Assembly: GCA_038250865.1 (NCBI GenBank)
Contig: JBBSBW010000008.1
Coordinates: 6,753-70,752, forward strand
From: Thermoanaerobaculia bacterium
GTDB taxonomy: Bacteria; Acidobacteriota; Thermoanaerobaculia; Multivoradales; UBA5704
Direction of reading: 5' to 3'
Length of the DNA: 64,000 bases
Part shown: piece after piece, positions 1 to 64,000 of the stretch
Position numbering within the stretch: the first letter of the stretch is position 1
Layout: each line of letters begins with the position of its first letter
The notes under the pieces: generated by a model
Databases searched by the model: none
Told to the model about the DNA's origin: nothing
The model's input: the letters and a program-made list of their open reading frames with translations, nothing else
Translations under genes and position numbers: made by a program

Positions 1-878
1 CGTGAGATATCCGGCCCCCGACCGCCTTCGCGGCCGGCGATCTTGTCGATCTCGTCGAGGAAGATGATGCCGCCCTGCTCGACCCGGTTGCGCGCCTCGC
101 GAGAGACCGCGGCGCGATCGATCAGCTTTTCGGACTCCTGCTGCTCCAAGATCACCCGCGCTTCGGGCACCACGAGCTGGGTGCGGCGCTTGCGGCCGAA
201 CAGCCCGGGCAGCATGTCCTTCAAGTTTGTGCCGACGTCTTCCGCTCCCTGGGGGTTGAACATATCCATGCTTGGATAGGTCGATTCTTCCACCTCGACC
301 TCGACCGTTCGGGCGTCGAGCTTGCCGGCGCGCAGCTTGACGCGGAACTTCTCGCGCGTCTTGGCCATCTCGTCGTCTTCGTCCTCATTCTCGCGCGGAT
401 GGAGATAGGACGAGACCGGCCGAGGCGGCACCAGCAGTTGCAGCAGGCGATCCTCGGCCCGCACGATCGCCAGCTCGCGCACGGCCTCGCGCCGTTCCTC
501 GCGGACCATGCCGACGGCGATCTCCACCAGGTCGCGCACCATCGACTCGACATCGCGGCCGACGTAGCCCACCTCGGTGAACTTGCTCGCCTCGACTTTC
601 AAGAAGGGCGCCTTGGCGAGCTTCGCCAACCGCCGGGCGATCTCGGTCTTGCCTACGCCGGTCGGGCCGATCATCAGAATGTTCTTCGGCGCGATCTCGT
701 CGGCAATCTCGGGCGCCAGCTGCTGGCGTCGCCAGCGATTGCGCAAGGCGATCGCCACGGAGCGCTTGGCGGCCCGCTGGCCGACCACGTATTTGTCCAG
801 CTCCACGACGATCTGCTGCGGCGTGAGGTTTTCGAGCGACTGGGCAAGCAGCCCGTCGGGGGTCTGGGGAGTCGCCAT
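1..878 (-). CDS. hslU: ATP-dependent protease ATPase subunit HslU (ClpY), 3' end runs off the window
   Basis: Reverse-strand translation from ATG (CAT at 876-878) reads MATPQTPDGLLAQSLENLTPQQIVVELDKYVVGQ, then ILMIGPTGVGKTEIARRLA (Walker A); no stop before position 1. The plus-strand ORFs listed here are antisense artefacts. Confidence 0.85.
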   Translation of the reverse strand, partial: MATPQTPDGLLAQSLENLTPQQIVVELDKYVVGQRAAKRSVAIALRNRWRRQQLAPEIADEIAPKNILMIGPTGVGKTEIARRLAKLAKAPFLKVEASKFTEVGYVGRDVESMVRDLVEIAVGMVREERREAVRELAIVRAEDRLLQLLVPPRPVSSYLHPRENEDEDDEMAKTREKFRVKLRAGKLDARTVEVEVEESTYPSMDMFNPQGAEDVGTNLKDMLPGLFGRKRRTQLVVPEARVILEQQESEKLIDRAAVSREARNRVEQGGIIFLDEIDKIAGREGGRGPDIS

Positions 879-888
879 CTTGGGAGTC

Positions 889-1431
889 CTAGAGCTCTTC
901 GAGCGTGAGCCGGTCATTGGTGTACACGCAGATCTCGCTCGCGATTCGCATCGATTCGCGGACGATTTCGGTGGCCGAAAGGTCGGTCATGCGGACCAAC
1001 GCTCGGGCCGCGGCCAAAGCGAAGTTGGCGCCGGAGCCGATGGACAAAATCCCATCCTCGTCGTCCGGCGAAAGCAGCTCGCCTGTCCCTGAGATCAGGA
1101 AGCTCTTGTCCTTGTCGGTGACGATCATCACGGCCTGCAGCTGGCGCATGGCCCGATCGGTGCGCCAATCCTTGGCCAGCTCGACGACCGCGCGCTCCAG
1201 GTTGGCGCCATGTTCGTCAAGCTTTTCTTCCAGGCGAAAAAACAGAGCGAGGGCATCGGCCGTGCCGCCGGCAAAGCCGACCAGCACCTGGCCCTTGCCC
1301 GTGCGGCGGATTTTCTTAGCGCCGGATTTGACGATGGTGCTGTTGTTCATCGTCACCTGCCCGTCGCTCGCCAAGCAGACGCGGCCGTTCCGTCGCACGA
1401 GGAGGACGGTGGTAGAAAGGAAGGTATCCAT
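889..1431 (-). CDS. hslV: ATP-dependent protease subunit HslV (ClpQ/CodW-like, 5-residue N-terminal prefix MDTFLS before the conserved TT)
   Basis: Internal ATG of the 226-aa ORF (CAT at 1429-1431). MDTFLSTTVLLVRRNGRVCLASDGQVT...GFAGGTADA...LSIGSGANFALAAARAL...ICVYTNDRLTLEEL matches HslV/CodW closely. It lies immediately upstream of hslU on the same strand. Confidence 0.9.
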   Translation of the reverse strand: MDTFLSTTVLLVRRNGRVCLASDGQVTMNNSTIVKSGAKKIRRTGKGQVLVGFAGGTADALALFFRLEEKLDEHGANLERAVVELAKDWRTDRAMRQLQAVMIVTDKDKSFLISGTGELLSPDDEDGILSIGSGANFALAAARALVRMTDLSATEIVRESMRIASEICVYTNDRLTLEEL

Positions 1432-1851
1432 ATCGAGGCCGCTATTGTAGCAGCCCTCGCGCCGGGGCTTCGGGTCGGAAGGGAGATTGGCCTGAACCCC
1501 GGCCCAATTCCACCTCACCCTGCACTCCTGCGGGCCTTTCCCTGGGACCGCCGAGCACCAGCTCGGCACTGTCGAGGCGCGGGCCGAAAGCGGTGCGCTT
1601 TAGGGCTGTTCGCGGTTCTGCCACCTCTGCATCCGGTCCCGCGAGGACTGTTAGGCTGGGCAGAAGGGATCGGCCGGAAGAAAAACGCGCGGTTCGACCG
1701 CCGGATACCGACGGGATGGAGGGGATCGCTCCTTCCGGGCTTCCTCACACCGGTCCGCGGATCGAAATGAGCCATAGGACGCACCCGAACACCCGTCCGG
1801 CCTCCGACAGGATTGGTTTCCCGATCCAGAACACCCCTCCGCCGGCGCAGA

Positions 1852-2292
1852 GGAATGTTCCTGAGGTTACACGGAACGTTCCTGGGGTTTCCAGGAATAC
1901 TCCTGAGCGCCAGCGGAATGCTCCTGAGGTTCAGCGGAAAATTCCTGAGGTCAAAAGGAATGCTCCTGAAATTCATCGGAGCATTCCAGACGTTTAGAGG
2001 AAAACTCCTGAGACGCCGCGGAATGCTCCTGTGACCCAGAGGAGTACTCCTGAGTTCAGGAGGAATGCTCCTGGTGTCCAAAGGAGTACTCCTGCCATCT
2101 GAAGGAACATTCCGGGCCTACGAAGGAATGTTCCTGAGGTCCAAAGAAAGATTCCTGAGGTTCCGAGTAAAATTCCTGAAGTACCGGGGAGCATTCCTGA
2201 AGTACCGAGGAGCATTCTTGGCGTTGGGAGAAACATTCCGTTGGTCTGGAGGAGTACTCCTGAGTTTCAGCACAGCACTCCGCGGAGTTGGG
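1852..2292. repeat. Array of 21 contiguous 21-bp tandem repeats, consensus GGAATGCTCCTGAGGTnnnnn, each with a 10-bp palindromic core GGAAnnTTCC
   Basis: Units counted directly at 1852, 1873, 1894 ... 2272 in strict 21-bp phase. Several units are perfect palindromes (GGAACGTTCC). Several overlapping ORFs cover it (plus frame gives RNxPEVx heptads, minus frame LRSIPxx), indicating it is non-coding. Confidence 0.9.
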
Positions 2293-2439
2293 GGAGTGGT
2301 GATTTCCTCCCGCTCAGCGCTTCCTCGGTCGGGCAGACCGGTGTCTGCATCGCGCGAACCGCGACGCAGAGGGGAGAGACCTGTCGTTCGGCGAAAGTGA
2401 GAGCTGGGAGAGGCGCCGGAAGAGGTGGCTCGCTCTCCC

Positions 2440-3372
2440 TCACACCTTCCGCGCCCGGGGGTGCGACTCGCGGTAGACGTTCAACAACCGGTCGATCTCG
2501 ACGTGGGTGTATTTCTGGGTCGTGGACAACGAGCTGTGCCCCAACAACTCCTGGATGGCGCGGAGGTCGGCGCCGTTTTCCAGGAGGTGGGTGGCGAAGG
2601 TGTGGCGCAGGGTGTGGGGGTGGACTCCGGCCGCGAGCGAGGCTGCCGCGACGTGGCGGTCGAGGATGCGGCGGACGGAGCGGTCGGAGAGCCTGCGGCC
2701 TTTGGAGCTTAAAAACACCGGCTCGGCTTCGGACGGGTCGACCGCGAGCCGGGCGGGGTCGGCGAGCGGTTCCCAGCGGGCGAGCCAGTCGCGGAGCGCG
2801 CTTTCTGCGGCTCGGTTGAAGGGGACCATCCGCTCTTTGTTCCCCTTGCCGATCACCCGCAGGGTGCGGGCGGAAAGATCGAGGTCGCTCCAATCGAGGC
2901 TCACCAGCTCGCCCACGCGGAGGCCGGTGGCGTAGAGCAGCTCCAGGATCGCCCGGTCGCGGTGTCCGAAGGTTTCATTGACGTCGGGGGCCGCGAGCAG
3001 GCTCTCGATCTCTCCCGGGCGCAGGTGGCGGGGGAGGGTCTTCGGTGCTTTCGGCGTGCGCACCCCTTGGGCCGGATTAGCCTTGACGATCCCCTCACGG
3101 GCCAGCCAGCGGAAGAAGCCCCGCACCGCGGCGAGCGCCCGCCCTTGGCTTCTGCGCGACAGGCCGCGCTTGGTCTGGGCGGCGAGAAACGAGCGGATCG
3201 TGAGCGGATCGATTTCGGTCGGATCGATCGTCTTCGGGTCCTTGGCGAGAAAGTCTTCGGATAGAAAAGCGAGAAAGCCGACCAGATCCCCTTCGTAGGC
3301 CCGCAGCGTGTGCGGCGAGAGCGCCCTTTCGCCGTCCAGATGTTCGAGCCAGCTTTGGATCAGGGGGCGCAT
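2440..3372 (-). CDS. xerC: Tyrosine site-specific recombinase XerC/XerD (CodV-like)
   Basis: 310 aa from ATG at 3370-3372: MRPLIQSWLEHLDGERALSPHTLRAYEGDL...LRHTFATHLLENGADLRAIQELLGHSSLSTTQKYTHV (R..HxxR..Y catalytic motifs). The upstream 165 codons of the ORF-track entry are an R/P-rich artefact. Confidence 0.85.
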   Translation of the reverse strand: MRPLIQSWLEHLDGERALSPHTLRAYEGDLVGFLAFLSEDFLAKDPKTIDPTEIDPLTIRSFLAAQTKRGLSRRSQGRALAAVRGFFRWLAREGIVKANPAQGVRTPKAPKTLPRHLRPGEIESLLAAPDVNETFGHRDRAILELLYATGLRVGELVSLDWSDLDLSARTLRVIGKGNKERMVPFNRAAESALRDWLARWEPLADPARLAVDPSEAEPVFLSSKGRRLSDRSVRRILDRHVAAASLAAGVHPHTLRHTFATHLLENGADLRAIQELLGHSSLSTTQKYTHVEIDRLLNVYRESHPRARKV

Positions 3373-4760
3373 GGAACCGGCGCTCCTTCGAGCTTTTTCC
3401 GGTCGATCGCCACCCCGTGCCGCGCCGCCCAATCGACCAGCGCCTCGTGCGCCCGATTGGCCAACGCCGCCCGCTTGTCCACCTTCTTCACCCGGCGGGG
3501 CAACTCCTCGAACAGGCCGTAATTGATGTTCGCGGGCTGGAAGTGCCGAGGATCGGATTCGACCAGATGGCGGATCAAGGCGCCGAGCGCGGTGGTCGCG
3601 GGGAACGGTTCGGCGGGAGAACCGGCCGCGCGCTCCAAGGCGAGATAGAGCCCGATCGCCAGGCCCGTCGCGGCCGATTCGAGATACCCCTCGACGCCGG
3701 TGATCTGGCCGGCGAGGTGCAGATGCGGCGCGGCCTTCAGGCGATACCAGCGGTCGAGGTGGGTGGGGGAGTTGAGGAACGTGTTTCGATGGATCTGGCC
3801 GAAGCGGACGAACTTCGCGTTTTCGAGCCCCGGAATCGTGCGCAGCACCCGGTCCTGATCGCCCCACTTCATGCGCGACTGGAAGCCGACCAGGTTGAAC
3901 TGGCTCTTCGCCAGATTCTCCTGCCGCAGCTGCACCACCGCCCAGGGCCGTCGGCCGTCCGGCGCGGTGAGCCCCACCGGCTTCATCGGCCCGAAGCGCA
4001 GGGTGTCCAGGCCGCGGGCGGCGATTTCTTCAATCGGCAGGCACCCCTCGAAGAACACCGCCTTCTCGAAGTCGTGCGGCACCAAAACTTCGGCCTCGGA
4101 GACCGCGCGGTGAAAGGCCACGTACTCCTCTTCATTCATCGGCGCGTTCAGATAGTCGTCGCCGTCCCCCTTGCCGTAGCGCGATTGCCAGAACAGTTTG
4201 TTCAGATCCAGGCTTTCGGCTTCGACGATCGGCGCGATCGCATCGTAGAAATACAGCTCGTCTTTCCCCAGCAGCCCTTGAAGCGCCGCGGTCAACGCGT
4301 CCGACGTGAGCGGCCCGGTCGCGATCACCGTGGTCGGGCCGTCTACGGGGAGGGTGAGCACCTCCTCGCGACGGATCTCGATGTTCGGATGAGTCGAAAG
4401 CGCGGCCGTCACGATTGCCGCGAACCGATCGCGATCGACCGCCAAGGCGCTCCCCGCCGGGACCGCCGCTTCACGGGCCGAACCGATGATCAGCGAGCCG
4501 AACGCCTCCATCTCCCGCTTGAGCAACCCGGCGGCGTGGAGTGGATCGTCGCTGCGCAGCGAATTGCTGCACACCAGTTCGGCGAAATCGGGCGTCTTGT
4601 GCGCGGGGGTCTGGCGTACCGGCCGCATCTCGTGGAGCACCACGGGGATCCCCCGCTGCGCCAGCTGCCAGGCGCATTCCGACCCGGCAAAACCGGCACC
4701 GATGACGTGGACGGGGGTGAGGGGTGCATCGCGTGAGGGAGTGGGAAGCATGGTCGACAT
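3360..4760 (-). CDS. trmFO: Methylenetetrahydrofolate--tRNA-(uracil54-C5)-methyltransferase TrmFO (Gid)
   Basis: From ATG at 4758-4760: MSTMLPTPSRDAPLTPVHVIGAGFAGSECAWQLAQRGIPVVLHEMRP...ELVCSNSLRSD...FFAGQITGVEGYLESAATGLAIG, typical of TrmFO. The FAD-binding GAGFAGSE motif is present. It overlaps the xerC start by 13 nt. Confidence 0.85.
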   Translation of the reverse strand: MSTMLPTPSRDAPLTPVHVIGAGFAGSECAWQLAQRGIPVVLHEMRPVRQTPAHKTPDFAELVCSNSLRSDDPLHAAGLLKREMEAFGSLIIGSAREAAVPAGSALAVDRDRFAAIVTAALSTHPNIEIRREEVLTLPVDGPTTVIATGPLTSDALTAALQGLLGKDELYFYDAIAPIVEAESLDLNKLFWQSRYGKGDGDDYLNAPMNEEEYVAFHRAVSEAEVLVPHDFEKAVFFEGCLPIEEIAARGLDTLRFGPMKPVGLTAPDGRRPWAVVQLRQENLAKSQFNLVGFQSRMKWGDQDRVLRTIPGLENAKFVRFGQIHRNTFLNSPTHLDRWYRLKAAPHLHLAGQITGVEGYLESAATGLAIGLYLALERAAGSPAEPFPATTALGALIRHLVESDPRHFQPANINYGLFEELPRRVKKVDKRAALANRAHEALVDWAARHGVAIDRKKLEGAPVPCAP

Positions 4761-4806
4761 GAAAGTAGCATGCGCCAAGCCGTTCCCCTCATCCAGGAGC
4801 CCGACA

Positions 4807-5295
4807 ATGCCCCCAGCCACGCCCGCCGACCCCGCGCCGAAACATCCCGGCGTCAAGTTCCCGCCGCCGTTCCTGTTCGCCGGGGGGCTCGGCCTTGGGT
4901 ACCTCGTGCATCGGAGCTGGCCGCTGCCTTGGGTGCCTGGCGGTATCCCTCGCTTCGGATTGGGCTGGGCGCTCGTTGCCCTCGGGCTGGCGCTTGGCGC
5001 CTGGGGGTTCATCACCTTTCTGCTCGCCCGGACGGCGATCTTGCCGCACCATCCGGCCTCGCGCCTGGTCTATGCCGGGCCATACAAGTTCACTCGCAAT
5101 CCGATGTACGTCGGCCTCACCGGCGTCTATCTTGGGGTTTCTACGCTGATCGACAGCCTCTGGCCGATGCTCCTCCTTCCGGTCGTCTTGGGCGCCCTCT
5201 ACCGGTGGGTGATCCGGCGGGAAGAGCGCTACCTCGCCGCGGAATTCGGCGCCGCGTACGACGACTACCGGCGGAAGGTGAGACGCTGGCTGTAG
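4807..5295 (+). CDS. Isoprenylcysteine carboxyl methyltransferase (ICMT)/phospholipid methyltransferase family membrane protein
   Basis: ATG at 4807 in frame with ORF 4486..5295. Hydrophobic segments plus C-terminal YKFTRNPMYVGLTGVYLGVSTL...RREERYLAAEFGAAYDDYRRKV, characteristic of the ICMT/PEMT family. Confidence 0.6.
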   Translation: MPPATPADPAPKHPGVKFPPPFLFAGGLGLGYLVHRSWPLPWVPGGIPRFGLGWALVALGLALGAWGFITFLLARTAILPHHPASRLVYAGPYKFTRNPMYVGLTGVYLGVSTLIDSLWPMLLLPVVLGALYRWVIRREERYLAAEFGAAYDDYRRKVRRWL

Positions 5296-5324
5296 GGGCG
5301 GGCCTTCGTCTGTCCGCCCATCGG

Positions 5325-6446
5325 TCATTCCTTCCAGGGATCGAAATCGTCCCCCGGCTCGGCCGGCTCGTCGCCGTCGGTGGCGACTCTCCAGGTCGCG
5401 CGGAATTCCGGCGCGCCGGAAAGCTCGGTCTGCATCGCCTTCTGGACGTCGCCGCCGGAGGGGGGCGCTTTGGCCCGGCGCGGCTGGTTGAGGAAGGTTT
5501 CGAGATCGAATGCGGGTTTCTGTTTACGGCTCTCGCGGACGAAGGCGAGGACCGGATCGGGCGTGAGCCACCGGCCTTCCAGATGTTCGAGCGCGTGCCA
5601 GAACCCCGGGCCGCGGGCGACCAGGTGGCCCGCTTCCGTCTCGAATCCTTCGACCTCGATCGCCGGACCGGGAAGCTGGATCTCGATCGGCGCGGGGAAC
5701 GGATCCCACACCAGGTGGGAGAGCTCATCGAGCGTGAACGCCTCCCCGTCGGCGACTTCGAGCGGCTGCCAGACCTTCTTCATCGCCGCCTGCAACGCCT
5801 CGACGAGTTGAGTTTCCTTTCCCGGGGAGAGCGGCGGCGGCTCCGGTGCCCCGTCCTGCCGGACTTGGCGAAACAACCGGCCGAAACAGGCCCAGGCGCG
5901 CCCGGGGTGCTCGTCGAGATACTTCCAGAGCGCCGAACCGGCCGAAAAGTACGCGGCGACATCGGCCGACCAGGGGCTGAAAGCGCGCTGGACCTTCTGG
6001 CGGTCGGCCCGCGTCGCCCGGTCGGCCGGTCCGGGGGCAAAGCGCAGCTCGGCGAGGCCCGAGACGATCGTGTAGGAGGCGTTAACCGGCGTCGCCGCGA
6101 ACAGCTGTCGCACTTGGTCGGTTTCGGTGAGCACGGCCCGGTGCGTGGCTTTGGCAATCGACCCGGTGAACCGTTCCTGCTCGATCTTCTCGGCGATCGG
6201 CCCCATCTCGCCGAGCCGTTCGGACCACGCGTCAGTCCCTTCCAGCAGGTCGCGCCGCACGGCGGCCAGCCGCTTCGCCACGGCGGGGTTCGAATCTTCT
6301 GCCGACGAGATCACGATCGTCCGCCCCGCGACCACCCAGCCGCCGGAGAGGAACCGCAGCGTCCAGGTCTCGCGCACCGGGCCGTCGAAACAGGCCGTAA
6401 CCAGGGCGAGTAGGGGAAGGAGCAGAAACGCGCGACGGATTCTCAT
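5325..6446 (-). CDS. Hypothetical lipoprotein (signal peptide with lipobox LVTAC)
   Basis: Internal ATG at 6444-6446 gives MRIRRAFLLLPLLALVTACFDGP. Its start overlaps the stop of the upstream amidohydrolase gene (ATGA). No recognisable catalytic motif. Confidence 0.5.
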   Translation of the reverse strand: MRIRRAFLLLPLLALVTACFDGPVRETWTLRFLSGGWVVAGRTIVISSAEDSNPAVAKRLAAVRRDLLEGTDAWSERLGEMGPIAEKIEQERFTGSIAKATHRAVLTETDQVRQLFAATPVNASYTIVSGLAELRFAPGPADRATRADRQKVQRAFSPWSADVAAYFSAGSALWKYLDEHPGRAWACFGRLFRQVRQDGAPEPPPLSPGKETQLVEALQAAMKKVWQPLEVADGEAFTLDELSHLVWDPFPAPIEIQLPGPAIEVEGFETEAGHLVARGPGFWHALEHLEGRWLTPDPVLAFVRESRKQKPAFDLETFLNQPRRAKAPPSGGDVQKAMQTELSGAPEFRATWRVATDGDEPAEPGDDFDPWKE

Positions 6447-8179
6447 GGCCTCGCTCCGGTCGGCGCGGCCGGAAGATTCCCGTAGACGATCCGCCCTTCG
6501 AACATCGTAGCCAGCACCTTCGCCTCGGAGATTTCGCTCGGCAGGATCTCGAACAGATTGCGATCGAGGACGATCAAATCGGCGAGCTTGCCCGCTTCGA
6601 GCGAGCCGCTCTCCTTCTCCTCGAAATTCGCGAACGCGCCGCCGATCGTATAGGCCGCCAGAATCGTCGGTAGATCGAGCCGCTCCTCGGGAATCCACGA
6701 GCTGGCGCACGGGGCGACGAGATCGGGATCGCAGCGGGTCACCGCGACCTCGATCGCCTGCAAAGGATCAAGTGACGAGACCGACCAGTCGCTCCCCGCC
6801 GCAAGCACCGCGCCGGAGCGAAACATCGAGCCCATGGGGTAGAGCCAACGCGAGCGCTCCGGCCCCAACTGCGGCTCGGTCAAATCGACGATGTAGGGAT
6901 CGGCGTAGGCCCAGAGCGGCTGAAAATCGGCGATCACGCCGAGCCGGCGAAAGCGCGGAATGTCCGCCGGATCGAACAGTTGGATATGCGCGAGCAGCGG
7001 TCGGGCGTCGCGCGGTCCGTTCGCCTTCCTGGCCGCTTCAAGGGCATCGAGCGCGGTCCGGATCGCCCGGTCGCCGATCGCGTGAACGTGGATCTGAAAC
7101 CCCGCGGCATCGAGCGCGATGGCGATCTGCGCGAAACGGTCGGGCGCGATTTCCAGCTCGCCGCGCCAGCCGTTCTTGCCCCGCTCACCGAGATACGGGG
7201 CGAGCAGAGCCGCGGTCCCCGCTTCGATCACCCCGTCGGCGAAGATCTTCGCGGCCGAGGCTCGGACGTGCGGCGCGGTTTTGCCCGAAGGATCGTCCCG
7301 CCGCTTCACGAACTCGGCCACCTGGGCCGTACCTTTTTCCGGATCGACGTAGTTCGCGACGACGACCCGCAGGTTCAACTCCCCCGCGGCGTCGAGCGCG
7401 CGAAACGTCGCGAGGCTCTCCGCCCCCGCTGAAGCCTCCTGAACCGAGACGATCCCGAAACCGTGAGCGCGCTCCACTCCCCGCCGCAAGCCCTCGGTGC
7501 GGTCGGCCGCCGTGGTCTCGGGCAGATGCTCGTCCACCAGATCCGCCGCAGATTCCCGGAGCGTGCCGGTCGGATTCCCCTCCGCGTCGCGCTCGATCCG
7601 CCCACGCGGAGGATCGGGGGTCTCGCGCGTGATCCCGGCGATGGCCAAAGCCTGCGAATTCACCCAGGTCGAATGCCCGTCCGCCGCCGAAAGGTAGACC
7701 GGCCGGTCGGGCACGATCTCGTCCAACTGCCGCTTATGCGGATTCGCCTGGGGAAACAGCGGCAGGTCCCAACCGCCGCCGAGGATCCAAGGCGCGTACG
7801 GTTTCGCCGCGGCGCAAGCTCTAACCCGAGCGAGAACCTCGTCGCCCGTCTTCGAGCCGTTCAGATCGCACTGCCCCAGCTCGATCCCGCCCGAAACCAG
7901 ATGCACATGCGAATCATGAAACCCCGGCAGCACGAATCGCCCGGACAGATCGACCACCCGCGTCTGCGGCCCGACAAACGGTGCAACATCCCGATCGGCG
8001 CCCACGAACACCAGCCGCGACCCGGATATCGCCACCGCCTCGGCCCACCCGCGAGAGGCGGACATCGTGTAGATCGCCCCATGGCGAAGCACCAGATCCG
8101 CGGGCTGGGCGGCTTGGGAGCGGAGCGCTACGGCGAACAGAGCTACCAGGAGTAAGACGGCGCGGCGAGCGATCGACAT
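6443..8179 (-). CDS. Secreted metal-dependent amidohydrolase (Amidohydro_3/YtcJ-like family)
   Basis: Start MSIARRAVLLLVALFAVALRSQAAQ (signal peptide). GFHDSHVHL metal-binding motif, a second HVHAIGD motif, and C-terminal AAGSDWSVSSLDP, typical of the amidohydrolase superfamily. The upstream codons of the ORF-track entry begin with GTG and are unlikely to be real. Confidence 0.75.
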   Translation of the reverse strand: MSIARRAVLLLVALFAVALRSQAAQPADLVLRHGAIYTMSASRGWAEAVAISGSRLVFVGADRDVAPFVGPQTRVVDLSGRFVLPGFHDSHVHLVSGGIELGQCDLNGSKTGDEVLARVRACAAAKPYAPWILGGGWDLPLFPQANPHKRQLDEIVPDRPVYLSAADGHSTWVNSQALAIAGITRETPDPPRGRIERDAEGNPTGTLRESAADLVDEHLPETTAADRTEGLRRGVERAHGFGIVSVQEASAGAESLATFRALDAAGELNLRVVVANYVDPEKGTAQVAEFVKRRDDPSGKTAPHVRASAAKIFADGVIEAGTAALLAPYLGERGKNGWRGELEIAPDRFAQIAIALDAAGFQIHVHAIGDRAIRTALDALEAARKANGPRDARPLLAHIQLFDPADIPRFRRLGVIADFQPLWAYADPYIVDLTEPQLGPERSRWLYPMGSMFRSGAVLAAGSDWSVSSLDPLQAIEVAVTRCDPDLVAPCASSWIPEERLDLPTILAAYTIGGAFANFEEKESGSLEAGKLADLIVLDRNLFEILPSEISEAKVLATMFEGRIVYGNLPAAPTGARP

Positions 8180-8295
8180 GGCGGGCGTCTCCAGAGAATC
8201 TTGCCCTGATCGTATCCCTAGAGCACCGTCCGAGGCGTTTCCTTCCCGAGGCTTGTCCTGGTTGTTTTTGAGCCCCAACGGGGCGGACCATGCCA

Positions 8296-8314
8296 GCCCA
8301 GGGCAACGCCCTGG
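8296..8314 (-). terminator. Possible stem-loop CCCAGGGC-nnn-GCCCTGGG between fah and the amidohydrolase gene
   Basis: 8-bp perfect inverted repeat seen in the sequence. There is no clear U-run, so its function as a terminator or attenuator is uncertain. Confidence 0.2.
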
Positions 8315-8357
8315 GTACGAAGGGTCACATGAAACCACTGAGCCCTGAAGGGGCGAC

Positions 8358-9707
8358 CTAGTTTTTCACCCGCCCCGAGCACCCGCCGAACCCGATCGAG
8401 ACGTATCCCTCCCGCTCGCATCGCCCGGTAAAGCTCACTTCGTCACCCGCCTCCAGAAACGCACGCGCTTCTCCCGAAGGCAATTCCAGCGGCTCCTTGC
8501 CCCGCCAGGTCCGTTCGAGCAGGCAACCGCGATTTTCCGGCTCCGGCCCCGAGACCGTGCCGCTGCCGAGCAGATCCCCCGGCCGAAGGTTGCAGCCATT
8601 GCTCGCGTGGTGGGCGATCATCTGGGGAAATGTCCAGTAGAGAGAGCGGAAATCGGACCGGCTGACGCGCAGGGGCGCAAGGTTCTGCTCGCGCATCGCC
8701 TGGCTTTGCAGGTGGACTTCGAGCTGGATCGAAAACGCGCCTTCCTTCCGGTTGCGCTCCGAATCCAGATAGGGCAGCGGCGCGGGATCGCCCTCGGGGC
8801 GCGTTGCCGCGGGAACGCGAAACGGTTCGAGCGCTTCGAGCGTCACGATCCAGGGCGAGACGGTGGTCGCGAAGCTCTTGCCCAGGAACGGTCCGAGCGG
8901 CTGGTACTCCCAGGCTTGCAGGTCGCGCGCGGACCAGTCGTCTAAGAGCGAGAGCCCAAACAGGTGATCTTCTGCCTGCTCGATTCCGATCGGCTCGCCG
9001 AGCGGGTTGCCGGTCGCGATCCAGGCGCCGACTTCCAGCTCGTAGTCGAGCTGGCGCGAGGGACCGAACGTCGGCGCGTCCGCGTCCGGCGCTTTGCGCT
9101 GACCGCTCGGCCTACGGATCACGGTGCCGCTCGGTACGATCGAGGAGGCGCGGCCGTGGTAGCCGATCGGCACCCATTTGTAGTTCGGAAGCAGGGGGTT
9201 ATCCGGCCGGAACATCGAACCGACGTTCGTGGCGTGATCGATCGAGGCGTAGAAATCCGAGTAGTCGCCGATCTCGGCGGGGAGCAGCATCTCGACTTGA
9301 GAGAGAGGAAAGAGCATCGCCTCTCCCGCCGCGGAATCTTCCCCGAGCGGATTGTCTGTCCGGAGCAGTGTGAACAGCTGCCGCCGGAGGGCGCGGCGCG
9401 GCGCGGCGCCGAGGCGCATCAGGGCATTGAGCGAGGTGCCCGAGCAGGCGTTCGCAAGATCGGGAGCCACGCTGAGCCGGCCGGATTCGATCGCGGCGCA
9501 GAGATCGAGCACCTGGTCACCGATCGCGACGCCGATCCGCGGCGATTCGCCGGTGATCTGGAACACGCCGAACGGCAGATTCTGGAGCGGAAAGCCGGCA
9601 CCGGCTACGTTCGCCGAAGCGACGAAGCTCCGCGCCGCCGGATCGTGGGTTTCGTCGAGGCGGGAATCGCTCACGGGCACTCCTTCAAAAGGGGATATCG
9701 ATGTCAC
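8358..9707 (-). CDS. fahA: Fumarylacetoacetase (fumarylacetoacetate hydrolase, EC 3.7.1.2)
   Basis: Strong end-to-end similarity to eukaryotic and bacterial FAH: LQNLPFGVF, IGDYSDFYASIDHATNVG, GYHGRASS, DYELEVGAWI, WSARDLQAWEYQPLGPFLGKSF, HHASNGCNLRPGDLLGSGTVSGPEPE. GTG start at the ORF-track end. Confidence 0.9.
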   Translation of the reverse strand: MTSISPFEGVPVSDSRLDETHDPAARSFVASANVAGAGFPLQNLPFGVFQITGESPRIGVAIGDQVLDLCAAIESGRLSVAPDLANACSGTSLNALMRLGAAPRRALRRQLFTLLRTDNPLGEDSAAGEAMLFPLSQVEMLLPAEIGDYSDFYASIDHATNVGSMFRPDNPLLPNYKWVPIGYHGRASSIVPSGTVIRRPSGQRKAPDADAPTFGPSRQLDYELEVGAWIATGNPLGEPIGIEQAEDHLFGLSLLDDWSARDLQAWEYQPLGPFLGKSFATTVSPWIVTLEALEPFRVPAATRPEGDPAPLPYLDSERNRKEGAFSIQLEVHLQSQAMREQNLAPLRVSRSDFRSLYWTFPQMIAHHASNGCNLRPGDLLGSGTVSGPEPENRGCLLERTWRGKEPLELPSGEARAFLEAGDEVSFTGRCEREGYVSIGFGGCSGRVKN

Positions 9708-10575
9708 GGATCTCGTCCACCGGCTCGGTAAACGAGCAGGAGCCGATCGAGCGGCAGAACGAACGGCGCGCCTCGGTGATCTCGGAAGCGGTCAACCGCA
9801 CCCCTCGCCAGGTGATCGCGTCGTCTTCGATCTTTAGATCTCCTCGACCTTCACCCGAAAGCAGAGCGAGCGCCTCGCACTGCGGTCGGCCAGCCCAGAG
9901 AGCGGTGGCGGCGAGAAAAACGTTCAGGAAGCCGTGCATCTTGGCGCTGGGGCTTGACGGTTTGTAAGTTAGCGCTGCGTTGCCGCGGAGCGCGTGATGG
10001 AGGCCGGCGGTCGCCTTCCACGGGGCACGGGCTTCCGCGCAGGTTGTAAGGAAAGTGAGTACAGCGTCTGGCGAGGGAAAAGCTTTGGCTTCGAGACCGC
10101 CGGTTCGAACTTTGGCGCAGGCGCCGATTCGAGCAAGGGTGGCGACGAGTTGATCGAGGTTCGGCGCCTGGATCGGCAGCTCGAAATAGATCTCCCGCCC
10201 AGCCGGCACGAGGGCGCGAAGGCGCTCGATCGTTTCGGTTGTGTCGGCCGGTGTTTCGAAGGCGCCGATCTCGATCGCCGTTCGGTCCGCCGCGAAGGCT
10301 TGGGCGATCGCCAGATCCTCTTCCGCCGTCTCATGGCCGAGCAGCACGGAGAGAGACCAGCGCCCGTCGCGATCCTCGGCGGAAAGCTCGTCGAAGGCCT
10401 CGCCGAATTCCGCGAGGCGTTGGGCGGTGACGACGAAGCGGCCGAGCATTTCGTTTCCAGGGAGGCGATACTGAGCGTAGTTCCAGACCGCCTCACGCAT
10501 CGGCAATCCCGCGGGAGGGAAAAGCCCCGCGTAGTCGATCAGACCGGTCATCAAAGCGTGGATCGCGTGGCTCAT
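9685..10575 (-). CDS. Hypothetical protein (~297 aa) between the acetoacetyl-CoA synthetase and fah genes, translationally coupled to the synthetase
   Basis: ATG at 10573-10575 overlaps the TGA of the upstream gene (ATGA). Protein [21 protein letters not shown]...KVRTGGLEAKAFPSPDAVLTFL...HHALRGNAALTYKP has no family I can name. The longer 634-aa ORF-track entry is an R/P-rich artefact upstream. Confidence 0.5.
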   Translation of the reverse strand: MSHAIHALMTGLIDYAGLFPPAGLPMREAVWNYAQYRLPGNEMLGRFVVTAQRLAEFGEAFDELSAEDRDGRWSLSVLLGHETAEEDLAIAQAFAADRTAIEIGAFETPADTTETIERLRALVPAGREIYFELPIQAPNLDQLVATLARIGACAKVRTGGLEAKAFPSPDAVLTFLTTCAEARAPWKATAGLHHALRGNAALTYKPSSPSAKMHGFLNVFLAATALWAGRPQCEALALLSGEGRGDLKIEDDAITWRGVRLTASEITEARRSFCRSIGSCSFTEPVDEIRDIDIPF

Positions 10576-12473
10576 GTGGAAAGCTCCGGTAGGTCGCGGA
10601 AGACATCGAGCGCCGCGGGGTTCGCGAGGGCGTCCGCGTTGCCCAAGGTCTTGCCGTGGATCGCGGCGTGAACCGCCAGCTCGGAGAGCTTGCCGCTGAT
10701 CGTCCGCGGCAGGTCGGGGACGGCGAGAATCTTCTTCGGCACGTGGTGCGGGCTCGCGTGTTGGCGGATTTCTTGGCGGATTCGCTCGATCAGAGCGTAG
10801 TCGAGCGCGATGCCCGCCGCCAATCGGACGAAGAGGACGATGCGGACGTCCCCCTGCCACTCCTGGCCGACCGCGAGGCTTTCGAGGATCTCGGGCAGGC
10901 GCTCGACCTGGCGGTAGATCTCGGCGGTTCCGATGCGCACTCCGCCGGGGTTGAGCGTCGCGTCGCTCCGGCCGGAGATCACCAGGCCGACGTGCTCGGT
11001 GCCGTGTCGGGCCAACCGCGCCCAATCGCCGTGGCGCCAGACGCCGCGGCCGGGGAAGTGATCGAAATAGGCGGCGCGGTACTTTGCGCCGTCGGGGTCG
11101 TTCCAGAATCCGACCGGCATGCTGGGGAAGGGGCGGGTGCAGACCAGCTCGCCCGGTTCGTCTTCCAGGCTCTCGCCCTCGGGGCTCCAGACCTCCACCG
11201 CCATCCCCAGGCCGCGGCATTGCAGCTCGCCGCGCCAGACCGGGCCGGTCGGATCGCCGAGCGCGAAGCAGGAGAGCAAATCGGTGCCGCCTCTGATGCT
11301 CGCCAGGTGAACGTCTGACTTGATCCGGGTGTAGACGTAGTCGTAGCTCTCTGGAGCGAGCGGGCTGCCGGTCGAAAGAATCGTGCGGAGGGAAGTGAGA
11401 TCTCGGGTGGAGCCAGGGGCGAGGTTTTCCTGCTCGCAGAGGGCCAGATACTTGGCGCTGGTGCCGAAGATCGTGATCCGTTCCGCCTCGGCCATCTCCC
11501 AGAGGATGTCGCTTCGTGGCGAGAGCGGCGCGCCGTCGTAGAGCACGACCGTGGCGCCGACCGCGAGGCTCGAAATCAGCCAGTTCCACATCATCCAGCC
11601 GCAGGTCGTGAAGTAGAAGATCCGGTCGTCGCGCGACAAGTCGGTGTGGAGGATCAGCTCTTTGAGATGCTGCAGGAGCGTGCCCCCCGCGCCGTGGACG
11701 ATCCCCTTCGGCAGCCCCGTCGTGCCGCTCGAATAGACGACGTAGAGCGGATGGTCGAACGGCAGGCGCAGGAATGTGGGCTCTTCGGGAGCGTTGACCG
11801 CTTCGAGCCAGGCGGCGAGGGGCACCGTGCGCGGAATCCGCGCGGCGCCGGGCGATTCTTCTCCCACGAGCACGATCCGCTCGGTCTCGGGAAGCTCGGC
11901 GACGATCGAGGAGAGCCGTTCGGTGAGATCGATGAGCTTGCCCCCGTAGCGCGTGGACGTGGCGGCGAACAGCACTTTCGGTCGCGTCTGGCCGAAGCGG
12001 TCGAGGACCGCGCTTTCGCCGAAATCGGGGCTCACCGAGGTCCAGATCGCGCCGATCGAAGCGGCGGCGAGGGCGGCGATCACGGTTTCGGGCACATTCG
12101 GCAGGTAGCCCCCGACGCGATCACCCGGGACGACGCCGGACGCCGCGAGAGCGGTCTGATAGCGGGCGACCTGCGTGGCGAGATCGGCGAAGCTCAGCTC
12201 GCTTTGGCGCCCCTGCTCGTTCCAGGCGATCAGGGCGGGACGGTCGTCGCGGAAGCGTAGGAGGTTTTCGGCAAAGTTCAGATTTGAGAGGGGTTCCTCG
12301 CCGATCACCTCGCCAAATTCCCAGATCGCCGGCCAGAACTTCTCGGGGAAATCAACCGACCATCGCCAAAGCTCGGCCATACCCGCTCCGGGCAGATAAC
12401 GCGCGGCGAATCGCGACAGATTCGCTGCGGCCGCCCGTTCAGGGCTGGGGGTCCAGATCGGTCCTTCGGTCAT
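10572..12473 (-). CDS. Acetoacetyl-CoA synthetase (acetoacetate--CoA ligase)
   Basis: From ATG at 12471-12473: [11 protein letters not shown]...AENLLRF...[26 protein letters not shown]...[10 protein letters not shown]...WRHGDW...[20 protein letters not shown], colinear with AACS-type AMP-forming ligases. Its stop overlaps the start of the next gene. Confidence 0.85.
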
Positions 12474-13630
12474 TCGATCCAGCTGCGGAAATAGCCCGGA
12501 TCTTCGAAACTCATCGCGGCTCTCGCCACGTGCAGCGGCCGGAACGAGTCCATCATCACCGCCAGCTCGTTCGTCCATTTGGCACCGATCGACGCCTCGG
12601 CGCGGCCGGGGTGCGGACCGTGCGGCAGACCGTCCGGATGGTGGGTGATCGAACCGTATTCGATTCCCTTGCGGCTCATGAATTCAGCCGAGGCATAGAA
12701 CAGCACCTCGTCCGAATCGACGTTGCTGTGGTTGTACGGCGCAGGCACCGCCTGGGGGTCAAAATCGTAGGGTCGAGGACAGAACGAGCAGATGACGAAG
12801 CCGTCCCCCTCGAACGTCTGATGCACCGGCGGCGGCTGATGGATGCGGCCGACGATCGGCTCGAAATCGTGGATGTTGAACGCCCACGGATAGAAGTAGC
12901 CATCCCAGCCGACCGCGTCGAACGGGTGATGATCGAGCACCAGCTCGTGGAGCGCCTGGTTTTGCTTGACGAGGATCGGAAATTCGCCCTTCTCGTCGTG
13001 GGTGATCAGCTCTTTCGGCCGGCGGATGTCGCGCTCGCAGTAGGGTGCCCCTTCGAGCAGCTGGCCGACTTTGTTCCGATACCGTTTCGGAAAGCGGATG
13101 TGGCCACGGCTTTCGATCACCAGCAGTTTGACCGGACCGGCCGCGAAATCGAAACGCCAGCGGTGGAGGATGTTGCGATGGAGCACCACGTAATCGCCCG
13201 GTCCGACAGGGAGCGTTCCGAACGCCGATTCGAGCACGCCGGTTCCTTCCACCACGTAGACGCACTCGTCGCCCTGCGAGTTGCGATAAAACGCCTCGTC
13301 ATTCCGGTCGGGCTCAGCCACCAGCATTGCGACTTCGGCGTTGAATACGACCGGTGTCCGGTCGAGCGTCGGGCTGCCGCCCTTCTTCGCCGCCGCCGTA
13401 CGGAAATGGCGATGGCGGAGCGAGGTCTCCTCGTCCGCCTGCCAGACGACCGGCGCGATCTTCCGGGCCGAAAGCACCGCCGTTGGCGGGTGGACGTGGT
13501 AGAGCAGAGACGAGGTGCCGACGAACCCTTCGTGCCCCATCAGCTCTTCGGCGTAAAGGCCGCCGTCCGGGCGTCGGAACGCCGTGTGGCGTTTCTTGGG
13601 GAATTTACCCAGCGAGTGGTAGATCGGCAT
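12470..13630 (-). CDS. hmgA: Homogentisate 1,2-dioxygenase
   Basis: 386 aa: MPIYHSLGKFPKKRHTAFRRPDGGLYAEELMG...HDEKGEFPILVKQ...HNVDSDEVLFYASAEFMSRKGIEYGSITHHPDGLPHGPHPG, diagnostic for HGD. It overlaps the downstream synthetase start by 4 nt. Confidence 0.9.
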   Translation of the reverse strand: MPIYHSLGKFPKKRHTAFRRPDGGLYAEELMGHEGFVGTSSLLYHVHPPTAVLSARKIAPVVWQADEETSLRHRHFRTAAAKKGGSPTLDRTPVVFNAEVAMLVAEPDRNDEAFYRNSQGDECVYVVEGTGVLESAFGTLPVGPGDYVVLHRNILHRWRFDFAAGPVKLLVIESRGHIRFPKRYRNKVGQLLEGAPYCERDIRRPKELITHDEKGEFPILVKQNQALHELVLDHHPFDAVGWDGYFYPWAFNIHDFEPIVGRIHQPPPVHQTFEGDGFVICSFCPRPYDFDPQAVPAPYNHSNVDSDEVLFYASAEFMSRKGIEYGSITHHPDGLPHGPHPGRAEASIGAKWTNELAVMMDSFRPLHVARAAMSFEDPGYFRSWIE

Positions 13631-13682
13631 CTCTTGGCTACTCCGTCGAGAGTTCGGGTAGTGGTTTCACGGCGGTCCGGGA

Positions 13683-15862
<2,180 letters not shown>

Positions 15863-15985
15863 AGCTTGCCCCGCGCCGACGAGCGGCGAGGGTCGAAGGG
15901 CGCGCTCGATGGCCGCCAGTTCCCTGCCGATGTCGATTCTCGGTAGTTGTTGATGCAGACGAGGCCAGGCTACCATCTGCATCGG

Positions 15986-16260
15986 AGGCGCCAGAAATGC
16001 GAACCACCCTCAATGTCGACGACGAGGCCCTCGGCGGTGCGATTCGCAAACGAGACCGCCTGGCTTGAAAGTCCTGGTCGATACTTCGGTCTGGGTCGAC
16101 TTCCTCAACGGCCACGCCGCTCGACCATCGACTGCCTGATCGCGCTCCTGGCCGAAGAGCACGGCTGCGCGCTGCTGGCCCGAGACAAGGACCTGACGAT
16201 CATTCTGGAAAGAGGAGTCCTTCCTGTGAGCCGCTGGCCCTCGGAGATATCCCCGTCCTG
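15986..16260 (+). pseudogene. Decayed vapBC-like toxin-antitoxin remnant (truncated 23-codon antitoxin plus PIN toxin fragments separated by a frameshift or deletion)
   Basis: MRTTLNVDDEALGGAIRKRDRLA* (antitoxin N-terminus only). Then LKVLVDTSVWVDFLNGHAA (PIN N-terminus) in one frame and IDCLIALLAEEHGCALLARDKDLTIILERGV (PIN C-terminus) in another. The middle of the PIN domain is missing. Confidence 0.5.
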
Positions 16261-16294
16261 AACGCCCCGACGAGCGGCGAGCGAAGGGAAACCG

Positions 16295-16765
16295 ATGGGC
16301 AGGTCTGTTTTGGTGGCCACTGACGTGCGGGATTTGAGCGCCTTGACCGCCGGAACGCAATCGGGGTTCGAAGTGATCTGGGCCCTCCGCGAGGCCGATC
16401 TCCGCCGCACCCTCAAGGCGCAACGATTCGATCGAAACCTCCGGGAGAGCTCGCCGGTGCGGACCGTCTACGCGGCCAGCGGGCAGGTGGCTATTCCCAC
16501 CGCGGCGGTCGATCAAAAAGCGCGGACGGCGCTCATCGTCTTCGATGGCGGAATAGTGAACGGCGTAGAACTCGATCCCTCGCTCGTGCGGCGTTGCGGC
16601 GCAGCGAGCCGCATCACCGCCGATCTCCCCCAAGATTACTTTCCCGTCGTGATCTCAAGTCCCGGCGAAGTCGTGGTCGCCGGGGTCGAGACAGCCCCAG
16701 AGCCTTATCGGCCGACGGTGATCGTCCGGCGCTACCGGGTGGGGGCGTGCTCCGAGGGGAATTGA
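16295..16765 (+). CDS. Hypothetical protein
   Basis: 156-aa ORF with no recognisable motifs. Coding status rests only on length and context. Confidence 0.3.
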   Translation: MGRSVLVATDVRDLSALTAGTQSGFEVIWALREADLRRTLKAQRFDRNLRESSPVRTVYAASGQVAIPTAAVDQKARTALIVFDGGIVNGVELDPSLVRRCGAASRITADLPQDYFPVVISSPGEVVVAGVETAPEPYRPTVIVRRYRVGACSEGN

Positions 16766-16887
16766 CCGGGTGGCATTTTTTCAGCCACATACCACCGAGG
16801 CATCCTTTCTGGTCTCCGTTCTCGCGTTACCAAGATATAGGTGGTCCGACGAAAAAGGCGAGCTTGCCTTCGAGAGGAGTGGGAAAG

Positions 16888-17787
16888 ATGTTTTGGAGGA
16901 TGCACCGAGACCTGGTAGCCCTACTTACGTTTGGAGCCTTTGTCACCTTTGGGGGAGCGCTGAATGCCCAACGAGCGTGCCTGGACAACTTCACGGAGTC
17001 GGGGGATTGGTCGAGCGGGAAATCTTTCAAGACGTTCGTTGAGGCGAAGGAAACGACGTATGACAAGGCGTTTCTTGCCGTGGCCCGTGAATTGGCGACG
17101 GCAGGCCTCCTCGGACTTTCGAGCAACAAGGAAATCGGAGTCGTTTCCGCGTACCAGGAAAACAGCGGCAAGAAGTCAACGATGACTGTGGTGGTCACTG
17201 AATCGACTGGGTCAATTCGGGTTGAGGCGACGTTTCACCTCGCTCAGGGCCTTCGCTCACCAAGCGCCGCCGTACGAGAAGCCTTGTGTGGCGCTGTCGA
17301 ACCAGCCCTCTCAGAAGCCCAACGGTCCGCGTCAGGTGCGGATTCCTCGGGAATCGCGCTGCGGGTCGGAGAAAAAGATGTACCGCTACCAGTGGCGGTA
17401 GGTGAGTTCCGGAAAGGTGGATTTGGGCCTGTGATGCTCCTTTACTTCGACTTCGCGGGGACAAGGGCCGAGATTCGATCCGGGAATCGAAGGCCGTCCC
17501 TTCTCGTCCGTTCGGCGAACCACCCTAACGAGACCTATCTGCTAGTTCGTTGCGAACCTAAAGGCGACAAACGCTCCATCAAAGTGGGCTCGGCCGGTAG
17601 CCTTTTAAAGAGTGCCGTTACCGGCGGGGGCGATTTGGCTCCCGACCAAGGCTGGACTCTTCCCTTTTCTAGCGTGCAAGATGGGCAAGGAATCTGGCGG
17701 TTGACGGCGACCTCCGATCTGCCGCCGGGAGAATATGGCCTCTGGGATATCCAGGGTTACGGCGTTGCTCTTTTTGGAGTGGATTGA
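16888..17787 (+). CDS. Hypothetical secreted protein in a lower-GC segment
   Basis: ATG at 16888 gives MFWRMHRDLVALLTFGAFVTFGGALNAQ (signal peptide). Local GC is visibly lower than in flanking genes. The upstream R-rich extension in the ORF track is rejected. Confidence 0.5.
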   Translation: MFWRMHRDLVALLTFGAFVTFGGALNAQRACLDNFTESGDWSSGKSFKTFVEAKETTYDKAFLAVARELATAGLLGLSSNKEIGVVSAYQENSGKKSTMTVVVTESTGSIRVEATFHLAQGLRSPSAAVREALCGAVEPALSEAQRSASGADSSGIALRVGEKDVPLPVAVGEFRKGGFGPVMLLYFDFAGTRAEIRSGNRRPSLLVRSANHPNETYLLVRCEPKGDKRSIKVGSAGSLLKSAVTGGGDLAPDQGWTLPFSSVQDGQGIWRLTATSDLPPGEYGLWDIQGYGVALFGVD

Positions 17788-18024
17788 GACAACGCAGGTT
17801 CCTGGGATTGTGGGTGACGGTTGCCGGCAGATCCTCGATCGCCTAGGCGGAGGCGAGGGGATGACGTCGTCGTCCGTGAAGCTTGGGAGTTCGCGCAGGA
17901 TCACTTCAGTCGGCTCTCCCTGCGCCAAGTATCCGGGAATGACCCGAACGAGAACGCGGGTTCCCCGAACCGGCTTCCCGCTGCAGATGGCTGGGTCATG
18001 GACCATTCGATCGTGGAAATTCAT
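17605..18024 (-). CDS. DUF433-domain protein (antitoxin-like) with atypical C-terminal extension, possibly frameshifted
   Basis: ATG at 18022-18024: MNFHDRMVHDPAICSGKPVRGTRVLVRVIPGYLAQGEPTEVILRELPSFTDDDV is a canonical DUF433 core. After DDDV the frame continues as a low-complexity tail to 17605, overlapping the end of the convergent gene. The true 3' end is probably near 17800. Confidence 0.45.
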   Translation of the reverse strand: MNFHDRMVHDPAICSGKPVRGTRVLVRVIPGYLAQGEPTEVILRELPSFTDDDVIPSPPPRRSRICRQPSPTIPGTCVVSIHSKKSNAVTLDIPEAIFSRRQIGGRRQPPDSLPILHARKGKSPALVGSQIAPAGNGTL

Positions 18025-18113
18025 GTGCATGAAGACTCTCGCCTTCGACCACGGCCGGTTCGGGGTCCGGGCTCGAAGGATGCTACGACGAATGTGATCG
18101 CGGCGACCTCGGT

Positions 18114-18548
18114 TCATTGCCGCTGGCGTCGAAGCGGATTGAAGATCTCCACGCCATAGAAGTCGTCTTCGTTGTCCGTGACGACGATACAGTTGTTCGC
18201 CTCAGCGGTCGCGGCAATAATGGTGTCTAGCGCGCTGCGGGAACGGCCTTTTGCCTTGCCTTCCGCCATCAGTCTCGCCCAAGCGAGGCCAGCCTTTTCG
18301 TCGAAGGTTAGGACGCGGCCGGCGAAAAGAGCCGAGGGACCTTCCGGCCCGGTGAACCAGGCCTCCAGTTGGTCCCGCTTCCGGCCGAAGGGCTTCTCCA
18401 GCACCCCGCGCCAGACCTCGGCGACGGTCAAAGAGGAAATGAAAAGATCGTCATCCGCCTGCTCCGCCATCCAGGCGACCAGCAACTCCGAGGGAGCGGG
18501 TTTGGTGATGTTGCTGATGATGTTGGTGTCGAGCAGGAAACGACTCAC
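18114..18548 (-). CDS. vapC: Type II toxin VapC (PIN domain, FitB-like)
   Basis: MSRFLLDTNIISNITKPAPSE...TFDEKAGLAWARL...DTIIAATAEANNCIVVTDNEDDF: PIN acidic residues are present. It overlaps the upstream antitoxin by 4 nt. Confidence 0.8.
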   Translation of the reverse strand: MSRFLLDTNIISNITKPAPSELLVAWMAEQADDDLFISSLTVAEVWRGVLEKPFGRKRDQLEAWFTGPEGPSALFAGRVLTFDEKAGLAWARLMAEGKAKGRSRSALDTIIAATAEANNCIVVTDNEDDFYGVEIFNPLRRQRQ

Positions 18549-18847
18549 AGGTCAACCTTGCGACCTGGTTCAAACGGACGATCGGGAATGGCGTCCGCAC
18601 CGACGAGCGGCGAACGCCGCAGGGCTTCGAGGATCCCTCCTTTCTTTTGCGGTTCGCCGACGATGCCTTGGCTGACCACTGTGCGCAGGCGATCCGCGTC
18701 GGGGCCCTCCTCCGCCAAGCGTTTGGCGAGGGAACGGATCAGTTCGCGGTCGGCGTCGCGCCCCAGGACCTCGAAGCGGGACATTCCGCGTTCGACCAAT
18801 CGGCTCCGGTAGTTCTTAATGGCGCGCGTCTGAGATGTGTCGACCAT
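18545..18847 (-). CDS. vapB: Antitoxin of VapBC pair (RHH/FitA-like)
   Basis: ATG at 18845-18847: MVDTSQTRAIKNYRSRLVERGMSRFEVLGRDADRELIRSLAKRLAEEG. Small, immediately upstream of the PIN toxin and overlapping it. Confidence 0.6.
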   Translation of the reverse strand: MVDTSQTRAIKNYRSRLVERGMSRFEVLGRDADRELIRSLAKRLAEEGPDADRLRTVVSQGIVGEPQKKGGILEALRRSPLVGADAIPDRPFEPGRKVDL

Positions 18848-18971
18848 GATGCCCTCCACCTTATTGCCGGTAATATATCCAGTAACCACCCATGCGGCAA
18901 GATGGAGCTATTCGAGCATGGCTTGTCGCGATCCCTCGGATCAGATCCACTTCCAGTAGAGTACCCGCCGC

Positions 18972-19247
18972 ATGAAGCCCCTCGCCGTCGCCCTGCTCGC
19001 CCTTTTCGTGATCCTCACCGCCGGTTCGGCGGTCGGGCTCGATTTGGGCTGCTCGGACGATTGCGACCGCGGCGCGCCGTGCCGCGAGGCTTGCGCTTCT
19101 TGTAGCTGCAACCCGGTGGTACCGGCTCCCCTTGGCGTTTTGCTGCCCGGGGCGGAGCGGCCTCACGTCGCTTCGATGGCTGTGGTTCGAGGCGAGCCGC
19201 TCCCCGGCGTATCCCGCGCAGTCCTGCACGTCCCGCTCTTCGCTTGA
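18972..19247 (+). CDS. Small secreted cysteine-rich protein upstream of the RND efflux operon
   Basis: MKPLAVALLALFVILTAGSAVG signal peptide, then LDLGCSDDCDRGAPCREACASCSCNPVVP (8 Cys in 30 residues). Coding status is uncertain. Confidence 0.35.
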   Translation: MKPLAVALLALFVILTAGSAVGLDLGCSDDCDRGAPCREACASCSCNPVVPAPLGVLLPGAERPHVASMAVVRGEPLPGVSRAVLHVPLFA

Positions 19248-19318
19248 CCTCCGCTTTCCGCTGAAGTCTCCAACCCGGCGTGCGTCTTCGCACGTCTGAA
19301 GCGGCGAGGTCTTGGCTC

Positions 19319-20551
19319 ATGCTCATCCGTTCCGCGGTCGGTTCGACCGCTTGTTTCTTGTTGTGCACTCTGGTGCTCGCCCGGTCGGCGGACGGGCAGG
19401 TGCCCCCTCGGCTCGAAGATCTCCTCGCGCGAGCCAAGCCGAGCGCGGAGGAACTGGCCGCTTCCTCCGAGCTGGCCGCCGCTCGGCGCGAGCTGGGCGG
19501 CACCTCGGCGCGCTTTGCCGCGGGACCGACCCTCGGGATCGAGACCGGCCCTCGGCGAACGAACGGCTCGACCGACGCAGATGTTGCGATCGACCTCGAT
19601 CTGCCGCTGCTCGGCAAGGGAAACGGTCGAGAGGAAGCCCTCGCGGCTCTGGAACGGGCGGGTGTGCGGCTGCCGGTCGCGGCCCGGATTGAAACCCGCG
19701 GCCGGATTACCGCAGCGTTCGTCGCGGCCTGGGCCGCCGAGAGGGAGGTCCTCTTGCGCGGCGAGGATGTCTCGACGGTCGAGCGCTGGTTGCAGATCGC
19801 GAAGCACCGTTTGGACCAGGGAGCCGAGGCGGCGTTCGAGGTCGATCTGGTCGCTTTCGATTTGGAGCAGGCGCGCGCCGCGAGGGCCGAGGCACTCGCC
19901 GCCCGGGCGGTGGCCTGGGGTCAGCTCGCGGTTTGGGTTGAGCCACCGCTCCAAGATTTACCCGCGGCGGGGAACGGCGAAGGAATCGCCGAGCCGGCGC
20001 CGCCCGATCTGCCGGCCGATGTGGATCTCATCGCCCGGTTCGAGTCGAGTCCTCTCGGTTTGGCCTTTGCCGCCCGGCGCGATCTCGCGGTGGCCCTGGC
20101 GCGGTTTGACTTGGGCCGGTCGCAATCCCGCTGGGTGCTCCGTTCGAGCTTGGCTCGCGAAGCGGAGGAGAGCGTCGCGCGGTTCGGACTCGCCTATCGA
20201 TTTCCGCTCGCGGCCGAGCGGCCCACGGCGGATCAGGCGCTCACCGCGGCGATCGCGGCGGCCGAACGAGAGGCCGGCCAACGCCTGGCCGAACTCGGCG
20301 TGCGCTTCGCCGCGGCCCGTGCCCGCTACCTCGCCCTTCATCCTTCGGCGTCGTCCCCGACCGACCCTTCGCCGGAGCGCACCCTCGCTGCGATCGAGCT
20401 GCGGCTCACCGAAGGGAAATCTCGCTCTTCCGAGGCCCTACTGCTGCGCCGCTCCGTGCTCGCGGCGGAGCTTGCCCGAATCCAACGACGTGCTTCCCTC
20501 CTGTCCGCTGCTTGGGAGCTTGCCGCTCTGACCGCCGAGGTGTTGCCATGA
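19319..20551 (+). CDS. Outer membrane efflux protein (TolC/CzcC-like outer membrane factor) of a tripartite RND system
   Basis: ATG at 19319: MLIRSAVGSTACFLLCTLVLARSADGQ signal peptide, then Ala/Leu/Arg-rich coiled-coil-type OEP repeats. Its stop overlaps the MFP start. Confidence 0.7.
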   Translation: MLIRSAVGSTACFLLCTLVLARSADGQVPPRLEDLLARAKPSAEELAASSELAAARRELGGTSARFAAGPTLGIETGPRRTNGSTDADVAIDLDLPLLGKGNGREEALAALERAGVRLPVAARIETRGRITAAFVAAWAAEREVLLRGEDVSTVERWLQIAKHRLDQGAEAAFEVDLVAFDLEQARAARAEALAARAVAWGQLAVWVEPPLQDLPAAGNGEGIAEPAPPDLPADVDLIARFESSPLGLAFAARRDLAVALARFDLGRSQSRWVLRSSLAREAEESVARFGLAYRFPLAAERPTADQALTAAIAAAEREAGQRLAELGVRFAAARARYLALHPSASSPTDPSPERTLAAIELRLTEGKSRSSEALLLRRSVLAAELARIQRRASLLSAAWELAALTAEVLP

Positions 20552-21720
20552 CCTGCCGGGTTCCTTGCCATTTCCTCTTCCCCGTGCTGCTTTTCTCCTT
20601 GGCCTGCGGCAAGGCCGCCGACCCTTCCGCCGAGAAGAGTTCTAAGCACGATCCCATCGAAGCCGAAGAGGCCGTAGGGGGCGAGCACGAGCAGAAAAGC
20701 GACGTACCGCGGTCGATCGATCTTTCTGGGGTGCGCGGGGTTTCTTTCTCGGTGGTCGGTCCCCCGCGCGAGGAGGGAGCCTGGTTTGCCGCGGAGGCGA
20801 TTTCCGAGATGGGGTCCGCGGCGACGTTTTCGGCACCGGTCGGCGGCATCGTCATCGCGCTGTTGGTCGAGCCGGGCCGGTCGGTTTCGCGCGGCGCGGC
20901 GCTGGTCGAGATCCGCAGTCCCGAGCTGGCGGAGAAGAAAGCCGCTTGGCTCGCCGCCCGTTCCCGTAGGGCTCAGGCCGACCGCGAAGTGGCGCGCGAG
21001 CGCCGGCTGCTCGAAGCGGGAGCCACCTCAGAGCGAGACGTCGAAGCGGCGCAGGCCGGGGCGGAAGTCGCCGCGGTGGAAGAGACGTCCGCCCGCCTGG
21101 CGCTTGAGGCGCGCGGCGTCGATCCGGCGAGCGCCGGGACGACCTACCGGGTGCGCGCATCGCGCGGCGGGGTGGTCGAGTCGTTCGCCGTGGCGGTGGG
21201 CCAGGGGGTCGAAGCCGGTGGCGATCTCGGCCGATTGATCGCCCCCGGCGCGTCGCGGGTGCGGGTCGAGATCCCCCTGCCGGGTCCCGAGACTTGGGGG
21301 CTGGGGGCAAAGACCGAGGTGCGCCGCGCGACCGGCCAGCGCTGGCAGGCGACGGTCGAAGGAGTGCCCGCGTCGCTTTCGGATGCGACTCGCCGATTGA
21401 CCTATCGATTGCGTCTCGCGGGCGAGCAAACGACGTGGCCGCTCGCCGGGACGCCGCTCGAAGTGCGGGTTCCCCTGGCGAGTGCCGTCGTCTTGCCGCA
21501 GGCGGCATTGCAGCTGATCGAGGGGAGCTGGGGCGTGTTCGTGAAGAACGCCGGCCGGGCGGAGCTGCGGCCGGTGCGCAAAGGGGCCGAGCTGGGCGCC
21601 GAGGTGCTCGTGCTCGATGGGATCAAGCCGGGCGAAACGATCGCGACCGAAGGCGCCTATCTCCTCAAATCGCTCTACTTGAAGCTCGCGGGCGGCGGGG
21701 GTGACGAGCATGACCACTGA
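20548..21720 (+). CDS. RND efflux membrane fusion protein (periplasmic adaptor, HlyD/CzcB family), lipoprotein
   Basis: ATG at 20548: MTCRVPCHFLFPVLLFSLACGKAADP (lipobox LACG). Biotinyl-lipoyl-like and beta-barrel MFP segments (ALVEIRSPELAEKKAAWLAARSR...). It overlaps the pump gene start. Confidence 0.75.
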   Translation: MTCRVPCHFLFPVLLFSLACGKAADPSAEKSSKHDPIEAEEAVGGEHEQKSDVPRSIDLSGVRGVSFSVVGPPREEGAWFAAEAISEMGSAATFSAPVGGIVIALLVEPGRSVSRGAALVEIRSPELAEKKAAWLAARSRRAQADREVARERRLLEAGATSERDVEAAQAGAEVAAVEETSARLALEARGVDPASAGTTYRVRASRGGVVESFAVAVGQGVEAGGDLGRLIAPGASRVRVEIPLPGPETWGLGAKTEVRRATGQRWQATVEGVPASLSDATRRLTYRLRLAGEQTTWPLAGTPLEVRVPLASAVVLPQAALQLIEGSWGVFVKNAGRAELRPVRKGAELGAEVLVLDGIKPGETIATEGAYLLKSLYLKLAGGGGDEHDH

Positions 21721-24700
21721 GGAAAAGAATGCACCGCTCGCCGATCGATCGGCCGCTCCGCCCGCTGGCCGCGCGCTCCTGCAGCGCTGGTTTGCCGGCG
21801 CCCTCGCCGCAAGGGGTTGGATTCTGGCGCTCGCCTTGCTTTGGGGCGTCGCGGGGTTCTTCACCTTCTTGCGTCTGCCGCGCGATCTTTTCCCGAACTT
21901 GGCGCTCCCATCGATCCAACTGCTGATCCAAAGCCCCGGCCGCGATCCGGCGGAGCTGGAGTTGACGGTGGCCCAGCCGGTCGAGCAGGTGCTCACCGGG
22001 CTGCCGGGAGTGCGCCGGGTGACGAGCACGATCCAGGCGGGAGTGACGCAGATCGTCGTCGCCTTCGAACCCGGCACCGATCCTTGGCGGGCGCGCCAGT
22101 TGGTGGGAGAAAAGCTCGCCGGGGTAATGGCCGGCTTTCCCGAGGGCACCTCGGCGCCGCTGCTCACCTCTGCCGCGGGAAGGCTTCAAGAAATCCAGGA
22201 GCTGGTGCTCCAAGGTCCGGCGGTCGATCCGATGAAGCTGCGCGATCACGCGGTCAAGGTGCTGATCCCCCGCTTGCAGGCGGTTCCCGGGGTGGCGCGC
22301 ATCGAGCTGCTGGGGGGAGAAGGGCGCCAGTTGCAGGTGTCGATCTCGCCCGAGACGATGCGTTTGATGGGTGTCTCCCTCGATCAAATCGTCGAGGCGC
22401 TCGAAGGCAGCGAAAAGGACGTCTCGGCGGGCATTCTGGAGATCCGCGACAAGCAGTGGTTCGTCTCCGTCGCTTCGCTCGCCGCGGAGGTCGAGCAGGT
22501 GCGGCGCCTGCCGGTGCATACGACGCGCGGCGTGGTCGCCCTGGGCGATCTCGCCGAGGTGCGCGAGGCGCCGGAGTTTCGCTTGGGCCTCGCGCGGTTC
22601 AAGGGCTTCGAGGTGGTGTCGTTTCGGGTGATCAAGCAGCCGACCGCGGACACCCTTTCCACCAGCCGGGGCGTCCGCGACCTGCTGCCCGAGCTCCAGC
22701 GTTCGCTGCCTGCCGGGATGTCGCTCGATCTGTTCTACGACCAAGGCGACCTGGTCTCCCATGCGCTGGGCGGCGTATCTCAGGCGCTCGCCCTCGGCGC
22801 TTTGTTCGTGGGGCTGGTGTTGATTGTTCTCTTGGGCAACCTGCGCGGCGCTCTGTTCGTGATCGTCCTCCTGCCGCTCGCGACTCTTGGCGCCGCGATC
22901 CCGCTGTTCGCCCTTGGGCTCGGATTGAACGCGATGACGTTGGGGGGACTCGCGATCGCCGTCGGACTGCTGGTCGATGCGGGCGTGATCATGGTCGAAA
23001 ACATCGTCCACCGGCTGCACGACCTCGAAGGTTCGGACCCCGAGGCCCGGCGGCGGGTGATCGCCAATTCCGCAGCGGAGGTCGGCGTGCCGATCGCCAC
23101 GGCGGTCCTGGTGATTCTCGCGGTGTTCATTCCGCTGCTCGCGATTGGCGGAGTGGCCGGCGAGCTGTATGCCCCACTCGCCGTCGCGGTCGCCTCGGCG
23201 ATGACCATCGCTCTGGTCCTCTCTTTCACCCTGGTGCCGGTGCTGGTCGATCGCTTCCTGCCGCCCGGCACGCGCCTCGAAGAGCCGGGGGTGATCCGGG
23301 CGATCAAACGCGTCTATCGGCCGGTGCTCGATTGGGCGCTCCGCCACGGCGCCCTGGTGCAAATCGCGGCGCTCGCCCTTGCCCTCCCGGCGATCTTTCT
23401 CGCGACCCGGCTGGGCACGAACTTCCTTCCGGCGCTCGACGAGGGGGCGCTTCTGGTGCAGACGTTTCTTCCGTCGGACACGAGCCTCGCCGCGATCGAC
23501 GAGGCGAACGGTCAATTCGAACAGGAGGTGGGGAAGATCCCCGGCGTCCGCGCCGCGTATCGCCGCACCGGTCGCGGCGAGGTCACGGAAGATCCGATGC
23601 CGAGCTACCTGTCGGACGTCCTGATCGTCCTTGAGCCGCGGACCGATGTGCGGCAGGTCGAATCCGAGCTGGAAGAATTGGCCGAACGTATGCCGTTCGG
23701 CGTCGAGCTGACGACTCCGATGAAAATGCGGATCTCGGAAGGGATCGGCGGCACGCCGGCCGACATTCAGGTCGAGCTGTTCCATCCCGACCTGTCCGTC
23801 CTGGAGCGTCGAGCCAACGACATCGCGCAACTCCTGGCCCGAGTTCCCGGTGTGGCGGGCGTCACACCCGATTCGGGAGCCCCGCTGCCGCGCTGGCGGA
23901 TCGTGCCGGACGACGATGCGCTCCGCCGGCTCGACGTGCCGAGGAAGGCGCTGCTCCAGACGCTCGAAGCGGCGCTCCAGGGGATCGTCCTGGCTCCCCG
24001 GTTCGACGGCCCTCAGCGGATCGAAAGGACGGTGCGCTTTCCGGCGGACGGCCGCCTTACGCCGACCAAGATGGAACGGCTGCCGATCGTCGTCGAAGAG
24101 GGGCGGATCGTCGAGCTGGGTCAGGTGGCGAAGATCGAAGAGGACACCATGGCCTCGCTGATCCGGCGGAAGAACGGTCAGCGCCGGCTCGGCTGGAACC
24201 TCCGAACCGAAGGGGATCTCGGCGGCACCGCCCAGGCGGTCGAGCGCGCATTGTCCAAGCTCGATCTGCCGAAGGGGACTCTCGTTGCGCTCTCCGGCCA
24301 GATCGAAGAGGCGCGCGAAACGCAGAAGCGCCTGCTGGTCGCGAGCGCCGTGGCCCTCGCCCTGGTGATCTTGCTTCTGTTTCTAGCCCTCGGTCGGCCG
24401 CGCGAGGTCCTGGTGGTCCTCGGTACGCTGCCGGTCGCCTTTGCCGGCGGCCTCTACGCTCTGGCCTTTACCGGTGAGACCTGGAACGCCTCGTCGATCG
24501 TCGGCGTGATCGGCCTGTTCGGCGTCGCGGTCCAAAACAGCCTGGTGCTGATCTCCCAAACCAAGGAGCTGATCGCCGCCGGCCTGCCGTTCCGCGAGGC
24601 GCTCCGCGAAGCCTCGATCGGCCGCGTCCGGCCCAAACTGATGACCGCCGGAGCGGCGATCCTCGGCCTAGCCCCAATGCTGATCGGCTTCGGAGGCTCG

Positions 24701-24823
24701 GAGCTGGAACGTCCGCTAGCGATCGTCATGGTCGGTGGGCTGGTCACCTCGACGCTTTTTACCCTGCTCGTCCTGCCGAGCGTCTACGCTTGGGTGGTGG
24801 GCGGAAAGGAGTCGAAGGCATGA
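21710..24823 (+). CDS. RND efflux transporter permease (AcrB/CzcA/CusA superfamily, ~1037 aa)
   Basis: 12-TM RND architecture with two large periplasmic loops (MTTEEKNAPLADRS...ALPSIQLLIQSPGRDPAELELTVAQPVEQ...). The length is typical. Heavy-metal versus drug specificity cannot be decided from the sequence. Confidence 0.9.
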   Translation: MTTEEKNAPLADRSAAPPAGRALLQRWFAGALAARGWILALALLWGVAGFFTFLRLPRDLFPNLALPSIQLLIQSPGRDPAELELTVAQPVEQVLTGLPGVRRVTSTIQAGVTQIVVAFEPGTDPWRARQLVGEKLAGVMAGFPEGTSAPLLTSAAGRLQEIQELVLQGPAVDPMKLRDHAVKVLIPRLQAVPGVARIELLGGEGRQLQVSISPETMRLMGVSLDQIVEALEGSEKDVSAGILEIRDKQWFVSVASLAAEVEQVRRLPVHTTRGVVALGDLAEVREAPEFRLGLARFKGFEVVSFRVIKQPTADTLSTSRGVRDLLPELQRSLPAGMSLDLFYDQGDLVSHALGGVSQALALGALFVGLVLIVLLGNLRGALFVIVLLPLATLGAAIPLFALGLGLNAMTLGGLAIAVGLLVDAGVIMVENIVHRLHDLEGSDPEARRRVIANSAAEVGVPIATAVLVILAVFIPLLAIGGVAGELYAPLAVAVASAMTIALVLSFTLVPVLVDRFLPPGTRLEEPGVIRAIKRVYRPVLDWALRHGALVQIAALALALPAIFLATRLGTNFLPALDEGALLVQTFLPSDTSLAAIDEANGQFEQEVGKIPGVRAAYRRTGRGEVTEDPMPSYLSDVLIVLEPRTDVRQVESELEELAERMPFGVELTTPMKMRISEGIGGTPADIQVELFHPDLSVLERRANDIAQLLARVPGVAGVTPDSGAPLPRWRIVPDDDALRRLDVPRKALLQTLEAALQGIVLAPRFDGPQRIERTVRFPADGRLTPTKMERLPIVVEEGRIVELGQVAKIEEDTMASLIRRKNGQRRLGWNLRTEGDLGGTAQAVERALSKLDLPKGTLVALSGQIEEARETQKRLLVASAVALALVILLLFLALGRPREVLVVLGTLPVAFAGGLYALAFTGETWNASSIVGVIGLFGVAVQNSLVLISQTKELIAAGLPFREALREASIGRVRPKLMTAGAAILGLAPMLIGFGGSELERPLAIVMVGGLVTSTLFTLLVLPSVYAWVVGGKESKA

Positions 24824-24866
24824 GCGATCGAAGTCGCTCCTCTGTGTTCTCCGAAGCGACAGATTC

Positions 24867-25709
24867 CTAACGCGAGCCGCGCCACGTCCCCGAGTAGACC
24901 ACTCCCAACCGAATCGTCGGTCCGAGCGCGACGTTTCGCGCCGACGCGGCCCCGTCGATCGCGGCTTGGAACGCCCAGCCTTTCGAGCATTCCCACGAGA
25001 GGCTAGGACCGAGGGCGAGATAGGCGACGTCGTCGCCCAGGCCGGCCGCCGAGGCGGTCGGTTGGTCGGCAGGGTTTTGATAGGGCTCTACGCCCCAAAC
25101 GCGCGCGGCTGCGAGCCAGCGCCCTTTCCGTCCGAATCGGCGGCCCAGCTCGGCGCGGTAGACGATACCGTCGACCAAACCCCCGCCGCGCGTCTGGTGG
25201 CCCAGCTCGAAGAAACCGTAGCCCCGGCCGTCGGTTCCGAACGATCGGCCGAGTGAGGCCCAGGCTTCAATTTCCCACACCCCCGTGCCGGTCGGCAGAG
25301 CGCCATCGCCCGCATTCTCGTCTCCGGTCGGCGCCTGGACCAACCCGCGCGCGGCGAGGCGCCAGGGGCCGCTTTCCCAGATCTGCGCTTGGAGACCCAG
25401 CTGAAGGTCGCCGGTGCCGCTTGCCGAGCCAAAACCGTCGATTTCGGAGCGCCGAACGAGGGGGGCTCGGACGATTCCAGTCCAACGATTCCCAAAGCCG
25501 AACGCGCCGTAGAACGCCAGTTCGTCCTGGGTAAAGTCAGGGATCTTTACGTCGCGGCCATCGGCGTCCGCCAATCGATCGGCTACCAAGCGCGCCCAAC
25601 CGAGCTGTAGGTACGCCTCGCCCGGCTCCACTTTCCACGGCCCGGCCGAGGCGGCCGAAGCGGCGAAGAGGACCCACGTCGTTGCGAGCGAAATCACGTG
25701 GCGTTTCAT
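24867..25709 (-). CDS. Putative outer-membrane beta-barrel protein (MetA-pathway/transporter-like family)
   Basis: ATG at 25707-25709: MKRHVISLATTWVLFAASAASAGPW signal peptide. Alternating aromatic/glycine beta-strand pattern with C-terminal aromatic residues. Confidence 0.45.
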   Translation of the reverse strand: MKRHVISLATTWVLFAASAASAGPWKVEPGEAYLQLGWARLVADRLADADGRDVKIPDFTQDELAFYGAFGFGNRWTGIVRAPLVRRSEIDGFGSASGTGDLQLGLQAQIWESGPWRLAARGLVQAPTGDENAGDGALPTGTGVWEIEAWASLGRSFGTDGRGYGFFELGHQTRGGGLVDGIVYRAELGRRFGRKGRWLAAARVWGVEPYQNPADQPTASAAGLGDDVAYLALGPSLSWECSKGWAFQAAIDGAASARNVALGPTIRLGVVYSGTWRGSR

Positions 25710-26191
25710 TGCAGCTCTCCAAAGCCGAAAGGTACTTGGAACGGGCGGCACCAGACCACGACGAAAGGAAATTGCGCCGCGGCGTCAGGCAGGGAGTAGG
25801 TCTGCGCGCCGCGCCGGCTCTGGAGCGGCCCGAGATCGAGATCGGTCGCGGTGCATCGGTCGGAGCGCTTGCAAAGCCGAAGGTCGACGACGCTGCCGGA
25901 ATCGGTCTGGAAGTTGGCCGCCAGCTCCAGACGAACCGCGCCGTTCTCCGTCACGATCGCCGCCTCGCCGCGCGCGTGGTGGCCCCCTACGTCGCGAAAT
26001 GCGGCACGGCGAAGGATCACTGCCCCGGTGGCGGGAGGCGGAGCGGGAGGCGTCGGGGTGACGACGGGAGGCACAGGGGAGGTGGGTGTGCCGCCTCCAC
26101 CCCCTCCGCCGCAAGCGGAAAGGCCGAGTGCGATCATCGTCAAGGACAAAAGCGCTGCGCGCGTGAGGCGGACGGGGACAGAACTTTCCAT
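25706..26191 (-). CDS. Lipoprotein with DM13-like domain
   Basis: MESSVPVRLTRAALLSLTMIALGLSACGGGGGGGTPTSPVPP (lipobox, Gly/Pro linker), then HHARGEAAIVTENGAVRLELAANFQTDSGSVVDLRL resembling DM13. It overlaps the downstream OMP start (ATGA). Confidence 0.45.
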   Translation of the reverse strand: MESSVPVRLTRAALLSLTMIALGLSACGGGGGGGTPTSPVPPVVTPTPPAPPPATGAVILRRAAFRDVGGHHARGEAAIVTENGAVRLELAANFQTDSGSVVDLRLCKRSDRCTATDLDLGPLQSRRGAQTYSLPDAAAQFPFVVVWCRPFQVPFGFGELQ

Positions 26192-26397
26192 CTCGAATTC
26201 TCCTCGCTCTCTTCTATTTCAGTTCTCTGACCGCAGGTTCCGCTCCGGAGCGGCGCACAGCCAAAGTTCTAGCCCAGGCGCCGCCGCCTTCCTGACTTTG
26301 CCGCAGGGGGCTGGAAAGTTTCCGGGTCGACACAGGGCACCGCGGGTGGCAGGCACCGCTGATCTGTCTCGAAGGCGGGAAAAAGATCGAACTTTTT

Positions 26398-26650
26398 CGA
26401 AAAAAGAGTGAACTCGAACGCCTCAAAAGTGAACTCGAACGCCTCAAAAGTGAACTCGAACGCCTCAAAAGTGAACTCGAACGGTTTGCAAGCGAACTTT
26501 TTTGAAAAAAGATCGAACTTGAGCAGCCCGAGAACGTTCTCGAGGAGTTTGGAAGCGAACTTGAGCGCCCAAAAGTGAACTCGAACCGTTTGGAAGCGAA
26601 CTTGAGGCGCTCACGAGCGAACTTCAAGAGCTAAAGAGCGAACTTTTGGG
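26398..26650. repeat. 21-bp tandem repeat array: 3 perfect copies of AGTGAACTCGAACGCCTCAAA followed by about 9 degenerate copies
   Basis: Perfect units at 26398, 26419 and 26440, then degenerate GCGAACTTGAG-containing units to about 26650. In-frame it encodes SELERLK heptads broken by stops and frameshifts. It lies in the 536-bp divergent gap between the DM13 lipoprotein and vapB. Confidence 0.8.
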
Positions 26651-26727
26651 GGCTGCGGGTCTCACCGCCCGCTAATCGCGCCCAACCCCGTGCTACACTG
26701 GTTCTTCTTGCGAGAAGGTACTCAACC

Positions 26728-26958
26728 ATGGCCAATCTGACCGTTGCGATCGATGACGAGGTACTTCGTCGCGCCCGCGCCCGCGCCGTGGCTCAAGGGA
26801 CCTCGGTGAACGCGCTCTTGCGGAACTATCTCCAGGGCTTCGCGGGCGCACGTACCGCGCAGGAGGCGGCGATCCGATCGCTTCTCGAGCGATCCGCCCG
26901 CGCCCGAAGCAGTAGTGGAGGACGGCGGATCTCGCGCGACGAGTTGCATGAGCGTTAA
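26728..26958 (+). CDS. vapB: VapB-type antitoxin (ribbon-helix-helix)
   Basis: MANLTVAIDDEVLRRARARAVAQGTSVNALLRNYLQGF is a typical RHH antitoxin N-terminus. It overlaps the PIN toxin gene. Confidence 0.7.
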   Translation: MANLTVAIDDEVLRRARARAVAQGTSVNALLRNYLQGFAGARTAQEAAIRSLLERSARARSSSGGRRISRDELHER

Positions 26959-27376
26959 AGCCTTTCTAGACACCAACGTCTTGGTGTACCTGTTCGACGC
27001 CGGGCAGCCTGCCAAACAGGCAATCTCGCGAGAGATTCTCGAGCGCCAAGGTTTCGACCTGGAGCTTCACCTCAGCACCCAAGTTCTCCAGGAGTTCTTC
27101 GTAGCCGCGACTCGCAAGCTCAAGCCTCCACTGTCCGTGGAAGATGCCCTGGGCGCACTTGCCGATCTGGCCGAGCTACCGACCGTCCAGGTGGATTTTC
27201 CTCTGGTCGTGGCCGCCGCTCGATTGAGCCAGAAGCACCAGATTTCGTTCTGGGATGGGTTGATCCTCGAAGCGGCGGCCGGTTGCGGCTGCAGCACGGT
27301 ATTCACGGAGGACCTCCAAGATGGATGGGAGGTTCGCGGACTTCGAGTGGAGAATCCCTTCCGCGGTCTCGGATGA
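26948..27376 (+). CDS. vapC: VapC-type PIN-domain toxin
   Basis: MSVKAFLDTNVLVYLFDAGQPAK...TQVLQEFFVAATRKL...ISFWDGLILEAAAGCGCSTVFTEDLQDG: PIN motifs are present. Start taken at the internal ATG at 26948. Confidence 0.8.
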   Translation: MSVKAFLDTNVLVYLFDAGQPAKQAISREILERQGFDLELHLSTQVLQEFFVAATRKLKPPLSVEDALGALADLAELPTVQVDFPLVVAAARLSQKHQISFWDGLILEAAAGCGCSTVFTEDLQDGWEVRGLRVENPFRGLG

Positions 27377-27487
27377 GGCCGTGCCGCTTCGTCGGTGGCC
27401 ACTGGTGCTACTCGGAACCCGACAAAGCGCAAGACGCCGGTGCCGGTCGCCGGAACCTTGGTAGCATGATCCGGTTATGATCCGGTC

Positions 27488-27688
27488 ATGAACGGATGGG
27501 ACGACAGGGCGGAGATGGAAGGAATCCCCACCGACTACGACCCATTGGAAGTGTCGGAGTGGGGTTTGGACTGGGGCGACATCAGCCAGATCCGCGACAA
27601 GCTCAAGCTGACACCGACGGAGCGCCTGAAGGCCGCCCAGGATTTTATGAACACCGTCCTCCGCATCCGCGCCCAGAATGGCCACTGA
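27488..27688 (+). CDS. Hypothetical small protein (66 aa)
   Basis: ORF MNGWDDRAEMEGIPTDYDPLEVSEWGLDWGDISQIRDKLKLTPTERLKAAQDFMNTVLRIRAQNGH, preceded by direct repeats ATGATCCGGTT/ATGATCCGGTC. Function unknown. Confidence 0.3.
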   Translation: MNGWDDRAEMEGIPTDYDPLEVSEWGLDWGDISQIRDKLKLTPTERLKAAQDFMNTVLRIRAQNGH

Positions 27689-27718
27689 GTTCGGCTACCA
27701 AGATTTGCTGGCCCCTGG

Positions 27719-28639
27719 TCACAGGTTCCAGGGGCCGCCAGGCGGCCAGCTTTGAAGAAAAGCGGTGCGCTGTCGAACCGCGTCGAGTGGAAGGAGAAGA
27801 AACGTCCGAAGCTCGGGGAGCAGAGCGCGGGCGGTCTCTACGTTGGCTTCCAAGTGTGCTCGCCGTGCGAAAGCTCGCAGGTGCGCGATGCGATTCTCCG
27901 TCTGCCAGAACTCGTCGGTCAGGCCGATCGGAATCCCGGGCGGTACGCGCGTGCCTCGTTGTTCGAAGGTTTTGTTGATGGCCTGCACCAGCCGGTCGCC
28001 TTCGAAGGCGAAACGTCGCGAGAGATAGTGTAGATCGAAGAAGTCTTTGATTCGGCTGTTGGCGATACCATGCACGATCATCGCTTCGACCTTCTCCGCG
28101 ATCACCGTTTCCGGGGCGTAGGCGAGGATTTGTGGCGCCGGTTGATCGAGGAGGGTTGGATAGGTGGCTTGCTGTGGAAAAGGCCAAGCCTCGCCCGTTC
28201 CGATGTCGATCTGGAGAGGTAGCCTCGCTTGGCCGAGGCGGCAAATAAGACTAGCTCTGAACCCTGCTTCCTCCAGGTCCGCTCGTATTGGAGCGAGGTG
28301 AAGGTCCCGCGCGTCAAACGTGACGCCATCGTCCTCGACTTCGGTGGCTGCGACTTGCCGGATGCCGCTCTCGATCGACTGAAGGGAGGTCTGCTTCGAT
28401 TGCCACAGAAGATCGAGGTCGACTGTTGCCCGGTACGGCTGGTCGGCCCACAGGCGGAGGAGAACGGCTCCTTTGAGCGCGAATCTCTCGCGGAGTTCGG
28501 ATCTTCCAAGTCGGTAAAGGAATCGCTCCAGGAGATAGCCCTGAAGGACGAGTTGGAAGTCCTCACCCTTGGCTCTGGCATGGTTGAGCAGCCGCTGATG
28601 CACCGACTGAGCGATGCGGGGATCTGCCGGTCGAGTCAC
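27719..28639 (-). CDS. AbiEii/AbiGii-family nucleotidyltransferase toxin (type IV TA/abortive infection, DUF1814)
   Basis: 306 aa, immediately downstream of and overlapping an AbiEi-like gene. Sequence LKGAVLLRLWADQPYRATVDLDLLW...IAEKVEAMIVHGIANSRIKDFFDL is characteristic of AbiEii. Confidence 0.75.
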   Translation of the reverse strand: MTRPADPRIAQSVHQRLLNHARAKGEDFQLVLQGYLLERFLYRLGRSELRERFALKGAVLLRLWADQPYRATVDLDLLWQSKQTSLQSIESGIRQVAATEVEDDGVTFDARDLHLAPIRADLEEAGFRASLICRLGQARLPLQIDIGTGEAWPFPQQATYPTLLDQPAPQILAYAPETVIAEKVEAMIVHGIANSRIKDFFDLHYLSRRFAFEGDRLVQAINKTFEQRGTRVPPGIPIGLTDEFWQTENRIAHLRAFARRAHLEANVETARALLPELRTFLLLPLDAVRQRTAFLQSWPPGGPWNL

Positions 28640-29244
28640 AGAACCGACTCAAGATAGGGCTGAATCACCCGGCCCACGCGATTCATCTGCGCGAAGCGCC
28701 AGAGGTCGTCGGCGCCGCCTCGGTTCATTCGAAGGTAGTCGCGTAGGGCCTCGACGGCGACGTCGATCCCGATTTTGTTGCGGAACTTAAAGCAGTCCGC
28801 GACGGTCTTGGCCGGAGAGTAGATCCGAACGGGCACGCCATCGATCGTGTGGGTCTCAACCCCTTCGATCCAGCCCGAGCCCGAGAGGTGAATCACGTGG
28901 ACCCGGAACGGCGGTGCGCTCGGTCGCCAGGCGTTGTTCGGTAGGGCGATCCAAACCTCCGGAGGATTCTGGGTGGTCAGGCCGTGAAATCGGAGTGCCG
29001 ACAGGAGGCAGATCACTCCCTGCGGGACTGCCTTGGACACCTCAGCCAGAGACCTGTAGGTGGAGCCGGTCGAATCGGGGAGGGTATAGAGGCCGCGCCC
29101 GACTCGGATCAGGTCGCCCCTGGCCGAGAGACGCTGGGCGTACTCCCGGGGTATGCCATGTGCCAGGAGGTCTCTCGGGCGCAGGACTCCGAGGTCTTTG
29201 GCAAGGAGCCGGATGCGGGAGTCGATGTCGTGTGAGGAGTTCAT
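28636..29244 (-). CDS. AbiEi-family antitoxin/transcriptional regulator (type IV TA)
   Basis: ATG at 29242-29244: MNSSHDIDSRIRLLAKDLGVLRPRDLLAHGIPREYAQRLSARGDLIRVGRGLYTLPDS (N-terminal wHTH of AbiEi), then C-terminal domain. It is upstream of AbiEii with a 4-nt overlap. Confidence 0.7.
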   Translation of the reverse strand: MNSSHDIDSRIRLLAKDLGVLRPRDLLAHGIPREYAQRLSARGDLIRVGRGLYTLPDSTGSTYRSLAEVSKAVPQGVICLLSALRFHGLTTQNPPEVWIALPNNAWRPSAPPFRVHVIHLSGSGWIEGVETHTIDGVPVRIYSPAKTVADCFKFRNKIGIDVAVEALRDYLRMNRGGADDLWRFAQMNRVGRVIQPYLESVL

Positions 29245-29378
29245 GGTCACAAATCCTAGGTACTTCCGCACAACTACCTATGAATTGTGACTCGCTCAAT
29301 TGCCCAGGTCAACAGTGCAAAATGTTGGCACTTGGTCGCAAGTGCCGACGTTTCGTCCTATTGGCCTTCAGCCCACCC

Positions 29379-30941
29379 CTACTCCGGCACCAACCCCTTA
29401 GCCCGAGCCTTCCGCTCGTAGTTGGTCTCGCGATCCAACACGTCCAGGGTCTGGAAGTACAGCGCGTCGGCTTCGGCGTGGCTGTTGGCTATTGCCGTCA
29501 CTCCCAGCTTGCCGAATTCGGAGACGGCTCCGATCAGGTGGAACAGGACTCCGGAGTCTTTGGCGTGGCTGTAGTGGAGGCGGTTCTCGGTGAGGATCTC
29601 GATCAGGTCCTCGGGGATCAGGCCGCGGTAGGCCTCGGACTGGAGGTTGTCGGTCGCGCGGTAGAACTTTTGGGCTCCGGTGGGGGAGATGAACAGGCCG
29701 CTTTCGGGGTCGAGGGTGCCGCCGGTGAGGAACTGGAGGGCGAGGAACGGGTGGGTCGTGCCGCCCATTCGTAGGTTGATTTCGAGCGCCGAGCAGTCCC
29801 AGTTGTCGGTCTGCGCGTCGCGCCAGACCAGGAAGTCGACCGCGAAGCGGCTGACCACGCCGTTTCTCGCCAGAACCTCGCCGATTTTGATCGCCTGCTC
29901 CTGGATGTAGCGCCGGTAGTCGTCGTGCGCCGGGAACTTGCAGCCGAGGAACACCTGGTTGCTCGGGCCGCCGAGGATCTGGTCGTGGGTGGAGATCGGC
30001 AGCACCTCGCCGTGCGGGCTGATCCGCAGCTGGGCGGAGGGGGACATCTTGTCCTTCCCCTCGATCCACTCCTCGACGATCCCCTGCATCCGGCGGTACT
30101 TGTCGAAATAGCTATCGACATTTTCGGAAGGGACCGAGAATTCGAGGTTCGCCAGCTCGCGCCGGACCGAGGAAAGGCCGCGATCCTCCGGGTAGCGAAA
30201 GACCGCGTTGCCTTCGCCCGAGAAGCTGTCGTTCAGCTTGACCACCGCGCGGCGAATTCCTGGCCGCTCGCGGTCGAGATCGACCAGCGCCTCGGCGACA
30301 TCCACCTCGTCGCGCAGGTCTTCTTTGCCGAAGGGCAGCGCCACGCCCGCTTCACGAAACACCTTGCGGCTGCCCGATTTCGTTCCCAAGTGGGCAAGAT
30401 CGGGGTCGGCGCCGTTCATCGGGATGCCGAGCAGCACCGCCAGGCGGCGCTCGAAGGGCGTCGAGTTGAAAACCGTGAGATAGGCGCGCGAGGAGTCTTG
30501 AATGCCCTCGCGAATCCGCTCGATCAACCGAGGACGTTCGAGAATCTTCTCGGTGAGCGAGCGGGGCGAGGCGTCATAGGCGCAGAGCAGCGTCAGGCGC
30601 GAGCGGGCGTGGCTCGCCGGGATGCCCGCGAGCAGGTGGAAGTAATAGTCCAGGATCATCGGGTGGATCGGTTCCGACGTCACATAGACCACTCGGGCCC
30701 GGGGGTTGCGCAGGCGGATCAGGAGGAACAGCAGCCGCTCTTCGTAGAAGTTCGCGCCGGCCAGTTTTTTCAGCTCGCTCTGGTCGAGCGTGAGCGACGG
30801 CACGACGACCGAGGTGTGGGGCTCCTCGTCGCGCATGGTCAGAGCTTCCCAGACCTCCAAGAGGCGAGGCTGGAGATCCCGGAACATCTCGCGTTCGAGA
30901 TCGAGGTTCAGATCGGACAGAAATGGCGGCTTTGGAATCAC
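29379..30941 (-). CDS. ATP-grasp family protein, PGM1-like peptide-ligase-related (pre-ATP-grasp plus ATP-grasp)
   Basis: 520 aa. The overall pattern VVVPS...VVYVTSEPIHP...SRKVFREAGVALP...AVVKLNDSFSGEGN...RFAVDFLVWRDAQTDNWDCSALEINLRMGGTTHPF is recalled as PGM1-type ATP-grasp ligase. The assignment is from memory, not from a search. Confidence 0.5.
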   Translation of the reverse strand: MIPKPPFLSDLNLDLEREMFRDLQPRLLEVWEALTMRDEEPHTSVVVPSLTLDQSELKKLAGANFYEERLLFLLIRLRNPRARVVYVTSEPIHPMILDYYFHLLAGIPASHARSRLTLLCAYDASPRSLTEKILERPRLIERIREGIQDSSRAYLTVFNSTPFERRLAVLLGIPMNGADPDLAHLGTKSGSRKVFREAGVALPFGKEDLRDEVDVAEALVDLDRERPGIRRAVVKLNDSFSGEGNAVFRYPEDRGLSSVRRELANLEFSVPSENVDSYFDKYRRMQGIVEEWIEGKDKMSPSAQLRISPHGEVLPISTHDQILGGPSNQVFLGCKFPAHDDYRRYIQEQAIKIGEVLARNGVVSRFAVDFLVWRDAQTDNWDCSALEINLRMGGTTHPFLALQFLTGGTLDPESGLFISPTGAQKFYRATDNLQSEAYRGLIPEDLIEILTENRLHYSHAKDSGVLFHLIGAVSEFGKLGVTAIANSHAEADALYFQTLDVLDRETNYERKARAKGLVPE

Positions 30942-30993
30942 CGGGGTCCTCCCTGCTCCACCGCTCCGCTCCCTGGAGGCCGTGTCGCTCGCG

Positions 30994-32244
30994 TCATACC
31001 AGCTGTCCTACGGCGGCACCCGGGCCGACGATGGGGAATTCCAGATCGCAGGCGGGAAAAGAGATCGGGTTCAGCGCCCGGTCCTCGTGTACGTCGATCG
31101 CCTGGCCCAGGCTTTCGGCTCGCAGCCGGATCTGGCGATAGAGGTGATAGCGCAATGGTGCAAGCAGCGTGAAGTTCGAGGTGAGCTGGAGCAGGTGATC
31201 GCTGTCTTCGCCGGAGTAGACCCGGGTGAGGATTTCGCGCCGCTCCGTCGCCCACTGGCGGGAGACCTCGCCGCGTTCGACCCGCCGTTCGAGGATCAGC
31301 ATCTGGCGGGCGCGATTGATGATCTCGGGATGATGGTTGACCCCGAAGATCCGCGGCATCACCCCGGCGTCGTCGCGGTCGAATTCGTACATCGTGAGCG
31401 CATCGCCCTGCGGCCCGCCGACGCTTTCCGTCTCGTAGCCGATCGCCGTGCCCGACGCGGGGAAGTTTTCGGGGTCCGGGATCAGGTCGAACAGCCGGTT
31501 ATCCAGAATTCGCAGGCGCGGGCCGCCGAGCTGGTTGTAGAAGCGGCGAAACCAGGGGTGCTCGATCGCTTCGGGGGTCAGCATGTTTTCGAGCACCCCC
31601 GTGCTCTTGCCGCCCTTTTCGACCGACCGAAGCACCGGCCGGGCGATGCCCGACCAGTCGCACAGGACGCCGAACGTGTGGCAGACGGCGAGCATCGCGG
31701 CCGACCGGTCGGCGAGGATGCTGTCGAACAGATCGAAAGCCGGCGCGCGCCAGGAGGGATCTTCGCGCAGACCCTGGCTATGCTCGACCAGGCCGTCGTT
31801 CTGGCGCGGATCGATATGACCCGGGCCTCCCGTTCCAAGGTAGAGCGAAAACCGTCCGCCGGGCGGATCCGGCAGCCTGGCGCTGCCGCGCACGTCGAAC
31901 GAGATCGCCCGAACCTGAAGGCCGAGGCGCAGCAGCTCGGGCGACAGGTCGCAGCAGGCGTCGACCAGAGACGCGACCAGCGAATCGTGGCCGAGGTTCG
32001 GCCAGCCGTGGTTCATGTCGAGCACGGCGACGTCGATCGTCTTGGGTTCCGCTGCGGGAACGGGCGCGTTTCCTTCGACCCGGGCGTAGCGATAGCCCGA
32101 CTCCGAGCCGCGCGCGGGGCAGTCGGTGATGCAGAATTCTTTGCCGTAGCGTCGTTTGAGCTGGCAGTTGACAGGCATTCCGGCGTCCGGGTCTCTCGTA
32201 GAGTAGTTGCCGGACTCTATCGTCCGGCCCGGCGTGTCGTCCAC
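30994..32244 (-). CDS. Class-I glutamine amidotransferase-like protein (Cys-His triad motifs), start uncertain
   Basis: IDVAVLDMNHGWPNLGHD (beta1), MLAVCHTFGVL (nucleophile Cys elbow) and RIFGVNHHPEI (GATase1 His motif). It is upstream of and co-directional with the ATP-grasp gene with a 52-bp gap. Alternative start MPVNCQ at 32178. Confidence 0.4.
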   Translation of the reverse strand: MDDTPGRTIESGNYSTRDPDAGMPVNCQLKRRYGKEFCITDCPARGSESGYRYARVEGNAPVPAAEPKTIDVAVLDMNHGWPNLGHDSLVASLVDACCDLSPELLRLGLQVRAISFDVRGSARLPDPPGGRFSLYLGTGGPGHIDPRQNDGLVEHSQGLREDPSWRAPAFDLFDSILADRSAAMLAVCHTFGVLCDWSGIARPVLRSVEKGGKSTGVLENMLTPEAIEHPWFRRFYNQLGGPRLRILDNRLFDLIPDPENFPASGTAIGYETESVGGPQGDALTMYEFDRDDAGVMPRIFGVNHHPEIINRARQMLILERRVERGEVSRQWATERREILTRVYSGEDSDHLLQLTSNFTLLAPLRYHLYRQIRLRAESLGQAIDVHEDRALNPISFPACDLEFPIVGPGAAVGQLV

Positions 32245-32316
32245 CCTAGATCAACCGCCGGTCGCTCCATGGTATTCTCCCACCACTTTTAGCTCGGAAT
32301 CCCCCTGGAGGTACAC

Positions 32317-35229
32317 ATGCGCAAGCTTTCCCTCTCTCTCGTCGCTGGTCTCTGCGCGGTCTTTCTTTTCGCGTCGGGTCCGGCACATGCCGCGGCTTCC
32401 TGGCCGACTCTCGACCTGCAGTTTACGAACTCGCCGGTACCGATCCAAGCCGGCAGCGCGCTTGCGCGATTGATCCAAGAGAACCAGGACTTCTCGATGC
32501 TCCGCGCTGACGAAGCGAAGGACCTGCGCGGCCTGCCGCCGTGGCTTCGCGTCTGGTGGCGGAAGGAACATCCGGAGGTTGCCTACACGAAGGAAGATCC
32601 GACCGGCGGCTATCCACTGGTGCTGAAGGAAATCTGGGAGTGGATGCTGCATCATCAGGATCTCCTGCCCGGCACGGCCGAGGCGGATCGGGCTCCCGGC
32701 GCATCGGAAGAGGAGCTGGAAAGCGACGCCGCGATGGTGAGCGGCGAGATTCGGACCTCCGGCTCGCAGACCACGCCGCGCAGCGAATCCGACATCCGGG
32801 TCAACTACTTCGATCCGACCAAGATCATCAGCGCCAGCAACAGCATCGTAGGCGGCGGACACCAAGCGGTGTTCTTCTCGACCGACAGCGGTATGACCTG
32901 GGGTCAGACGACGCTGCCGTTCACCGCGACCGACGCCTCGCACTCCGATCCGACCGTCGAGTGGACCTCCGACGGCCGGGCCTGGTCGACCACGCTCGGC
33001 ATCGTCGGCAGCGTGCTCAAATTCCGCACTTACGTCTCGACCGACAACGGCGCCAGTTGGACCTTCGAGGCGACCCCCTCGGCGGCGCAGACCAACGTCG
33101 ACAAGCAGATGGTGTGGGCGGATCACAGCGCGACCTCGCCGTTTAAAGACAACCAGTATGCGATCTGGCACAACGGCACCCCGGCCTTCATGAGCACCCG
33201 GAACGCGGTCACCAACACTTGGGGCGCGCCGATCCAGGTAAGCGGCGCGGAATCGACCGGCACGGCGATCGGCGGCGATGCCAAGACCAACTCGTTCGGT
33301 GACGCGTTTGGCTTCTGGCCGACCACCACGAACGCCCGGGTGTTCGTGGTCAAGTCGACCACCGGCGGGACCTCGTGGGGCACGCCGGTCCAGGTGGCGA
33401 CCACGTTCGACACCTTCGACATCGGCTGCCCGTCGTTCAACAACCGGCGCGCGCTGATCTACATCTCCGGCGGCGCCTATCGGACGGCGACCAAGAACCT
33501 GGTCTACGCCACCTGGAACGACCTGTCGGGTGAAGCCGGCTGCACCGCGCCGGCCAACGAGCCGGGCGCCAACGCCGCTTCGACCTGCAAGATCCGCATC
33601 TGGTTCGCCCGCTCGACCGACGGCGGGGCGACCTGGGAAGCGAAGAAGATGATCAACAACCAGGCGAGCTTGAACGACCAGTTCAACCAATGGCTGGTGG
33701 TCGACGAGACGACCGGCGCGCTCGGCCTGATGTACTACGACACGGTGGGCGACGCCACGCGCAAGAAGGTCGACGTCTGGTACCAGTCGTCGTTCACCGA
33801 TGGCGTTTCTTGGAACCCCGCGGTCAAGGTCACATCGGCGCAGACCGACGAGACGACCGGCGGCCAGGACAGCGGCAACCAGTTCGGCGACTACAACTCC
33901 CTGTCCGGCATCGGCGGCACTTTCTGGCCTTCCTGGACCGATCGCCGCGCGGGAGCCCGCGAGGAAATCTGGACCGCCAAGGTCGCGGACGGCGCCTGCG
34001 CCTTCCCCGGGTCGCCGACCATCGGCACCGCCACCCCGACGGCTCCGAACCAGATCACGGTGACGTTCGGCAACGGCGCTCCGCCCTCCTCGGTGTTCAA
34101 CGTCTACCGCGCGGTCGGCACCTGCGCCTCGCCGGGAACGTTCTCGCGCATCGCCTCCGGCATCGCGGGGAGCCCCTACCTCGACAGCACCGTTTCCGGT
34201 TCCGTCACCTACGCCTACAAAGTGGCGGGAGCGGATGCCACGAACACCTGCGAGTCGGCGCAATCCGGCTGTGTTCAGGCGACCGCGACCGGCGTTTGCA
34301 CCCTGCCGCCGACCTTCGCGGGGGTTGCCTCGGTGACCAATGGCGCCACCTCTCTCTGTTCGATCGGCGTCGCCTGGGCGGCGGCCACCGCGCAATGCGC
34401 GGGTCCGGTCACCTACAACGTCTATCGCTCGACCACACCGGGTTTCGCCCCGATGGTCGCCAACCGGATCGCGGCCGGCGTCTCCGGCACGTCGTTCAAC
34501 GACAACACCCCAGGCATGTTGATGAACGGCACCACCTACTACTACAAGGTGCGGTCGGTCGACGCGGGCAACAGCGCCGAGGACACCAACACGGTGGAGA
34601 AGAGCGCGCAGCCGACCGGCCCGATCGCGGTGGCGAACTTCACCGAGACGTTCGAAGGGGCGGGCGGTTTCGACAACGCGGGTTGGTCGCATGCGGCGCT
34701 TTCCGGAGCGAACGACTGGACCCTGGTCACCTCGCAGAGCCAGACCCCCACCCATTCCTGGAACTCGGTGAGCCAGCCGTCGGTCTCCGACCGCGTGCTG
34801 GTATCGCCGGGCTTCGTCGGCCAGGCGGGAAGTACACTGTCGTTCTTCCACACCTTCGCGTTCGAAAGCGCCACGTCCTGCTTCGACGCCGGCACCCTGG
34901 AGTTTTCGACCGACGGCGGAATGACCTGGACGGTCCTGCCGGATGCGAACTTCACGGCCGGCGGTTTCACCGGCACCGTCTCGGCGAGCTTCTCCAACCC
35001 GATCGGCGGCAAGCGTGCCTGGTGCAACGGCACGATCGGCGCGATGACCCAGGTGACGGCGAACCTCGCTTCGCTCTCCGGCATGAGCTTCAAGCTCCGC
35101 TGGCATGAGGGAGACGATTCGAGCGCGATCGCCACCGGCTGGTTCGTCGACTCGGTCAATCTCAACAACGTCGGCACGGCGAGCGTCTGCGCGATGCCGG
35201 TGTCGCTGACTGGATTTTCGATCGAGTAA
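32317..35229 (+). CDS. Large secreted BNR/Asp-box (sialidase-like) protein with two FN3-like domains and a C-terminal MAM-like domain
   Basis: Signal peptide MRKLSLSLVAGLCAVFLFASGPAHA. BNR repeats FFSTDSGMTWGQ, YVSTDNGASWT, VVKSTTGGTSWGT, FARSTDGGATWEA, SFTDGVSWNP. C-terminal ~394 aa are near-identical to the C-terminus of the next gene. Confidence 0.7.
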   Translation: MRKLSLSLVAGLCAVFLFASGPAHAAASWPTLDLQFTNSPVPIQAGSALARLIQENQDFSMLRADEAKDLRGLPPWLRVWWRKEHPEVAYTKEDPTGGYPLVLKEIWEWMLHHQDLLPGTAEADRAPGASEEELESDAAMVSGEIRTSGSQTTPRSESDIRVNYFDPTKIISASNSIVGGGHQAVFFSTDSGMTWGQTTLPFTATDASHSDPTVEWTSDGRAWSTTLGIVGSVLKFRTYVSTDNGASWTFEATPSAAQTNVDKQMVWADHSATSPFKDNQYAIWHNGTPAFMSTRNAVTNTWGAPIQVSGAESTGTAIGGDAKTNSFGDAFGFWPTTTNARVFVVKSTTGGTSWGTPVQVATTFDTFDIGCPSFNNRRALIYISGGAYRTATKNLVYATWNDLSGEAGCTAPANEPGANAASTCKIRIWFARSTDGGATWEAKKMINNQASLNDQFNQWLVVDETTGALGLMYYDTVGDATRKKVDVWYQSSFTDGVSWNPAVKVTSAQTDETTGGQDSGNQFGDYNSLSGIGGTFWPSWTDRRAGAREEIWTAKVADGACAFPGSPTIGTATPTAPNQITVTFGNGAPPSSVFNVYRAVGTCASPGTFSRIASGIAGSPYLDSTVSGSVTYAYKVAGADATNTCESAQSGCVQATATGVCTLPPTFAGVASVTNGATSLCSIGVAWAAATAQCAGPVTYNVYRSTTPGFAPMVANRIAAGVSGTSFNDNTPGMLMNGTTYYYKVRSVDAGNSAEDTNTVEKSAQPTGPIAVANFTETFEGAGGFDNAGWSHAALSGANDWTLVTSQSQTPTHSWNSVSQPSVSDRVLVSPGFVGQAGSTLSFFHTFAFESATSCFDAGTLEFSTDGGMTWTVLPDANFTAGGFTGTVSASFSNPIGGKRAWCNGTIGAMTQVTANLASLSGMSFKLRWHEGDDSSAIATGWFVDSVNLNNVGTASVCAMPVSLTGFSIE

Positions 35230-35295
35230 GCGAACGCTTCGTTGGCTTCGGTTCCGCGCCCCCCGGCGAGATGCATCGCCGGGGGGCGTTTTTCG
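34045..35295 (+). repeat. Copy 1 of a ~1.2 kb duplicated module (FN3-FN3-MAM-like coding region plus terminator)
   Basis: Aligns with 37798..39062 at roughly 75-80% amino-acid identity, with long identical nucleotide runs (e.g. ACGTCGTTCAACGACAACAC...ATGAACGGCACCACCTACTACTACAAGGTGCGG). Confidence 0.8.
35256..35295 (+). terminator. Rho-independent terminator (GCGCCCCCCGGCGA ... TCGCCGGGGGGCG + TTTTTCG)
   Basis: GC-rich hairpin followed by a T-run directly after the stop at 35229. Confidence 0.55.
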
Positions 35296-35384
35296 TCGGG
35301 AACTGTTCCGAGAGGTTTGACGGCTCGCGCCCGAGCTGATAAAAGCGCGAGGTCAAACTCGCTCCGTAGCCAATAGGGGAAGCC

Positions 35385-38300
35385 ATGAACCGAATCACCC
35401 GGTTGTCCGCCGGGCTGGTGGTCTCCGTCGCAGCGTTGCTCGCGACCACCGCCTCAGCCCAGATGATGCAGCGCAATGATCCCGGTCCGCTCGGGCGTCT
35501 CGCGACGCTCAAAGAAGCCTTGAGTCCGCCCGCTTCTACCGCGCTGCTCGATCAGACTTCGGTCGGCCTCGCCGCGAACGTCACCAGCACCTGGGGCAGC
35601 TTCCTGGGTGAGGTCGGCGGTACCTGGGTCGGCTACGTCGACAAACGGAGCGGCTACCTGGAGTTCGCGGAAGGTTCCGGCTGGCCCTGGGTTCCGGGCA
35701 ACGGCAACAACCTCGCCAAGGCGGACATCGCGCAGTACCTGGCCGGTGCCGATCAGGTCGACATCGCAACGCTCGACCGGATCGCGCGCGCCAACCTGCC
35801 AACGGTCGCTCCGCTGCTCGGGGTGGCTGACGCCGACCTGAAGCTTTCCGCCGGCCGGTCGGGACGGATGTCGGACTACCTCTGGTACGTCGATTACGAC
35901 GTCTACCGCGGCGGATGGAAGATCGAAGGCGCCCGAGTGATGTTCCGGATCAACCATGGCAACGTGGTGCAGTTCGGTTCCGAGGGCGTGCCGCCGCCGG
36001 GAATCTCCGCCCCCTTCCCGCGCCTTTCGCGCGAAGAGGCGGTCCAGGCGGTTGCGAGCTACATCGGCGGATTCACCACGAGGGACGGTCTGGTCGATAC
36101 CGGCTCGCTCAAGATGATGACTCGCGCCAAGATCGATTCCACCGCCACGGACCACTTCCGGCTCGGCGATGGCTACGGCCTGCTGCCGGTCTGGGAACTC
36201 TCGTTCCGGCGCAAAGAGGTGGTCGGCACCTGGCGCGCCCGGGTCGATGCGATCACCGGCCAGATCATCGAGTTCGGCGACGTCAACGAGTATGCCCAAG
36301 CCAAGGGCGGCGTCGTGCTCGTCCAGCCTTCTCTCGGCGAGACCAGCAAGCCGGTTCCCTTCACCAACATCTCGACCGGCGGCTTCACCAACTCGGCCGG
36401 CGTCTATACGCCCGCCGGGGCGGCGACCTCGAGCTTGAACGGCCAGTACGTCCGTCCGGTCGACAGCTGCGGCGCGATCTCGCTCGCCGCGGACGGCATG
36501 AACAACTTCGATTTTGGTTCCTCGGCGGCGAGCGACTGCTCGACCCCGGGCTTCGGCGGCGCGGGCAACACCCGTTCGTCGCGCACCCAGTTCTATTGGG
36601 TCAACCGGGTGAAGGAAGTCGGCCGCGGCTGGCTCCCGGCGGTCGCCTGGCTCTCGGCCCAGCTGACCACGAACGTCAACCTGAACCAGACCTGCAACGC
36701 CTACTGGAACGGCTCGACGCTCAACTTCTTCAAGTCGGGCGGCGGTTGCGGCAACACCGGCGAGCTGCCGAGCGTTTCGTTGCATGAATACGGCCACGGC
36801 CTGGACAGCAACGACGGCACGGGCGCCCCGCCGGAGAACGGCAGCGGCGAAACGGTCGGCGACTGGACCGCCTCGCTCGCCACCCACCTCTCCTGCATCG
36901 GCTCGGGCTTCCTGGCTTCCAACTGCGGCGGTTACGGCAACGCCTGCACCTCCTGCACGGGAGTCCGCGACATCGACTGGGCGAAGCACACCGCAAATGT
37001 GGCCTCGACCCCGGCGAACTTCACCCAGACCACCTGCCCGCAGCCCAACGCCAACAACCCGAACTACGTCGGCCCCTGCGGCGCCAACGCGATCGCCAAC
37101 GCCACTCTCACCAAGAAGCGTGAAGGGCACTGCGAGTCGTACATCTCGTCGCAGGCGCTCTGGGACCTCGCGAACCGCGACCTGCCGAGCCCCGGCACCG
37201 GCGGCGCCTGGTCGATCTCCGACCGGCTCTGGTACCTGACCCGGGCGACCACCACCAGCTTCTTTACCTGCAACACGGTGCCCACCACCTGGACCTCCGA
37301 CGGTTGCGCGGCCGGCACCCTGTTCCGCACCTTCCGGGTGGCCGACGACGACGACGGCAACCTGGCGAACGGCACGCCGCACGGCGGCTCGATCTTCGCG
37401 GCGTTCGACCGCCACAACATCGCTTGCGCCTCCGATCCGGGGTCGAACACGACGTTTGCGGCCTGCACGATTCCCACCTCGCCGACGCTTTCGCTCACCC
37501 CGTCGAACAACACGATGCAACTTTCGTGGACCTCGTCGGGCGCCGGGATCGTCTACGACGTCTATAAGAACGAGCTCGACTGCAACGCGGGCTTCATCAA
37601 GATTGCCAACGACGTCGCGACGACCAGCTTCAACGACCCGAACGCCGCGAACTTCTTCAACTACAACTACCAGATCATCGCCCACCCGACCGGCACCGAG
37701 GCCTGCGGCGCGCCGCCGTCCAACTGCGCCACGGCAGCTCCGCTGCCCTGTACCGCTCCCTCCTCGCCGACGGTCGGCACGGAGACCGCTTCGGCGCCCA
37801 ACCAGATCACGGTGACCTGGTCCAACGGTGCGCCGGCTTCGGACTTCTTCAACGTCTACCGGGCGGTCGGCACCTGTGCCTCGCCGGGACCGTTCACCCA
37901 GGTTGCGAACATGTTGGCGGGAAGCCCTTACATCGACAACACCGTTTCGGGTAGCACGACCTACGCATACAAGATCTCAGGAACCGAGACGACGGGCGTT
38001 TGTGAATCGCCCCAGACCACCTGCGTCCAGGCCACCGCTACGGGCGTCTGCACCTTGCCGCCGACGTTCGCGGGCATCGCTTCGGCATCCAACGGTGCCA
38101 CGTCGCTCTGCTCGGTCGGCGTCTCCTGGGCCGCCGGAACCGCGCAGTGCGCGGGACCGGTCAGCTACAACGTCTACCGGTCGACCACCATGGGCTTCAC
38201 CCCGATGGTCGGCAACCGGATCGCCTCAGGCGTCTCCGGCACGTCGTTCAACGACAACACGCCGGGCATGCTCATGAACGGCACCACCTACTACTACAAG

Positions 38301-38993
38301 GTGCGGGCGGTCGATGCAGGCAACAGCTCGGAAGACACCAACACGGTCGAGAAGAGCGCCGTGCCGAGCGGGCCGATCGCTGTGGGCACCTTCACCGAGA
38401 CGTTCGAAGGGCCGATGGGCTTCGACAACGTGGGCTGGACGCACGCTGCTCTGTCCGGCGCCCCGGATTGGACCCTCTCGACCGCGCAGTCCCAGACCCC
38501 GACCCACTCGTGGAACTCGACCAGCATCGCCACGGTCTCGGATCGCGTTTTGGTCTCGCCGGCATTCATCGCCGCAGCCACCACGACGCTGTCGTTCTGG
38601 CACACATTCGCTCTGGAGCAGAGCGCCACGCCGACCACCTGTTTCGACGGCGGCACGCTCGAAACCTCGGTCGACGGCGGGATGACCTGGGTCGTCATTC
38701 CAGATGCGGCGATCACTGCCGGTCCGTTCATCGGCACGGTCTCCGCCTCGTTCGGTAGCCCGATCGCCGGCAAGAAGGCCTGGTGCGGCAACACGACGAT
38801 CGGTCCCTTCAGCCAGGTGACGGTCAACCTCGCCGCGTTCGCGGGCCAGACGATGAAGCTGCGTTGGCGCGAAGGGGATGACAGCAGCGTTGCCCGGATC
38901 GGCTGGTTCGTTGACTCTGTGGTTCTGACCAACGCCGGAACGGCGAGTGTCTGCGCCATGCCGGTCGCGTTGACCGGGTTCTCGGTCGAGTAG
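35385..38993 (+). CDS. Large secreted zinc metalloprotease (HEYGH motif, M36/fungalysin-like or M4-like) with two FN3-like domains and a C-terminal MAM-like domain
   Basis: Signal peptide MNRITRLSAGLVVSVAALLATTASAQ. Propeptide-like N-terminal region. Zinc site SVSLHEYGHGLDSNDG. C-terminal ~398 aa are paralogous to the C-terminus of the preceding gene. Confidence 0.75.
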   Translation: MNRITRLSAGLVVSVAALLATTASAQMMQRNDPGPLGRLATLKEALSPPASTALLDQTSVGLAANVTSTWGSFLGEVGGTWVGYVDKRSGYLEFAEGSGWPWVPGNGNNLAKADIAQYLAGADQVDIATLDRIARANLPTVAPLLGVADADLKLSAGRSGRMSDYLWYVDYDVYRGGWKIEGARVMFRINHGNVVQFGSEGVPPPGISAPFPRLSREEAVQAVASYIGGFTTRDGLVDTGSLKMMTRAKIDSTATDHFRLGDGYGLLPVWELSFRRKEVVGTWRARVDAITGQIIEFGDVNEYAQAKGGVVLVQPSLGETSKPVPFTNISTGGFTNSAGVYTPAGAATSSLNGQYVRPVDSCGAISLAADGMNNFDFGSSAASDCSTPGFGGAGNTRSSRTQFYWVNRVKEVGRGWLPAVAWLSAQLTTNVNLNQTCNAYWNGSTLNFFKSGGGCGNTGELPSVSLHEYGHGLDSNDGTGAPPENGSGETVGDWTASLATHLSCIGSGFLASNCGGYGNACTSCTGVRDIDWAKHTANVASTPANFTQTTCPQPNANNPNYVGPCGANAIANATLTKKREGHCESYISSQALWDLANRDLPSPGTGGAWSISDRLWYLTRATTTSFFTCNTVPTTWTSDGCAAGTLFRTFRVADDDDGNLANGTPHGGSIFAAFDRHNIACASDPGSNTTFAACTIPTSPTLSLTPSNNTMQLSWTSSGAGIVYDVYKNELDCNAGFIKIANDVATTSFNDPNAANFFNYNYQIIAHPTGTEACGAPPSNCATAAPLPCTAPSSPTVGTETASAPNQITVTWSNGAPASDFFNVYRAVGTCASPGPFTQVANMLAGSPYIDNTVSGSTTYAYKISGTETTGVCESPQTTCVQATATGVCTLPPTFAGIASASNGATSLCSVGVSWAAGTAQCAGPVSYNVYRSTTMGFTPMVGNRIASGVSGTSFNDNTPGMLMNGTTYYYKVRAVDAGNSSEDTNTVEKSAVPSGPIAVGTFTETFEGPMGFDNVGWTHAALSGAPDWTLSTAQSQTPTHSWNSTSIATVSDRVLVSPAFIAAATTTLSFWHTFALEQSATPTTCFDGGTLETSVDGGMTWVVIPDAAITAGPFIGTVSASFGSPIAGKKAWCGNTTIGPFSQVTVNLAAFAGQTMKLRWREGDDSSVARIGWFVDSVVLTNAGTASVCAMPVALTGFSVE

Positions 38994-39062
38994 CCCGGCC
39001 GCCCACTTCCCTCCGTCCTCTCTCCGCCCCCGGCGATCCTTTTCGCCGGGGGCGTTTTTTGT
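37798..39062 (+). repeat. Copy 2 of the ~1.2 kb duplicated C-terminal module plus terminator
   Basis: See copy 1. It ends with VCAMPVALTGFSVE (copy 1 ends VCAMPVSLTGFSIE), and the downstream hairpin terminators are also similar. Confidence 0.8.
39026..39062 (+). terminator. Rho-independent terminator (CGCCCCCGGCGA-TCCTTTT-CGCCGGGGGCG + TTTTTTGTT)
   Basis: Perfect 11-12 bp GC stem followed by a T-run after the stop at 38993. Confidence 0.6.
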
Positions 39063-39219
39063 TGCCGAAACGTTGGCATTTCCGCTGCGTAGACTGTTCA
39101 TGGCCCGACCCTCGAAACCGGCGCTTCCTCCCTGCTTGATCGGCTTTCACCCCGTACGACGCCAAATGATCAGGATTTTGATAGTGGGGGGGCATTTTGT
39201 GACGTTATGCTTTCGCAGC

Positions 39220-40311
39220 ATGAGTGATCTTCCTTCCGAGCCTCGCGAGACCGCCCGTTCCGTACCCGGTATCGATATCGATTGGCTATTTGTTTCCAGC
39301 AGTTTGCGGGTCTCCAGCTGGCGCTGCCTCGCACAGAACCCAGAGCTTTCCGGCGATCGGAGCCAGCCCTGGCACGTTCTAGGTTTCACTCACGTCGGGG
39401 CCTTCGTGATGCAGGCCGAGGGGCGCGACATCGTGGTCGATGCCAATACCGTGATGTTGCACAGCCCGGGAATCCCCTACCGCACGGCCCATCCGTTCGG
39501 CGGTGGCGATCGCGGCAGCTCGCTGGTGCTTCGGCCGGGGGTGCTGCGCGAGATCGTCTGCCGTTACGACCCGGCGCGGGTCGAGAGCGATCCCGAGACG
39601 TTTCGCTTCCCGGCCGCTCACGCAATCTGTCCCCCGAAAGGCTACCTGCTACAGCGCCTGCTGTTTGAGCTGCTCTCCCGGCCGACCGGTGCAGATTTGA
39701 TGCGGATTGAAGAGACCGGCCTGTCGCTCGCGGAATCCGCGATCCGCGAGTGCTTCCGTCGGGTCGTGCCCTCCGAGAGGCAGGCGCGGGCGGCGACCGT
39801 GCGCCAGCACCGCGAGTGCGTCGAGGCGGCCAAGGGATTGCTGGTGGAGCGTTTCCGCGAGCCACTCCGGCTCGAAGACCTGGCGTTAAAGCTCAACGTT
39901 TCGGCCTGCCATCTGTCGCGCCTATTCAAGCGCGAGACCGGCCTGCCGATCCATCGTTATCTGAACCGCCTCCGTCTTCGCTGCGCTTTGGAGGAGCTGC
40001 CGGAGTGCGGCCGCGACCTCACCAGCCTCGCCTTCGACCTCGGCTTTTCAAGCCACAGCCACTTCTCGGCTAGCTTTGGCCAGGAGTTCGGGCTCACGCC
40101 GTCGCAGGTGCAGCAGATCGCCCATTCGGGCGACCTGCCCGAGAGCTTCGAGCGCCGCGGAAAGGCGCCTCAAGCTCCTGCGCGCTGGGCGTCCTCGGGG
40201 CGCGCGATGCTCTCGGCGCTCTCCGCCTCGCTTCCCGCGGCGACCGGGCCGAGGCGGGAGGCGACCGCCGCGTATTTGGTGTCGAGGGTGTCCCAGAGCG
40301 CCGCGATCTGA
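39220..40311 (+). CDS. AraC/XylS-family transcriptional regulator
   Basis: ATG at 39220 after an AT-richer promoter-like stretch. C-terminal dual HTH LEDLALKLNVSACHLSRLFKRETGLPIHRYLNRLRLRCALEEL...LTSLAFDLGFSSHSHFSASFGQEFGLTPSQ. The ORF runs to 40311, overlapping the convergent rdgC by about 140 nt, so the true stop may lie earlier through an undetected frameshift. Confidence 0.7.
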   Translation: MSDLPSEPRETARSVPGIDIDWLFVSSSLRVSSWRCLAQNPELSGDRSQPWHVLGFTHVGAFVMQAEGRDIVVDANTVMLHSPGIPYRTAHPFGGGDRGSSLVLRPGVLREIVCRYDPARVESDPETFRFPAAHAICPPKGYLLQRLLFELLSRPTGADLMRIEETGLSLAESAIRECFRRVVPSERQARAATVRQHRECVEAAKGLLVERFREPLRLEDLALKLNVSACHLSRLFKRETGLPIHRYLNRLRLRCALEELPECGRDLTSLAFDLGFSSHSHFSASFGQEFGLTPSQVQQIAHSGDLPESFERRGKAPQAPARWASSGRAMLSALSASLPAATGPRREATAAYLVSRVSQSAAI

Positions 40312-41165
40312 TCGAGGCGCAGGCCCAGCTCCTCGGTCCAGTGCTCGGCCTTGACCGCTTCGAGCTTCACGCCTGAGAGGCGGTACGACAGGGCGTCGAA
40401 TTTGAGCGGCACGGTGCCGACCAGGATTTTCGCGGCGAGCATCTCTGCGCCGTCGGCCACCAGGCGGTGCAGCTCGTTCAACACGCCGCCAGCGAGGTTA
40501 ACTTTCGCCTCGCGGGTGGCGAGCCGGACCGAGCCGGTCTCGGGCTCGATCAAGACCTCTGGATCTTCGAGCAGCGCGCGCAGGAACCGGCAGCCGAGCA
40601 CCGACTGGCCGGGCTCCTTCGGGATCACGATGTCGCTCGACTCGTCGGCCTCCGGCGCGTGATCGAGCCAGGGAGCTTTGAACTCGGTCGCCACCCCCGC
40701 TTGGCGCAGCAGAGCGAGCACTATGCCGAGAGCGGTCTTGGTGGCGCTGCCCACGAAGAGCAGCGAGTTGTCCAACACGCATTCGAGGATTCGCGTCCGT
40801 GGGCGTTGGCCGATCAGCAGCTCATGCTCGGCCAAGGCGCGTAGCTCTTTCCGCCGTTTGCCGCCGACATAGGGCCGGCCGGTCAGCTCGATCTCAGTTT
40901 TCACCAGGCCGGCCACCCGCTCGCGCACCGCCGTCGCGTCCGGGGTGCGTTTGTCGATCCGTACGCGGAACGCCCAGCGTCGAACCCCGACCTCGTACGG
41001 CGCGTCGGGCTCGAACGGCACGAAGCCGATCCGTTCGCGCACCTCTGAACCCGGCTCGATCTCACGAAACGGCGCGGCGTCGAAATCCGGCCCCTCCGGC
41101 GGCACGGCGGCATTGAAACGGGTGCAGGCAACGGCACCATAGAGTAGGCCCATCCGAATCCCCAA
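40170..41165 (-). CDS. rdgC: Recombination-associated protein RdgC
   Basis: About 330 aa. N-terminus LLYGAVACTRF aligns with RdgC (LMVYRL). The overall length and charge pattern match this nucleoid-associated family. The exact start is uncertain (41165 or 41153). Confidence 0.65.
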   Translation of the reverse strand: MGIRMGLLYGAVACTRFNAAVPPEGPDFDAAPFREIEPGSEVRERIGFVPFEPDAPYEVGVRRWAFRVRIDKRTPDATAVRERVAGLVKTEIELTGRPYVGGKRRKELRALAEHELLIGQRPRTRILECVLDNSLLFVGSATKTALGIVLALLRQAGVATEFKAPWLDHAPEADESSDIVIPKEPGQSVLGCRFLRALLEDPEVLIEPETGSVRLATREAKVNLAGGVLNELHRLVADGAEMLAAKILVGTVPLKFDALSYRLSGVKLEAVKAEHWTEELGLRLDQIAALWDTLDTKYAAVASRLGPVAAGSEAESAESIARPEDAQRAGA

Positions 41166-41264
41166 ATTTGGCAGGTTGTGAATCGACCGAGGCCGGGCGG
41201 CCCCAAGTGGAGCGCCCGGCCTAGAGAACGACCTCGATTCTATCGCAGCACAGGAGAGACGGCC

Positions 41265-42530
41265 TCAGGCGTGAGCGACCCCTAGGTACTCGGGAGGGGT
41301 AAACCCGGGGAAAATCTCGCCGATCGCCGGGTTGCCCAGGCGGCGCTCGACGATCTCGGCGAGAACGGTGCGGAAATCGGTGGTCGCCGCCAGATCGCCC
41401 GGTCCCGAGAGGGCGGCCGGCGCGAGCCCCGGCCAACGCCCATGGACCCTGCCGCCGACGATGCCGCCGCCCAACAGCAGCATGCAGTTGCCGTCGCCGT
41501 GATCGGTTCCGCCAGAGCCGTTCTCTTTCGCCCGGCGACCGAACTCGCTCATCACCACGACCGTGATTCGCCCGATCCGGTCGGCGAGGTCGGTCGCGAA
41601 CGCCTGGAGGCTTGAGGCAAGGTCGCCTAGCAGACCGGCCATCTGCCCCTCGGAGCCCCCTTGGGAGGCGTGGGTGTCCCAGCCGCCCGCGTCGATGCAG
41701 GCCACCTCCATCCCCAGGTCGGCCTTGATCATCTGCCCCACCTGTTGAAGCGCGAGCCCCAACTCGGATGCCGGGTACTTGGCACCGTTGGCGGGTGGAT
41801 TCTTCCCCGGGTCGGCTGCGGCGAGCCGGGCGATCGCCTCGAAGGTGAGCTGACCCTGGCGGTCGAGGAAACCGTCGCCGTCGTAGAGTTTGGCGAGGGA
41901 GGCCTGGAAGCGGGCGACCTCCGCGGCGCCCTGGCCGGGCCGGCCCTCCAGGTGGAAGTCGGCGATCGAAGCGAGCGCGGTGGCCGGCACTGAGCCGCGC
42001 AGGGAGGCCTGCAGAATCGGGCCGATGCCCACGCCGCGAAACGGCGAGTCGTTGTGGTTGACCAGAGATTGGAGATGGCGGCCGATCCAGCCGTCCGGCT
42101 GGGTCTTGTTGCCCGGCGTGCCCCGCTCGATCGAAGCCATGGCGTCAAAATGGGAATGGCTCGCTTCGGGCGAGCCGATCGCATGCACAGGAGCGAGCAG
42201 CCCGTCCTGCCAGAGTTCGGCAAGCGGCGCGAGCGCCGGATGAAGCCCGAAGAAACCGTCGAGGTCGAGCGCCCCTTTCGTCGAGCCCGGCTCGCCGAGC
42301 GCGAGAGTGGGACGCAGGGAGCGGTAGTGCGCGTCGCCATAAGGAACGATCAAATGAAGACCGTCGGAACCGCCGCGCTGGAACAGGCAGACCAGGACGT
42401 CGCCGGTGGTGGCCCGGTTTTCCGGGTGGGCGGCGAACGCCATCCGGGCGAGGCCGTTCGGCAAAACGGCGGGGAGCGCAAGCGCGCCGCTCAAGGTGCG
42501 GAGGAAGGAGCGTCGGGTCGTGGCGGGCAT
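41265..42530 (-). CDS. DUF1501-family protein (Tat-signal, sulfatase/alkaline-phosphatase-like fold)
   Basis: ATG at 42528-42530: MPATTRRSFLRTLSGALALPAVLP (twin-arginine signal). Conserved GGWDTH and SEFGRR...GTDHG motifs. Confidence 0.8.
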   Translation of the reverse strand: MPATTRRSFLRTLSGALALPAVLPNGLARMAFAAHPENRATTGDVLVCLFQRGGSDGLHLIVPYGDAHYRSLRPTLALGEPGSTKGALDLDGFFGLHPALAPLAELWQDGLLAPVHAIGSPEASHSHFDAMASIERGTPGNKTQPDGWIGRHLQSLVNHNDSPFRGVGIGPILQASLRGSVPATALASIADFHLEGRPGQGAAEVARFQASLAKLYDGDGFLDRQGQLTFEAIARLAAADPGKNPPANGAKYPASELGLALQQVGQMIKADLGMEVACIDAGGWDTHASQGGSEGQMAGLLGDLASSLQAFATDLADRIGRITVVVMSEFGRRAKENGSGGTDHGDGNCMLLLGGGIVGGRVHGRWPGLAPAALSGPGDLAATTDFRTVLAEIVERRLGNPAIGEIFPGFTPPEYLGVAHA

Positions 42531-42549
42531 GGTTGCGATCTCCGGAAAG

Positions 42550-44067
42550 TCAGCGCCACTGGAAATAGGGGGAATCGAGGAGGAGCGCCGCAATCTCGGG
42601 CGCGCGGGCGGCGAGGGTCGGGACCGGAAGGTGCGCGCCGCCCGGTCCGCCCGCCGCCGCGTGGGCGATCAGAGCGTTTCGATCGGCGGCGAGGAGCGCG
42701 CGGTGAAGCAGCCGGTCGGTCAGGGCGTCGACCAGCTGGGTGGGGGTCGCCGCGGCCGAGGCGCGGACCCAGGCCGGCCAATCGATGCGCACGCCGGGCG
42801 CGCGGCCTCCGGCCAGCCGGAGCATGAGATTCCAGCGCCCGAGCAGGCCGTTGGTATTGATCCAGGCGCCAGCGGCATCCGGGTAACCGTTCGGCGCCGG
42901 CCAGTTGAAGGGTGCCTGGCCGAGCAGCTTGGTGCCGTGGAGGAGGAGGCGCGCGGCATCAGTCGAGGCGGAGGCCGGCAGCGCGCGGACCGCCGCGGCG
43001 AGCACCTCGATCGGTCGCCGCACCTTCGCGTCGGCGGACTCGAACAACTGGGCCGAATGGAGAACCGTCCGCACCGTTTCGCGCAGGTCGCCGCCGGTCG
43101 TGGTGAACGTGAGCGCCGCGGCATCGACCGCCGCGGCCGGCGGGGTGTCGGCCAGGAAGCGACGACAGAGCTTGGTCGCAATGAACCGGGCGGTCGAGGG
43201 ATGGGTGGCGAGCCGGTCGAGGACGATTTCGCCGTCGCGCTGGCCCCCGCCGGCCGGGATCGCCACGCCGAGCACCCTCTTGGCGCCTTGATCGTGGCTG
43301 CGCGCATCGAAGCGAAATTGCCGTCCGTCTCGGCGCTCGATCGTCCAACCGGTGAACGCCCGGGCCACGTCCTGGACGTCAGCCTGGGTATAACCCCCCT
43401 CGACCCCCAAGGTGTGGAGCTCCATCAGCTCGCGGGCGTAGTTCTCGTTCGGGCCGCCCGCGATGTTGGTAAAGTTGTCCAGGAAAACGAGCATCGCCGG
43501 ACTCCTGGCCGAAGCGCCCAGCAGATCGCGAAACCGGCCGAGCGCGTGACGCCGGATGACCTCGCGGTCGTCGGCGGTTTTGAGCACCGAGGTCGGACCG
43601 TCCTGGTGGTAGATGTTGAAGTGGTTCGACCAGAAATCGACCAGCACCTCGAACAGTTGGCGGCGGCTTGCGACCGCCCGGTACAGGGTCGCCGATTTGA
43701 GGTCGATCGCGATCTCGTGCCGCGCGTCGCCTTCGAACGGCCCGGCGGGTAGGCGGACGACCGTAGGAAAAGCGCGTGCCACCTCGCGATCGACGGCCGA
43801 ATCGTCGATCCGTTCGGGTTGGAGCTGCTCGTCCAGGTAGGCCTCGATACCGATCGCGGAAACCCGCGCGAGATCCTCCGGGCGTGGACCGAAGCTGGTG
43901 CGGGTAAGGAATAGCAGCTCGCGCGAAGGGCTCGGCGGCGGAGCCGGGGCGGTGGCGGCCTGGCCGAGGAAACCTCCCGCACCGGGACGTACTCCGAGGA
44001 GCGAGAGCGCCGCGCCTGCACCCGCGGTAGCCAAGAGCCCTCTGCGGGAAACCTCTTCTAGAGCCAT
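42550..44067 (-). CDS. DUF1800-family protein
   Basis: ATG at 44065-44067: MALEEVSRRGLLATAGAGAALSLLG. Motifs FWSNHFN, LDNFTN, ENYARELMELHTLGVEGGYTQADV typical of DUF1800. It is immediately upstream of DUF1501, a conserved pair. Confidence 0.8.
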   Translation of the reverse strand: MALEEVSRRGLLATAGAGAALSLLGVRPGAGGFLGQAATAPAPPPSPSRELLFLTRTSFGPRPEDLARVSAIGIEAYLDEQLQPERIDDSAVDREVARAFPTVVRLPAGPFEGDARHEIAIDLKSATLYRAVASRRQLFEVLVDFWSNHFNIYHQDGPTSVLKTADDREVIRRHALGRFRDLLGASARSPAMLVFLDNFTNIAGGPNENYARELMELHTLGVEGGYTQADVQDVARAFTGWTIERRDGRQFRFDARSHDQGAKRVLGVAIPAGGGQRDGEIVLDRLATHPSTARFIATKLCRRFLADTPPAAAVDAAALTFTTTGGDLRETVRTVLHSAQLFESADAKVRRPIEVLAAAVRALPASASTDAARLLLHGTKLLGQAPFNWPAPNGYPDAAGAWINTNGLLGRWNLMLRLAGGRAPGVRIDWPAWVRASAAATPTQLVDALTDRLLHRALLAADRNALIAHAAAGGPGGAHLPVPTLAARAPEIAALLLDSPYFQWR

Positions 44068-44242
44068 GAGTCTGTCCTCCGATGTCTCGTCCGTTGCGGG
44101 ATCGACAGGGGAGGAACCCGCGACCTGGCGGATTCCTGCGCGGCCGGCGATCATTCGTGGCTCAGGCAAGCCTCCTCGCTCCTTCGGGTAGTGTTTTTCG
44201 GTTGCCTCCTCGCTCCAGGCGCGTTTCCTGCTAGCCTCTCTC

Positions 44243-45379
44243 ATGTCGATCCCGTCCAGAAGGAGGTCCGCCGTGCGCAGATTCGTTCTCGGCCGCATTT
44301 TGGCCGCACCGGCCTTGGTTCTCCTCGCCGCCTCCTGCGGCCCCAAGGAGCCGCCGCCTCCCCCGAACGCCGCCGCTATCGCCCCGGCGCCCGCTGCGGC
44401 GAAGCTCGCCGATTCCTTGAAGGTCGTTTGCTGGGACGACTACATCACCCCGGCCGTCGGCCAGGACTTCCAGAAAGAATTCGGCGTCCGGCTCGACATC
44501 GAGTTCGTCAACAACACCGAAGAGGTGCTCGACCGGTTGCAGAAGGGGGAGGTGTGGGATGTCTGGACGCCGAGCGACTACGCGGTCCAGGCGGCGGCGG
44601 AGAAGAACCTGCTCGCGCCGCTCGACAAGGCGGCGATCCCCAACCTGACCAACGTCGGCCGGCGTTTCCAGAACGCGATCTACGACCAGCAATTCCGCTT
44701 CTCGGTGCCATTCTATTGGGGCACCACGGGGCTCGGCTACGACAAGACGGTCTACCCGACGCCGCCCGAGAGCTGGGGGTACATCTTCGATCCCAAGAAG
44801 CGGGCCAAGGTCGCCGGCCGGATCAGCATGCTCGACGACATGCGCGAAGCGTTCTCGATCGCCCTGATCTATTTGGGCTACGACCCGAACACCACCGACC
44901 CCACCGCGCTGCTCAAAGCCCGCGACCTGCTGATCGCCACCAAACCGGCGCTTTCCGGTTTTGACAGCGAAACCTACGAAGACAACCTCGGAGCTGGCAA
45001 AGTCGCCCTCACCCACGGCTGGAGTGGCGACCTTTCGCAGATCGTCGCCGAAGACCCGACCAAAGGCTACGCCTTGCCCAAAGAGGGCTTCATGCTCTGG
45101 GTCGACAACCTGGCCATCCCTGCCGGCAGCACGAAAAAAGAGACCGCGGCGGTGCTGATCAACTTCCTCCTCCGGCCGGAGGTCTCGGCAAAGCTCACCA
45201 ACTCGAACCGCAACCCCACCACGATCCCCGCCGCCCGTCCGATGATCGACCCGGCGGTGCTCAACAGCCCCTCCTACCAGCTGCCGGAGGATCGAACTTT
45301 CCACGTCATCAAGTACCTGGGAGCGGACACGGCGAAGCTGGAGAAGTACTGGGCGGAGATTGTGGGAACGAAAAAGTAG
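44243..45379 (+). CDS. Polyamine (spermidine/putrescine) ABC-transporter substrate-binding lipoprotein, PotD/PotF family; no cognate permease or ATPase in the window
   Basis: Lipobox LLAASCGP. VVCWDDY, VWDVWTPSDY, PFYWGTTGLGYDK motifs of the PotD/PotF family. Confidence 0.75.
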   Translation: MSIPSRRRSAVRRFVLGRILAAPALVLLAASCGPKEPPPPPNAAAIAPAPAAAKLADSLKVVCWDDYITPAVGQDFQKEFGVRLDIEFVNNTEEVLDRLQKGEVWDVWTPSDYAVQAAAEKNLLAPLDKAAIPNLTNVGRRFQNAIYDQQFRFSVPFYWGTTGLGYDKTVYPTPPESWGYIFDPKKRAKVAGRISMLDDMREAFSIALIYLGYDPNTTDPTALLKARDLLIATKPALSGFDSETYEDNLGAGKVALTHGWSGDLSQIVAEDPTKGYALPKEGFMLWVDNLAIPAGSTKKETAAVLINFLLRPEVSAKLTNSNRNPTTIPAARPMIDPAVLNSPSYQLPEDRTFHVIKYLGADTAKLEKYWAEIVGTKK

Positions 45380-45429
45380 AGGAGCTGGCGATAGGGGCGA
45401 CCGTTCGCCGTGAGGCCTACTTCTCCAAT

Positions 45430-45918
45430 TCACCCCCGCCGTCGGTGCAGCACCTCATCCAGCAGCCCTGGATTCTTGTGCAGCGAAACCAGCAGGTAGC
45501 ACCGCCAGCTGCGCCATTGGATCGGGATGACCACCGTCTTCATGTGGCGGGGGAGGGTGATCTCGTCGAGCTGGCCGCGCAGGACGATCGGGACGGAGAT
45601 CAGGAACTCGGAGCCGAAGAATTTACGGGCGTTTCCGGCGATGGTGTTGGCGATTTCGCCCACCAGGTCGGCTTGGTTGGGGGTGCCGTGGTCGGTTTCG
45701 CCGAAGCTTTGCAGTAGGCCGACCAGCGGTTCGCTCGCGGAGGTGAAGTAGACCGCCCCCCGGTGGCGACCCGAGATGCCGATCACACCGGTGTATTCGA
45801 GCGCCACCGACTCGTCGCCTTTCAGGTAGGGTGCGTCGACCGCGGCGGCCGAGCCGGTGACCCGTTCGAAATAGTGCAACGCCCCTTCGATGAAGACCTT
45901 GATCTCCTCGTCGGTCAT
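45430..45918 (-). CDS. cheX: CheX-like chemotaxis phosphatase
   Basis: ATG at 45916-45918: MTDEEIKVFIEGALHYFERVTGSAAAVDAPYL...GVIGISGRHRGAVYFT...ADLVGEIANTIAGNARKFFGSEF, the CheX/CheC signature (E..N..G). Stop taken from the ORF track. Confidence 0.7.
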   Translation of the reverse strand: MTDEEIKVFIEGALHYFERVTGSAAAVDAPYLKGDESVALEYTGVIGISGRHRGAVYFTSASEPLVGLLQSFGETDHGTPNQADLVGEIANTIAGNARKFFGSEFLISVPIVLRGQLDEITLPRHMKTVVIPIQWRSWRCYLLVSLHKNPGLLDEVLHRRRG

Positions 45919-46310
45919 TGCGGGGCCTCGATCAGATTGCGCAGCGCCTGATTCAGCTCCGATTCCGAAAACGGCTTGAACACGTACTCGTTCGCTCCGC
46001 GTTCGACCGCTTCGATCGCGGTTTCGGCGTCGCCCAGGGCCGAGATCACCATGATCCGGGTTTCGGGTTGGATCGCCATGATCTTCGAGACGCAGGTGAG
46101 GCCGTCCATTTCGGGCATCGTGATGTCCATGGTGACGAAGTCGGGGCGATGCTCGAGAAACATCTCGATCGCCTCGCGACCGTTGGCGGCCTGCAAGATC
46201 GTCGAGATTTTCGGCATTTTGAGTTGCCGCTCGATCGATCGGCGGACCACGCTTGAGTCGTCCACGATCAATAGTTTCAAGGGTAGTGCCTCCGTGGCGA
46301 CGTCGTTCAT
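45915..46310 (-). CDS. cheY: CheY-like single-domain response regulator
   Basis: LKLLIVDDSSVVRRSIERQL...PDFVTMDITMPEMDGLTCVSKI...RIMVISALGD...GANEYVFKPF: phospho-acceptor Asp and conserved Lys are present. It overlaps the cheX start by 4 nt. Confidence 0.85.
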   Translation of the reverse strand: MNDVATEALPLKLLIVDDSSVVRRSIERQLKMPKISTILQAANGREAIEMFLEHRPDFVTMDITMPEMDGLTCVSKIMAIQPETRIMVISALGDAETAIEAVERGANEYVFKPFSESELNQALRNLIEAPQ

Positions 46311-49201
46311 GAGGTCGGAACAACGATCCGCATCTCGCAGAAATGCCCGGGACGCTGGCGAATATGGATTTCGCCGCCGAGGCCCTCGATCTGACTCTTG
46401 ACGGCGGAAAGTCCGAAGCCGCGGCCCGCGTCCTCGGTAACTTGTTGTGCGGTCGAAAACCCGGGATAAAAGACCAGCGCATCCAGCTCGTCTGCCTTCC
46501 AGCGGTTCTGCTCGCGGTCGATCAGCCGGTCGAGCAGGCCGGGCTCGGCCTTCGCAAGTTCCTTGGCCTTGTCGGCGATCTTCCGGTAGTCGAACCCGCG
46601 GCCGTCGTCCCGGAAGACGACTTCGATCTTGCCGTCCGGGAGCGCCTTGGTGGTGAGCTTGATCTCCCCTTCCTCGGGCTTGCCGGCCGCCAGGCGTTCG
46701 GCCGGGGTCTCCAGGCCATGGACGAGCGAATTGCGCACCAGCTGGGCGAGCACGTTTTTGAGCCCCGCCTTCACCCGGAACGGCATGCGCACGCCGTCGG
46801 TCTCGGCGTGAAGTGCGACCTTCTTTCCCTCTTTCTTCGCCAGCTCGGCGATGAACCGCTCGACCACTCCGGCGAGCGCCTCGCCATCGCTCTTGCCCGG
46901 CTCGCCGGTCTTCTGTACCTCGCTGAACCGTTGGATCACGCCGCGGACCTCGGCCAGGCTGTCGACCAGCTCAGAGAGATCGAGCACCACCGGCAGGAAG
47001 TCGTTGCCTTCGAGCATCGGCCGGCGGCGCAGTTCGGCGAGCTTGCCCTCGAAGCGGTGGGCGCTCTGGGCGAAGTAGTCGATCCGCAGCATCGCCGCGG
47101 TGCCCTTGATCGTGTGGACGCTTTGAAAGACCTGATCGGCCAGGCGCCGGTAGACCGCCTGGCGCTCCGTCGGCCCTTGCCCCTCGGCGCGCCCCTCGCG
47201 CAGGATCGCGTTGGCCCGTTCCAGCTCGGAGTGGGCGCCTTCGATGAAATCGCGCAGCATCTCGGGCTCGACGTGCATGATCGACAGCAGCAGCTCGGCC
47301 TGGCGCTCCATCCGCTGTTTGGACTCGGCGAGCTCTTGGGCCAGCTCCACTTTCGTTGTGACGTCCGAGACGGTCACCATCGCCTGGCGCACCTCGTCCC
47401 CCTCGCGGACGCGTTCGAACGAGAAGGCGAGAAACTTCGGCTGGAGCTGGCCGTGCTCGTCCGGGAACGCCGCTTCGATCTCCTTCAGCGGGTTGATTTT
47501 GCCGACCACGCTGTCGGTCTTGCTCGGATTGAACAGGAGCCTCAAGAAGCGCACCGTGAGGTCGTGGGTCTTGGCCGGCGTGATTCGTCTGAGCAGCTCC
47601 AGGAAATCGCCGCCGCCGAGTTCCGACTCGCCCAGAATCCCGCGCAGCGCGGCAGAGTACTTGGGGGCGATCTTGAGGTCCGGATCGAGCAGGAACAGGC
47701 CCTCGGCGACACTGCCCATGATGGTGTCGGTCATCTGGAGACTGCGGGCCAGCTCGGCGTTGCTCGCCGTGAGGTTCATCGCGTTGTCGCGCAGCCGCCC
47801 GACCATCTGGTTGAACGAATCGGCGAGCACGCCCAGCTCGTCGCGCCCGGAAACCGGAGCCCGGGCGAGGAGATCGCCGTCCCGGACCCTCGTGGCGGTG
47901 GCGGACAGGTCGGTGACCGGCCGGATCAACCGGCGGCGGAGGAACAGGTAGGCTAGGGCGAGCACCGGCAGGATGATGCCGGCGAGAGCCAGCACGAGGA
48001 GCCGCGAAATGGTGGTCGCGACCCCTTCGGCCGCGGCGACCGGGATGACGTAGACCAGCTTCCAGTAGGAGTCGGGAACGTGGAACAGAAACGCCAAGGA
48101 GCGCTGGCCGCCGACCGGATCTTCCGCCATCTCGACGGTCGAGTAGAGGTTGCCCCGGTCCTGGCGCTGGCGGGCGAGCGGGTCGACTTGGATCGCCGAG
48201 ATGGTTTCGGCTTCCGGCCGCTCGATCGCGTAGCTCCCCTGGTCCATCTTCGCAGCGGCCGACGGATCGAATCCCCGCGTGGTCTTGGCGCGGGTGAGGA
48301 TGTCTTGATCCATCGCCGCCAGAGCGTTCGCGATAGGCAGGAAGCCGGGGCTTTTCTTCGCCAGAGCGTCGCCGGTGATGAAGTTCTCCGGCCGGTTGCC
48401 CTTCTCGTCGATGCTGCGGGTGGTGACCATTTCGAGCTTCGGGAAAGTCAAAAATTTGTTGTTCCGGTCGAGCAGGAAGACGTAGCCGCCATCCGATTGC
48501 TGCCGGGTCGCCACCAGGTCGGAGAGCCCGGAAAGTTCCAGGTCGACGGTCGCCGCACCGACGAATTGCCCCCCTTCAAAGACGCCCGAAGAGCAGGTGA
48601 CCTTGGGCGTCAAGGTGTAGGGGTCGGTGTAGGCGCCGCTCCAAAAGACGCTGCCCGGCGCCCGAAACTTGAGCGGCACGTACCATTCCTCGTTGTGGTA
48701 CCCGGGGCCGAACGTCTCGTTGTATCCGTTGCTGGGTTGAAGCTGCCCCCGTCCGTTGCGCCCCCAAAAGAAGCTCCGGCGATCGATCCCCGGGGTAAAC
48801 GTCTGCGGTTCGGGCCAGTAGCCGCCCCCCGCGATGCCTCGGTCGCCCCCCAGGTTGAGCAGCGGCGGCAGGCTCTGGCTAAACGTCGCCTCGTCTTTGG
48901 GCAGCTCTTCGGCCACCGTGGCGATCGTCCGCGCCAGGGTCGAGATCTCGTGGGAGCGGCGTTCCAGCTCGGCCACCCGGCGGTTCCCCGCCTCTTCGAT
49001 CCGGCGCTTCGTCTCCGCGATCACCAGGCGTTTGCCGTAGGTGTTCATGATCAGGACGATGCTGCCGAGCAGAAGCGCGAACAGGACGATCAGCCACAGG
49101 ATCGACTCCAGCACCAAGCGGTCCCGAATGCGTCGCCGCGGTGGGACCGTAGCAGGTGCCGGGGAGGCGGCGACCTCGGGCGGGGTGGGGCTGTCGCTCA
49201 T
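46307..49201 (-). CDS. Membrane-bound sensor histidine kinase of CheA class: TM, periplasmic Cache-like domain, TM, HAMP, linker, Hpt (P1-like, HTIKGTAAM), HATPase_c; no CheW-like domain
   Basis: 964 aa. Two hydrophobic segments flank a ~320-aa extracytoplasmic region. HAMP (LIRPVTDLSATATRVRDGDLL...SFNQMVGRLRD). Hpt motif VFQSVHTIKGTAAMLRIDYFAQSAHRFE. ATP-binding LAQLVRNSLVHGLE...DDGRGFD...GRGFGLSAVKSQIEGLGGEI. It overlaps the cheY start by 4 nt. Confidence 0.8.
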   Translation of the reverse strand: MSDSPTPPEVAASPAPATVPPRRRIRDRLVLESILWLIVLFALLLGSIVLIMNTYGKRLVIAETKRRIEEAGNRRVAELERRSHEISTLARTIATVAEELPKDEATFSQSLPPLLNLGGDRGIAGGGYWPEPQTFTPGIDRRSFFWGRNGRGQLQPSNGYNETFGPGYHNEEWYVPLKFRAPGSVFWSGAYTDPYTLTPKVTCSSGVFEGGQFVGAATVDLELSGLSDLVATRQQSDGGYVFLLDRNNKFLTFPKLEMVTTRSIDEKGNRPENFITGDALAKKSPGFLPIANALAAMDQDILTRAKTTRGFDPSAAAKMDQGSYAIERPEAETISAIQVDPLARQRQDRGNLYSTVEMAEDPVGGQRSLAFLFHVPDSYWKLVYVIPVAAAEGVATTISRLLVLALAGIILPVLALAYLFLRRRLIRPVTDLSATATRVRDGDLLARAPVSGRDELGVLADSFNQMVGRLRDNAMNLTASNAELARSLQMTDTIMGSVAEGLFLLDPDLKIAPKYSAALRGILGESELGGGDFLELLRRITPAKTHDLTVRFLRLLFNPSKTDSVVGKINPLKEIEAAFPDEHGQLQPKFLAFSFERVREGDEVRQAMVTVSDVTTKVELAQELAESKQRMERQAELLLSIMHVEPEMLRDFIEGAHSELERANAILREGRAEGQGPTERQAVYRRLADQVFQSVHTIKGTAAMLRIDYFAQSAHRFEGKLAELRRRPMLEGNDFLPVVLDLSELVDSLAEVRGVIQRFSEVQKTGEPGKSDGEALAGVVERFIAELAKKEGKKVALHAETDGVRMPFRVKAGLKNVLAQLVRNSLVHGLETPAERLAAGKPEEGEIKLTTKALPDGKIEVVFRDDGRGFDYRKIADKAKELAKAEPGLLDRLIDREQNRWKADELDALVFYPGFSTAQQVTEDAGRGFGLSAVKSQIEGLGGEIHIRQRPGHFCEMRIVVPTS

Positions 49202-49359
49202 TCCTCTCCTTCGATATGGGAAACCGACGCAGGAACTGCAAGAAGCCTGCCTGAAAGAATCAGTCCAAATCTTATCATTGAGCCTCCGTGGCTTCTCTTT
49301 TGGGTGGTTTCGTACCGGAGGACCGGGTGGTTTTTACTTCCAGGAAGGCGGCTTCTTTG

Positions 49360-49842
49360 ATGATTCAACACGACGAAACCGTTCGATCCGTCCGGCAGGT
49401 ACGCCTGGCGCGGCCGGAGGAGGCGGGCACTTTGATCGATTTTCAGCTCCGCATGGCGGAGGAGACCGAGGGGCTGGCGCTCGAACCGGAGCGGATCTCC
49501 CGGGGAGTCCGCGCGGTGTTCGACGATCCTCTCCGCGGTGGCTACTGGGTGGCCGAAGAGGCCGGGCGGATCGTCGGCATGCTGCTCACGACGCCCGAGT
49601 GGAGCGACTGGCGCGCGGCTTGGGTGCTCTGGATTCAGTCGGTTTACGTGATTCCCGCGGTGCGCGGGACCGGCGTCTTCGCCGATCTGTACGCCCACCA
49701 GAAGGCGCGGGTGGAGGCCGATCCTGAGCTTTGCGGACTGCGACTTTACGTCGACCGCCGCAACCGAGGGGCGGCCGCGGTCTACGAGCGGGCCGGCATG
49801 AGCCGCGAGCACTATGAGATGTTCGAATGGTTGAAGGGGTAG
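49360..49842 (+). CDS. GNAT-family N-acetyltransferase
   Basis: ATG at 49360: MIQHDETVRSVRQVRLARPEE...YWVAEEAGRIVGMLLTT...VYVIPAVRGTGVFADLYAH, an acetyl-CoA-binding motif A-like segment. Confidence 0.65.
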   Translation: MIQHDETVRSVRQVRLARPEEAGTLIDFQLRMAEETEGLALEPERISRGVRAVFDDPLRGGYWVAEEAGRIVGMLLTTPEWSDWRAAWVLWIQSVYVIPAVRGTGVFADLYAHQKARVEADPELCGLRLYVDRRNRGAAAVYERAGMSREHYEMFEWLKG

Positions 49843-50034
49843 ACCGCGAGGTCGAGGCTCCTCTTCCGCCGGAGGGTGCCCTTTCGGCGCACCGCGGCGC
49901 CCTTTCTGCCGCTCTGCGGCAAAATTCGACCCAATTCCCCTCTTGATCCCTGTCGCCGCTCTGGTAAACTCACGTCGCAGTGCGGCATTGCCGCCGCCGA
50001 GCCGCCCGGTTTCGTCGCCCCACGGGAGAACGCC

Positions 50035-51963
50035 ATGTCTACCCAGGACCCCAAACACCCCCACGTCAGCGAGCAAGAATCCCGCAAGGTCGCCGAGGCG
50101 TCCCGTGAGCAGTGGGACCGGCCGAGCTTCATGAAGGAAATGTTCCTCGGCAACTTTCGCCTCGACCTGGTCCATCCCTACCCGCTGCCCGCGCCGGAGC
50201 GCCCGGAATTCGCGGCGTTTTACGGCGCGCTCGAAGAGCTGATCCGTACCGAGGTCGACTCGGTCCAGATCGACGCCACCGGCGAATATCCGGATCACGT
50301 GGTCGACGCTCTGCGCAAGCTCGGCGCGTTCGGCATGAAGATCCCGAAGAAATACGGCGGCCTCGGCTTCTCGAACCTCGAATATCAGCGGGTGATGCAG
50401 CTGTTCGGCAGCGTCGACGGCAATCTCTCGGCGCTGCTCTCGGCCCACCAGTCGATCGGCGTGCCGCAGCCGCTCAAGACCTTCGGCACCGAGGCGCTCA
50501 AAGAGAAATATCTGCCGCGCTGCGCAGCGGGCGAAATCTCCGCCTTTGCGCTCACCGAGCCGAACGTCGGCTCCGACCCGGCCCGCGTGGGAACGACGGC
50601 GGTCAAATCCGCCGACGGTTCACATTACGTGATCAACGGCGAAAAGCTCTGGTGTACCAACGGCACCATCGCCAAGCTCTTGGTGGTGATGGCGGTCGAT
50701 CCGAAAACCAAGAAGATCAGCGCCTTCGTCGTCGAAGCCGATTGGCCGGGCGTGAAAGTCGAGCACCGCTGCCACTTCATGGGCCTTCGGGCGCTCGCCA
50801 ACGCGGTGATCTCGTTTACCGATGTCCAGGTCCCGGCCGAAAACCTGATCGGCGCCGAGGGTAAGGGATTGAAGATCGCCCTCACCACGCTCAACGACGG
50901 CCGTCTGTCGATCCCCAACGGCTCCGTCGGCACCGCGAAGGCGTGCCTCGAAATCGTCCGCAAGTGGGGCAATGAGCGCGTCCAGTGGGGCAAACCGATC
51001 GGCAAGCACGAGGCGATCTCGCACAAGATCGCCGACATGGCGTCGGTGACGTTCGCGATGGAATCGATCGCGACCCTCGCCACCCAGATGACCGACCAGG
51101 GGGGCTACGACATCCGCCTCGAAGCGGCGGCCTGCAAGGAGTGGAACTCCTGTCGCACCTGGGAGATCGTCGACGAAACGATGCAGATCCGCGGCGGCCG
51201 GGGCTACGAGACCGAGCAGTCGCTCAGCGATCGCGGTGAGGAGCCGATCCCGGTCGAGCGCGTCATGCGCGACTACCGGATCAACAAGATCTTCGAAGGG
51301 TCCAGCGAGATCATGCATCTGTTCATGGCCCGCGAGGCGGTGGACAAGCACCTCGAAGTCGCGGGCGCGATGATCGATCCGGAAAAGAAGACGGCCGAAA
51401 AGCTTGCCGAGCTACCGAAGATCGCCGGCTTCTACGCCGGCTGGTACCCGACCCGCTGGCTCGGCTGGGGTCTCTGGCCGCGCTTCGGCGAATTCGGCGA
51501 GCTGGCGACCCACGTGCGCTTCATCGAACGCAACACCCGCCGTCTGTCGCGCCAGATCTTCCACGGCATGATGGTCCATCAGGGCAAGCTCCAGCATAAG
51601 CAAGGGTTCCTGTTCCGGATCGTCGACATCGCGAACGAAATGTTCGCCATGACCGCTTCGATCGCCCGGGCGCACGCGATGCGCGAAGCGAACCTCCCTC
51701 AAGGCGAGAGCGCGGTCGAGCTGGCCGATCTGTTCTGCCGCGGCGCCCGCCGCAAGGTGACCCGCCTGCTGCGCGACCTCTGGTCGAACGACGACGTCCG
51801 GAAGTACAAGCTGGCTCTCGCGGTCCTCGACGGCCGTCACGCCTGGCTCGAAGAGGGCGGCATCGGAGTGTTCAAAACGCTCGAGGCGAAGCGCGCCCTG
51901 AAGGCCGACCAGGCTGCGCCGGCCGAAGCGCCGCGCCGCGTGGCGCAGCCGGTCGGGCGGTAG
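50035..51963 (+). CDS. Long-chain-type acyl-CoA dehydrogenase with C-terminal extension domain
   Basis: ATG at 50035: MSTQDPKHPH. ACAD motifs FALTEPNVGSDPARVGTTA, INGEKLWCTNG, MQIRGGRGYETE. An additional ~250-aa C-terminal helical domain. Confidence 0.85.
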   Translation: MSTQDPKHPHVSEQESRKVAEASREQWDRPSFMKEMFLGNFRLDLVHPYPLPAPERPEFAAFYGALEELIRTEVDSVQIDATGEYPDHVVDALRKLGAFGMKIPKKYGGLGFSNLEYQRVMQLFGSVDGNLSALLSAHQSIGVPQPLKTFGTEALKEKYLPRCAAGEISAFALTEPNVGSDPARVGTTAVKSADGSHYVINGEKLWCTNGTIAKLLVVMAVDPKTKKISAFVVEADWPGVKVEHRCHFMGLRALANAVISFTDVQVPAENLIGAEGKGLKIALTTLNDGRLSIPNGSVGTAKACLEIVRKWGNERVQWGKPIGKHEAISHKIADMASVTFAMESIATLATQMTDQGGYDIRLEAAACKEWNSCRTWEIVDETMQIRGGRGYETEQSLSDRGEEPIPVERVMRDYRINKIFEGSSEIMHLFMAREAVDKHLEVAGAMIDPEKKTAEKLAELPKIAGFYAGWYPTRWLGWGLWPRFGEFGELATHVRFIERNTRRLSRQIFHGMMVHQGKLQHKQGFLFRIVDIANEMFAMTASIARAHAMREANLPQGESAVELADLFCRGARRKVTRLLRDLWSNDDVRKYKLALAVLDGRHAWLEEGGIGVFKTLEAKRALKADQAAPAEAPRRVAQPVGR

Positions 51964-52049
51964 CCGGCCACCACAGCATTCCGACATATAATCGGGGCGG
52001 CCATTCCGGTCGCCCCGATTTTCGTTTTGAGTACCGCTAGGGAGGGAGC

Positions 52050-53051
52050 ATGCTCGCGGTCGCCCCGTATCTTCCCGGTTCCGATGCTGTGCCCCGCCTT
52101 GTGGAGTGTGCCGATCCGGTACCGGCGGCGGGCGAAGTGCTGGTGGCGGTCGCCGCCACCGCCCTCAATCACGCCGACCTGCATCAGCTCCACGGGACCT
52201 ACCCGCCGCCGCCGGGCGAAAGCGAAGTGCCGGGGCTAGAATTGGCCGGCACGGTCGCCGCCCTCGGTCCGGGAGTCGATCCGGAAGGTCCCTGGCGGGT
52301 GGGCGCCCGGGTGATGGCGCTGGTCGCCGGAGGCGGACACGGCGAGCGCGCCGCGGTGCCGGTCGGCCAGCTCATGCCGGTGCCGGAAAACCTCACCCTG
52401 CTCGAAGCGGCGGCAATCCCCGAAGCGGCGCTCACCGCCTGGACCAACCTGGTGGTGGAAGGCAAGCTTCATCCGGGCGAGACGGTGGTGGTCACCGGGG
52501 CGACCGGCGGCATGGGAAGCTTCGCCGCGCAGCTCGCCCGTGAATTGGGCGGCCGGGTGGTGGCGGTCGGCCGCGATCCCGAGCGCCTGGCGCGGCTGCG
52601 CGCTTTGGAGCTGGGAATCGACACGGTCTCGATCGACGACGAGCTGGCAACGGCGGTGCGCGAGCTGTCGGGCGGCCAGGGCGCGGATCTGGTCGTCGAT
52701 TTCGTCGCCGGACCGCGCTTCGCCGAACGGGTGAACCTGCTGCGCAAGAGAGGGCGACTGGTGTTGGTAGGAGTCACCGCGGGCTCGGGCGTCCAGCTCG
52801 ATTTGAGCGTCGTCCTCTCCCGCCGGCTGCGGCTTATCGGCTCCACCCTGCGGCCCCGATCGCGAGAAGAGAAATCCCAACTGGTGGCCGGCTTCGCCGA
52901 GTTTTCCCTGCCGCGCCTCGCCGACGGCCGTCTGCGGCCGGTGGTCGATCGCATCCTGCCGTTCGCTCAGGTCGCCGAAGGCTACGCGGCGCTCGCCGCC
53001 GGGGGAGTGTTGGGCAAGATCGTGCTCGAAATGCAGGCTGAAAAGACCTGA
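52050..53051 (+). CDS. NADPH:quinone oxidoreductase/zinc-type medium-chain dehydrogenase family protein
   Basis: GEVLVAVAATALNHADLHQLHGTYPPPPGESEVPGLELAGTV and the nucleotide motif VVVTGATGGMGSFAAQLA, typical of the Qor/MDR family. Confidence 0.8.
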   Translation: MLAVAPYLPGSDAVPRLVECADPVPAAGEVLVAVAATALNHADLHQLHGTYPPPPGESEVPGLELAGTVAALGPGVDPEGPWRVGARVMALVAGGGHGERAAVPVGQLMPVPENLTLLEAAAIPEAALTAWTNLVVEGKLHPGETVVVTGATGGMGSFAAQLARELGGRVVAVGRDPERLARLRALELGIDTVSIDDELATAVRELSGGQGADLVVDFVAGPRFAERVNLLRKRGRLVLVGVTAGSGVQLDLSVVLSRRLRLIGSTLRPRSREEKSQLVAGFAEFSLPRLADGRLRPVVDRILPFAQVAEGYAALAAGGVLGKIVLEMQAEKT

Positions 53052-53075
53052 ACCCCACGAAAGAGGAGACCGATC

Positions 53076-53429
53076 ATGTTCAAAGGCTTCCGGGAGTTTA
53101 TCCAGAGGGGCAACGTGCTCGACCTGGCGATCGGCCTGATGATCGCCAACGCCTTCGGTCCGATCGCCAAGTCGCTGGTCGATGACGTGATCATGCCGCC
53201 GATCGGCCTGCTGCTCGGCGGGGTCGACTTCGGCAATCTGTTCCTGACTCTCAAGGAAGGAACGACCGCCGGTCCCTACGCCACCCTCGCCGCTGCCAAA
53301 GAAGCCGGCGCGGTGACGATGAACCTCGGCCTGTTCGTCAACTCGCTGATCACCTTCGTCTTCATCGCCTTCGCCGCCTACCTGCTCGCGAAGTCGTTCC
53401 ACCGGGTGGAGCAGAACAAGGCGGCTTAG
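53076..53429 (+). CDS. mscL: Large-conductance mechanosensitive channel MscL
   Basis: MFKGFREFIQRGNVLDLAIGLMIANAFGPIAKSLVDDVIMPPIGLLLGGVDFGNLF is a near-canonical MscL N-terminus and TM1. Confidence 0.85.
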   Translation: MFKGFREFIQRGNVLDLAIGLMIANAFGPIAKSLVDDVIMPPIGLLLGGVDFGNLFLTLKEGTTAGPYATLAAAKEAGAVTMNLGLFVNSLITFVFIAFAAYLLAKSFHRVEQNKAA

Positions 53430-53902
53430 GGGCGCTTCGCGGTCCCCTTGGAGTCCGCGCCTTTCTTTGCGGGAGCCGGCTTCTTCGCGGGAGGAGCCGC
53501 TTTCTTTGCGGGAGCCGCCTTCTTCGCAGGGGCTGACTTCTCGGAGAAATCGGCCCGCCCGACCTGCCGGAAGGCGCTCTCTAATTTATCCAGCTCCTCC
53601 TCCGACATCTCGTCCAAATCCACCAGTCCCGAGCGGGCCTCCTGGACTGCGACCAACAGCTCGTCGATCTTCAAATGAAGAGCCCGCGAGTCGTGGTTCT
53701 GGGTGTTTTGGATCAGGAAGACCATCAGAAAGGTGATGATGGTCGTCCCGGTGTTGATCACCAGCTGCCAGGTCTCCGAGTATTTGAACACCGGCCCCGA
53801 GACAGCCCAAACTACGACGATAGCCAACGCGCTGATGAAGGCCCATGGCGAGCCCAGGACCGTCGAGGCCTTACGCGCCGCTTTGCGGAAAAAGTCGTTC
53901 AT
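53426..53902 (-). CDS. Low-affinity iron permease-family membrane protein with Lys/Ala/Pro-rich repetitive C-terminal tail
   Basis: ATG at 53900-53902: MNDFFRKAARKASTVLGSPWAFISALAIVVVWAVSGPVF...LIQNTQNHDSRALHLKIDELL (family signature QNTQN...H.K.DEL). C-terminus is SAPAKKAAPAKKAAPPAKKPAPAKKGADSKGTAKRP. Convergent with mscL, with a 4-nt overlap. Confidence 0.5.
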   Translation of the reverse strand: MNDFFRKAARKASTVLGSPWAFISALAIVVVWAVSGPVFKYSETWQLVINTGTTIITFLMVFLIQNTQNHDSRALHLKIDELLVAVQEARSGLVDLDEMSEEELDKLESAFRQVGRADFSEKSAPAKKAAPAKKAAPPAKKPAPAKKGADSKGTAKRP

Positions 53903-54038
53903 CGGTCCCCCTCCTTTTCGGGGGAGGCGGGGCTGCATTTTGGGTGCCAGTGAGTTCTCTACCGGCCGGCCGTTCGCGATACCATCTGGGCGGCGGTCCT
54001 GCGCAACCGTCGGCGACTCGTCCAGGGAGCCCCCACAT

Positions 54039-55355
54039 ATGAAGGTTGGTCGGAACGATCCCTGCCCCTGCGGCAGCGGCAAGAAGCACAAGAACTGTTG
54101 TCTCGCGCGCGCCCGTTCGGTGCCAAAGGGAGACGAGCCCCTTGACCCCCTCGCTTGGCTCCAACAGCAGAATCCGAAAAGTTTCGACCGAGCGGTCGCC
54201 GAGTTTTACGATGGCGCGGGTCTCGACGAGGAACAGAGCGACCGGTTTTTGCAGCTGCCCGAGGAGCTGCAGGACATGGCTTCCGCCAATGCAGCCGAGT
54301 GGTGCCTCGCCGAGAGCGAGATAGAGATCCGCGGCGAGCGCCGCCGGATTGCCGATTTGGTTCTCGGGCCGGGAGGGCCTCCTCTCGCGGTGGAAGTTCG
54401 ACAGTGGATCCAAGGCCTGGCCGACCACCCCATGAGGGTTTACGAGATCCAGGAGGCGGTGCCGGGCGAGGGCCTGTGGGTCAAGGACGTCGCCACCTCC
54501 AAGGCGCGGCGCCTGTGGGTCTCCGAACGCTCGGGGTCGAAGAGCCTGAATCGGTGGGACATCTTGGGCGCGCGGCTCGTCCTCGTGGGGGAGGAGTGGC
54601 AGATCAGTGGGGCCGTCTATCCCTTCCCCCGCAACGAGCTGCCGGGCCTCAAGGCCGCCCTGCGCGCTACGAAGCGCGACGGCGGCCGACCGAGCGCGCC
54701 GATCATCGCCTGTTGGCTCCGGCATATCACCGCGCCACCTCCCCCACTGCCGCAGTTGGTCGACGCCGGCTCTGGCGAGCCGCTCCTGCTGGTCACCGAT
54801 CATTACGACGTCACCGACTGGAAGGCGCTAATCGCTGCGCTCGCCCGGCAACCGGACGTCGATGGCGACCGAAAAAACGGATGGGGCTGGCTCGAAGAGG
54901 TCGAGGGCCAGTCGTTTGAGCGCTCGAAGCTCGCCCTTAACCCCGGCAAAGGGAATCGCCTGGAGGTTTTCGCTCGCACCCTGCGCCGGGCCGAGGAGGG
55001 CGCGGTTTGGCTGCGGCAGGTCGCCGGCACCGCGCTCACCTACCGTACGCGCGAGATCGTCGACCCTATCGCCTCGATGCGGCAGCGACCTTCCGGCGAA
55101 GCGAAGCCTGCGTCGATGCCGGTTCCGCCGGAGCTTCACCGAGAGCTCTACCGGAACTGGCCGGATCAGCCCATCCCGGCCCTCGGCGATTTTACGCCGC
55201 GCGAGGCCCTTAGCACTCACTCCGGCCGCCAGCAAGTGGTCGATCTGCTCAAGGAGTATGAGCAGCAAGAAGAAAGCAGCGCCCGCCGCCAAGGCCACGA
55301 ACCGGCCAGCTTTCGCTTCCTTTGGGACGAGCTGGGGATAACTCCTCCGGAGTAA
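54039..55355 (+). CDS. SEC-C-motif domain protein (438 aa), function unknown
   Basis: ATG at 54039 with AGGGAG Shine-Dalgarno sequence 10 nt upstream. N-terminal MKVGRNDPCPCGSGKKHKNCC is a canonical SEC-C metal-binding motif. The upstream part of the ORF-track entry is rejected. Confidence 0.6.
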   Translation: MKVGRNDPCPCGSGKKHKNCCLARARSVPKGDEPLDPLAWLQQQNPKSFDRAVAEFYDGAGLDEEQSDRFLQLPEELQDMASANAAEWCLAESEIEIRGERRRIADLVLGPGGPPLAVEVRQWIQGLADHPMRVYEIQEAVPGEGLWVKDVATSKARRLWVSERSGSKSLNRWDILGARLVLVGEEWQISGAVYPFPRNELPGLKAALRATKRDGGRPSAPIIACWLRHITAPPPPLPQLVDAGSGEPLLLVTDHYDVTDWKALIAALARQPDVDGDRKNGWGWLEEVEGQSFERSKLALNPGKGNRLEVFARTLRRAEEGAVWLRQVAGTALTYRTREIVDPIASMRQRPSGEAKPASMPVPPELHRELYRNWPDQPIPALGDFTPREALSTHSGRQQVVDLLKEYEQQEESSARRQGHEPASFRFLWDELGITPPE

Positions 55356-55388
55356 CCGTCGGTACGCAGGCATCTTCGCGCGACTCGC

Positions 55389-55457
55389 CGGATGCACCCG
55401 GTTCTTCTGACCCTCCATGAGGTGCTGGCCCTGCACGCGGACCCGATCAACCGCTAG
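55389..55457 (+). pseudogene. Possible Doc/Fic-family toxin N-terminal fragment (22 codons)
   Basis: MHPVLLTLHEVLALHADPINR* resembles the Doc N-terminus (LTLEEVLxIHxxLI). Continuation-like GVRMGEDRGAEQARTMTRP in another frame downstream of the palindromic element (about 55880-55940). Weak. Confidence 0.25.
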
Positions 55458-55530
55458 AAAAAACTCGCGAATCGCCATCTTGTGTAGGGGCGGCGCGCTG
55501 TCGCCTCAGGGCCTCGTCAAAGTCGGAAGC

Positions 55531-55830
55531 GGGTCCGGCCCAACGGGCCGGGAGAACCTAGCCCAGGGCTGAGGCCGAAGGCCGATGCCCTGGGATGAAA
55601 GACCCCACAGAAAGGCGGCCTGAAAGGCCGCGAGAACTCTCAGGCCCACGCGTAGCGCTCGTCAAATTCGCTTTTCTAGGCCTCCAGGAACGCACGGAGT
55701 CTGCGGATCTGTCGAGCCTTAAGTTCTCGCGGCCTTTCAGGCCGCCAGGAGGTGGTGATCCTTCCCCCAGGGCATCGGCCTTCGGCCTCAGCCCTGGGCT
55801 GGGTTCTCCCGGCCCGTTGGGCCGGATTTT
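55531..55830. repeat. ~300-bp nested near-perfect palindrome (MITE-like or cruciform element): outer 62-bp arms with 1 mismatch, inner 24-bp arms
   Basis: Left arm 55531-55594 GGGTCCGGCCCAACGGGCCGGGAGAACCTAGCCCAGGGCTGAGGCCGAAGGCCGATGCCCTGGG equals the reverse complement of 55767-55830 with 1 mismatch. Inner GGCGGCCTGAAAGGCCGCGAGAAC (about 55615) pairs with GTTCTCGCGGCCTTTCAGGCCGCC (about 55722). The ORFs across it are artefacts. Confidence 0.85.
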
Positions 55831-56014
55831 TTGATTGCCGGTGCCGTCTCCTCGCGGTCGATATCGGCGCGCACCTCGGGCGGGAGTGCGGATGGGAGAG
55901 GACCGAGGGGCTGAGCAGGCGCGGACTATGACGAGACCTTGACGAAAGACGTAAGCGGCCTCCTTGCCGTAGCATCGCCGTGCTACTCTGTTTCAGATTC
56001 TCGAAGGAGGCCAG

Positions 56015-56239
56015 ATGACACGAGAGATCACGCTCCGGCAGGTTGGCGGCTCCATCGGAGCGACGATTCCGAAGGACATGGCCGACCGGCTGAATCTGGA
56101 AGTCGGAGATCGCCTCTTCGCGGTCGAGGTGGACGCCGGGATCTTGCTGACCCCCTATGACCCGACGGTCGCGGACGGGCTGGAGCACGCCGCACGAGCA
56201 GCCCGGAAGTATGGCAGAGCGCTCCAAGACCTCGCGTAG
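56015..56239 (+). CDS. AbrB/MazE/SpoVT-family antitoxin-like protein (orphan; no toxin gene follows)
   Basis: MTREITLRQVGGSIGATIPKDMADRLNLEVGDRLFAVEVDAGILLTPYDP is a swapped-hairpin AbrB/MazE fold signature. The downstream gene is convergent, so this is not an operon partner. Confidence 0.65.
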   Translation: MTREITLRQVGGSIGATIPKDMADRLNLEVGDRLFAVEVDAGILLTPYDPTVADGLEHAARAARKYGRALQDLA

Positions 56240-56341
56240 TGTCCAGTGTGCGAATCTCGATAGGACCGGCCTATACAGCATCAGTCGTCTCAAACTCTGC
56301 AATCAGAGGGCCGGATCCGTTATTGCACTCGTCGAAAATCT

Positions 56342-56917
56342 TCAACCTGTGTAGCCTTCGGTCTTGGGATCAATCGCCGTCCCTAGTTCAGTCGCAATCT
56401 CCTCTGAAGCTTTTCGCGTGTCCGGATGCCGGCACATCCCCAAGATGCTCTCCATCTCTGTCAGCCAATTGGAAATGTCTGCTTCGAAACCAAAAACCCA
56501 CGAACTGGTAACAGAGTTATACAACTCTAGGTCGACACCCGGATTCCCATGGGCGATATTTTTTCGCATCACCCTTGCGCTGGAGATGTCCATCTTACAC
56601 TTCGGCTGCCTTGAGCCCTTCTTCTTCAATTCCCCTATCTTGCTGGCGAGAACCAGCCTAGAAACAGCTTCCCAAGATGGTTCATCCAACAATGCCTTCA
56701 GCCAGCTATTAACGACTCCTTCAAGATAGGCATTCAGCAATAATACCGCGATTCTAAGATACCGCTTCGCCAGCAAGCGGTCCGTTCGAGTCGTCAAACC
56801 TTCATGAGTCAAGGCTATTTCCCTGACCGCTAAGTAGTCGTGCCACAGATCTTCAAGAAGAGAAATTGATTCTACAAGGATAGAACCGTCTGGTGAGAAC
56901 GTAAAGCTCATCTGCAT
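56342..56917 (-). CDS. Hypothetical protein (191 aa) in a markedly lower-GC segment
   Basis: ORF MQMSFTFSPDGSILVESISLLEDLWHDYLAVREIALTHEG... AT-rich codon usage compared with neighbours. No recognisable motif. Confidence 0.4.
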   Translation of the reverse strand: MQMSFTFSPDGSILVESISLLEDLWHDYLAVREIALTHEGLTTRTDRLLAKRYLRIAVLLLNAYLEGVVNSWLKALLDEPSWEAVSRLVLASKIGELKKKGSRQPKCKMDISSARVMRKNIAHGNPGVDLELYNSVTSSWVFGFEADISNWLTEMESILGMCRHPDTRKASEEIATELGTAIDPKTEGYTG

Positions 56918-57037
56918 TCAGTTCTCCTATCAAGAATTCTCCGACAGACCAGGAGTCTACGCCCAACGGCCACTCGGCTCGGGGAGTGGCTCGCAGGCAG
57001 CCATTGTGGTATTTTAAGTCAACATGGAGGCGTCCCT

Positions 57038-57304
57038 GTGCCCTTCGACACGATCCTGTGGGACTTGGACGACGATCCGGACGGCAACGTCCAACACTGC
57101 GCCGACCATGGGGTCTCGAAAGGCGAGGTCAAAGAAGCGTTGACGAATGCGATGGGCGCCGACATCAGCCGATCCTCTGGACGGCCGGTGATTTTTGGAT
57201 ACACCCTTCGCGGCCGGCATCTAATAGTGGTCTATGACGAAGTGGACTCCCATACAGTGTACCCGGTGACGGCTTACGAGGTTCGCAGGAGGCATCGACG
57301 ATGA
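57038..57304 (+). CDS. brnT: BrnT-like toxin (DUF497, RelE/ParE superfamily ribonuclease)
   Basis: GTG start: MPFDTILWDLDDDPDGNVQHCADHGVSKGEVKEALTN...GRHLIVVYDEVDSHTVYPVTAYEV follows the BrnT pattern (F.WD...N..KHG.S..E). It overlaps the downstream antitoxin by 4 nt. Confidence 0.65.
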   Translation: MPFDTILWDLDDDPDGNVQHCADHGVSKGEVKEALTNAMGADISRSSGRPVIFGYTLRGRHLIVVYDEVDSHTVYPVTAYEVRRRHRR

Positions 57305-57648
57305 GCTTGCACGAAATCACACGAGATCGACGCCTGTCGCCCGAAGAGGCCGCGAAGTATCGCGAGATCCGGGCGCAGATCGCCGAGGAACTACCGGAAT
57401 TGATCGCCCGGCACCACGAACGGATGGCGGCCAACGACCAGATGGCCGATCTCGTCAAACAGTTGAAGGCGGCGCGCGAGGCGCAGGGCCTCAGTCTCGC
57501 CGACCTGACCCGGTTGACCGGGATGGATCGATCCGCCCTCTCAAAGCTCGAAACCGGACAACGGCTCAATCCCACGTTTGAGACTCTCGTGCGCTATGCG
57601 GAGGCTGTGGGTCAGCGCCTGGTTTTTTCGCTGGCGAAAGCCTCCTAA
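57301..57648 (+). CDS. brnA: BrnA-like antitoxin (XRE-type HTH at C-terminus)
   Basis: LSPEEAAKYREIRAQIAEEL...GLSLADLTRLTGMDRSALSKLETGQRLNPTFETLVRYAEAVGQRL is an HTH_XRE. Toxin-first order as in BrnTA. Confidence 0.65.
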   Translation: MSLHEITRDRRLSPEEAAKYREIRAQIAEELPELIARHHERMAANDQMADLVKQLKAAREAQGLSLADLTRLTGMDRSALSKLETGQRLNPTFETLVRYAEAVGQRLVFSLAKAS

Positions 57649-57845
57649 GCGGTCCGTCGGCGCGGAAGTACGGCGGTCACCGTCGCGGTTCAGATTATGC
57701 GGCTTCTTCCCCCCTCGCTCCTGACCTGCTCTGAACCCTCGGCGCGGTCCAACGATGGACGAGTAATTGCCGACCGGAATTCAAGGCCGCCCGCCCCCCA
57801 GATCCCTCGCTCTCGCTCGGGATGACGAGAGGCGGGAGCAGTTTC

Positions 57846-58445
57846 CTACCCCAGCCGCCGCTCCACCTTTCCCCAGAACGCTTCGAGGTCGAGCGAGATC
57901 TCAGGTCGCACGGCGGAGCGATAGGCGGACCCGGTGGGGAGCGCTACGACGAAGCGACTGTTCTCGTTGACCAGAAACTCGATCTGTCGTTCGGCGGGAT
58001 CGACGATCCAGTATTCGCCGACGCCGGAACGGGCGTAGAGGTCGAGTTTGAAAATGCGGTCTCGGCGGGCTGTGCCCGGCGATAGGATCTCGACCAGAAG
58101 ATCCGGAGCGCCCTGGATCCATCCCTTTTTGTCACCGAGAATCGATAGCCGGTCGGCAGAGACATAGATCACGTCCGGCTGCACGATGGAGTGTGCCGCG
58201 AGGTGGACGTCGAGGGGAGCCAGGAGCGCGTAACCGCCGTTCGTCTCGGCGATCCCTTCCAGGTGTTGCCAGATCTTAGTGGCCACGAATTGGTGAGGGA
58301 TCAGCGGGCTGGGCGTCACGTAGAAGTCTCCGAAAATCAGCTCACACCGGGGCTCGTCGGGAAGGTTCGCGTAATCCGCGACCCGGTAAGGACCTGGGTC
58401 CTCGGGGAGGGTCAGCGGCGGGGCATCGAAGAGGGCGACGGACAT
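57846..58445 (-). CDS. Uma2-family (DUF820) restriction-endonuclease-like protein
   Basis: ATG at 58443-58445: MSVALFDAPPLTLPEDPGPYRVADYANLPDEPRCELIFGDFYVTPSP...PDVIYVSADRL...APDLLVEILSPGT...YARSGVGEYWIVDP is a canonical Uma2 (PD-(D/E)xK-like) motif. The in-frame upstream extension runs into repeat DNA and is rejected. Confidence 0.75.
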   Translation of the reverse strand: MSVALFDAPPLTLPEDPGPYRVADYANLPDEPRCELIFGDFYVTPSPLIPHQFVATKIWQHLEGIAETNGGYALLAPLDVHLAAHSIVQPDVIYVSADRLSILGDKKGWIQGAPDLLVEILSPGTARRDRIFKLDLYARSGVGEYWIVDPAERQIEFLVNENSRFVVALPTGSAYRSAVRPEISLDLEAFWGKVERRLG

Positions 58446-58459
58446 GGAATCTGAATTAT

Positions 58460-58960
58460 ACGCCTGCAATCTCGCGCGCGAGCCCCGCTTGCTGGGTGCG
58501 CAGCACCGCTTCCTCGATGCACCGTGGTGCTGGACAGAGTCCCCAAAGTGGTGGGCCGAGTCCGAACACCGCTTCGCAGGTTCCCAGAAGCGGTGGGTGA
58601 AAACCCGAGACCGCTTCACGGCTGCCCGAAAGCGGCGGATGGGAAGCGGATACCAGTGGATCGCGTCAGCGCACCGGTGGCCCGGTCCCGAGAAGCGCTT
58701 CGCGGCGGGCGCAAACCGGTGCTCGGCGCCCATCCGCCGCTTCCGGCACCTTGCGTAGCGGTGCTCGGGCCCGATCCGGTGGGTTCGGGTTGCCGCTCAG
58801 CACTCTCCGCTTCCTGCCCGGCGGGTTCCGGCGCCTGCCCGGCGGGTTCCGGCACCTGCCCGGCGGATTCCGGCACCTGCCCGGCGGGTTTCGGCACCTG
58901 CCCGGCGGATTTCGGCGCCTGCCCGGCGGTTTCCGGCGCCTGCCCGGCGGGTTTGCGAAG
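58460..58960. repeat. 21-bp tandem repeat array: 7 well-conserved units CTGCCCGGCGGGTTCCGGCRC (58814-58960) continuing as degenerate ~21-bp periodic, hairpin-rich sequence back to about 58460
   Basis: Units counted at 58814, 58835, 58856, 58877, 58898, 58919 and 58940. Upstream translation shows a 7-aa periodicity of HRF/KRF/RRF and many short inverted repeats (CACCGCTTC...GAAGCGGTG). It lies between Uma2 and recX. Confidence 0.8.
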
Positions 58961-59020
58961 CGGGGAGGCGCTTGCGGGAAGCCGCGAAGTGCGTCTCGGC
59001 TGCTGCGAAGCGGTCCCCGG

Positions 59021-59488
59021 TTACGAATCGAGATCGAAGGTTTCGTCCCAGCCGCCTGCTGCGATCACCGCCCCGATCGCCCGGCGCGAGAACCCCTTGG
59101 CCGCCAGATGGCGGGCGAGCGCCGCGGGATCGGTCTTGCCGCGGCGGGACCACTTCGCGGCGGCTTGCCGCGCGGGTTCCAGGTCGTCGTCGGGGATCTC
59201 GGCCAGGACTGCGGCGACCGCTGCGGACGAGGCCCCCCGACGTTCCAGCTCGGCTTTTAGTTTGAGCTTTCCTTCGGCGCCGCGAGCGAGCCGCTGGGCC
59301 ACGAAGGAGCGGGCGGTCCCCAGGTCGTCGAGGTAGCCGGCTCCCGCCAGGCGGTCGAGCGCCGGGGCGACCTCGGCGTCTTCGTAGGCGCGGGCCGCGA
59401 GCTTCTGTTCCAGCTCGCGGCGAAAGTGGGGCCGGGTTCCGAGCAGGCGAACCGCCTGCTCGTAGGCGGGCGGTTTTTCCCGGGTCAC
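59021..59488 (-). CDS. recX: Regulatory protein RecX
   Basis: MTREKPPAYEQAVRLLGTRPHFRRELEQKLAARAYEDAEVAPALDRLAGAGYLDDLGTARSFVAQRLARG shows the RecX three-repeat helical pattern. Confidence 0.75.
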   Translation of the reverse strand: MTREKPPAYEQAVRLLGTRPHFRRELEQKLAARAYEDAEVAPALDRLAGAGYLDDLGTARSFVAQRLARGAEGKLKLKAELERRGASSAAVAAVLAEIPDDDLEPARQAAAKWSRRGKTDPAALARHLAAKGFSRRAIGAVIAAGGWDETFDLDS

Positions 59489-59505
59489 AGGGCCTCGGCC
59501 TAAGG

Positions 59506-60678
59506 TCAGTTGTGCTCGATCTCGAACGGTGAGGCCGAACCGAGCAGGTCGTTTTCGGGCGCCAGCTCGATCGACTCTTCCATCTGCTCGCGCGCGGCGT
59601 CCGAGGTGAACTGCACGCCCTGGATCTTGAGTTTGAACTCGTCCGGGTTCGTAGCGCGGCGGAGCGCCTCTTCGAGCGAGATCAGGCCGCCTTTGTAGAG
59701 CTGGAACAGCGATTGGTCGAACGTCTGCATGCCGTACTGGCTGGTGCCCCCGGCGATCTGCTCGCGGATGAACTTGGTCTTCTCTTTGTTCTCGATGCAG
59801 TCGCGGATGTACGGGGTCGAGATCATCACCTCGACCGCCGGAACCCGGCCGATGCCGTCGGCGCGGGGTATCAGGCGGAGCGAGACGACCGCCTTCAAGA
59901 CCGCGGAAAGCTGAATGCGGATCTGCTTTTGATGGTGCGGCGGGAAGACCGAGATGATGCGGTTGATCGTCTCGGTGGCGTCCAGGGTGTGGAGCGTCGA
60001 GAAGACCAAATGGCCCGTCTCGGCCGCGAGCAGCGCGGTCTCGATCGTCTCGTAGTCGCGCATTTCGCCGACCAGAATGACGTCCGGATCTTGGCGCAGG
60101 GCGGCGCGCAGGGCGGGCGAAAAGGCCCGTGTGTCGACGTCGATCTCGCGCTGGTTGACGATCGATTTCTTGTCGCGGTGGAGGAATTCGATCGGATCCT
60201 CGATCGTCATGATGTGCTCGGAGCGACCGGAGTTGATCGAGTCGAGCATCGCGGCGAGCGTCGTCGATTTGCCTGAGCCGGTGGTTCCCGTGCAGAGGAT
60301 CAGACCGCGGCGCTCCTCGCAGATCTTTTCGAGCACGGGAGGCAGCATCAGCTCGCGCATGGTCTGGATGCGCGCCGGGATGACGCGGAGCACCAGGCCG
60401 ACCGCGCCGCGCTGTTGGAAGACGTTGCAGCGGAAACGGCCGAGGCCGGGCACGGAATACGCGATGTCGAGCTCGTACTCTTCCTTGAAGCGCTGCTTCT
60501 GGCGCGCGTTCATGATCGAGAACGCCATCGCGATGGTGTCCTCTTGGAGCAGGCGCTTCAAATCGGCAAGGCCGATCAGCTCGCCGTCGACGCGGATGAC
60601 CGGATGGCTGCCGACCTTCAGGTGAAGGTCGGAGGCCTTGCGTTCGACCGCGATCTTGAGCAGGTCGTTGATGTTCAT
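59506..60678 (-). CDS. pilT: Type IV pilus twitching-motility ATPase PilT
   Basis: MNINDLLKIAVERKASDLHLKVGSHPVIRVDGEL...GLILCTGTTGSGKSTTLAAMLDSIN (Walker A)...DVILVGEMRDYETIETALLAAETGHLVFSTLHT, a textbook PilT. Confidence 0.9.
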   Translation of the reverse strand: MNINDLLKIAVERKASDLHLKVGSHPVIRVDGELIGLADLKRLLQEDTIAMAFSIMNARQKQRFKEEYELDIAYSVPGLGRFRCNVFQQRGAVGLVLRVIPARIQTMRELMLPPVLEKICEERRGLILCTGTTGSGKSTTLAAMLDSINSGRSEHIMTIEDPIEFLHRDKKSIVNQREIDVDTRAFSPALRAALRQDPDVILVGEMRDYETIETALLAAETGHLVFSTLHTLDATETINRIISVFPPHHQKQIRIQLSAVLKAVVSLRLIPRADGIGRVPAVEVMISTPYIRDCIENKEKTKFIREQIAGGTSQYGMQTFDQSLFQLYKGGLISLEEALRRATNPDEFKLKIQGVQFTSDAAREQMEESIELAPENDLLGSASPFEIEHN

Positions 60679-60697
60679 TTAGGAGACACCCATCGCG

Positions 60698-61672
60698 TCA
60701 AGCGACCGAAGCGACCGAAGCCAACGAAGCCGCCGCCTCGACGGCGACCGGGTGGAGCCAACCATGGCGATCGGGGGTCTCGCCCGTGACGACGCGCCGG
60801 AATTCGGCCATCAGCCGGCGGGTGATCTCGCCGGGCCGTCCGGGGCCGACGGTGATTCGATCGACGGAGCGGATCGGCGTGATCTCGGCCGCGGTGCCGG
60901 TGAAGAAAAGCTCGTCGCAGATGTAGAGCAGGCTTCGCGGAAGGGTCTCTTCCCGGATCGCGATTCCGAGGTCTCGGGCGAGGGTCAACACCGTGTCGCG
61001 GGTGATGCCGGCGAGGATCGACGACGCGACCGGCGGCGTATAGAGCACGCCGCCCTGCACCAGGAACAGGTTCTCGCCTGAACCTTCGCTGACGTGGCCC
61101 GCGGTGTCGAGAGCGATCGCCTCGTGGAAGCCGCCGAGGACCGCTTCCATCTTGATCAAGCCGCCGTTCATATAGTTGCCGGTCGCTTTGGAGATCGAGG
61201 GCACCGCGTCCTGGGCCGGACGGCGCCACGAGGAGACGCAGACGTCGACGCCTTTCTCTAACGCTTCCTCGCCCAGATAGGTCCCCCAGGGCCAGACGCC
61301 GATCGCGACCTCAACCGGCGATTTGAGCGGATTGACGCCCATCGGCCCGAAACCGCGGAACGCGATCGGCCGGATGTAGCAGGCGTTCAGCTCGTTGGCG
61401 CGGATCGTCTCATCGACCGCCGCCGCCAGCTCGGCCGCGGTAAACGGCAGCTCCATGCGGCAGATTTTGGCCGAGTGGAGCAACCGCTGAACGTGCTCCG
61501 CCAGTCGGAACACCGCCGAACCCTGCTGCGTCTGATAGCACCGGATGCCTTCGAACACTCCGGTGCCGTAATGCAGAGCATGGGTCATGACCGGGACGGT
61601 GGCTTTTTCGAACTCCACCAATCGGCCGTTCATCCAAACCCAGCGGATTCCTTCGAACGGATGGTTCGCCAC
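60698..61672 (-). CDS. ilvE: Branched-chain amino acid aminotransferase
   Basis: MANHPFEGIRWVWMNGRLVEFEKATVPVMTHALHYGTGVFEGIRCY...EAIALDTAGHVSEGSGENLFLV...ELFFTGTAAEITPIRSVD is fold-type IV PLP BCAT. Confidence 0.85.
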   Translation of the reverse strand: MANHPFEGIRWVWMNGRLVEFEKATVPVMTHALHYGTGVFEGIRCYQTQQGSAVFRLAEHVQRLLHSAKICRMELPFTAAELAAAVDETIRANELNACYIRPIAFRGFGPMGVNPLKSPVEVAIGVWPWGTYLGEEALEKGVDVCVSSWRRPAQDAVPSISKATGNYMNGGLIKMEAVLGGFHEAIALDTAGHVSEGSGENLFLVQGGVLYTPPVASSILAGITRDTVLTLARDLGIAIREETLPRSLLYICDELFFTGTAAEITPIRSVDRITVGPGRPGEITRRLMAEFRRVVTGETPDRHGWLHPVAVEAAASLASVASVA

Positions 61673-61767
61673 GGCGGGGCCTCCCTTGGGATGGCGTTCA
61701 GAGGTCCTGAGCGGGCGATCGTAGCCGATGGGGGGGAGGGTGTCTATGAGATGTCACCCACCCGTTT

Positions 61768-62193
61768 CTACGGCTCGACCAACTTGGCACCCGTCACGAA
61801 GTACTCGGTCTCGCCGAAACAATCGGTGGGAATCCCCTTGTGCTGCTCGTAGGAGAGCGCCACCCGCTTGCCGACGGAGGCGTTGATCACCTCGGCCACC
61901 TTGTCGTCACGCACCGAAAACCGGAACGTCTCGGCGAGGGTACCCGGAAGGCTCACCATCGCGAGCTCCCCTTCCCAGCTCTTGCACACCCAGCCCTTCT
62001 TCGAGAACTTCTGGACGTACCCGGCCCTCTCCCCTTCCGAGAAGTTGAACTTGAGCGCCGCCCAGACGTAGAGCGCGAAGCCTCCCGCGGCGAGCAGCAG
62101 GACGAGGGCTGCTCCACAACCGAGACGCCGTCCCAATCGGCGGGGGGGCGCGGAGGCCGGAGTTGAAGGGGAAGGGGTCGAAGGCTCAGACAT
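61768..62193 (-). CDS. Hypothetical membrane-anchored protein
   Basis: MSEPSTPSPSTPASAPPRRLGRRLGCGAALVLLLAAGGFALYVWAAL (single TM), then a ~90-aa domain. No known motif. Confidence 0.4.
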   Translation of the reverse strand: MSEPSTPSPSTPASAPPRRLGRRLGCGAALVLLLAAGGFALYVWAALKFNFSEGERAGYVQKFSKKGWVCKSWEGELAMVSLPGTLAETFRFSVRDDKVAEVINASVGKRVALSYEQHKGIPTDCFGETEYFVTGAKLVEP

Positions 62194-62227
62194 GTCGGTC
62201 CTCTCTTTCAGGGGGAGCAACGTCATC

Positions 62228-62968
62228 CTATTCTCTTCCCGGCCCGGGCGTTAAGGCCAGAAGCGCCAGGGAGGCTCCGGCCACCGCGGCGGTTTCGATC
62301 AGCAAAATTCGCGGACCGAGAGCCACGGGACGAAAATCCAACGAGCGTGCGGCGGCAAGCTCCTGATCCGAGAGCCCCCCTTCGGGGCCGACGAGCAGCG
62401 CCGCGTTGCGCGTCGTGCGCATCTCCCGGTCGACGCCCAGCCCCGAATCACCGCCCGGATCGAGCACCCATCGCGCCTCCATTCCCTCCGCGAGTTTCGC
62501 CAGATCGTTCCAGCCGTGAGGGCCATCGATTAAGGGCAGCAGGGAGCCGTGGCACTGTTCGAGCGCCGAGACCGCCACGCGGCGGAGCCGGTCGAGCGTG
62601 CCGGTACCGAAATCGCGCGGGGCGCGCTCGGTATGCAGGAAGCGGATCGCGGCGGCCCCCAGCTCGGTCGCTTTTTCGACCAGCCAGGCGGCCCGTTCGG
62701 GGCGCAGGGTCGGCACCAGGAGGGTGAGGCGGAGCAAGGGCTCATTGGCGGCAAGCTCCTCGATCGGTTCGATCGGCGCGATCCAGCCCGCCTTGCGGTC
62801 GATCCGGACGATCCGCCCGGCGCGCGCCGACCCCCGGCCGTCGACCAGGCGAACGGGATCGCCCACTTCGGCGCGGCGGGCGCGGAACAGATGACGATAG
62901 ACCTCCCCTTCGACCGCGATTTCCGTCGCGGCGGCGAATTCTTCCGGGGAGACGAGCAGGGTGATCAC
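62228..62968 (-). CDS. rsmE: 16S rRNA (uracil1498-N3)-methyltransferase RsmE
   Basis: GTG start (CAC at 62966-62968): VITLLVSPEEFAAATEIAVEGEVYRHL...PTLRPERAAWLVEKATELGAAAIRFLHTERA...ALLVGPEGGLSDQE. The longer ORF-track extension is rejected. Confidence 0.75.
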   Translation of the reverse strand: MITLLVSPEEFAAATEIAVEGEVYRHLFRARRAEVGDPVRLVDGRGSARAGRIVRIDRKAGWIAPIEPIEELAANEPLLRLTLLVPTLRPERAAWLVEKATELGAAAIRFLHTERAPRDFGTGTLDRLRRVAVSALEQCHGSLLPLIDGPHGWNDLAKLAEGMEARWVLDPGGDSGLGVDREMRTTRNAALLVGPEGGLSDQELAAARSLDFRPVALGPRILLIETAAVAGASLALLALTPGPGRE

Positions 62969-63849
62969 GTGCCGGGGGCGGCCCGCACCAGCCGGAAACC
63001 GATCCACTCGTTGGCGATCCGCCGACCGCGCTCGACCAGGCCGAGGGCGGCCACCCGTCCCAAGATCTCGTCGCCACGCTCGGCGAGGATGCCGGAAAAG
63101 ATCAGCTCGCCCCCCGGCGCGAGGCGCTCGGCCAGATCGGGAAGCTCGGTAAGGATCTCCTCGGGAAGGACGTTGAGCAGCAGGAGATCGAACCGCGATT
63201 TCGGGTGAGGCGGGGCGGCCAGCGCCGCGAGCCGGCCGGCGAAATGGCGCGGATACAAGTCGTTCAGCCGGCTGTTGTCGCGGGCGTGGATCGGCGCTCC
63301 CGGATCGAGATCGAACGCGATCGCCGAGCGGGCGCCGAAGCGGAGCGCGGCGAACGACAGGACCGCCGTACCGGCGCCGATCTCCAGCGCGGTGCGGCCG
63401 GCGAGCCCTCCTTCGTCCGCCAGATCTTCGAGCAGCTCCAGCGCCAAACGGGTCGATTCGTGACTGCCGACGCCGAACGCCGAACGTGCCGGCAGGCGGA
63501 GGAGAACGCGCCCCGGCGGAACCTCGCAAGGCGGCTCGCCCGGTTCGCGGGGATCGAGCAGCAGCCGCCGGCCAACTAAGAACGGCCGGGCGTTTTCGCG
63601 GTAGCGGGCCAGCCAGTCGACTTGGGGCACGGGCTCAACGCCCACCGTCTCGATCTCTTCGGTCCCGGAAAGCCCCATTGCCGCGAGATCAGGTTCCGGC
63701 GCCGTCTCGTCGAAGTACGCTTCGATCCGTACCCGCTCGCCGTCGTGCGGCTTGATCTCCAGACCGAGAGTTCCGGCGGCCCACAGCTCGGCGGCGAACA
63801 GCTCTTCGAGCCAGGCGGGAACCAGGTAAAAGCGGCGGATGTCGGGCAT
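62965..63849 (-). CDS. prmA: Ribosomal protein L11 methyltransferase PrmA
   Basis: SAFGVGSHESTRLALELLEDL...GRTALEIGAGTAVLSFAALRFGARSAIAFDLDPGA...LLLLNVLPEEILTELPDL is a PrmA SAM-MTase. It overlaps the rsmE start by 4 nt. Confidence 0.85.
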   Translation of the reverse strand: MPDIRRFYLVPAWLEELFAAELWAAGTLGLEIKPHDGERVRIEAYFDETAPEPDLAAMGLSGTEEIETVGVEPVPQVDWLARYRENARPFLVGRRLLLDPREPGEPPCEVPPGRVLLRLPARSAFGVGSHESTRLALELLEDLADEGGLAGRTALEIGAGTAVLSFAALRFGARSAIAFDLDPGAPIHARDNSRLNDLYPRHFAGRLAALAAPPHPKSRFDLLLLNVLPEEILTELPDLAERLAPGGELIFSGILAERGDEILGRVAALGLVERGRRIANEWIGFRLVRAAPGT

Positions 63850-63892
63850 GAAGCCTCTCTCGCGGCACCGCGCTGCGGCCGCCGAATAGGTC

Positions 63893-64000
63893 TAGCGATG
63901 GGGGTCTGGAGGTGGCACCAAAGGAGGCGGCGAACCGTCGCCCGGATTCCGCGGCGGCGGCGCGTTGGGTTCGTGCTTGCCGAAGATCTGGTTCAGCCAA
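63893..64000 (-). CDS. 3' end of an unidentified upstream gene (partial)
   Basis: Reverse frame reads ...WLNQIFGKHEPNAPPPRNPGDGSPPPLVPPPDPHR* and ends at a TAG just upstream of prmA. Only 35 codons are in the window. Confidence 0.2.

What the first reader, a model, noticed from the sequence alone, without database searches (positions are those of the whole stretch)
1432..2439. 21-unit, 21-bp tandem array with palindromic GGAAnnTTCC cores in the xerC-hslV intergenic region
A 1-kb non-coding gap separates xerC from the heat-shock protease operon hslVU. It contains 21 strictly phased 21-bp repeats (1852-2292), each carrying a 10-bp palindrome GGAA-nn-TTCC followed by TGAGG. Twenty-one bp is two helical turns, so every palindrome lies on the same face of the helix. 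This geometry would suit cooperative binding of a dimeric regulator or polymerising protein along about 440 bp just upstream of the hslV promoter. The core also matches the eukaryotic heat-shock element unit nGAAnnTTCn, which is striking beside a heat-shock protease but may be coincidence. Multiple open frames across it argue against it being coding.
Basis: seen in the sequence. Interest (0 to 1): 0.6.

Follow-up and report, generated by a model that had tools for sequence, protein, structure and literature searches.

The report
Dispersed phased palindrome array, orphan-protein linked
The 21 x 21-bp array between xerC and hslV is real and non-coding, but it is a stray copy of a repeat family confined to a few Thermoanaerobaculia genomes, and it most likely serves as a landing pad for a small, previously undescribed protein rather than as a heat-shock control element.

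Summary
The array is real: 21 units of exactly 21 bp at 1852-2292. The conserved core is GGA-RYRY-TCC, not GGAAnnTTCC.

It is not specific to hslV. At least 23 arrays of 14-26 units occur in related Thermoanaerobaculia MAGs, at least 4-6 per genome, next to unrelated genes. Relatives with 87-92% identical HslV have no array upstream of hslV. In one, xerC and hslV are 26 nt apart. hslV keeps its own extended -10 (TGCTACAAT) beside its ATG, about 400 bp from the array.

Across 448 units:
- GGA and TCC are about 99% conserved.
- The two half-sites have mirror-image base frequencies but show no base-pair covariation.
- The 21-bp phase never slips.
- Substitutions show no codon periodicity.

This fits a symmetric dimer binding double-stranded DNA on one helical face.

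A 124-aa gene with no known family has such an array directly upstream at 8 loci; its named homologues all come from Thermoanaerobaculia/Acidobacteriota MAGs. Three distant homologues carry different arrays, two of them palindromic with a 20-bp period. It is the candidate binding protein, but binding is untested.

The resemblances to the eukaryotic heat-shock element and to CodY boxes are coincidental. The closest analogy is a plasmid centromere or iteron array with a small repressor, but no partition NTPase is present.

The parts
1852..2292 (+). Array of 21 x 21-bp units with consensus GGA-RYRY-TCC-TG-AGGTCCAGA. It is a polar 'solo' array: TCCTG follows the core in 14 units and CAGGA precedes it in 1.
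1827..1851 (+). Left arm of the inverted repeat that brackets the array (CAGAACACCCCTCCGCCGGC). It is an 'a'-type pseudo-unit, ACACCnnTCC, in the same 21-nt phase as the array.
   Evidence: It forms 13 Watson-Crick pairs with the right arm, and the same bracket occurs in most family members.
2287..2313 (+). Right arm of the bracketing inverted repeat (GGGGGAGTGGTGATTTC). It is a 'b'-type pseudo-unit, GGAGYGGTG, and is the most widely conserved flank motif of the family.
1650..1851 (+). Conserved left flank, about 200 nt, shared with paralogous elements at other loci. It consists of alternating inverted pseudo-units in 21/42-nt phase.
   Evidence: Identity to the paralogue L059 is 80%, and to the orthologue L050 85%.
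2293..2376 (+). Conserved right flank, about 85 nt, shared with paralogous elements. It contains the hairpins GCAGACCGGTGTCTGC and TCGCGCGAACCGCGA.
   Evidence: 81% identity to L059, 92% to L050
1679..1701 (-). Weak terminator-like hairpin plus T-run (GCGGTCGAACCGC GCGTTTTTCT) inside the left flank. Its significance is uncertain.
   Evidence: Similar elements sit about 165 nt to the left of the array in L001 and L059.
1444..1452 (-). Predicted extended -10 promoter of hslV (TGCTACAAT), 12 nt upstream of the ATG. It is conserved in all relatives whatever lies upstream.
   Evidence: W, L109, L111/L112, L113, L115
889..1431 (-). hslV (180 aa), the gene downstream of the element on the minus strand.
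2440..3372 (-). xerC-type tyrosine recombinase, the gene upstream of the element on the minus strand. In the ancestral arrangement it lies 26 nt from hslV.

Best explanation
The xerC-hslV array is a 'solo' copy of a repeat family confined to a few Thermoanaerobaculia genomes. Each member is a run of about 14-26 operator-like palindromes, (C)AGGA-RYRY-TCCT(G), spaced exactly two helical turns apart. I propose that a sequence-specific, two-fold symmetric protein binds each core as a dimer on double-stranded DNA. Neighbouring dimers would lie on the same face of the helix and touch, coating about 300-550 bp cooperatively.

The best candidate for that protein is a 124-aa helical protein with a basic tail that matches no known family (MGEKSYAARLDRWQ...). 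Its gene always has such an array ending at its own predicted promoter, which would give autoregulation. Solo arrays would then be extra binding platforms acting in trans, as a sink, an architectural element or a transcriptional roadblock.

At this locus the element was inserted into an ancestral xerC-hslVU operon. It is not part of heat-shock control.

What is shown: the family and its anatomy, its non-coding nature, selection on the half-sites and on the phase, the insertion, and the linkage between gene and array together with the co-variation of their types. What is inferred: that a protein binds, that it is this protein, that binding is cooperative, and what physiological role it serves.
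For: 1. Family. The 3-unit pattern scan found the same consensus array several times per genome in four Thermoanaerobaculia/Acidobacteriota MAGs. More copies turned up in metagenomes and upstream of the small gene.

2. Selection on the cores. In 319 units, G1 G2 A3 and T8 C9 C10 are 97-99% conserved while spacer positions are 45-70% conserved. In 65 orthologous unit pairs, substitutions at positions 1-3 number 1, 3, 1 and at positions 8-10 number 0, 0, 1, against 13-30 at spacer positions 13-21.

3. Signature of a dimer on double-stranded DNA. The half-site frequencies are mirror images: A4 59% / G 30% against T7 67% / C 27%, and T5 52% / C 35% against A6 49% / G 38%. Pairs 4-7 and 5-6 and every spacer register show no Watson-Crick covariation. 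The central step is mostly a flexible pyrimidine-purine step.

4. Phase. Among 393 perfect cores in 23 arrays, successive distances are 21 (330 times), 42 (34), 63 (4) and 105 (1). There are no slips.

5. Not a dispersed regulon, and not tied to transcription direction. Only 1 single site lies outside the array in 64 kb. Orientation relative to neighbouring genes is inconsistent.

6. Linkage to the small gene. It has 19 homologues among 5.8 billion proteins, and every one that carries a source name comes from a Thermoanaerobaculia or Acidobacteriota MAG. A canonical array lies directly upstream at 8 loci in at least 4 genomic contexts. The last core is centred at about -33 relative to a conserved extended -10, TGnTATTCT.

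7. Co-variation of protein type and array type.
- The 56%-identical homologue has a 10 x 42-nt GGAGTGGTGT / CAACCGGTCC array.
- A remote homologue (profile E = 7e-16) has 13 x 20-bp CCAGGAAGTCACTTCCCAGG.
- Another (E = 1e-9) has about 10 GAGA-N5-TCTC units at a 20-bp period.

8. Insertion. In a relative with 87% identical HslV, xerC and hslV are 26 nt apart. In another relative (92% identical) hslV lies next to a FAD oxidase gene and has no array.
Against: No binding experiment exists.

The AlphaFold2 model of the small protein (pLDDT 76) is a generic three-helix bundle with a disordered basic tail. It has no recognisable DNA-binding fold and no PDB match; the best E-value is 1.8. It has no Pfam, NCBIfam or PHROG family.

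Linkage between gene and array could equally mean that the gene is regulated by an array bound by some other factor, or that both simply travel together on one mobile module.

Solo arrays are polar (TCCTG far more often than CAGGA), and pure two-fold symmetry does not explain this.

The MobA-adjacent array L106 lacks the small gene within 3 kb.

The window itself does not contain the small gene. Its presence in this organism is inferred from the closely related genome JBDTZG01, whose flanking genes are 92% identical at the nucleotide level.
Confidence: 0.55

Rival explanations
1. The element is a selfish or neutral interspersed repeat, in the manner of BOX, REP/BIME or MITEs. On this view a module of about 0.7 kb (flank, tandem units, flank) copies itself between intergenic sites. 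The conserved core is needed only for its own propagation, for instance as the recognition site of whatever mobilises it, or is maintained by unit turnover. It would have no function for the host at xerC-hslV.
For: - The element is present at xerC-hslV only in a sublineage, and an empty site exists.
- Paralogous flanks in one genome are 79-82% identical. That is as close as some orthologues (76%), which implies copying between loci.
- The architecture is modular: conserved flanks, a variable number of units and a bracketing inverted repeat.
- Units are gained and lost in multiples of 21/42 bp.
- Arrays tend to lie at the 3' ends of genes (12 of 18 flanks).
Against: - There are no terminal inverted repeats at the outer boundaries of the element, no target-site duplication, and no transposase nearby.
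- Unit spacers diverge freely while six positions and the phase are held across species. Drift or homogenisation alone does not produce that pattern.
- Array positions are syntenic across species.
- Nothing similar occurs in plasmids or phages, and the three viral-contig pattern matches are unrelated near-identical repeats.
- This rival is partly compatible with the best explanation, because the recognised site could still be a protein-binding array.
Confidence: 0.2
2. The element acts as RNA. The array would be transcribed and work either as a structured non-coding RNA or as a protein sponge. Each minus-strand unit reads UCAGGA-RYRY-UCC, which recalls the CAGGA repeats of CsrB/RsmZ that titrate CsrA.
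For: - There is one GGA motif per unit and about 20 per array, with several paralogous copies per genome, as for Csr/Rsm sponge RNAs.
- Both strands fold better than shuffled sequence, with z about -6.
- A weak hairpin plus T-run lies on the minus strand about 165 nt beyond the array in W, L001 and L059.
- A closing helix could form from the bracketing inverted repeat.
Against: - There is no Rfam match at E <= 1 on either strand.
- No covariation supports any hairpin within a unit or between units.
- The good folding follows trivially from the palindromic cores.
- G-U versus A-C counts in the bracket favour neither strand.
- The exact 21-nt spacing and the mirror-symmetric base frequencies would be unexplained for a sponge.
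- No sigma-70-like promoter was found.
- Orientation relative to co-directional neighbours is inconsistent.
- In the gene-linked arrays, the predicted promoter lies between the array and the gene.
- No csrA was seen in the DNA fetched, though this is weak evidence.
Confidence: 0.1
3. The array would be an operator or upstream activating array that controls the hslVU heat-shock promoter, through a heat-shock-element-like or CodY-like regulator.
For: The array lies upstream of hslV on the coding strand, and its geometry suits cooperative binding by a dimer.
Against: - The array is 420 bp from the hslV ATG.
- hslV has a conserved TGCTACAAT next to the ATG, with or without the array.
- No array lies upstream of hslV in relatives with 87-92% identical HslV.
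- Identical arrays lie next to unrelated genes and between convergent genes.
- There is no heat-shock-element trimer in the array and no CodY box.
- From established knowledge, HSF is eukaryotic and CodY is restricted to Firmicutes.
Confidence: 0.03
4. The array is a protein-coding heptapeptide repeat, or a pseudogene of one. Candidate reading frames give L-x-L-R-[NS]-[IVTA]-P on the minus strand or N-[VA]-P-E-x-x-R on the plus strand.
For: - The period of 21 nt equals 7 codons.
- Five of six frames are open in the consensus unit.
- The minus-strand frame has high GC3 and is open across 6 of 17 arrays.
- The RYRY centre could encode [NS][IVTA].
Against: - Several arrays have 2 or more stops in every frame, for example L025 and L077. 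The window array has a stop in every frame.
- Substitutions in orthologous units split 106 / 90 / 107 by position modulo 3, so there is no third-position excess.
- Positions that would be synonymous third positions (3, 9, 12) are among the most conserved.
- There is no conserved start codon, Shine-Dalgarno sequence or protein-like flanking sequence.
Confidence: 0.02

Closest known systems
Plasmid centromere or iteron arrays with small centromere-binding repressors: type Ib parH/ParG and pSM19035 parS/omega, type II parC/ParR, type III tubC/TubR
   Same: Both are tandem arrays of short repeats lying directly upstream of the gene for a small protein that binds them cooperatively and represses its own promoter. 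pSM19035 also has several separate arrays (9, 7 and 10 iterons) at different promoters, all bound by one protein, and the complex coats only the array (PMC5016525). Here the arrays abut the promoter of a 124-aa gene, extra arrays lie elsewhere, and the repeat sequence changes with the protein subtype.
   Different: - The arrays here are chromosomal and lie at many loci (at least 4-6 per genome).
- They are much longer, with 14-26 palindromic units at a 20-21-bp period rather than 7-12-bp iterons.
- No ParA, ParM or TubZ NTPase gene is adjacent.
- The protein model is a helical bundle with a basic tail, not a ribbon-helix-helix or winged helix-turn-helix fold, and it has no detectable homology.
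- Binding has not been demonstrated.
Modular interspersed repeats: pneumococcal BOX elements (boxA-boxB(n)-boxC), REP/BIME clusters, mycobacterial MIRUs (from my own knowledge)
   Same: Both are multi-copy and intergenic, and often lie at the 3' ends of genes. Both have conserved flank modules around a variable number of tandem units, with partly complementary flanks. Both are lineage-specific and are copied between loci.
   Different: - There is no sequence similarity to any of these families.
- The units are short palindromes whose six invariant bases show no compensatory changes, so no hairpin is conserved as in REP.
- The 21-bp phase is exact.
- The arrays are associated with a dedicated small protein gene rather than a RAYT transposase.
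CsrB/RsmZ-type sponge RNAs
   Same: Both carry about 20 GGA-containing repeats per element, have several paralogues per genome, and evolve rapidly outside the motif.
   Different: - The GGA motifs are not in hairpin loops.
- The spacing is exact rather than irregular.
- The motif is two-fold symmetric.
- There is no Rfam hit, promoter or strand signal.
Eukaryotic heat-shock element (nGAAnnTTCn) and the B. subtilis CodY box
   Same: Only 5 of the 21 units match GGAAnnTTCC.
   Different: - The invariant bases are GGA/TCC, not GAA/TTC.
- There are no contiguous inverted pentamer trimers in the array.
- There is no CodY-like 15-mer even with 3 mismatches allowed.
- The family has no relation to heat-shock genes.

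Membership tests
Centromere/iteron array with a cognate small autorepressor (plasmid type Ib/II/III partition sites) | A tandem array of short repeats lies immediately upstream of, or overlapping, the promoter of the binding-protein gene | tested here: met
   Met for the gene-linked members at 8 loci: the array ends at the predicted extended -10 of the 124-aa gene. The window copy itself is a solo array with no such gene nearby.
Centromere/iteron array with a cognate small autorepressor (plasmid type Ib/II/III partition sites) | A partition NTPase gene (ParA, ParM or TubZ) lies in the same operon | tested here: not met
   Genes next to the small gene differ between loci (ABC2 membrane protein, Uma2, BNR, hypothetical proteins). 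No NTPase was called.
Centromere/iteron array with a cognate small autorepressor (plasmid type Ib/II/III partition sites) | The binding protein has a ribbon-helix-helix or winged helix-turn-helix fold | tested here: not met
   The AlphaFold2 model shows three long helices and a disordered basic tail. It has no PDB match with E < 1 and no Pfam hit.
Centromere/iteron array with a cognate small autorepressor (plasmid type Ib/II/III partition sites) | The protein binds the repeats cooperatively | not testable with these tools
   This needs EMSA, footprinting or ChIP. The indirect support is the co-variation of array motif with protein subtype.
REP/BIME | Imperfect palindromes of about 20-40 nt whose hairpin is kept by compensatory changes | tested here: not met
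   The Watson-Crick fraction at core pairs 4-7 and 5-6 and in every spacer register equals or falls below the shuffled expectation.
REP/BIME | An associated RAYT (Y1 transposase) is present in the genome | not tested
   Whole genomes could not be searched. None was found in the fetched flanks.
CsrB/RsmZ sponge RNA | GGA motifs are exposed in hairpin loops, with irregular spacing, and the element has its own promoter and terminator | tested here: not met
   No hairpin covariation; exact 21-nt spacing; no Rfam match; no promoter found.
Eukaryotic-type heat-shock element | At least 3 contiguous alternating nGAAn pentamers | tested here: not met
   GAANNTTCNNGAA has no match in the array. The single window match is at 30537, at the chance level.
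CodY box | The 15-bp motif AATTTTCWGAAAATT | tested here: not met
   No match in the window with up to 3 mismatches.
CRISPR array | Repeats of 23-50 bp separated by unique spacers of similar length | tested here: not met
   The unit is 21 bp: about 12 conserved positions plus about 9 variable ones.
Coding heptad repeat | An open frame is conserved across orthologues, with an excess of third-position substitutions | tested here: not met
   Stops occur in all frames in several arrays. Substitutions by position modulo 3 are 106 / 90 / 107.

The most novel reading that the evidence does not exclude
A previously undescribed chromosomal protein-DNA system in Thermoanaerobaculia. A family of small proteins of about 120-165 aa has a helical body, a conserved C-terminal GF-NP-L-FG-PR motif and a basic tail. 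Each subtype would recognise its own palindrome and polymerise along arrays of 10-26 sites spaced two helical turns apart. The result would be nucleoprotein filaments of about 0.3-0.5 kb at its own promoter and at several solo arrays around the chromosome. These could act as architectural anchors, centromere-like anchors, transcriptional roadblocks or titration sinks.
Probability: 0.3. Interest if true: 0.8.

Novelty: new variant of a known kind. Interest (0 to 1): 0.66.

Why it matters
If the inference holds, this would be a new sequence-specific DNA-binding protein family. Its recognition code could be read directly from several natural protein-array pairs: GGA-N4-TCC, GGAAGT-N-ACTTCC and GAGA-N5-TCTC. 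It would also be a rare chromosomal, multi-locus analogue of plasmid centromere and iteron arrays. That combination gives a tractable model for cooperative protein filaments on phased sites, a possible orthogonal repressor/operator toolkit, and an entry point into chromosome organisation in the poorly studied Acidobacteriota. For annotation, it shows that the 1-kb xerC-hslV gap is an inserted repeat element that splits an ancestral operon. It is not a heat-shock regulatory region.

Tried and rejected
- **Hairpins within units:** I tested covariation for every plausible register inside and between units and found none.
- **Known RNA families:** Rfam on both strands at E <= 1 found nothing.
- **RNA folding:** both strands score z about -6, but this is not informative because the cores are palindromic.
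- **Promoters and terminators:** no sigma-70-like promoter was found and only one weak terminator. My own terminator scan was noisy and gave signals on both strands.
- **Strand of a possible RNA:** G-U versus A-C counts in the bracketing inverted repeat gave no strand call. RNAalifold on the flanks gave no convincing consensus structure.
- **Plasmids, phages, viral contigs:** BLAST found nothing in plasmids or phages; the viral-contig pattern scan gave 3 hits, all unrelated near-identical repeats.
- **Functional link among neighbouring genes:** none found.
- **Descent of the solo right flank from the small gene's promoter and 5'UTR:** there is a 15-nt resemblance (GTGATTTTCTCCCGC against GTGATATTCTTCCCGC). 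Local alignment scores are not significant (z <= 3.5) and reverse-complement controls score as high, so I make no claim.
- **Fold of the small protein:** the search against the PDB found no match.
- **Other hits of the 3-unit scan:** those in Streptomyces, Lachnospiraceae, Accumulibacter, cyanobacteria and others are near-identical repeats, most within long ORFs. I judged them unrelated.
- **Literature:** searches found no description of this family.
Full report
**1. The observation**

Window 1852-2292 holds 21 head-to-tail units of exactly 21 bp.
- Column counts show A3, T8 and C9 invariant and G1, C10 nearly so. The centre follows an R-Y-R-Y pattern, and T11 G12 are common.
- Sixteen units have a perfect GGA-N4-TCC core, all in one phase.
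- The motif is essentially confined to the array. GGARNRYTCCTGA gives 18 hits inside it against 2.3 expected for the whole window. GGARYRYTCC gives 14 hits inside and 1 outside, against 1.8 expected.
- GC falls from about 0.66 to 0.52 across the array.

All neighbouring genes are on the minus strand: hslU (1 to about 880), hslV (889-1431), then the gap, then xerC (2440-3372) and trmFO.

The array also ends 420 bp from the hslV ATG.

**2. The array belongs to a dispersed family**

I scanned one genome per species (185,579 species) for three consecutive GGA-N4-TCCTG units at 21-bp spacing. This returned 97 loci.
- Most are near-identical repeats, many of them inside long ORFs in unrelated taxa.
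- Seventeen loci come from five Thermoanaerobaculia/Acidobacteriota MAGs. Sixteen of these, from four of the MAGs, carry the same consensus as the window, GGAatgtTCCTGAGGtCCAGa. They have 14-27 units and occur four per genome in this scan.
- The seventeenth, L064 from DATARR01, has a variant core, GGACRTGTCC.

A stricter two-unit scan of JGI metagenomes found only 8 loci. Most come from the same organisms, so the lineage is rare. Nothing similar occurs in plasmids or phages, and the three viral-contig matches are unrelated near-identical repeats.

The arrays lie at syntenic positions in different species, next to unrelated housekeeping genes. These include GNAT/M4 peptidase, M61 peptidase/PPTase, an antiporter/nitrilase, a FAD oxidase, catalase and metK. 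Several arrays sit between convergent genes.

L050 (JBDTZG01) is the orthologue of the window locus. Its flanking genes are 92% identical at the nucleotide level, but the arrays differ by four units and cannot be aligned by blastn. L103 is a third orthologue with 18 units.

**3. The array is an insertion at xerC-hslV, and hslV has its own promoter**

Homologues of HslV led to the corresponding loci in relatives.
- In L111/L112 (87% identical HslV), the xerC stop and the hslV ATG are 26 nt apart.
- In the array-bearing genome DASYKS01 (92% identical), hslV lies next to a FAD oxidase gene with a 157-nt gap and no array.
- In relatives at 83% identity, the site holds toxin-antitoxin or TPR genes instead.

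All of these loci share TGCTACAAT or GCTACAAT 12-15 nt upstream of the hslV ATG. This is an extended -10 that would give a nearly leaderless mRNA. In the window it lies at 1444-1452 on the minus strand.

So the element split an ancestral xerC-hslVU operon. It lies far from the promoter-like element that hslV keeps in every relative.

Paralogous elements in one genome (L050 and L059) share about 200 nt of left flank and about 85 nt of right flank at 79-82% identity. This is comparable to orthologues, which range from 76% to 92%. Whole elements of about 0.7 kb have therefore been copied between loci.

**4. The array is not coding**
- The window array has at least one stop in every frame. Several family members have 2-8 stops in all six frames.
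- In 65 orthologous unit pairs, substitutions split 106 / 90 / 107 by position modulo 3. Positions that would be third codon positions in the best frame (3, 9, 12) are among the most conserved.

**5. What is under selection**
- In 319 units, GGA and TCC are 97-99% conserved, while spacer positions are 45-70% conserved. Orthologous comparisons show almost no change at positions 1-3 and 8-10, against 13-30 changes at spacer positions.
- The base frequencies of the two half-sites are mirror images. Yet pairs 4-7 and 5-6 and every spacer register show no Watson-Crick covariation, and pair 5-6 pairs less often than chance because TG/CA steps are preferred.
- In 23 arrays (448 units, 393 perfect cores), distances between successive cores are always multiples of 21, with no slip in 370 intervals.

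Symmetry without pairing, combined with an exact spacing of two helical turns, is what a homodimer contacting double-stranded DNA on one face would produce. An RNA motif or a drifting minisatellite would not produce this pattern. With its extension, the site is 5-N4-5, (C)AGGA-RYRY-TCCT(G). From my own knowledge, this is the geometry of many helix-turn-helix dimer operators such as the FNR and Rex types. Single sites are not scattered through the window.

**6. RNA alternatives**
- Rfam finds nothing, and no promoter was found.
- Terminator-like signals are weak and occur on both strands.
- An 18-20-bp inverted repeat brackets most arrays (ACACCACTCCGCCGG ... CCGGCGGAGTGGTGT). Its G-U and A-C counts favour neither strand.
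- Orientation relative to co-directional neighbours is inconsistent.

I keep an RNA role at low probability.

**7. The link to a small protein**

One set of arrays always abuts the 5' end of a 124-aa gene (MGEKSYAARLDRWQSMVQNIQEV...).
- This protein has no Pfam, NCBIfam or PHROG family.
- It has only 19 homologues among 5.8 billion proteins. Every one that carries a source name comes from a Thermoanaerobaculia or Acidobacteriota MAG, and there are two close paralogues per genome in two of the MAGs.
- At 8 loci in at least 4 genomic contexts, a GGA-N4-TCC array of 22-26 units lies directly upstream.
- A conserved extended -10, TGnTATTCT, lies about 50 nt before the ATG. The last core is centred near -33. 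A conserved 5'UTR hairpin and a Shine-Dalgarno sequence follow.
- These gene-linked arrays are non-polar (TCCTG about as frequent as CAGGA), whereas solo arrays such as the window's are polar, 14 to 1.

The array type changes with the protein type.
- The 56%-identical homologue (L122) has ten 42-nt units alternating GGAGTGGTGT and CAACCGGTCC. This is the same motif pair that forms the flanks of the solo elements.
- A profile search of 1.84 billion representative proteins found 50 clusters of similar small proteins. They share a C-terminal GF-NP-L-FG-(R/K)PR motif and a basic tail.
- Two of these could be looked up. P0142 (E = 7e-16) has 13 x 20-bp CCAGGAAGTCACTTCCCAGG upstream. P0145 (E = 1e-9, from an array-bearing genome) has about 10 GAGA-N5-TCTC units at a 20-bp period.
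- All named members come from Thermoanaerobaculia or Acidobacteriota MAGs, with three or four paralogues per genome in the two MAGs with several named members.

The AlphaFold2 model (pLDDT 76) shows three long helices, a short helix and a disordered basic tail, with no PDB match. So the protein family, and any DNA-binding mode it may have, is undescribed.

**8. Interpretation**

The best-supported reading has three parts:
- The arrays are binding platforms for these small proteins.
- The proteins autoregulate at their own promoters.
- Solo arrays, including the one at xerC-hslV, are additional sites acting in trans, created when the element was copied.

The function of the solo copies is unknown. 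They could serve as a sink, an architectural element or a roadblock between xerC and hslV.

The closest known analogues are plasmid centromere and iteron arrays with small centromere-binding repressors. The nearest is pSM19035, where omega binds several iteron arrays at different promoters (PMC5016525). No partition NTPase is present here and the protein fold differs, so this is an analogy and not membership.

The modular, multi-copy architecture also recalls BOX and REP elements, and a largely selfish origin remains possible. The resemblances to the heat-shock element and to CodY boxes are coincidental.

**9. Limits**

All evidence is comparative. No binding or expression data exist. The window itself lacks the small gene, and whole genomes could not be surveyed.

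Noticed in passing
window 58446-59020: A second intergenic region of 575 bp is phased at 21 nt (lag-21 identity 0.56). It has alternating cores CACCGCTT / AAGCGGTG, with the perfect palindromes CACCGGTG and AAGCGCTT among them. These are the same kind of pseudo-unit as the flanks of the xerC-hslV element. It also contains 6.7 copies of CCTGCCCGGCGGGTTCCGGCA at 58813-58953. The region ends at a perfect TATAAT 12 nt upstream of a minus-strand gene that I judge, from its sequence alone, to be a Uma2-type endonuclease (start 58445).
   Followed up: partly
window 26386-26650: A third 21-nt-phased array has units such as AGTGAACTCGAACGCCTCAAA (3.7 identical copies) and AGCGAACTTGAGCGCC. One frame reads SELERLK heptads but contains stops. 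The array lies just upstream of a TGCTACACT extended -10. Downstream is an operon I read as vapB-like antitoxin (start 26728, ribbon-helix-helix type by my reading) plus PIN toxin (26915-27376), judged from sequence only. Tandem operator-like arrays upstream of small DNA-binding genes may be a habit of this lineage.
   Followed up: partly
window 1444-1452 (minus strand), and L109, L111, L113, L115: hslV appears to be transcribed from an extended -10 (TGCTACAAT) only 12 nt from the ATG, with no Shine-Dalgarno sequence. This implies a nearly leaderless hslVU mRNA, conserved across Thermoanaerobaculia relatives.
   Followed up: partly
window 1548-1568, and L019 (array-oriented about 1310-1345): The hairpin GCCGAGC-ACCA-GCTCGGC recurs in the hslV-proximal part of the gap and, followed by a T-run, after a gene I take from its sequence to be catalase in L019. 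It may be a separate REP-like or terminator repeat.
   Followed up: no
L107 (reverse-complement coordinates 6289-6519; Ga0224523_1000826, GC 0.38): A low-GC contig, with an htpG-like gene upstream (my reading of the sequence), carries 11 near-identical units of GGAACGTTCCTGAAAGAGTTA in an intergenic gap of about 1 kb. The run ends in GGAACGGTGAAAA, which resembles the GGAGCGGTGA end of the Thermoanaerobaculia arrays. This could be chance, since the scan would be expected to return about one such hit.
   Followed up: partly
L014 and L095 (Flavobacterium sp. SM2513, NZ_CP194228.1): Two arrays of 11-12 units in one genome have a conserved GGA-N4-TCCTG core, a variable centre and mutually inverted spacers (TGCAAAACGCA against TGCGTTTTGCA). 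L014 ends in GGAGCAGTGATACG. Each array has one open frame, and I did not resolve whether they are coding.
   Followed up: no
L064 (DATARR010000048.1, reverse-complement coordinates 5779-6303): A Thermoanaerobaculia MAG carries 25 units with a variant palindrome, GGAC-RY-GTCC-TGCGAGCCATG. The array lies 213 nt from the start of a divergent 605-aa gene whose N-terminus looks like an XRE-type helix-turn-helix (my reading, no domain search run). Three frames are open, so it may be coding.
   Followed up: no
L106/L057 compared with L119, L121, L124: At the site next to the MobA-like gene, three genomes have array plus small gene. The Ga0134122/DATMZU organism has the array (22 units) but no small gene within 3 kb. 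This may be an example of a gene-linked array becoming a solo array.
   Followed up: partly

What the first reader, a model, noticed from the sequence alone, without database searches (positions are those of the whole stretch)
29379..32244. Candidate undescribed two-gene system: GATase1-like protein plus PGM1-like ATP-grasp ligase, adjacent to AbiE
The pairing is co-directional with a 52-bp gap. The first protein has the class-I glutamine amidotransferase triad motifs (VAVLDMNHG, AVCHTFG, GVNHHPE). The second is a 520-aa ATP-grasp protein of the PGM1 peptide-ligase type. GATase plus ATP-grasp is the logic of carbamoyl-phosphate synthetase: ammonia from glutamine is transferred to an acyl-phosphate made by the ATP-grasp. 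This predicts an amidoligase that makes a carboxamide on a peptide or metabolite. No precursor-peptide ORF is evident. The operon lies between a defence module (AbiE) and giant secreted hydrolases, so it may be defence-related or involved in cell-envelope or natural-product modification.
Basis: inference. Interest (0 to 1): 0.65.

Follow-up and report, generated by a model that had tools for sequence, protein, structure and literature searches.

The report
Acidobacterial ATP-grasp ligase plus GATase-fold partner
Two neighbouring genes, one for an ATP-dependent amide-bond ligase and one for a cysteine hydrolase built like a glutamine amidotransferase, are real and are kept together across soil Acidobacteriota; nobody has characterised them, they most likely make and cleave a small gamma-glutamyl-type peptide, and their position next to the AbiE module is accidental.

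Summary
Two minus-strand genes lie 52 bp apart. Gene A is 30994..32178, 394 aa; its true start is 66 nt inside the reported ORF. Gene B is 29379..30941, 520 aa.

The pair is strongly co-conserved. 75 of 84 genome loci found with gene A have gene B directly downstream. 69 of 73 metagenome loci found with gene B have gene A directly upstream. Start and stop codons often overlap by 4 bp. Nearly all loci come from uncultured Acidobacteriota. No precursor peptide, riboswitch or defence signature is conserved, and AbiE adjacency is limited to the closest relatives.

Relatives of gene A also pair with GCS2 carboxylate-amine ligases, or stand alone. Its nearest structures include the gamma-glutamyl peptidase GGP1. 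Neither is proven. It is a new variant of a known kind, of moderate interest.

The parts
30994..32178 (-). Gene A: 394-aa class-I-glutamine-amidotransferase-fold protein of an orphan family. The ORF is open up to the GTG at 32244, but homologues start at this ATG.
   Evidence: start and conservation; fold; only 239 clusters at 50% identity among 1.84e9 representatives
31984..32019 (-). DMNHGWPNLGHD loop (residues 54-65) after strand 1. It is almost invariant and is the family signature used to retrieve the loci.
31816..31836 (-). GTGGPGH (residues 115-121), the GGPG-type oxyanion-hole loop of class-I GATases.
   Evidence: comparison with GGP1 S68/H70 is inference
31666..31692 (-). Nucleophile elbow LAVCHTFGV (residues 163-171). 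Catalytic Cys166 is at 31681..31683. Gly170 stands where GMP synthase and GGP1 have Gln.
31321..31347 (-). FGVNHHPEI (residues 278-286): triad His283 (31330..31332) and Glu285 (31324..31326).
31111..31314 (-). Conserved three-helix extension after the triad (residues 289-356). It is absent from minimal amidotransferase subunits and resembles the post-HPE helical bundle of GGP1.
30942..30993 (-). 52-bp intergenic spacer with a ribosome-binding site for gene B. In 11 of 48 relatives this spacer is replaced by a 4-bp ATGA overlap.
29379..30941 (-). Gene B: 520-aa ATP-grasp carboxylate-amine ligase of the BesA/PGM1 family.
30204..30245 (-). VVKLNDSFSGEGNA (residues 233-246): ATP-binding Lys235 and glycine-rich loop, invariant.
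29766..29789 (-). ALEINLRM (residues 385-392): the E-x-N Mg/ATP-binding motif of ATP-grasp enzymes (Glu387, Asn389, Arg391), invariant.
   Evidence: motif assignment rests on general knowledge of ATP-grasp enzymes
29457..29609 (-). PGM1 C-terminal domain (residues 445-495).

Best explanation
This is a two-enzyme cytoplasmic module for a small gamma-glutamyl-type (iso)peptide metabolite. Gene B, a BesA-like ATP-grasp, activates a carboxylate as an acyl-phosphate. By analogy with BesA this is most likely the gamma-carboxyl of glutamate. It then joins the carboxylate to the amine of an amino acid or similar small molecule. Gene A is a stand-alone Cys-His-Glu thiol amidohydrolase with the class-I amidotransferase / peptidase-C26 fold. 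It forms an acyl-thioester on Cys166 and releases the amine part. It therefore either turns over the ligase product or removes the glutamyl group after another enzyme has acted on the conjugate, as in the Puu and Bes pathways. In some lineages a GCS2 (YbdK-type) carboxylate-amine ligase joins the operon, giving two sequential ligases plus the hydrolase, which is the logic of glutathione synthesis and breakdown. What is shown: the folds, intact active sites, tight co-conservation and operon structure. What is inferred: the substrates, the gamma-glutamyl chemistry and the direction of each step.
For: Gene B. The best hit is BesA, the L-propargylglycine--L-glutamate ligase. The sequence match to 8yi6 has E 3e-42 and the NCBIfam BesA model scores 162 bits. 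Foldseek gives E 8e-30, 28% identity and TM 0.79. PGM1 and other peptide ligases match far less well, at 15-16% identity. The BesA product is gamma-Glu-propargylglycine (abstract). ATP-grasp catalytic motifs are invariant.

Gene A. It has the class-I GATase fold with an invariant triad. Its top structural neighbours are 3m3p, TM1158, GGP1 and 3l7n. The GGP1 paper names 3M3P, 3L7N and a putative Thermotoga GATase (probably TM1158, my identification) among GGP1's own top structural homologues. It has a long conserved helical extension after HPE, the region where GGP1 binds its leaving group.

Partner flexibility. GCS2 lies directly upstream in 9 genome loci and 5 metagenome loci. L051 and L082 have GCS2 plus gene A but no PGM1-type ATP-grasp. 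The clades at 42-50% identity to gene A have the order RimK-like ATP-grasp, GCS2, gene A. Some members have no adjacent ligase.

Published precedent. [quoted passage not shown] This was interpreted as synthesis of glutathione-like peptides (PMC2588565).

Operon and negative evidence. 75 of 84 and 69 of 73 loci are adjacent, with 4-bp overlaps in 11 of 48. No conserved third gene, small ORF or RNA element was found, which fits common metabolites as substrates.
Against: No substrate is known and there are no experimental data for any member.

A ligase and a hydrolase for the same bond, encoded alone in one operon, would form a futile cycle unless they are regulated or act on different bonds.

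The Gln at Cys+4 binds the glutamyl alpha-carboxylate in GGP1 and is present in GMP synthase. Here it is an invariant Gly, in CHTFG, so the acyl group may not be an ordinary gamma-glutamyl.

Gene A matches neither PF07722 (peptidase C26) nor PF00117 at Pfam thresholds.

Tight translational coupling and about 94% adjacency are equally typical of heteromeric amidotransferases.

Both proteins are unusually conserved (ATP-grasp 65-94% identity, gene A 56-92% across classes). That hints at a more constrained role than a peripheral metabolite pathway.
Confidence: 0.42

Rival explanations
1. This is the first reader's model, a heteromeric glutamine-dependent amidoligase. Gene A hydrolyses glutamine and passes ammonia to gene B. 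Gene B has activated a carboxylate as an acyl-phosphate, and the product is a carboxamide. The logic is that of CarA/CarB or MurT/GatD.
Against: Within this one GATase-fold family the neighbour switches between unrelated ligase folds (PGM1-type ATP-grasp, GCS2, RimK-like) or is absent. That is unusual for a dedicated ammonia-channel subunit. Characterised relatives of gene B use amino-acid or peptide amines. The Gln at Cys+4 of the glutamine/glutamyl pocket is replaced by Gly. Gene A carries 110 residues after the catalytic His, whereas to my knowledge most amidotransferase subunits end soon after it. No natural fusion of the two proteins was seen among the 150 representatives listed.
Confidence: 0.25
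2. This is a reversible modification of a macromolecule. Gene B adds glutamate or another amino acid to a protein or to a peptide encoded elsewhere, as RimK, TTLL and PGM1 do. Gene A removes the modification.
For: Gene B is very highly conserved: 70-78% identity between Thermoanaerobaculia-type and Vicinamibacteria-type loci. PGM1 itself acylates ribosomal peptides, and PF24923 is shared with the eukaryotic IQCH protein. In about 10 loci a split LanB-type dehydratase and a 55-aa ORF lie divergently upstream.
Against: No conserved small ORF lies next to the pair. The lanthipeptide-like genes occur in one subclade only and not in this window. Similarity to BesA, a small-molecule ligase, is much stronger than to PGM1. 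Nothing points to a protein substrate.
Confidence: 0.1
3. This is an anti-phage defence or toxin-antitoxin accessory system that works with the adjacent AbiE.
For: In this window the pair lies beside AbiEi/AbiEii and a VapBC-like pair. Close relatives also carry toxin-antitoxin genes downstream.
Against: Neither protein matches a PADLOC model. AbiE homologues occur in only 4 distinct loci of about 170, all from the clade at 80% identity or more, and are missing from L100, whose gene B is 97% identical. abiEi has its own promoter-like site. Flanking genes are otherwise housekeeping and differ between lineages. The pair's divergence tracks the taxonomy labels of the loci and does not look like a mobile island.
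Confidence: 0.03

Closest known systems
BesA (L-propargylglycine--L-glutamate ligase, Streptomyces; PDB 8yi6)
   Same: Same ATP-grasp subfamily with pre-ATP-grasp, ATP-grasp and PGM1_C domains. It is alignable over residues 54-493 at 28% identity with TM 0.79, and the catalytic motifs are conserved.
   Different: The NCBIfam BesA equivalog scores 162 bits against a cut-off of 750, so this is not an orthologue. No other bes genes are nearby. Gene B has an extra conserved N-terminal helix. BesA has no GATase-fold partner, as far as I know.
PGM1 (pheganomycin peptide ligase; PDB 3wvq/3wvr) and Streptomyces ATP-grasp peptide ligases (8ynd)
   Same: The PGM1_C domain is above the Pfam threshold, and the overall fold matches.
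   Different: Identity is only 15-16%. There is no precursor-peptide gene and no non-proteinogenic acid pathway beside the pair.
Gamma-glutamyl peptidase GGP1 and peptidase family C26 (PuuD, gamma-glutamyl hydrolase)
   Different: Identity is 13-14%. There is no PF07722 or PF00117 hit. Cys+4 is Gly, not Gln. Gene A has an extra N-terminal Cys-rich segment of about 45 residues and a much longer C-terminal extension.
Carbamoyl-phosphate synthetase CarA/CarB, and MurT/GatD
   Different: Gene B is not a CPS or biotin-carboxylase-type ATP-grasp. The partner of gene A is not constant across its family. No complex or tunnel has been shown.
GCS2-type carboxylate-amine ligase plus 'glutamine amidotransferase-like thiol peptidase' neighbourhoods (Iyer, Burroughs and Aravind 2008, PMC2588565)
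   Same: An amide ligase is paired with a GATase-fold thiol enzyme. There is no Pup-like small ORF, and a glutathione-like peptide metabolite was predicted. GCS2 (NF010039, 508 and 492 bits against a cut-off of 371) is a direct neighbour of gene A relatives.
   Different: That paper describes a different ligase family, in proteobacteria. Here the constant partner is a PGM1/BesA-type ATP-grasp, a combination I did not find described.
Cyanophycin synthetase CphA / cyanophycinase CphB, and PuuA/PuuD (from my own knowledge, not tested here)
   Same: In each case a synthetase is encoded beside a hydrolase with a GATase-like fold that cleaves the bond type the synthetase makes, or a later intermediate.
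   Different: CphB is a serine enzyme (S51) and CphA makes a polymer. PuuA is glutamine-synthetase-like. Apart from a distant structural match to PuuD (Foldseek E 7e-5), none of them matched gene A or gene B.

Membership tests
Class-I glutamine amidotransferase-like superfamily (fold level) | Flavodoxin-like alpha/beta/alpha fold of the class-I GATase type | tested here: met
Class-I glutamine amidotransferase-like superfamily (fold level) | Cys-His-Glu triad: nucleophile elbow Cys and an H-P-E motif | tested here: met
   C166, H283 and E285 are invariant in 53 close and 16 diverse sequences. The profile aligns the elbow with GMP synthase and GGP1.
Pfam PF00117 GATase / PF07722 Peptidase_C26 (sequence-family level) | Score above the Pfam gathering threshold | tested here: not met
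   The window protein has no hit to either model. Only the 29%-identical relative P0249 passes PF00117, at 24.4 against 22.8 bits.
Glutaminase / gamma-glutamyl (C26) S1 pocket | Gln four residues after the catalytic Cys, which binds the alpha-carboxylate of the glutamyl group (Q104 in GGP1) | tested here: not met
   The family has C-H-T-F-G with Gly170 nearly invariant. GMP synthase has CYGMQ and GGP1 has CFGHQ in the same alignment.
Heteromeric glutamine amidotransferase (CarAB-like) | Obligate co-occurrence of the GATase subunit and the synthetase subunit | tested here: inconclusive
   Adjacency is very high within Acidobacteriota: 75 of 84 and 69 of 73 loci. However, family members occur with GCS2 only, or with no ligase.
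Heteromeric glutamine amidotransferase (CarAB-like) | Physical complex with an ammonia tunnel, and glutaminase activity activated by the synthetase | not testable with these tools
No multimer predictor or model coordinates were available.
PGM1/BesA-type ATP-grasp ligases | PGM1 C-terminal domain and ATP-grasp domain above Pfam thresholds | tested here: met
   PF18105 scores 52.9 against 22.5 bits. PF24923 scores 76.8 against 27 bits.
PGM1/BesA-type ATP-grasp ligases | Intact ATP-grasp catalytic residues (ATP-binding Lys, Gly-rich loop, E-x-N Mg site) | tested here: met
   K235, S239-N245, E290/E291, D369, E387, N389 and R391 are invariant in 45 sequences. The assignment of roles comes from general knowledge.
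BesA orthologues (NF042917 equivalog) | Score at or above the curated cut-off of 750 bits | tested here: not met
   161.7 bits.
RiPP / peptide-ligase clusters of the pheganomycin type | Precursor-peptide gene in the cluster | tested here: not met
   No small ORF of 18-95 aa is conserved within 1.2 kb upstream of gene A or downstream of gene B across about 80 loci.
Known anti-phage defence systems (PADLOC) | Match to a defence-protein model, or consistent linkage to defence genes | tested here: not met
   Genes A and B have no PADLOC hit. AbiE linkage is found in only 4 distinct loci.

The most novel reading that the evidence does not exclude
The two proteins form a glutamine-dependent ATP-grasp amidoligase. 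That would be the first ATP-grasp enzyme outside carbamoyl-phosphate synthetase to use ammonia channelled from a dedicated GATase subunit. It would make a carboxamide on a small peptide. In lineages that add GCS2, the product could be an amidated glutathione-like thiol specific to Acidobacteriota.
Probability: 0.2. Interest if true: 0.7.

Novelty: new variant of a known kind. Interest (0 to 1): 0.45.

Why it matters
Acidobacteriota are among the most abundant soil bacteria, and most of the lineages that carry this pair are uncultured. The scan of one genome per species found gene A relatives in 360 stretches, and there are thousands of metagenomic variants. That a two-gene module is kept this widely, at 56-94% identity, implies a product that matters to these organisms. 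Candidates are a gamma-glutamyl dipeptide, a glutathione-like thiol or an amidated peptide.

Gene A defines a GATase-fold family with no Pfam or NCBIfam model. Only 239 clusters at 50% identity were found among 1.84 billion representatives. Describing it would close an annotation gap.

The pair is also a clean test case. It can show whether a GATase-fold protein next to an ATP-grasp is an ammonia donor or a gamma-glutamyl-type hydrolase. Genome annotation currently cannot make that distinction.

Tried and rejected
1. Pfam and NCBIfam on gene A gave no hit. Sequence and profile searches of the PDB matched only the HPE region of GMP synthase, plus a weak GGP1 elbow match.

2. A fused-chain AF2 prediction (gene A, linker, gene B, with 18 paired rows) was meant to test complex formation.

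3. The afdb50 fold library was not available.

4. The key comparative paper, Iyer et al. 2009 Mol Biosyst (PMC3268129), is not held. Only the 2008 companion could be read.

5. An Rfam scan of the whole window found no riboswitch or other RNA.

6. PADLOC found nothing for the pair.

7. A search for a conserved third gene found only lineage-specific synteny: a CCA/poly(A)-polymerase-HD gene, an amidohydrolase, split LanB genes and ABC transporters.

8. A search for a conserved small ORF found only low-complexity or alternative-frame artefacts.

9. I looked for a non-orthologous replacement of gene A in the four ATP-grasp loci that lack it. Nothing was informative (an SDR gene and apparently spurious ORFs).

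10. I checked loci where gene A lacks the ATP-grasp. The neighbours were DUF885, LigB, HZS_alpha and GCS2. Only GCS2 recurs.

11. Literature searches for this pairing returned nothing relevant.
Full report
**1. What is in the sequence**

Two ORFs lie head to tail on the minus strand: 30994..32244 (416 aa) and 29379..30941 (520 aa). The 52 bp between them contain a GGAGCAGGGAGG ribosome-binding run just before the GTG start of the second gene. Homologues of the first protein are 376-398 aa and begin at a conserved 'MPxxC'. I therefore place its start at the ATG at 32178, giving 394 aa. The window has 58-70% G+C. By its nearest relatives it comes from a Thermoanaerobaculia-type acidobacterium.

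**2. Gene B (29379..30941)**

Gene B is a BesA/PGM1-type ATP-grasp ligase.
- Pfam gives PF24923 (E 2e-21) and PF18105 PGM1_C (52.9 bits, cut-off 22.5).
- The best solved relative is BesA, 8yi6, with E 3e-42 over residues 54-493.
- The NCBIfam BesA equivalog scores 162 bits, far below its cut-off of 750, so gene B is a paralogue and not BesA.
- An AF2 model (pLDDT 75.5) matches BesA best: E 8e-30, 28% identity, TM 0.79. Other Streptomyces peptide ligases and PGM1 follow at 15-16% identity.
- The ATP-binding Lys235, the glycine-rich loop and the E387-x-N389 metal site are invariant in 45 homologues.

Public annotation calls these proteins 'peptide ligase PGM1-related' or 'carboxylate-amine ligase'.

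**3. Gene A (30994..32178)**

Gene A has no Pfam or NCBIfam match. All homologues are annotated 'hypothetical' and have no precomputed Pfam domain. An exhaustive phmmer search of 1.84 billion cluster representatives found only 239 clusters at E<=1e-3, many of them fragments. It is therefore a small and sharply separated family.

The family nevertheless belongs to the class-I amidotransferase fold.
- C166, H283, E285 and the GTGGPGH loop are invariant.
- A 29%-identical member, P0249, passes the PF00117 threshold.

Three features are peculiar to the family.
- A Cys-rich N-terminal segment of about 45 residues, present only in the closer members. Residues 1-24 are modelled with low confidence.
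- A strongly conserved three-helix extension after the HPE motif, residues 289-356.
- A Gly four residues after the catalytic Cys, where GMP synthase and GGP1 have Gln. In GGP1 that Gln (Q104) binds the alpha-carboxylate of the glutamyl group (PMC12958103).

**4. Co-conservation**

Starting from gene A, a scan of one genome per species (185,579 species) found 360 stretches that encode a relative. The best 80 are nearly all MAGs labelled Thermoanaerobaculia, Vicinamibacteria, Holophagales or Acidobacteriota.
- Of the 84 loci held at that point, 75 have the ATP-grasp directly downstream on the same strand. The spacing is usually 6-130 bp. In five or six loci a gene of about 1-1.3 kb appears to be inserted between them.
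- Two loci end too early to tell.
- Seven lack the ATP-grasp.

Starting from gene B in metagenome contigs, 69 of the 73 loci with room upstream carry gene A directly upstream. In 11 of 48 cleanly extracted pairs the stop and start codons overlap as ATGA.

Across these loci gene B keeps 65-94% identity and gene A keeps 56-92%.

**5. What else is conserved nearby**

Nothing is conserved across the whole set.
- Clustering of all ORFs of 90 aa or more from the loci gave only lineage-restricted neighbours: a convergent CCA/poly(A)-polymerase-HD gene, an amidohydrolase, and ABC components.
- No small ORF is conserved in the flanks.
- No Rfam family matches anywhere in the window.

One recurrent neighbour is informative. 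A GCS2/YbdK-type carboxylate-amine ligase (PF04107, E 3e-62; NF010039, 492-508 bits against a cut-off of 371) lies immediately upstream of gene A on the same strand. It is found in 9 genome loci and 5 metagenome loci.
- Two of these loci, L051 and L082, have GCS2 plus gene A but no PGM1-type ATP-grasp. L082 instead has a weak circularly permuted ATP-grasp upstream.
- In two clades more distant from the window protein (42-50% identical to gene A), the order is RimK-like ATP-grasp, GCS2, gene A. In one of them a 404-aa protein of unknown family follows, with overlapping or tightly spaced genes.
- Other distant members have no ligase beside them.

**6. Interpretation**

The shared theme is amide-bond ligases plus a Cys-His-Glu acyl-enzyme hydrolase.
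- The three characterised reference points all concern gamma-glutamyl bonds. BesA makes gamma-Glu-propargylglycine. The GCS2 family is named for glutamate-cysteine ligation. GGP1 cleaves the gamma-Glu bond of glutathione and its conjugates.
- Iyer et al. [quoted passage not shown] They read this as synthesis of glutathione-like peptide metabolites (PMC2588565).
- The conserved helices after HPE correspond in position to the GGP1 bundle that carries the leaving-group-binding Arg206.

I therefore favour a ligase plus thiol amidohydrolase module acting on a small gamma-glutamyl-type conjugate. From my own knowledge the logic is that of PuuA/PuuD, of BesA plus later deglutamylation, or of CphA/CphB. 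Confidence is 0.42. The folds, intact catalytic sites and operon structure are shown. The substrates and the gamma-glutamyl chemistry are inferred.

**7.

A CPS-like, ammonia-channelling amidoligase remains possible (0.25).
- In its favour: tight coupling and near-obligate adjacency are what a heteromeric enzyme would show; CarA is a good structural match; and gene B has a conserved N-terminal helix, ahead of the stretch that matches BesA, that could be a docking site.
- Against it: the neighbour changes between unrelated ligase folds, or is absent, within a single GATase-fold family; gene B's relatives prefer amino-acid amines; the Cys+4 Gln is missing; gene A has a long C-terminal extension; and no natural fusion was seen.

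The decisive computation, a complex prediction, could not be run.

**8. Other readings**

- A protein- or peptide-modifying role (0.10) is suggested only by the high conservation of gene B and by a split LanB dehydratase plus a 55-aa ORF that lie divergently upstream in one subclade and not in this window.
- A defence role (0.03) is not supported. There is no PADLOC hit. AbiE homologues occur beside the pair in only four distinct loci, all from the closest relatives, and are absent from a locus whose gene B is 97% identical. abiEi has its own promoter-like site in the 107-bp gap after gene B. The stretch downstream of the pair appears to collect toxin-antitoxin genes: VapBC-like and AbiE here, and SocA/Panacea, AbiEi and HigA-like genes in L003.

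**9. Novelty and verdict**

Both folds and the general pairing of an amide ligase with a GATase-fold thiol enzyme are known. I did not find the following in the libraries or papers searched: this gene A family, its constant pairing with a BesA/PGM1-type ATP-grasp, and its restriction to Acidobacteriota.

I rate it a new variant of a known kind. It is a genuine, well-conserved, uncharacterised operon of moderate interest (0.45). Interest would rise if the amidoligase reading or a new glutathione-like metabolite were demonstrated.

Noticed in passing
window 32095..32178 (gene A residues 1-28): Gene A has an N-terminal Cys-rich segment, MPxxCxxKxxxGxxFCxxD(C/H)P...C. Cys5 and Cys16 are invariant among the closer family members, but the segment is missing from more distant members. 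AF2 confidence is low for residues 1-24. It may be a metal-binding or redox-sensing knuckle.
   Followed up: partly
window 26407..26483 and 26595..26645: A perfect 21-bp tandem repeat (AGTGAACTCGAACGCCTCAAA, 3.7 copies) and a second degenerate 21-bp array (2.4 copies, 83% matches) lie about 110 bp apart. They sit in an apparently non-coding stretch between a small secreted-protein ORF and the VapBC-like pair.
   Followed up: partly
window 32317..35229 and 35385..38993: Two large tandem genes for apparently secreted proteins (970 and 1202 aa) share a C-terminal module of about 414 residues at 74% identity, while their N-terminal halves differ. Pfam finds only a Reelin subrepeat-B match (above threshold) and a weak, sub-threshold BNR hit in the first, and nothing in the second.
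   Followed up: partly
window 26728..27376 and 27719..29271: Toxin-antitoxin genes cluster downstream of the pair. There is an RHH antitoxin plus a PIN-domain toxin (VapBC-like) on the plus strand, then AbiEi/AbiEii on the minus strand. abiEi has its own promoter-like site at 29312..29284. Close relatives carry different toxin-antitoxin genes at the same position (L003: SocA/Panacea, AbiEi, HTH_37).
   Followed up: partly
L001 4059..7715 (also L015, L026, L032, L034, L035, L036, L042, L080): In one Thermoanaerobaculia subclade a split LanB-type dehydratase lies divergently upstream of gene A. In L001 the called genes are Lant_dehydr_N (826 aa), Lant_dehydr_C (287 aa) and a 55-aa ORF, which looks like a lanthipeptide or thiopeptide-like cluster. 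In the other loci only the Lant_dehydr_C region was detected, by similarity. It is not present in the window.
   Followed up: partly
L085 5937..10256; L089 2..3253; L082 872..4717: Distant members of the gene A family sit in multi-ligase operons. In L085 the order is RimK-like ATP-grasp, GCS2, gene A homologue, then a 404-aa protein of unknown family with a KPLFSFAGGGV motif that resembles glutathionylspermidine-synthase-type enzymes. L089 has the first three genes. L082 has a circularly permuted ATP-grasp, then GCS2, then the gene A homologue.
   Followed up: partly
window 29925..31172, 30790..32292 and 28914..29774 (+ strand): Long open frames run antisense to both genes (415, 500 and 286 aa). 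They are typical artefacts of high-G+C DNA and are not genes. Similar antisense ORFs produced spurious 'conserved' clusters in the neighbourhood analysis.
   Followed up: yes
gene B residues 49-125 (window 30567..30797): The most sequence-conserved stretch of the ATP-grasp (FYEERLLF...RNPRARVVYVTS, the pre-ATP-grasp domain) is the part AF2 models with the lowest confidence (pLDDT 36-46). The region may need a ligand or a partner to become ordered.
   Followed up: no

What the first reader, a model, noticed from the sequence alone, without database searches (positions are those of the whole stretch)
32317..39062. Two adjacent giant secreted hydrolases share a recently duplicated 1.2-kb FN3-FN3-MAM-like tail and terminator
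A BNR/sialidase-like protein (970 aa) and an HEYGH zinc metalloprotease (1202 aa) have unrelated catalytic N-terminal regions but C-terminal ~395 aa at roughly 75-80% identity. Long identical DNA stretches occur, and both end VCAMPV(S/A)LTGFS(I/V)E before similar hairpin terminators. This is a direct repeat about 3.7 kb apart, indicating module shuffling or gene conversion. The shared tail may be a common anchoring, substrate-targeting or secretion module. The repeat is also a substrate for deletion that would fuse the two enzymes.
Basis: seen in the sequence. Interest (0 to 1): 0.55.

Follow-up and report, generated by a model that had tools for sequence, protein, structure and literature searches.

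The report
Two neighbouring secreted enzymes share a tail
Two adjacent genes for secreted enzymes in an uncultured soil Acidobacteriota genome carry the same 410-residue non-catalytic binding tail; this is an old arrangement patched by gene conversion, not a recent duplication, and is an ordinary case of domain shuffling.

Summary
The repeat is real. Gene A (32317-35229, BNR/Asp-box propeller) and gene B (35385-38993, HEYGH thermolysin-like metalloprotease) share a tail of 410/414 aa at 74% aa and 75% nt identity, about 3.75 kb apart. Both end in CAMPVxLTGFSxE and are followed by terminators with the same stem.

It is not recent. Overall dS is about 0.8. Fourfold-site identity is 0.48-0.67, against 0.38 by chance. 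The longest exact runs are 33 and 32 nt. The A-B pair with both tails is syntenic in at least two related MAGs, where orthologues (82-88% aa) are closer than paralogues.

Segment trees show patchy gene conversion. FN3-2 was homogenised at the base of this clade (85% aa in the window). The jelly-roll domain was converted independently in two sister genomes (bootstrap 100 and 94), but not in the window.

The tail models confidently (pLDDT 94) as FN3-FN3 plus a MAM / cleaved-adhesin / reelin-B jelly roll. It is a widespread module in Thermoanaerobaculia and Holophagae, fused to BNR, M28, trypsin-like, S8, C25 and thermolysin-like enzymes, with interchangeable C-terminal end-pieces.

The likeliest role is shared substrate or surface targeting. 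The last 10 residues may be an autonomous C-terminal tag, which is speculative. Overall this is a new member of a known kind, of modest interest.

The parts
32317..35229 (+). Gene A, 970 aa. Sec signal peptide (aa 1-25), BNR/Asp-box beta-propeller region (Asp-boxes at aa 188, 241, 347, 433, 492), then the shared tail.
   Evidence: Weak PDB sialidase matches (E=0.022). Pfam BNR_2 is recorded for a homologue 65% identical to A over aa 308-967 and hits 26 of 84 tail-bearing N-terminal regions. GC3 is 0.88.
33997..34296 (+). Tail A, FN3-1 (aa 561-660).
   Evidence: AlphaFold model pLDDT 94; Foldseek matches tandem FN3 domains. 68% aa and 70% nt identity to B; the A and B clades are separate in the tree.
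34297..34641 (+). Tail A, FN3-2 (aa 661-775). This is the homogenised patch. Its core, 34360-34665, is 86% nt identical to B 38112-38417.
   Evidence: 85% aa identity to B against 49-68% to other family members.
34642..35190 (+). Tail A, MAM / cleaved-adhesin / reelin-subrepeat-B-like jelly roll (aa 776-958). It contains an Asp-box (STDGGMTW, aa 864) and ends at a nearly invariant Cys958.
35191..35226 (+). C-terminal peptide AMPVSLTGFSIE-COOH (motif PVxLxxFx[VI][EDQ]).
   Evidence: The last 10 residues have pLDDT 61 and are coil. The motif is conserved in A/B orthologues and distant homologues. It is also the C-terminus of an unrelated ~230-aa secreted family.
35256..35293 (+). Intrinsic terminator of gene A: 14-bp GC stem, 6-nt loop, T-run.
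35385..38993 (+). Gene B, 1202 aa. Sec signal peptide, FTP/PepSY-like propeptide, thermolysin-like gluzincin domain, an extra FN3 (aa ~693-788), then the shared tail.
36783..36797 (+). HEYGH zinc-binding motif (aa 467-471). The putative third ligand is Glu489 in GSGETVGDW.
   Evidence: H, E, H, E and D are invariant in 41 homologues. The predicted fold matches LasB 8cr7.
37749..38954 (+). Tail B: FN3-1 (aa 789-888, 37749-38048), FN3-2 (aa 889-1003, 38049-38393), MAM-like jelly roll (aa 1004-1190, 38394-38954).
38955..38990 (+). C-terminal peptide AMPVALTGFSVE-COOH.
39025..39060 (+). Intrinsic terminator of gene B: 12-bp stem with the same CCCCGGCGA/TCGCCGGGG core as A's terminator, then a T-run.

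Best explanation
Genes A and B are an old, syntenically conserved tandem pair of Sec-exported hydrolases in a Thermoanaerobaculia/Holophagales-type Acidobacteriota genome. A is a BNR beta-propeller that is probably a glycosidase. B is a thermolysin-like zinc protease with a propeptide.

Each gene carries the same non-catalytic C-terminal module. It consists of two FN3 spacer domains, a MAM / cleaved-adhesin-type jelly roll that most likely binds a ligand, and a 10-12-residue C-terminal peptide. Each gene also has a terminator with the same stem.

The module belongs to a large, promiscuous family that this bacterial class appends to many extracellular enzymes. Its most likely job is to bring different catalytic domains to the same polymeric substrate or cell-surface site. 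This would resemble carbohydrate-binding modules, or the adhesin domains of gingipains.

The two copies are kept alike by purifying selection (dN/dS about 0.26) and by occasional short-tract gene conversion between the neighbouring copies. In the window's lineage the last detectable event homogenised only the second FN3. That event predates the split from three sister MAGs.

Shown: the repeat, its age, its fold, its distribution and the mosaic phylogeny. Inferred: ligand binding, co-targeting and the role of the terminal peptide.
For: Repeat and divergence:
- Searches give 74% aa and 75% nt identity, dS 0.78, dN 0.20 and fourfold-site identity of 0.48-0.67.

Synteny:
- The order ATP-grasp, unknown gene, A, B, AraC, unknown gene is kept in L002 and L004. 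Orthologues there are 82-88% identical.

Mosaic trees:
- FN3-1 separates an A clade from a B clade.
- FN3-2 puts all A and B copies of the four close genomes in one tight clade (79-88% nt) that excludes L005_A and L007_A (68-75%).
- In the MAM segment, L003_A pairs with L001_B (same MAG) at bootstrap 100 and 89% nt. L004_A pairs with L004_B at bootstrap 94. win_A and L002_A keep the A-type MAM.
- Fourfold-site identity in the La3 pair is 0.75 in MAM against 0.48 in FN3-1 (p=0.0014).
- In L004, L008, L012, L015, L021 and L028, the two tails at one locus are each other's best match in at least one segment.

Fold:
- Model pLDDT is 93.9 and Foldseek matches tandem FN3.
- Pfam PF21471 is above threshold for A.

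Promiscuity:
- Tail-bearing relatives carry BNR_2, Trypsin_2, M28, LVIVD, S8 or C25-like N-terminal regions, and some carry C-terminal SLH repeats.
- 3744 cluster representatives match the tail profile at E<=1e-30.

Export: signal peptides and conserved cysteines fit an exported protein.
Against: - No ligand, localisation or activity data exist; the function rests on fold analogy.
- In the window pair itself, the synonymous-site excess in FN3-2 is only marginal (0.67 against 0.52, Fisher p=0.08). The case for conversion therefore rests mainly on comparison with MAG contigs. Those could in principle contain assembly chimeras, and in La3 the A and B genes lie on different contigs.
- Bootstrap support for some FN3-1 and FN3-2 nodes is modest (28-87).
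- A strong terminator between A and B argues that they are not co-transcribed, so a functional partnership is not required.
- The 79 comparison loci came from a scan with a single peptide pattern, so copy counts are lower bounds.
Confidence: 0.72

Rival explanations
1. Recent duplication. A 1.2-1.3 kb tail-plus-terminator segment was copied recently from one gene onto its neighbour.
For: The homology starts exactly at a domain boundary and runs to the stop codon. The terminator stems are the same. FN3-2 is 86% nt identical over 306 nt.
Against: dS is 0.78. Fourfold-site identity in the MAM segment is 0.48 against 0.38 by chance. The longest exact run is 33 nt. Both tails are already present in orthologous A-B pairs of L002 and L004 and in La3, and orthologues are closer than paralogues (87% and 88% against 74%).
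Confidence: 0.04
2. Common descent and constraint only. The two tails diverged once, long ago. The higher FN3-2 identity reflects stronger purifying selection, with no gene conversion in this lineage.
For: dN is lowest in FN3-2 (0.03-0.08). The synonymous excess in the window pair is not significant (p=0.08).
Against: FN3-2 is the least conserved segment across the family (49-68% to other members, and 52-58% between B and its homologue P0010). Yet it is the most conserved segment between A and B (85%). Segment trees are incongruent with high bootstrap in the MAM segment of sister genomes. Several independent tandem pairs show within-locus best matches.
Confidence: 0.15
3. The tail, or at least its last 10-12 residues, is a sorting or attachment signal rather than a substrate-binding module. 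A lineage-specific machine would recognise CxxPVxLxxFx[VI][EDQ]-COOH and export or anchor the cargo.
For: The terminal peptide is conserved across A, B and distant homologues. It is modelled as disordered (pLDDT 61). All 24 members of an unrelated ~230-aa secreted family end the same way. In homologues the same position holds other end-pieces, including SLH anchors and a DGFESGD...W...P-COOH peptide that also occurs without the MAM domain. In several homologues the jelly roll weakly matches NCBIfam 'choice-of-anchor J'; by my recollection, not checked here, that family is defined by preceding varied anchors.
Against: No known sorting-signal model matches. There is no hydrophobic helix or basic tail. 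No candidate sorting enzyme or secretion gene lies next to the pair. The peptide resembles the first beta-strand of a following domain in L047 (VDLLSFNA...), so it could be a structural remnant. The full module is often internal in larger proteins.
Confidence: 0.2

Closest known systems
Gingipain / HagA cleaved-adhesin domains of Porphyromonas gingivalis (RgpA, Kgp, HagA)
   Different: Only 18% sequence identity. The shared unit here is FN3-FN3-jelly roll, present once per protein and not repeated. The two carriers belong to different enzyme classes (BNR propeller and gluzincin) rather than C25 paralogues. There is no T9SS C-terminal domain. The copies are 75% identical, not identical. Proteolytic release of the adhesin has not been shown.
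MAM-like domains of InhA (M6) and of sortase-dependent M36 metallopeptidases (NCBIfam NF038111, NF038112); 'choice-of-anchor J' (NF038128)
   Different: Scores are far below the family cut-offs (38-78 bits against 1500-1700). The catalytic region of B does not match the M36 or M6 models. There is no GlyGly-CTERM or MYXO-CTERM. A and B themselves do not hit choice-of-anchor J at E<=0.1.
Thermolysin-like (M4) and fungalysin (M36) proteases with an FTP/PepSY propeptide
   Same: B has HExxH plus a Glu 18 residues downstream, all invariant. Foldseek matches LasB 8cr7 (TMt 0.60), the vibriolysin MCP-02 propeptide chain, the PepSY protein YpeB and the Aspergillus M36 chain.
   Different: There is no Pfam or NCBIfam catalytic hit and no PDB sequence hit. 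Model pLDDT is only 77.5. B belongs to a separate family of at least 657 proteins that appears confined to Acidobacteriota.
Concerted evolution of bacterial paralogues by gene conversion (for example tufA/tufB; general knowledge, no paper retrieved here)
   Same: Short-tract, non-reciprocal homogenisation between nearby paralogous sequences gives mosaic phylogenies.
   Different: Here it acts on only one module of two otherwise unrelated genes. It is patchy and infrequent, so the copies stay about 25% diverged.

Membership tests
Fibronectin type III tandem | Two consecutive ~100-residue seven-stranded beta-sandwiches with FN3 topology. | tested here: met
   Model pLDDT 93.9. Foldseek E 2.4e-7, probability 1.0, to LAR FN1-2 and neogenin FN5-6. 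The PDB 3mpc Fn3-like protein matches B 790-868 by sequence.
MAM / reelin subrepeat B / cleaved-adhesin jelly roll | A ~170-190-residue jelly-roll beta-sandwich with sequence or fold similarity to MAM-type domains. | tested here: met
NCBIfam choice-of-anchor J (NF038128) | Score at or above the curated cut-off of 30 bits. | tested here: inconclusive
   No hit for A or B at E<=0.1. Homologues score 19-29 bits. One protein, the SLH-ending L066, scores 39.4.
Rhombosortase- or myxosortase-dependent M36 metallopeptidase (NF038111, NF038112) | Full-length match above the cut-off, plus a GlyGly-CTERM or MYXO-CTERM sorting signal. | tested here: not met
   Only the MAM-like part aligns. Scores are 38-78 bits against 1500-1700. 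The proteins end 12 residues after the jelly roll, with no transmembrane signal.
Gluzincin (thermolysin-like, clan MA(E)) metallopeptidase, for gene B | HExxH with a downstream Glu as third zinc ligand, and a thermolysin-type two-lobe fold. | tested here: inconclusive
   The motif residues are invariant in 41 homologues. The predicted fold matches LasB (TMt 0.60) and M4/M36 propeptides. However, pLDDT is 77.5 with low-confidence loops, there are no sequence-model hits, and activity is untested.
GH33 sialidase, for gene A | Six-bladed propeller with Asp-boxes, plus the catalytic Arg triad and Tyr/Glu nucleophile pair (RIP motif). | tested here: inconclusive
   Five Asp-boxes. Weak PDB sialidase hits over one blade (E 0.022). 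Pfam BNR_2 is recorded for a homologue 65% identical to A over aa 308-967 but does not hit A itself at E<=0.1. Catalytic residues were not mapped and A was not modelled.
Known C-terminal sorting signals (PEP-CTERM, GlyGly-CTERM, MYXO-CTERM, LPXTG, T9SS CTD) | A signature motif followed by a hydrophobic helix and basic residues, or an ~80-residue T9SS beta-sandwich. | tested here: not met
   No Pfam or NCBIfam hit. The sequence after Cys958/Cys1190 is 12 residues, not hydrophobic, and ends in Glu.
Gene conversion / concerted evolution between paralogues | Adjacent segments of the same pair give significantly incongruent trees. Paralogues within a genome cluster together against orthologues. | tested here: met
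   Met in sister genomes. In the MAM segment, L003_A+L001_B has bootstrap 100 and L004_A+L004_B has 94, whereas FN3-1 groups by orthology. For the window pair itself only an older FN3-2 event is inferred, and its synonymous-site support is marginal.

The most novel reading that the evidence does not exclude
The last 10-12 residues, Cys-x(2-3)-P-V-x-L-x-x-F-x-[VI]-[EDQ]-COOH, are a previously undescribed autonomous C-terminal tag of Thermoanaerobaculia and Holophagae. It could serve for sorting, for surface attachment, or for donating a strand to a partner. It would be interchangeable with a second short tag (LFxDGFESGDxxAWSxxxP-COOH) and with SLH anchors. The two enzymes in the window would then be cargo of one dedicated, still unknown, localisation system.
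Probability: 0.18. Interest if true: 0.7.

Novelty: new member of a known kind. Interest (0 to 1): 0.3.

Why it matters
The finding corrects a tempting reading. A 1.2-kb direct repeat at 75% identity is not a fresh duplication here. It is a long-lived shared module that neighbouring genes exchange in patches.

It also annotates two large 'hypothetical' proteins of a poorly known soil lineage. One is a thermolysin-like protease family with at least 657 members and no Pfam catalytic model. The other is a BNR propeller. Both carry a well-modelled FN3-FN3-MAM targeting module found in thousands of metagenomic proteins.

If the terminal peptides prove to be sorting tags, they would open a route to the unknown protein-localisation systems of the classes Thermoanaerobaculia and Holophagae. 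As it stands the biology is ordinary domain shuffling.

Tried and rejected
- Sequence searches of B's catalytic region found no protease family. This covered Pfam, NCBIfam, PDB phmmer and a 41-sequence PDB profile. Only structure prediction plus Foldseek placed it.
- I asked whether the shared terminator stem is simply a common terminator in this genome. It is not: there are no other copies in 64 kb, and in 946 kb of related loci it occurs only after A/B orthologues.
- I looked for a third tail copy in the window and found none.
- I tested whether the window pair shows a significant synonymous-site excess in FN3-2. It is only marginal (p=0.08).
- I considered membership of the sorted M36 proteases and rejected it, because only the MAM part aligns.
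L005 has A-AraC-B' and La3 has A-RHS. Neither is the expected A-hybrid-tail-AraC product.
- Literature searches on Thermoanaerobaculia peptidases and on tandem-paralogue conversion gave nothing specific.
- The flanking genes (ATP-grasp/PGM1-like, AraC, DUF1501/DUF1800, AbiEi) offer no secretion or sorting partner.
Full report
**1. Observation**

The window holds two co-oriented ORFs with coding-type composition (GC3 0.88). Gene A is 32317-35229 (970 aa). Gene B is 35385-38993 (1202 aa).

- BLASTP aligns A 561-970 with B 789-1202 at 74% identity over 414 columns. Nothing else in the two proteins aligns, apart from a weak FN3-to-FN3 match.
- At DNA level, 34012-35228 aligns with 37764-38992 at 74.9% over 1233 nt. 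The spacing is about 3.75 kb. The longest exact runs are 33, 32 and 22 nt.
- No further copy exists in the 64 kb window.
- Both proteins end VCAMPV(S/A)LTGFS(I/V)E.
- Each stop codon is followed, after about 30 unalignable bases, by a strong hairpin plus T-run (35256-35293 and 39025-39060). The two stems share the core CCCCGGCGA/TCGCCGGGG.
- That pattern is absent from the rest of the window (0.05 expected). In 946 kb of related loci it occurs only after A or B orthologues. The terminator therefore belongs to the repeated unit.
- The 24-nt 'repeat family' found is simply the Asp-box coding motif.

**2. Age of the repeat**

- Codon-position identities are 78%, 82% and 59%, against a chance third-position identity of 40%.
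- Nei-Gojobori gives dS 0.78, dN 0.20 and dN/dS about 0.26.
- Fourfold-site identity is 0.59 in FN3-1, 0.67 in FN3-2 and 0.48 in the jelly roll, against 0.38 by chance.
- Identity is uneven. A 306-nt core (34360-34665 against 38112-38417) is 86% identical, and the rest is 71%.
- This is not a recent duplication. Both copies are under purifying selection.

**3. Comparative evidence**

A pattern scan of species-representative genomes returned 79 distinct loci. Nearly all come from Thermoanaerobaculia, Holophagales or Holophagae MAGs. The window's own genome is not among them.

- The closest loci, L002 and L004, carry the same gene order: ATP-grasp, unknown gene, A, B, AraC, unknown gene. A is 87% and 82% identical, and B is 84% and 87% identical. 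Both tails and the same C-terminal peptide are present.
- A third MAG (La3) has A on one contig, followed by an RHS-repeat gene. Its B lies on another contig and is 5'-truncated.
- Orthologous tails (84-88%) are closer than the window's paralogous tails (74%). The shared-tail arrangement therefore predates these lineages.

**4. Mosaic phylogeny**

Segment-wise identity matrices and nucleotide NJ trees with 200 bootstraps disagree with one another.

- In FN3-1, A and B form separate clades with about 70% nt identity between them.
- In FN3-2, all A and B copies of the four close genomes form one tight group (79-88% nt). It excludes the more distant A orthologues L005_A and L007_A (68-75%).
- In the jelly roll, La3's A pairs with La3's B (bootstrap 100, 89% nt). 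L004's A pairs with L004's B (bootstrap 94, 84% nt). The window's A and L002's A keep an 'A-type' domain, about 71% identical to B.
- In La3, the synonymous-site contrast between the jelly roll and FN3-1 is significant (0.75 against 0.48, p=0.0014). In the window, the FN3-2 excess is only marginal (p=0.08).
- Across the wider family, FN3-2 is the most variable segment (49-68%). Between A and B it is the most similar (85%).
- Six tandem tail-bearing pairs in the related loci (L004, L008, L012, L015, L021, L028) are each other's best match in at least one segment. In L012 the jelly roll is 93% identical within the pair, against 74% for the best outside match.
- The simplest reading is recurrent, short-tract gene conversion between neighbouring copies. 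In the window's lineage only an old FN3-2 event is visible.

**5. What the tail is**

- With a 44-sequence alignment, AlphaFold2 gives pLDDT 93.9. Only the last 10 residues are uncertain (pLDDT 61, coil).
- Foldseek finds tandem FN3 domains.
  - the MAM domains of RPTPmu, PTPRK, SR-C and neuropilin;
  - InhA2.
- Pfam Reelin_subrepeat-B is above threshold for A.
- NCBIfam aligns the domain to the MAM-like part of sorted M36 peptidases. In homologues it aligns weakly to 'choice-of-anchor J'.
- Nearly invariant cysteines and clear Sec signal peptides fit an extracytoplasmic protein.

**6. Distribution of the module**

- The tail profile matches 3744 50%-cluster representatives at E<=1e-30. Roughly 70 of the best 150 carry the whole three-domain unit in one stretch (my count from the table), and it is often internal rather than C-terminal.
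- Among the tail-bearing ORFs in the loci (91), N-terminal regions include BNR/BNR_2 (26 of the 84 regions scanned), Trypsin_2 (8), M28 (7), LVIVD (4) and the B-type protease. S8 subtilase also occurs among database hits.
- After the conserved Cys the proteins end in one of several interchangeable pieces:
  - the window's PVxLxxFxxE peptide;
  - a more common LFxDGFESGDxxAWSxxxP peptide;
  - a ~130-residue domain ending DVNGYFQ;
  - SLH repeats;
  - in L047, a further domain followed by a region I recognised by eye as C25-like peptidase (no model search run).
- This is classical module shuffling.

**7. The catalytic parts**

- A has five Asp-boxes and weak sialidase similarity. Pfam BNR_2 is recorded for a homologue 65% identical to A over aa 308-967. 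Its specificity is unknown.
- B has no Pfam, NCBIfam or PDB sequence match in its first 690 residues.
- B belongs to a family of at least 657 proteins, mostly Thermoanaerobaculia where a source names them. That family carries varied C-terminal modules: P-domain, PPC, FN3 and CARDB.
- HEYGH (aa 467-471), Glu489 and Asp493 are invariant.
- The model (pLDDT 77.5) matches PepSY and vibriolysin propeptides, LasB (TMt 0.60) and an M36 protease chain.
- B is therefore a propeptide-bearing thermolysin-like gluzincin of an unnamed family.

**8. Mechanism**

The best-supported view is as follows. The tail is an accessory module: two FN3 spacers and a jelly-roll binding domain. It delivers different catalytic domains to a common insoluble substrate or surface. 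Purifying selection and occasional conversion keep the neighbouring copies compatible.

The closest described analogue is the sharing and recombination of cleaved-adhesin domains among rgpA, kgp and hagA in Porphyromonas gingivalis (PMC5266723).

Binding and co-targeting are inferred, not shown. The strong terminator between A and B suggests separate transcription.

Recombination between the direct repeats would delete B's catalytic region, not fuse the two enzymes. With 75% identity and exact runs of at most 33 nt, I would expect such recombination to be rare (general knowledge of homologous recombination, not tested here).

**9. Most novel reading not excluded**

The terminal peptide is conserved from close orthologues to distant homologues, for example CVPLPVELQSFQVQ and CNTSPVELLTFSVD.

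All 24 members of an unrelated ~230-aa secreted family in the same bacterial classes also end in the motif, as ...N[VT]PVELMR[FL]..[EDQSN]-COOH (23 of 24 keep the Phe). The alternative DGFESGD-type ending likewise occurs on proteins that lack the jelly roll.

This pattern is what an autonomous C-terminal tag would look like. But no known signal model matches and no partner gene lies nearby. The peptide could also be a remnant first strand of a lost domain, as in L047. I put this reading at about 0.18.

**10. Verdict**

'Recent' is wrong. 'Module shuffling or gene conversion' is right, and is now documented comparatively. The function is probably targeting. The finding is a new member of a known kind, of modest interest (0.3).

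Noticed in passing
window 35191-35226 and 38955-38990; L027 11339-12061 (minus strand); proteins P0207-P0230: The extreme C-terminal motif PVxLxxFx[VI][EDQ] of A and B also ends an unrelated ~230-aa signal-peptide protein family with no Pfam domain. All 24 retrieved members end ...N[VT]PVELMR[FL]..[EDQSN]; 23 of 24 keep the Phe. This suggests an autonomous C-terminal tag.
   Followed up: partly
L024 7263-9350; L068 4258-6735; L070 12213-13199 (minus strand); L077 7483-9924; and most tail-bearing ORFs in L008-L080: A second short C-terminal ending, LFxDGFESGDxxAWSxxxP-COOH, is the commonest end-piece after the jelly roll. It also occurs on ORFs without that domain. No NCBIfam or Pfam model recognises it. 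Tandem paralogues share genome-specific variants of it, for example AWGFTWP and AWGFTFP in L039.
   Followed up: partly
window 35463-37484 (B aa 27-700): B's catalytic region belongs to a family of at least 657 proteins, mostly Thermoanaerobaculia where named, with no Pfam catalytic model. Only structure prediction identifies it as thermolysin-like with an FTP/PepSY-type propeptide.
   Followed up: yes
L003 7395-12116; L001 1-140: In the La3_concoct.109 MAG, A's orthologue is followed by a 1573-aa RHS-repeat ORF instead of B. B's orthologue lies on another contig, starts just after the HEYGH codons, and is preceded by 140 nt of unrelated sequence. This points to an insertion, a rearrangement or an assembly break.
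   Followed up: partly
window 41265-44346: A DUF1501/DUF1800 gene pair lies between the conserved unknown gene (40170-41165) and the solute-binding protein gene (44243-45379). It is absent at the same position in the La3 contig L001.
   Followed up: no
L005 7509-11118: In a more distant relative the order is A, AraC, then a B-like protease (49% identity). The tblastn match to B ends at about aa 815, so that protease does not carry the full shared tail. B-type proteases therefore exist with and without this module at the same locus.
   Followed up: partly
L047 4000-9663: An 1887-aa ORF carries the FN3-FN3-MAM module. It is followed by a domain beginning VDLLSFNATAY... and then a region I recognised by eye as peptidase C25 (gingipain)-like; no model search was run. 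The start of that domain resembles the window's terminal peptide.
   Followed up: no
window 28636-30941: Upstream on the minus strand lie an AbiEi-type antitoxin-like regulator and an ATP-grasp / PGM1-C-domain protein. The ATP-grasp gene is 92-94% conserved across the sister MAGs L002, L003 and L004, far more than A or B.
   Followed up: no
window 32878-34929 and 38667-38690: The 24-nt direct-repeat family reported by the repeat finder is the Asp-box coding motif (SxDxGxTW). One copy lies inside each MAM-like domain, which is a reelin-subrepeat-B trait.
   Followed up: yes
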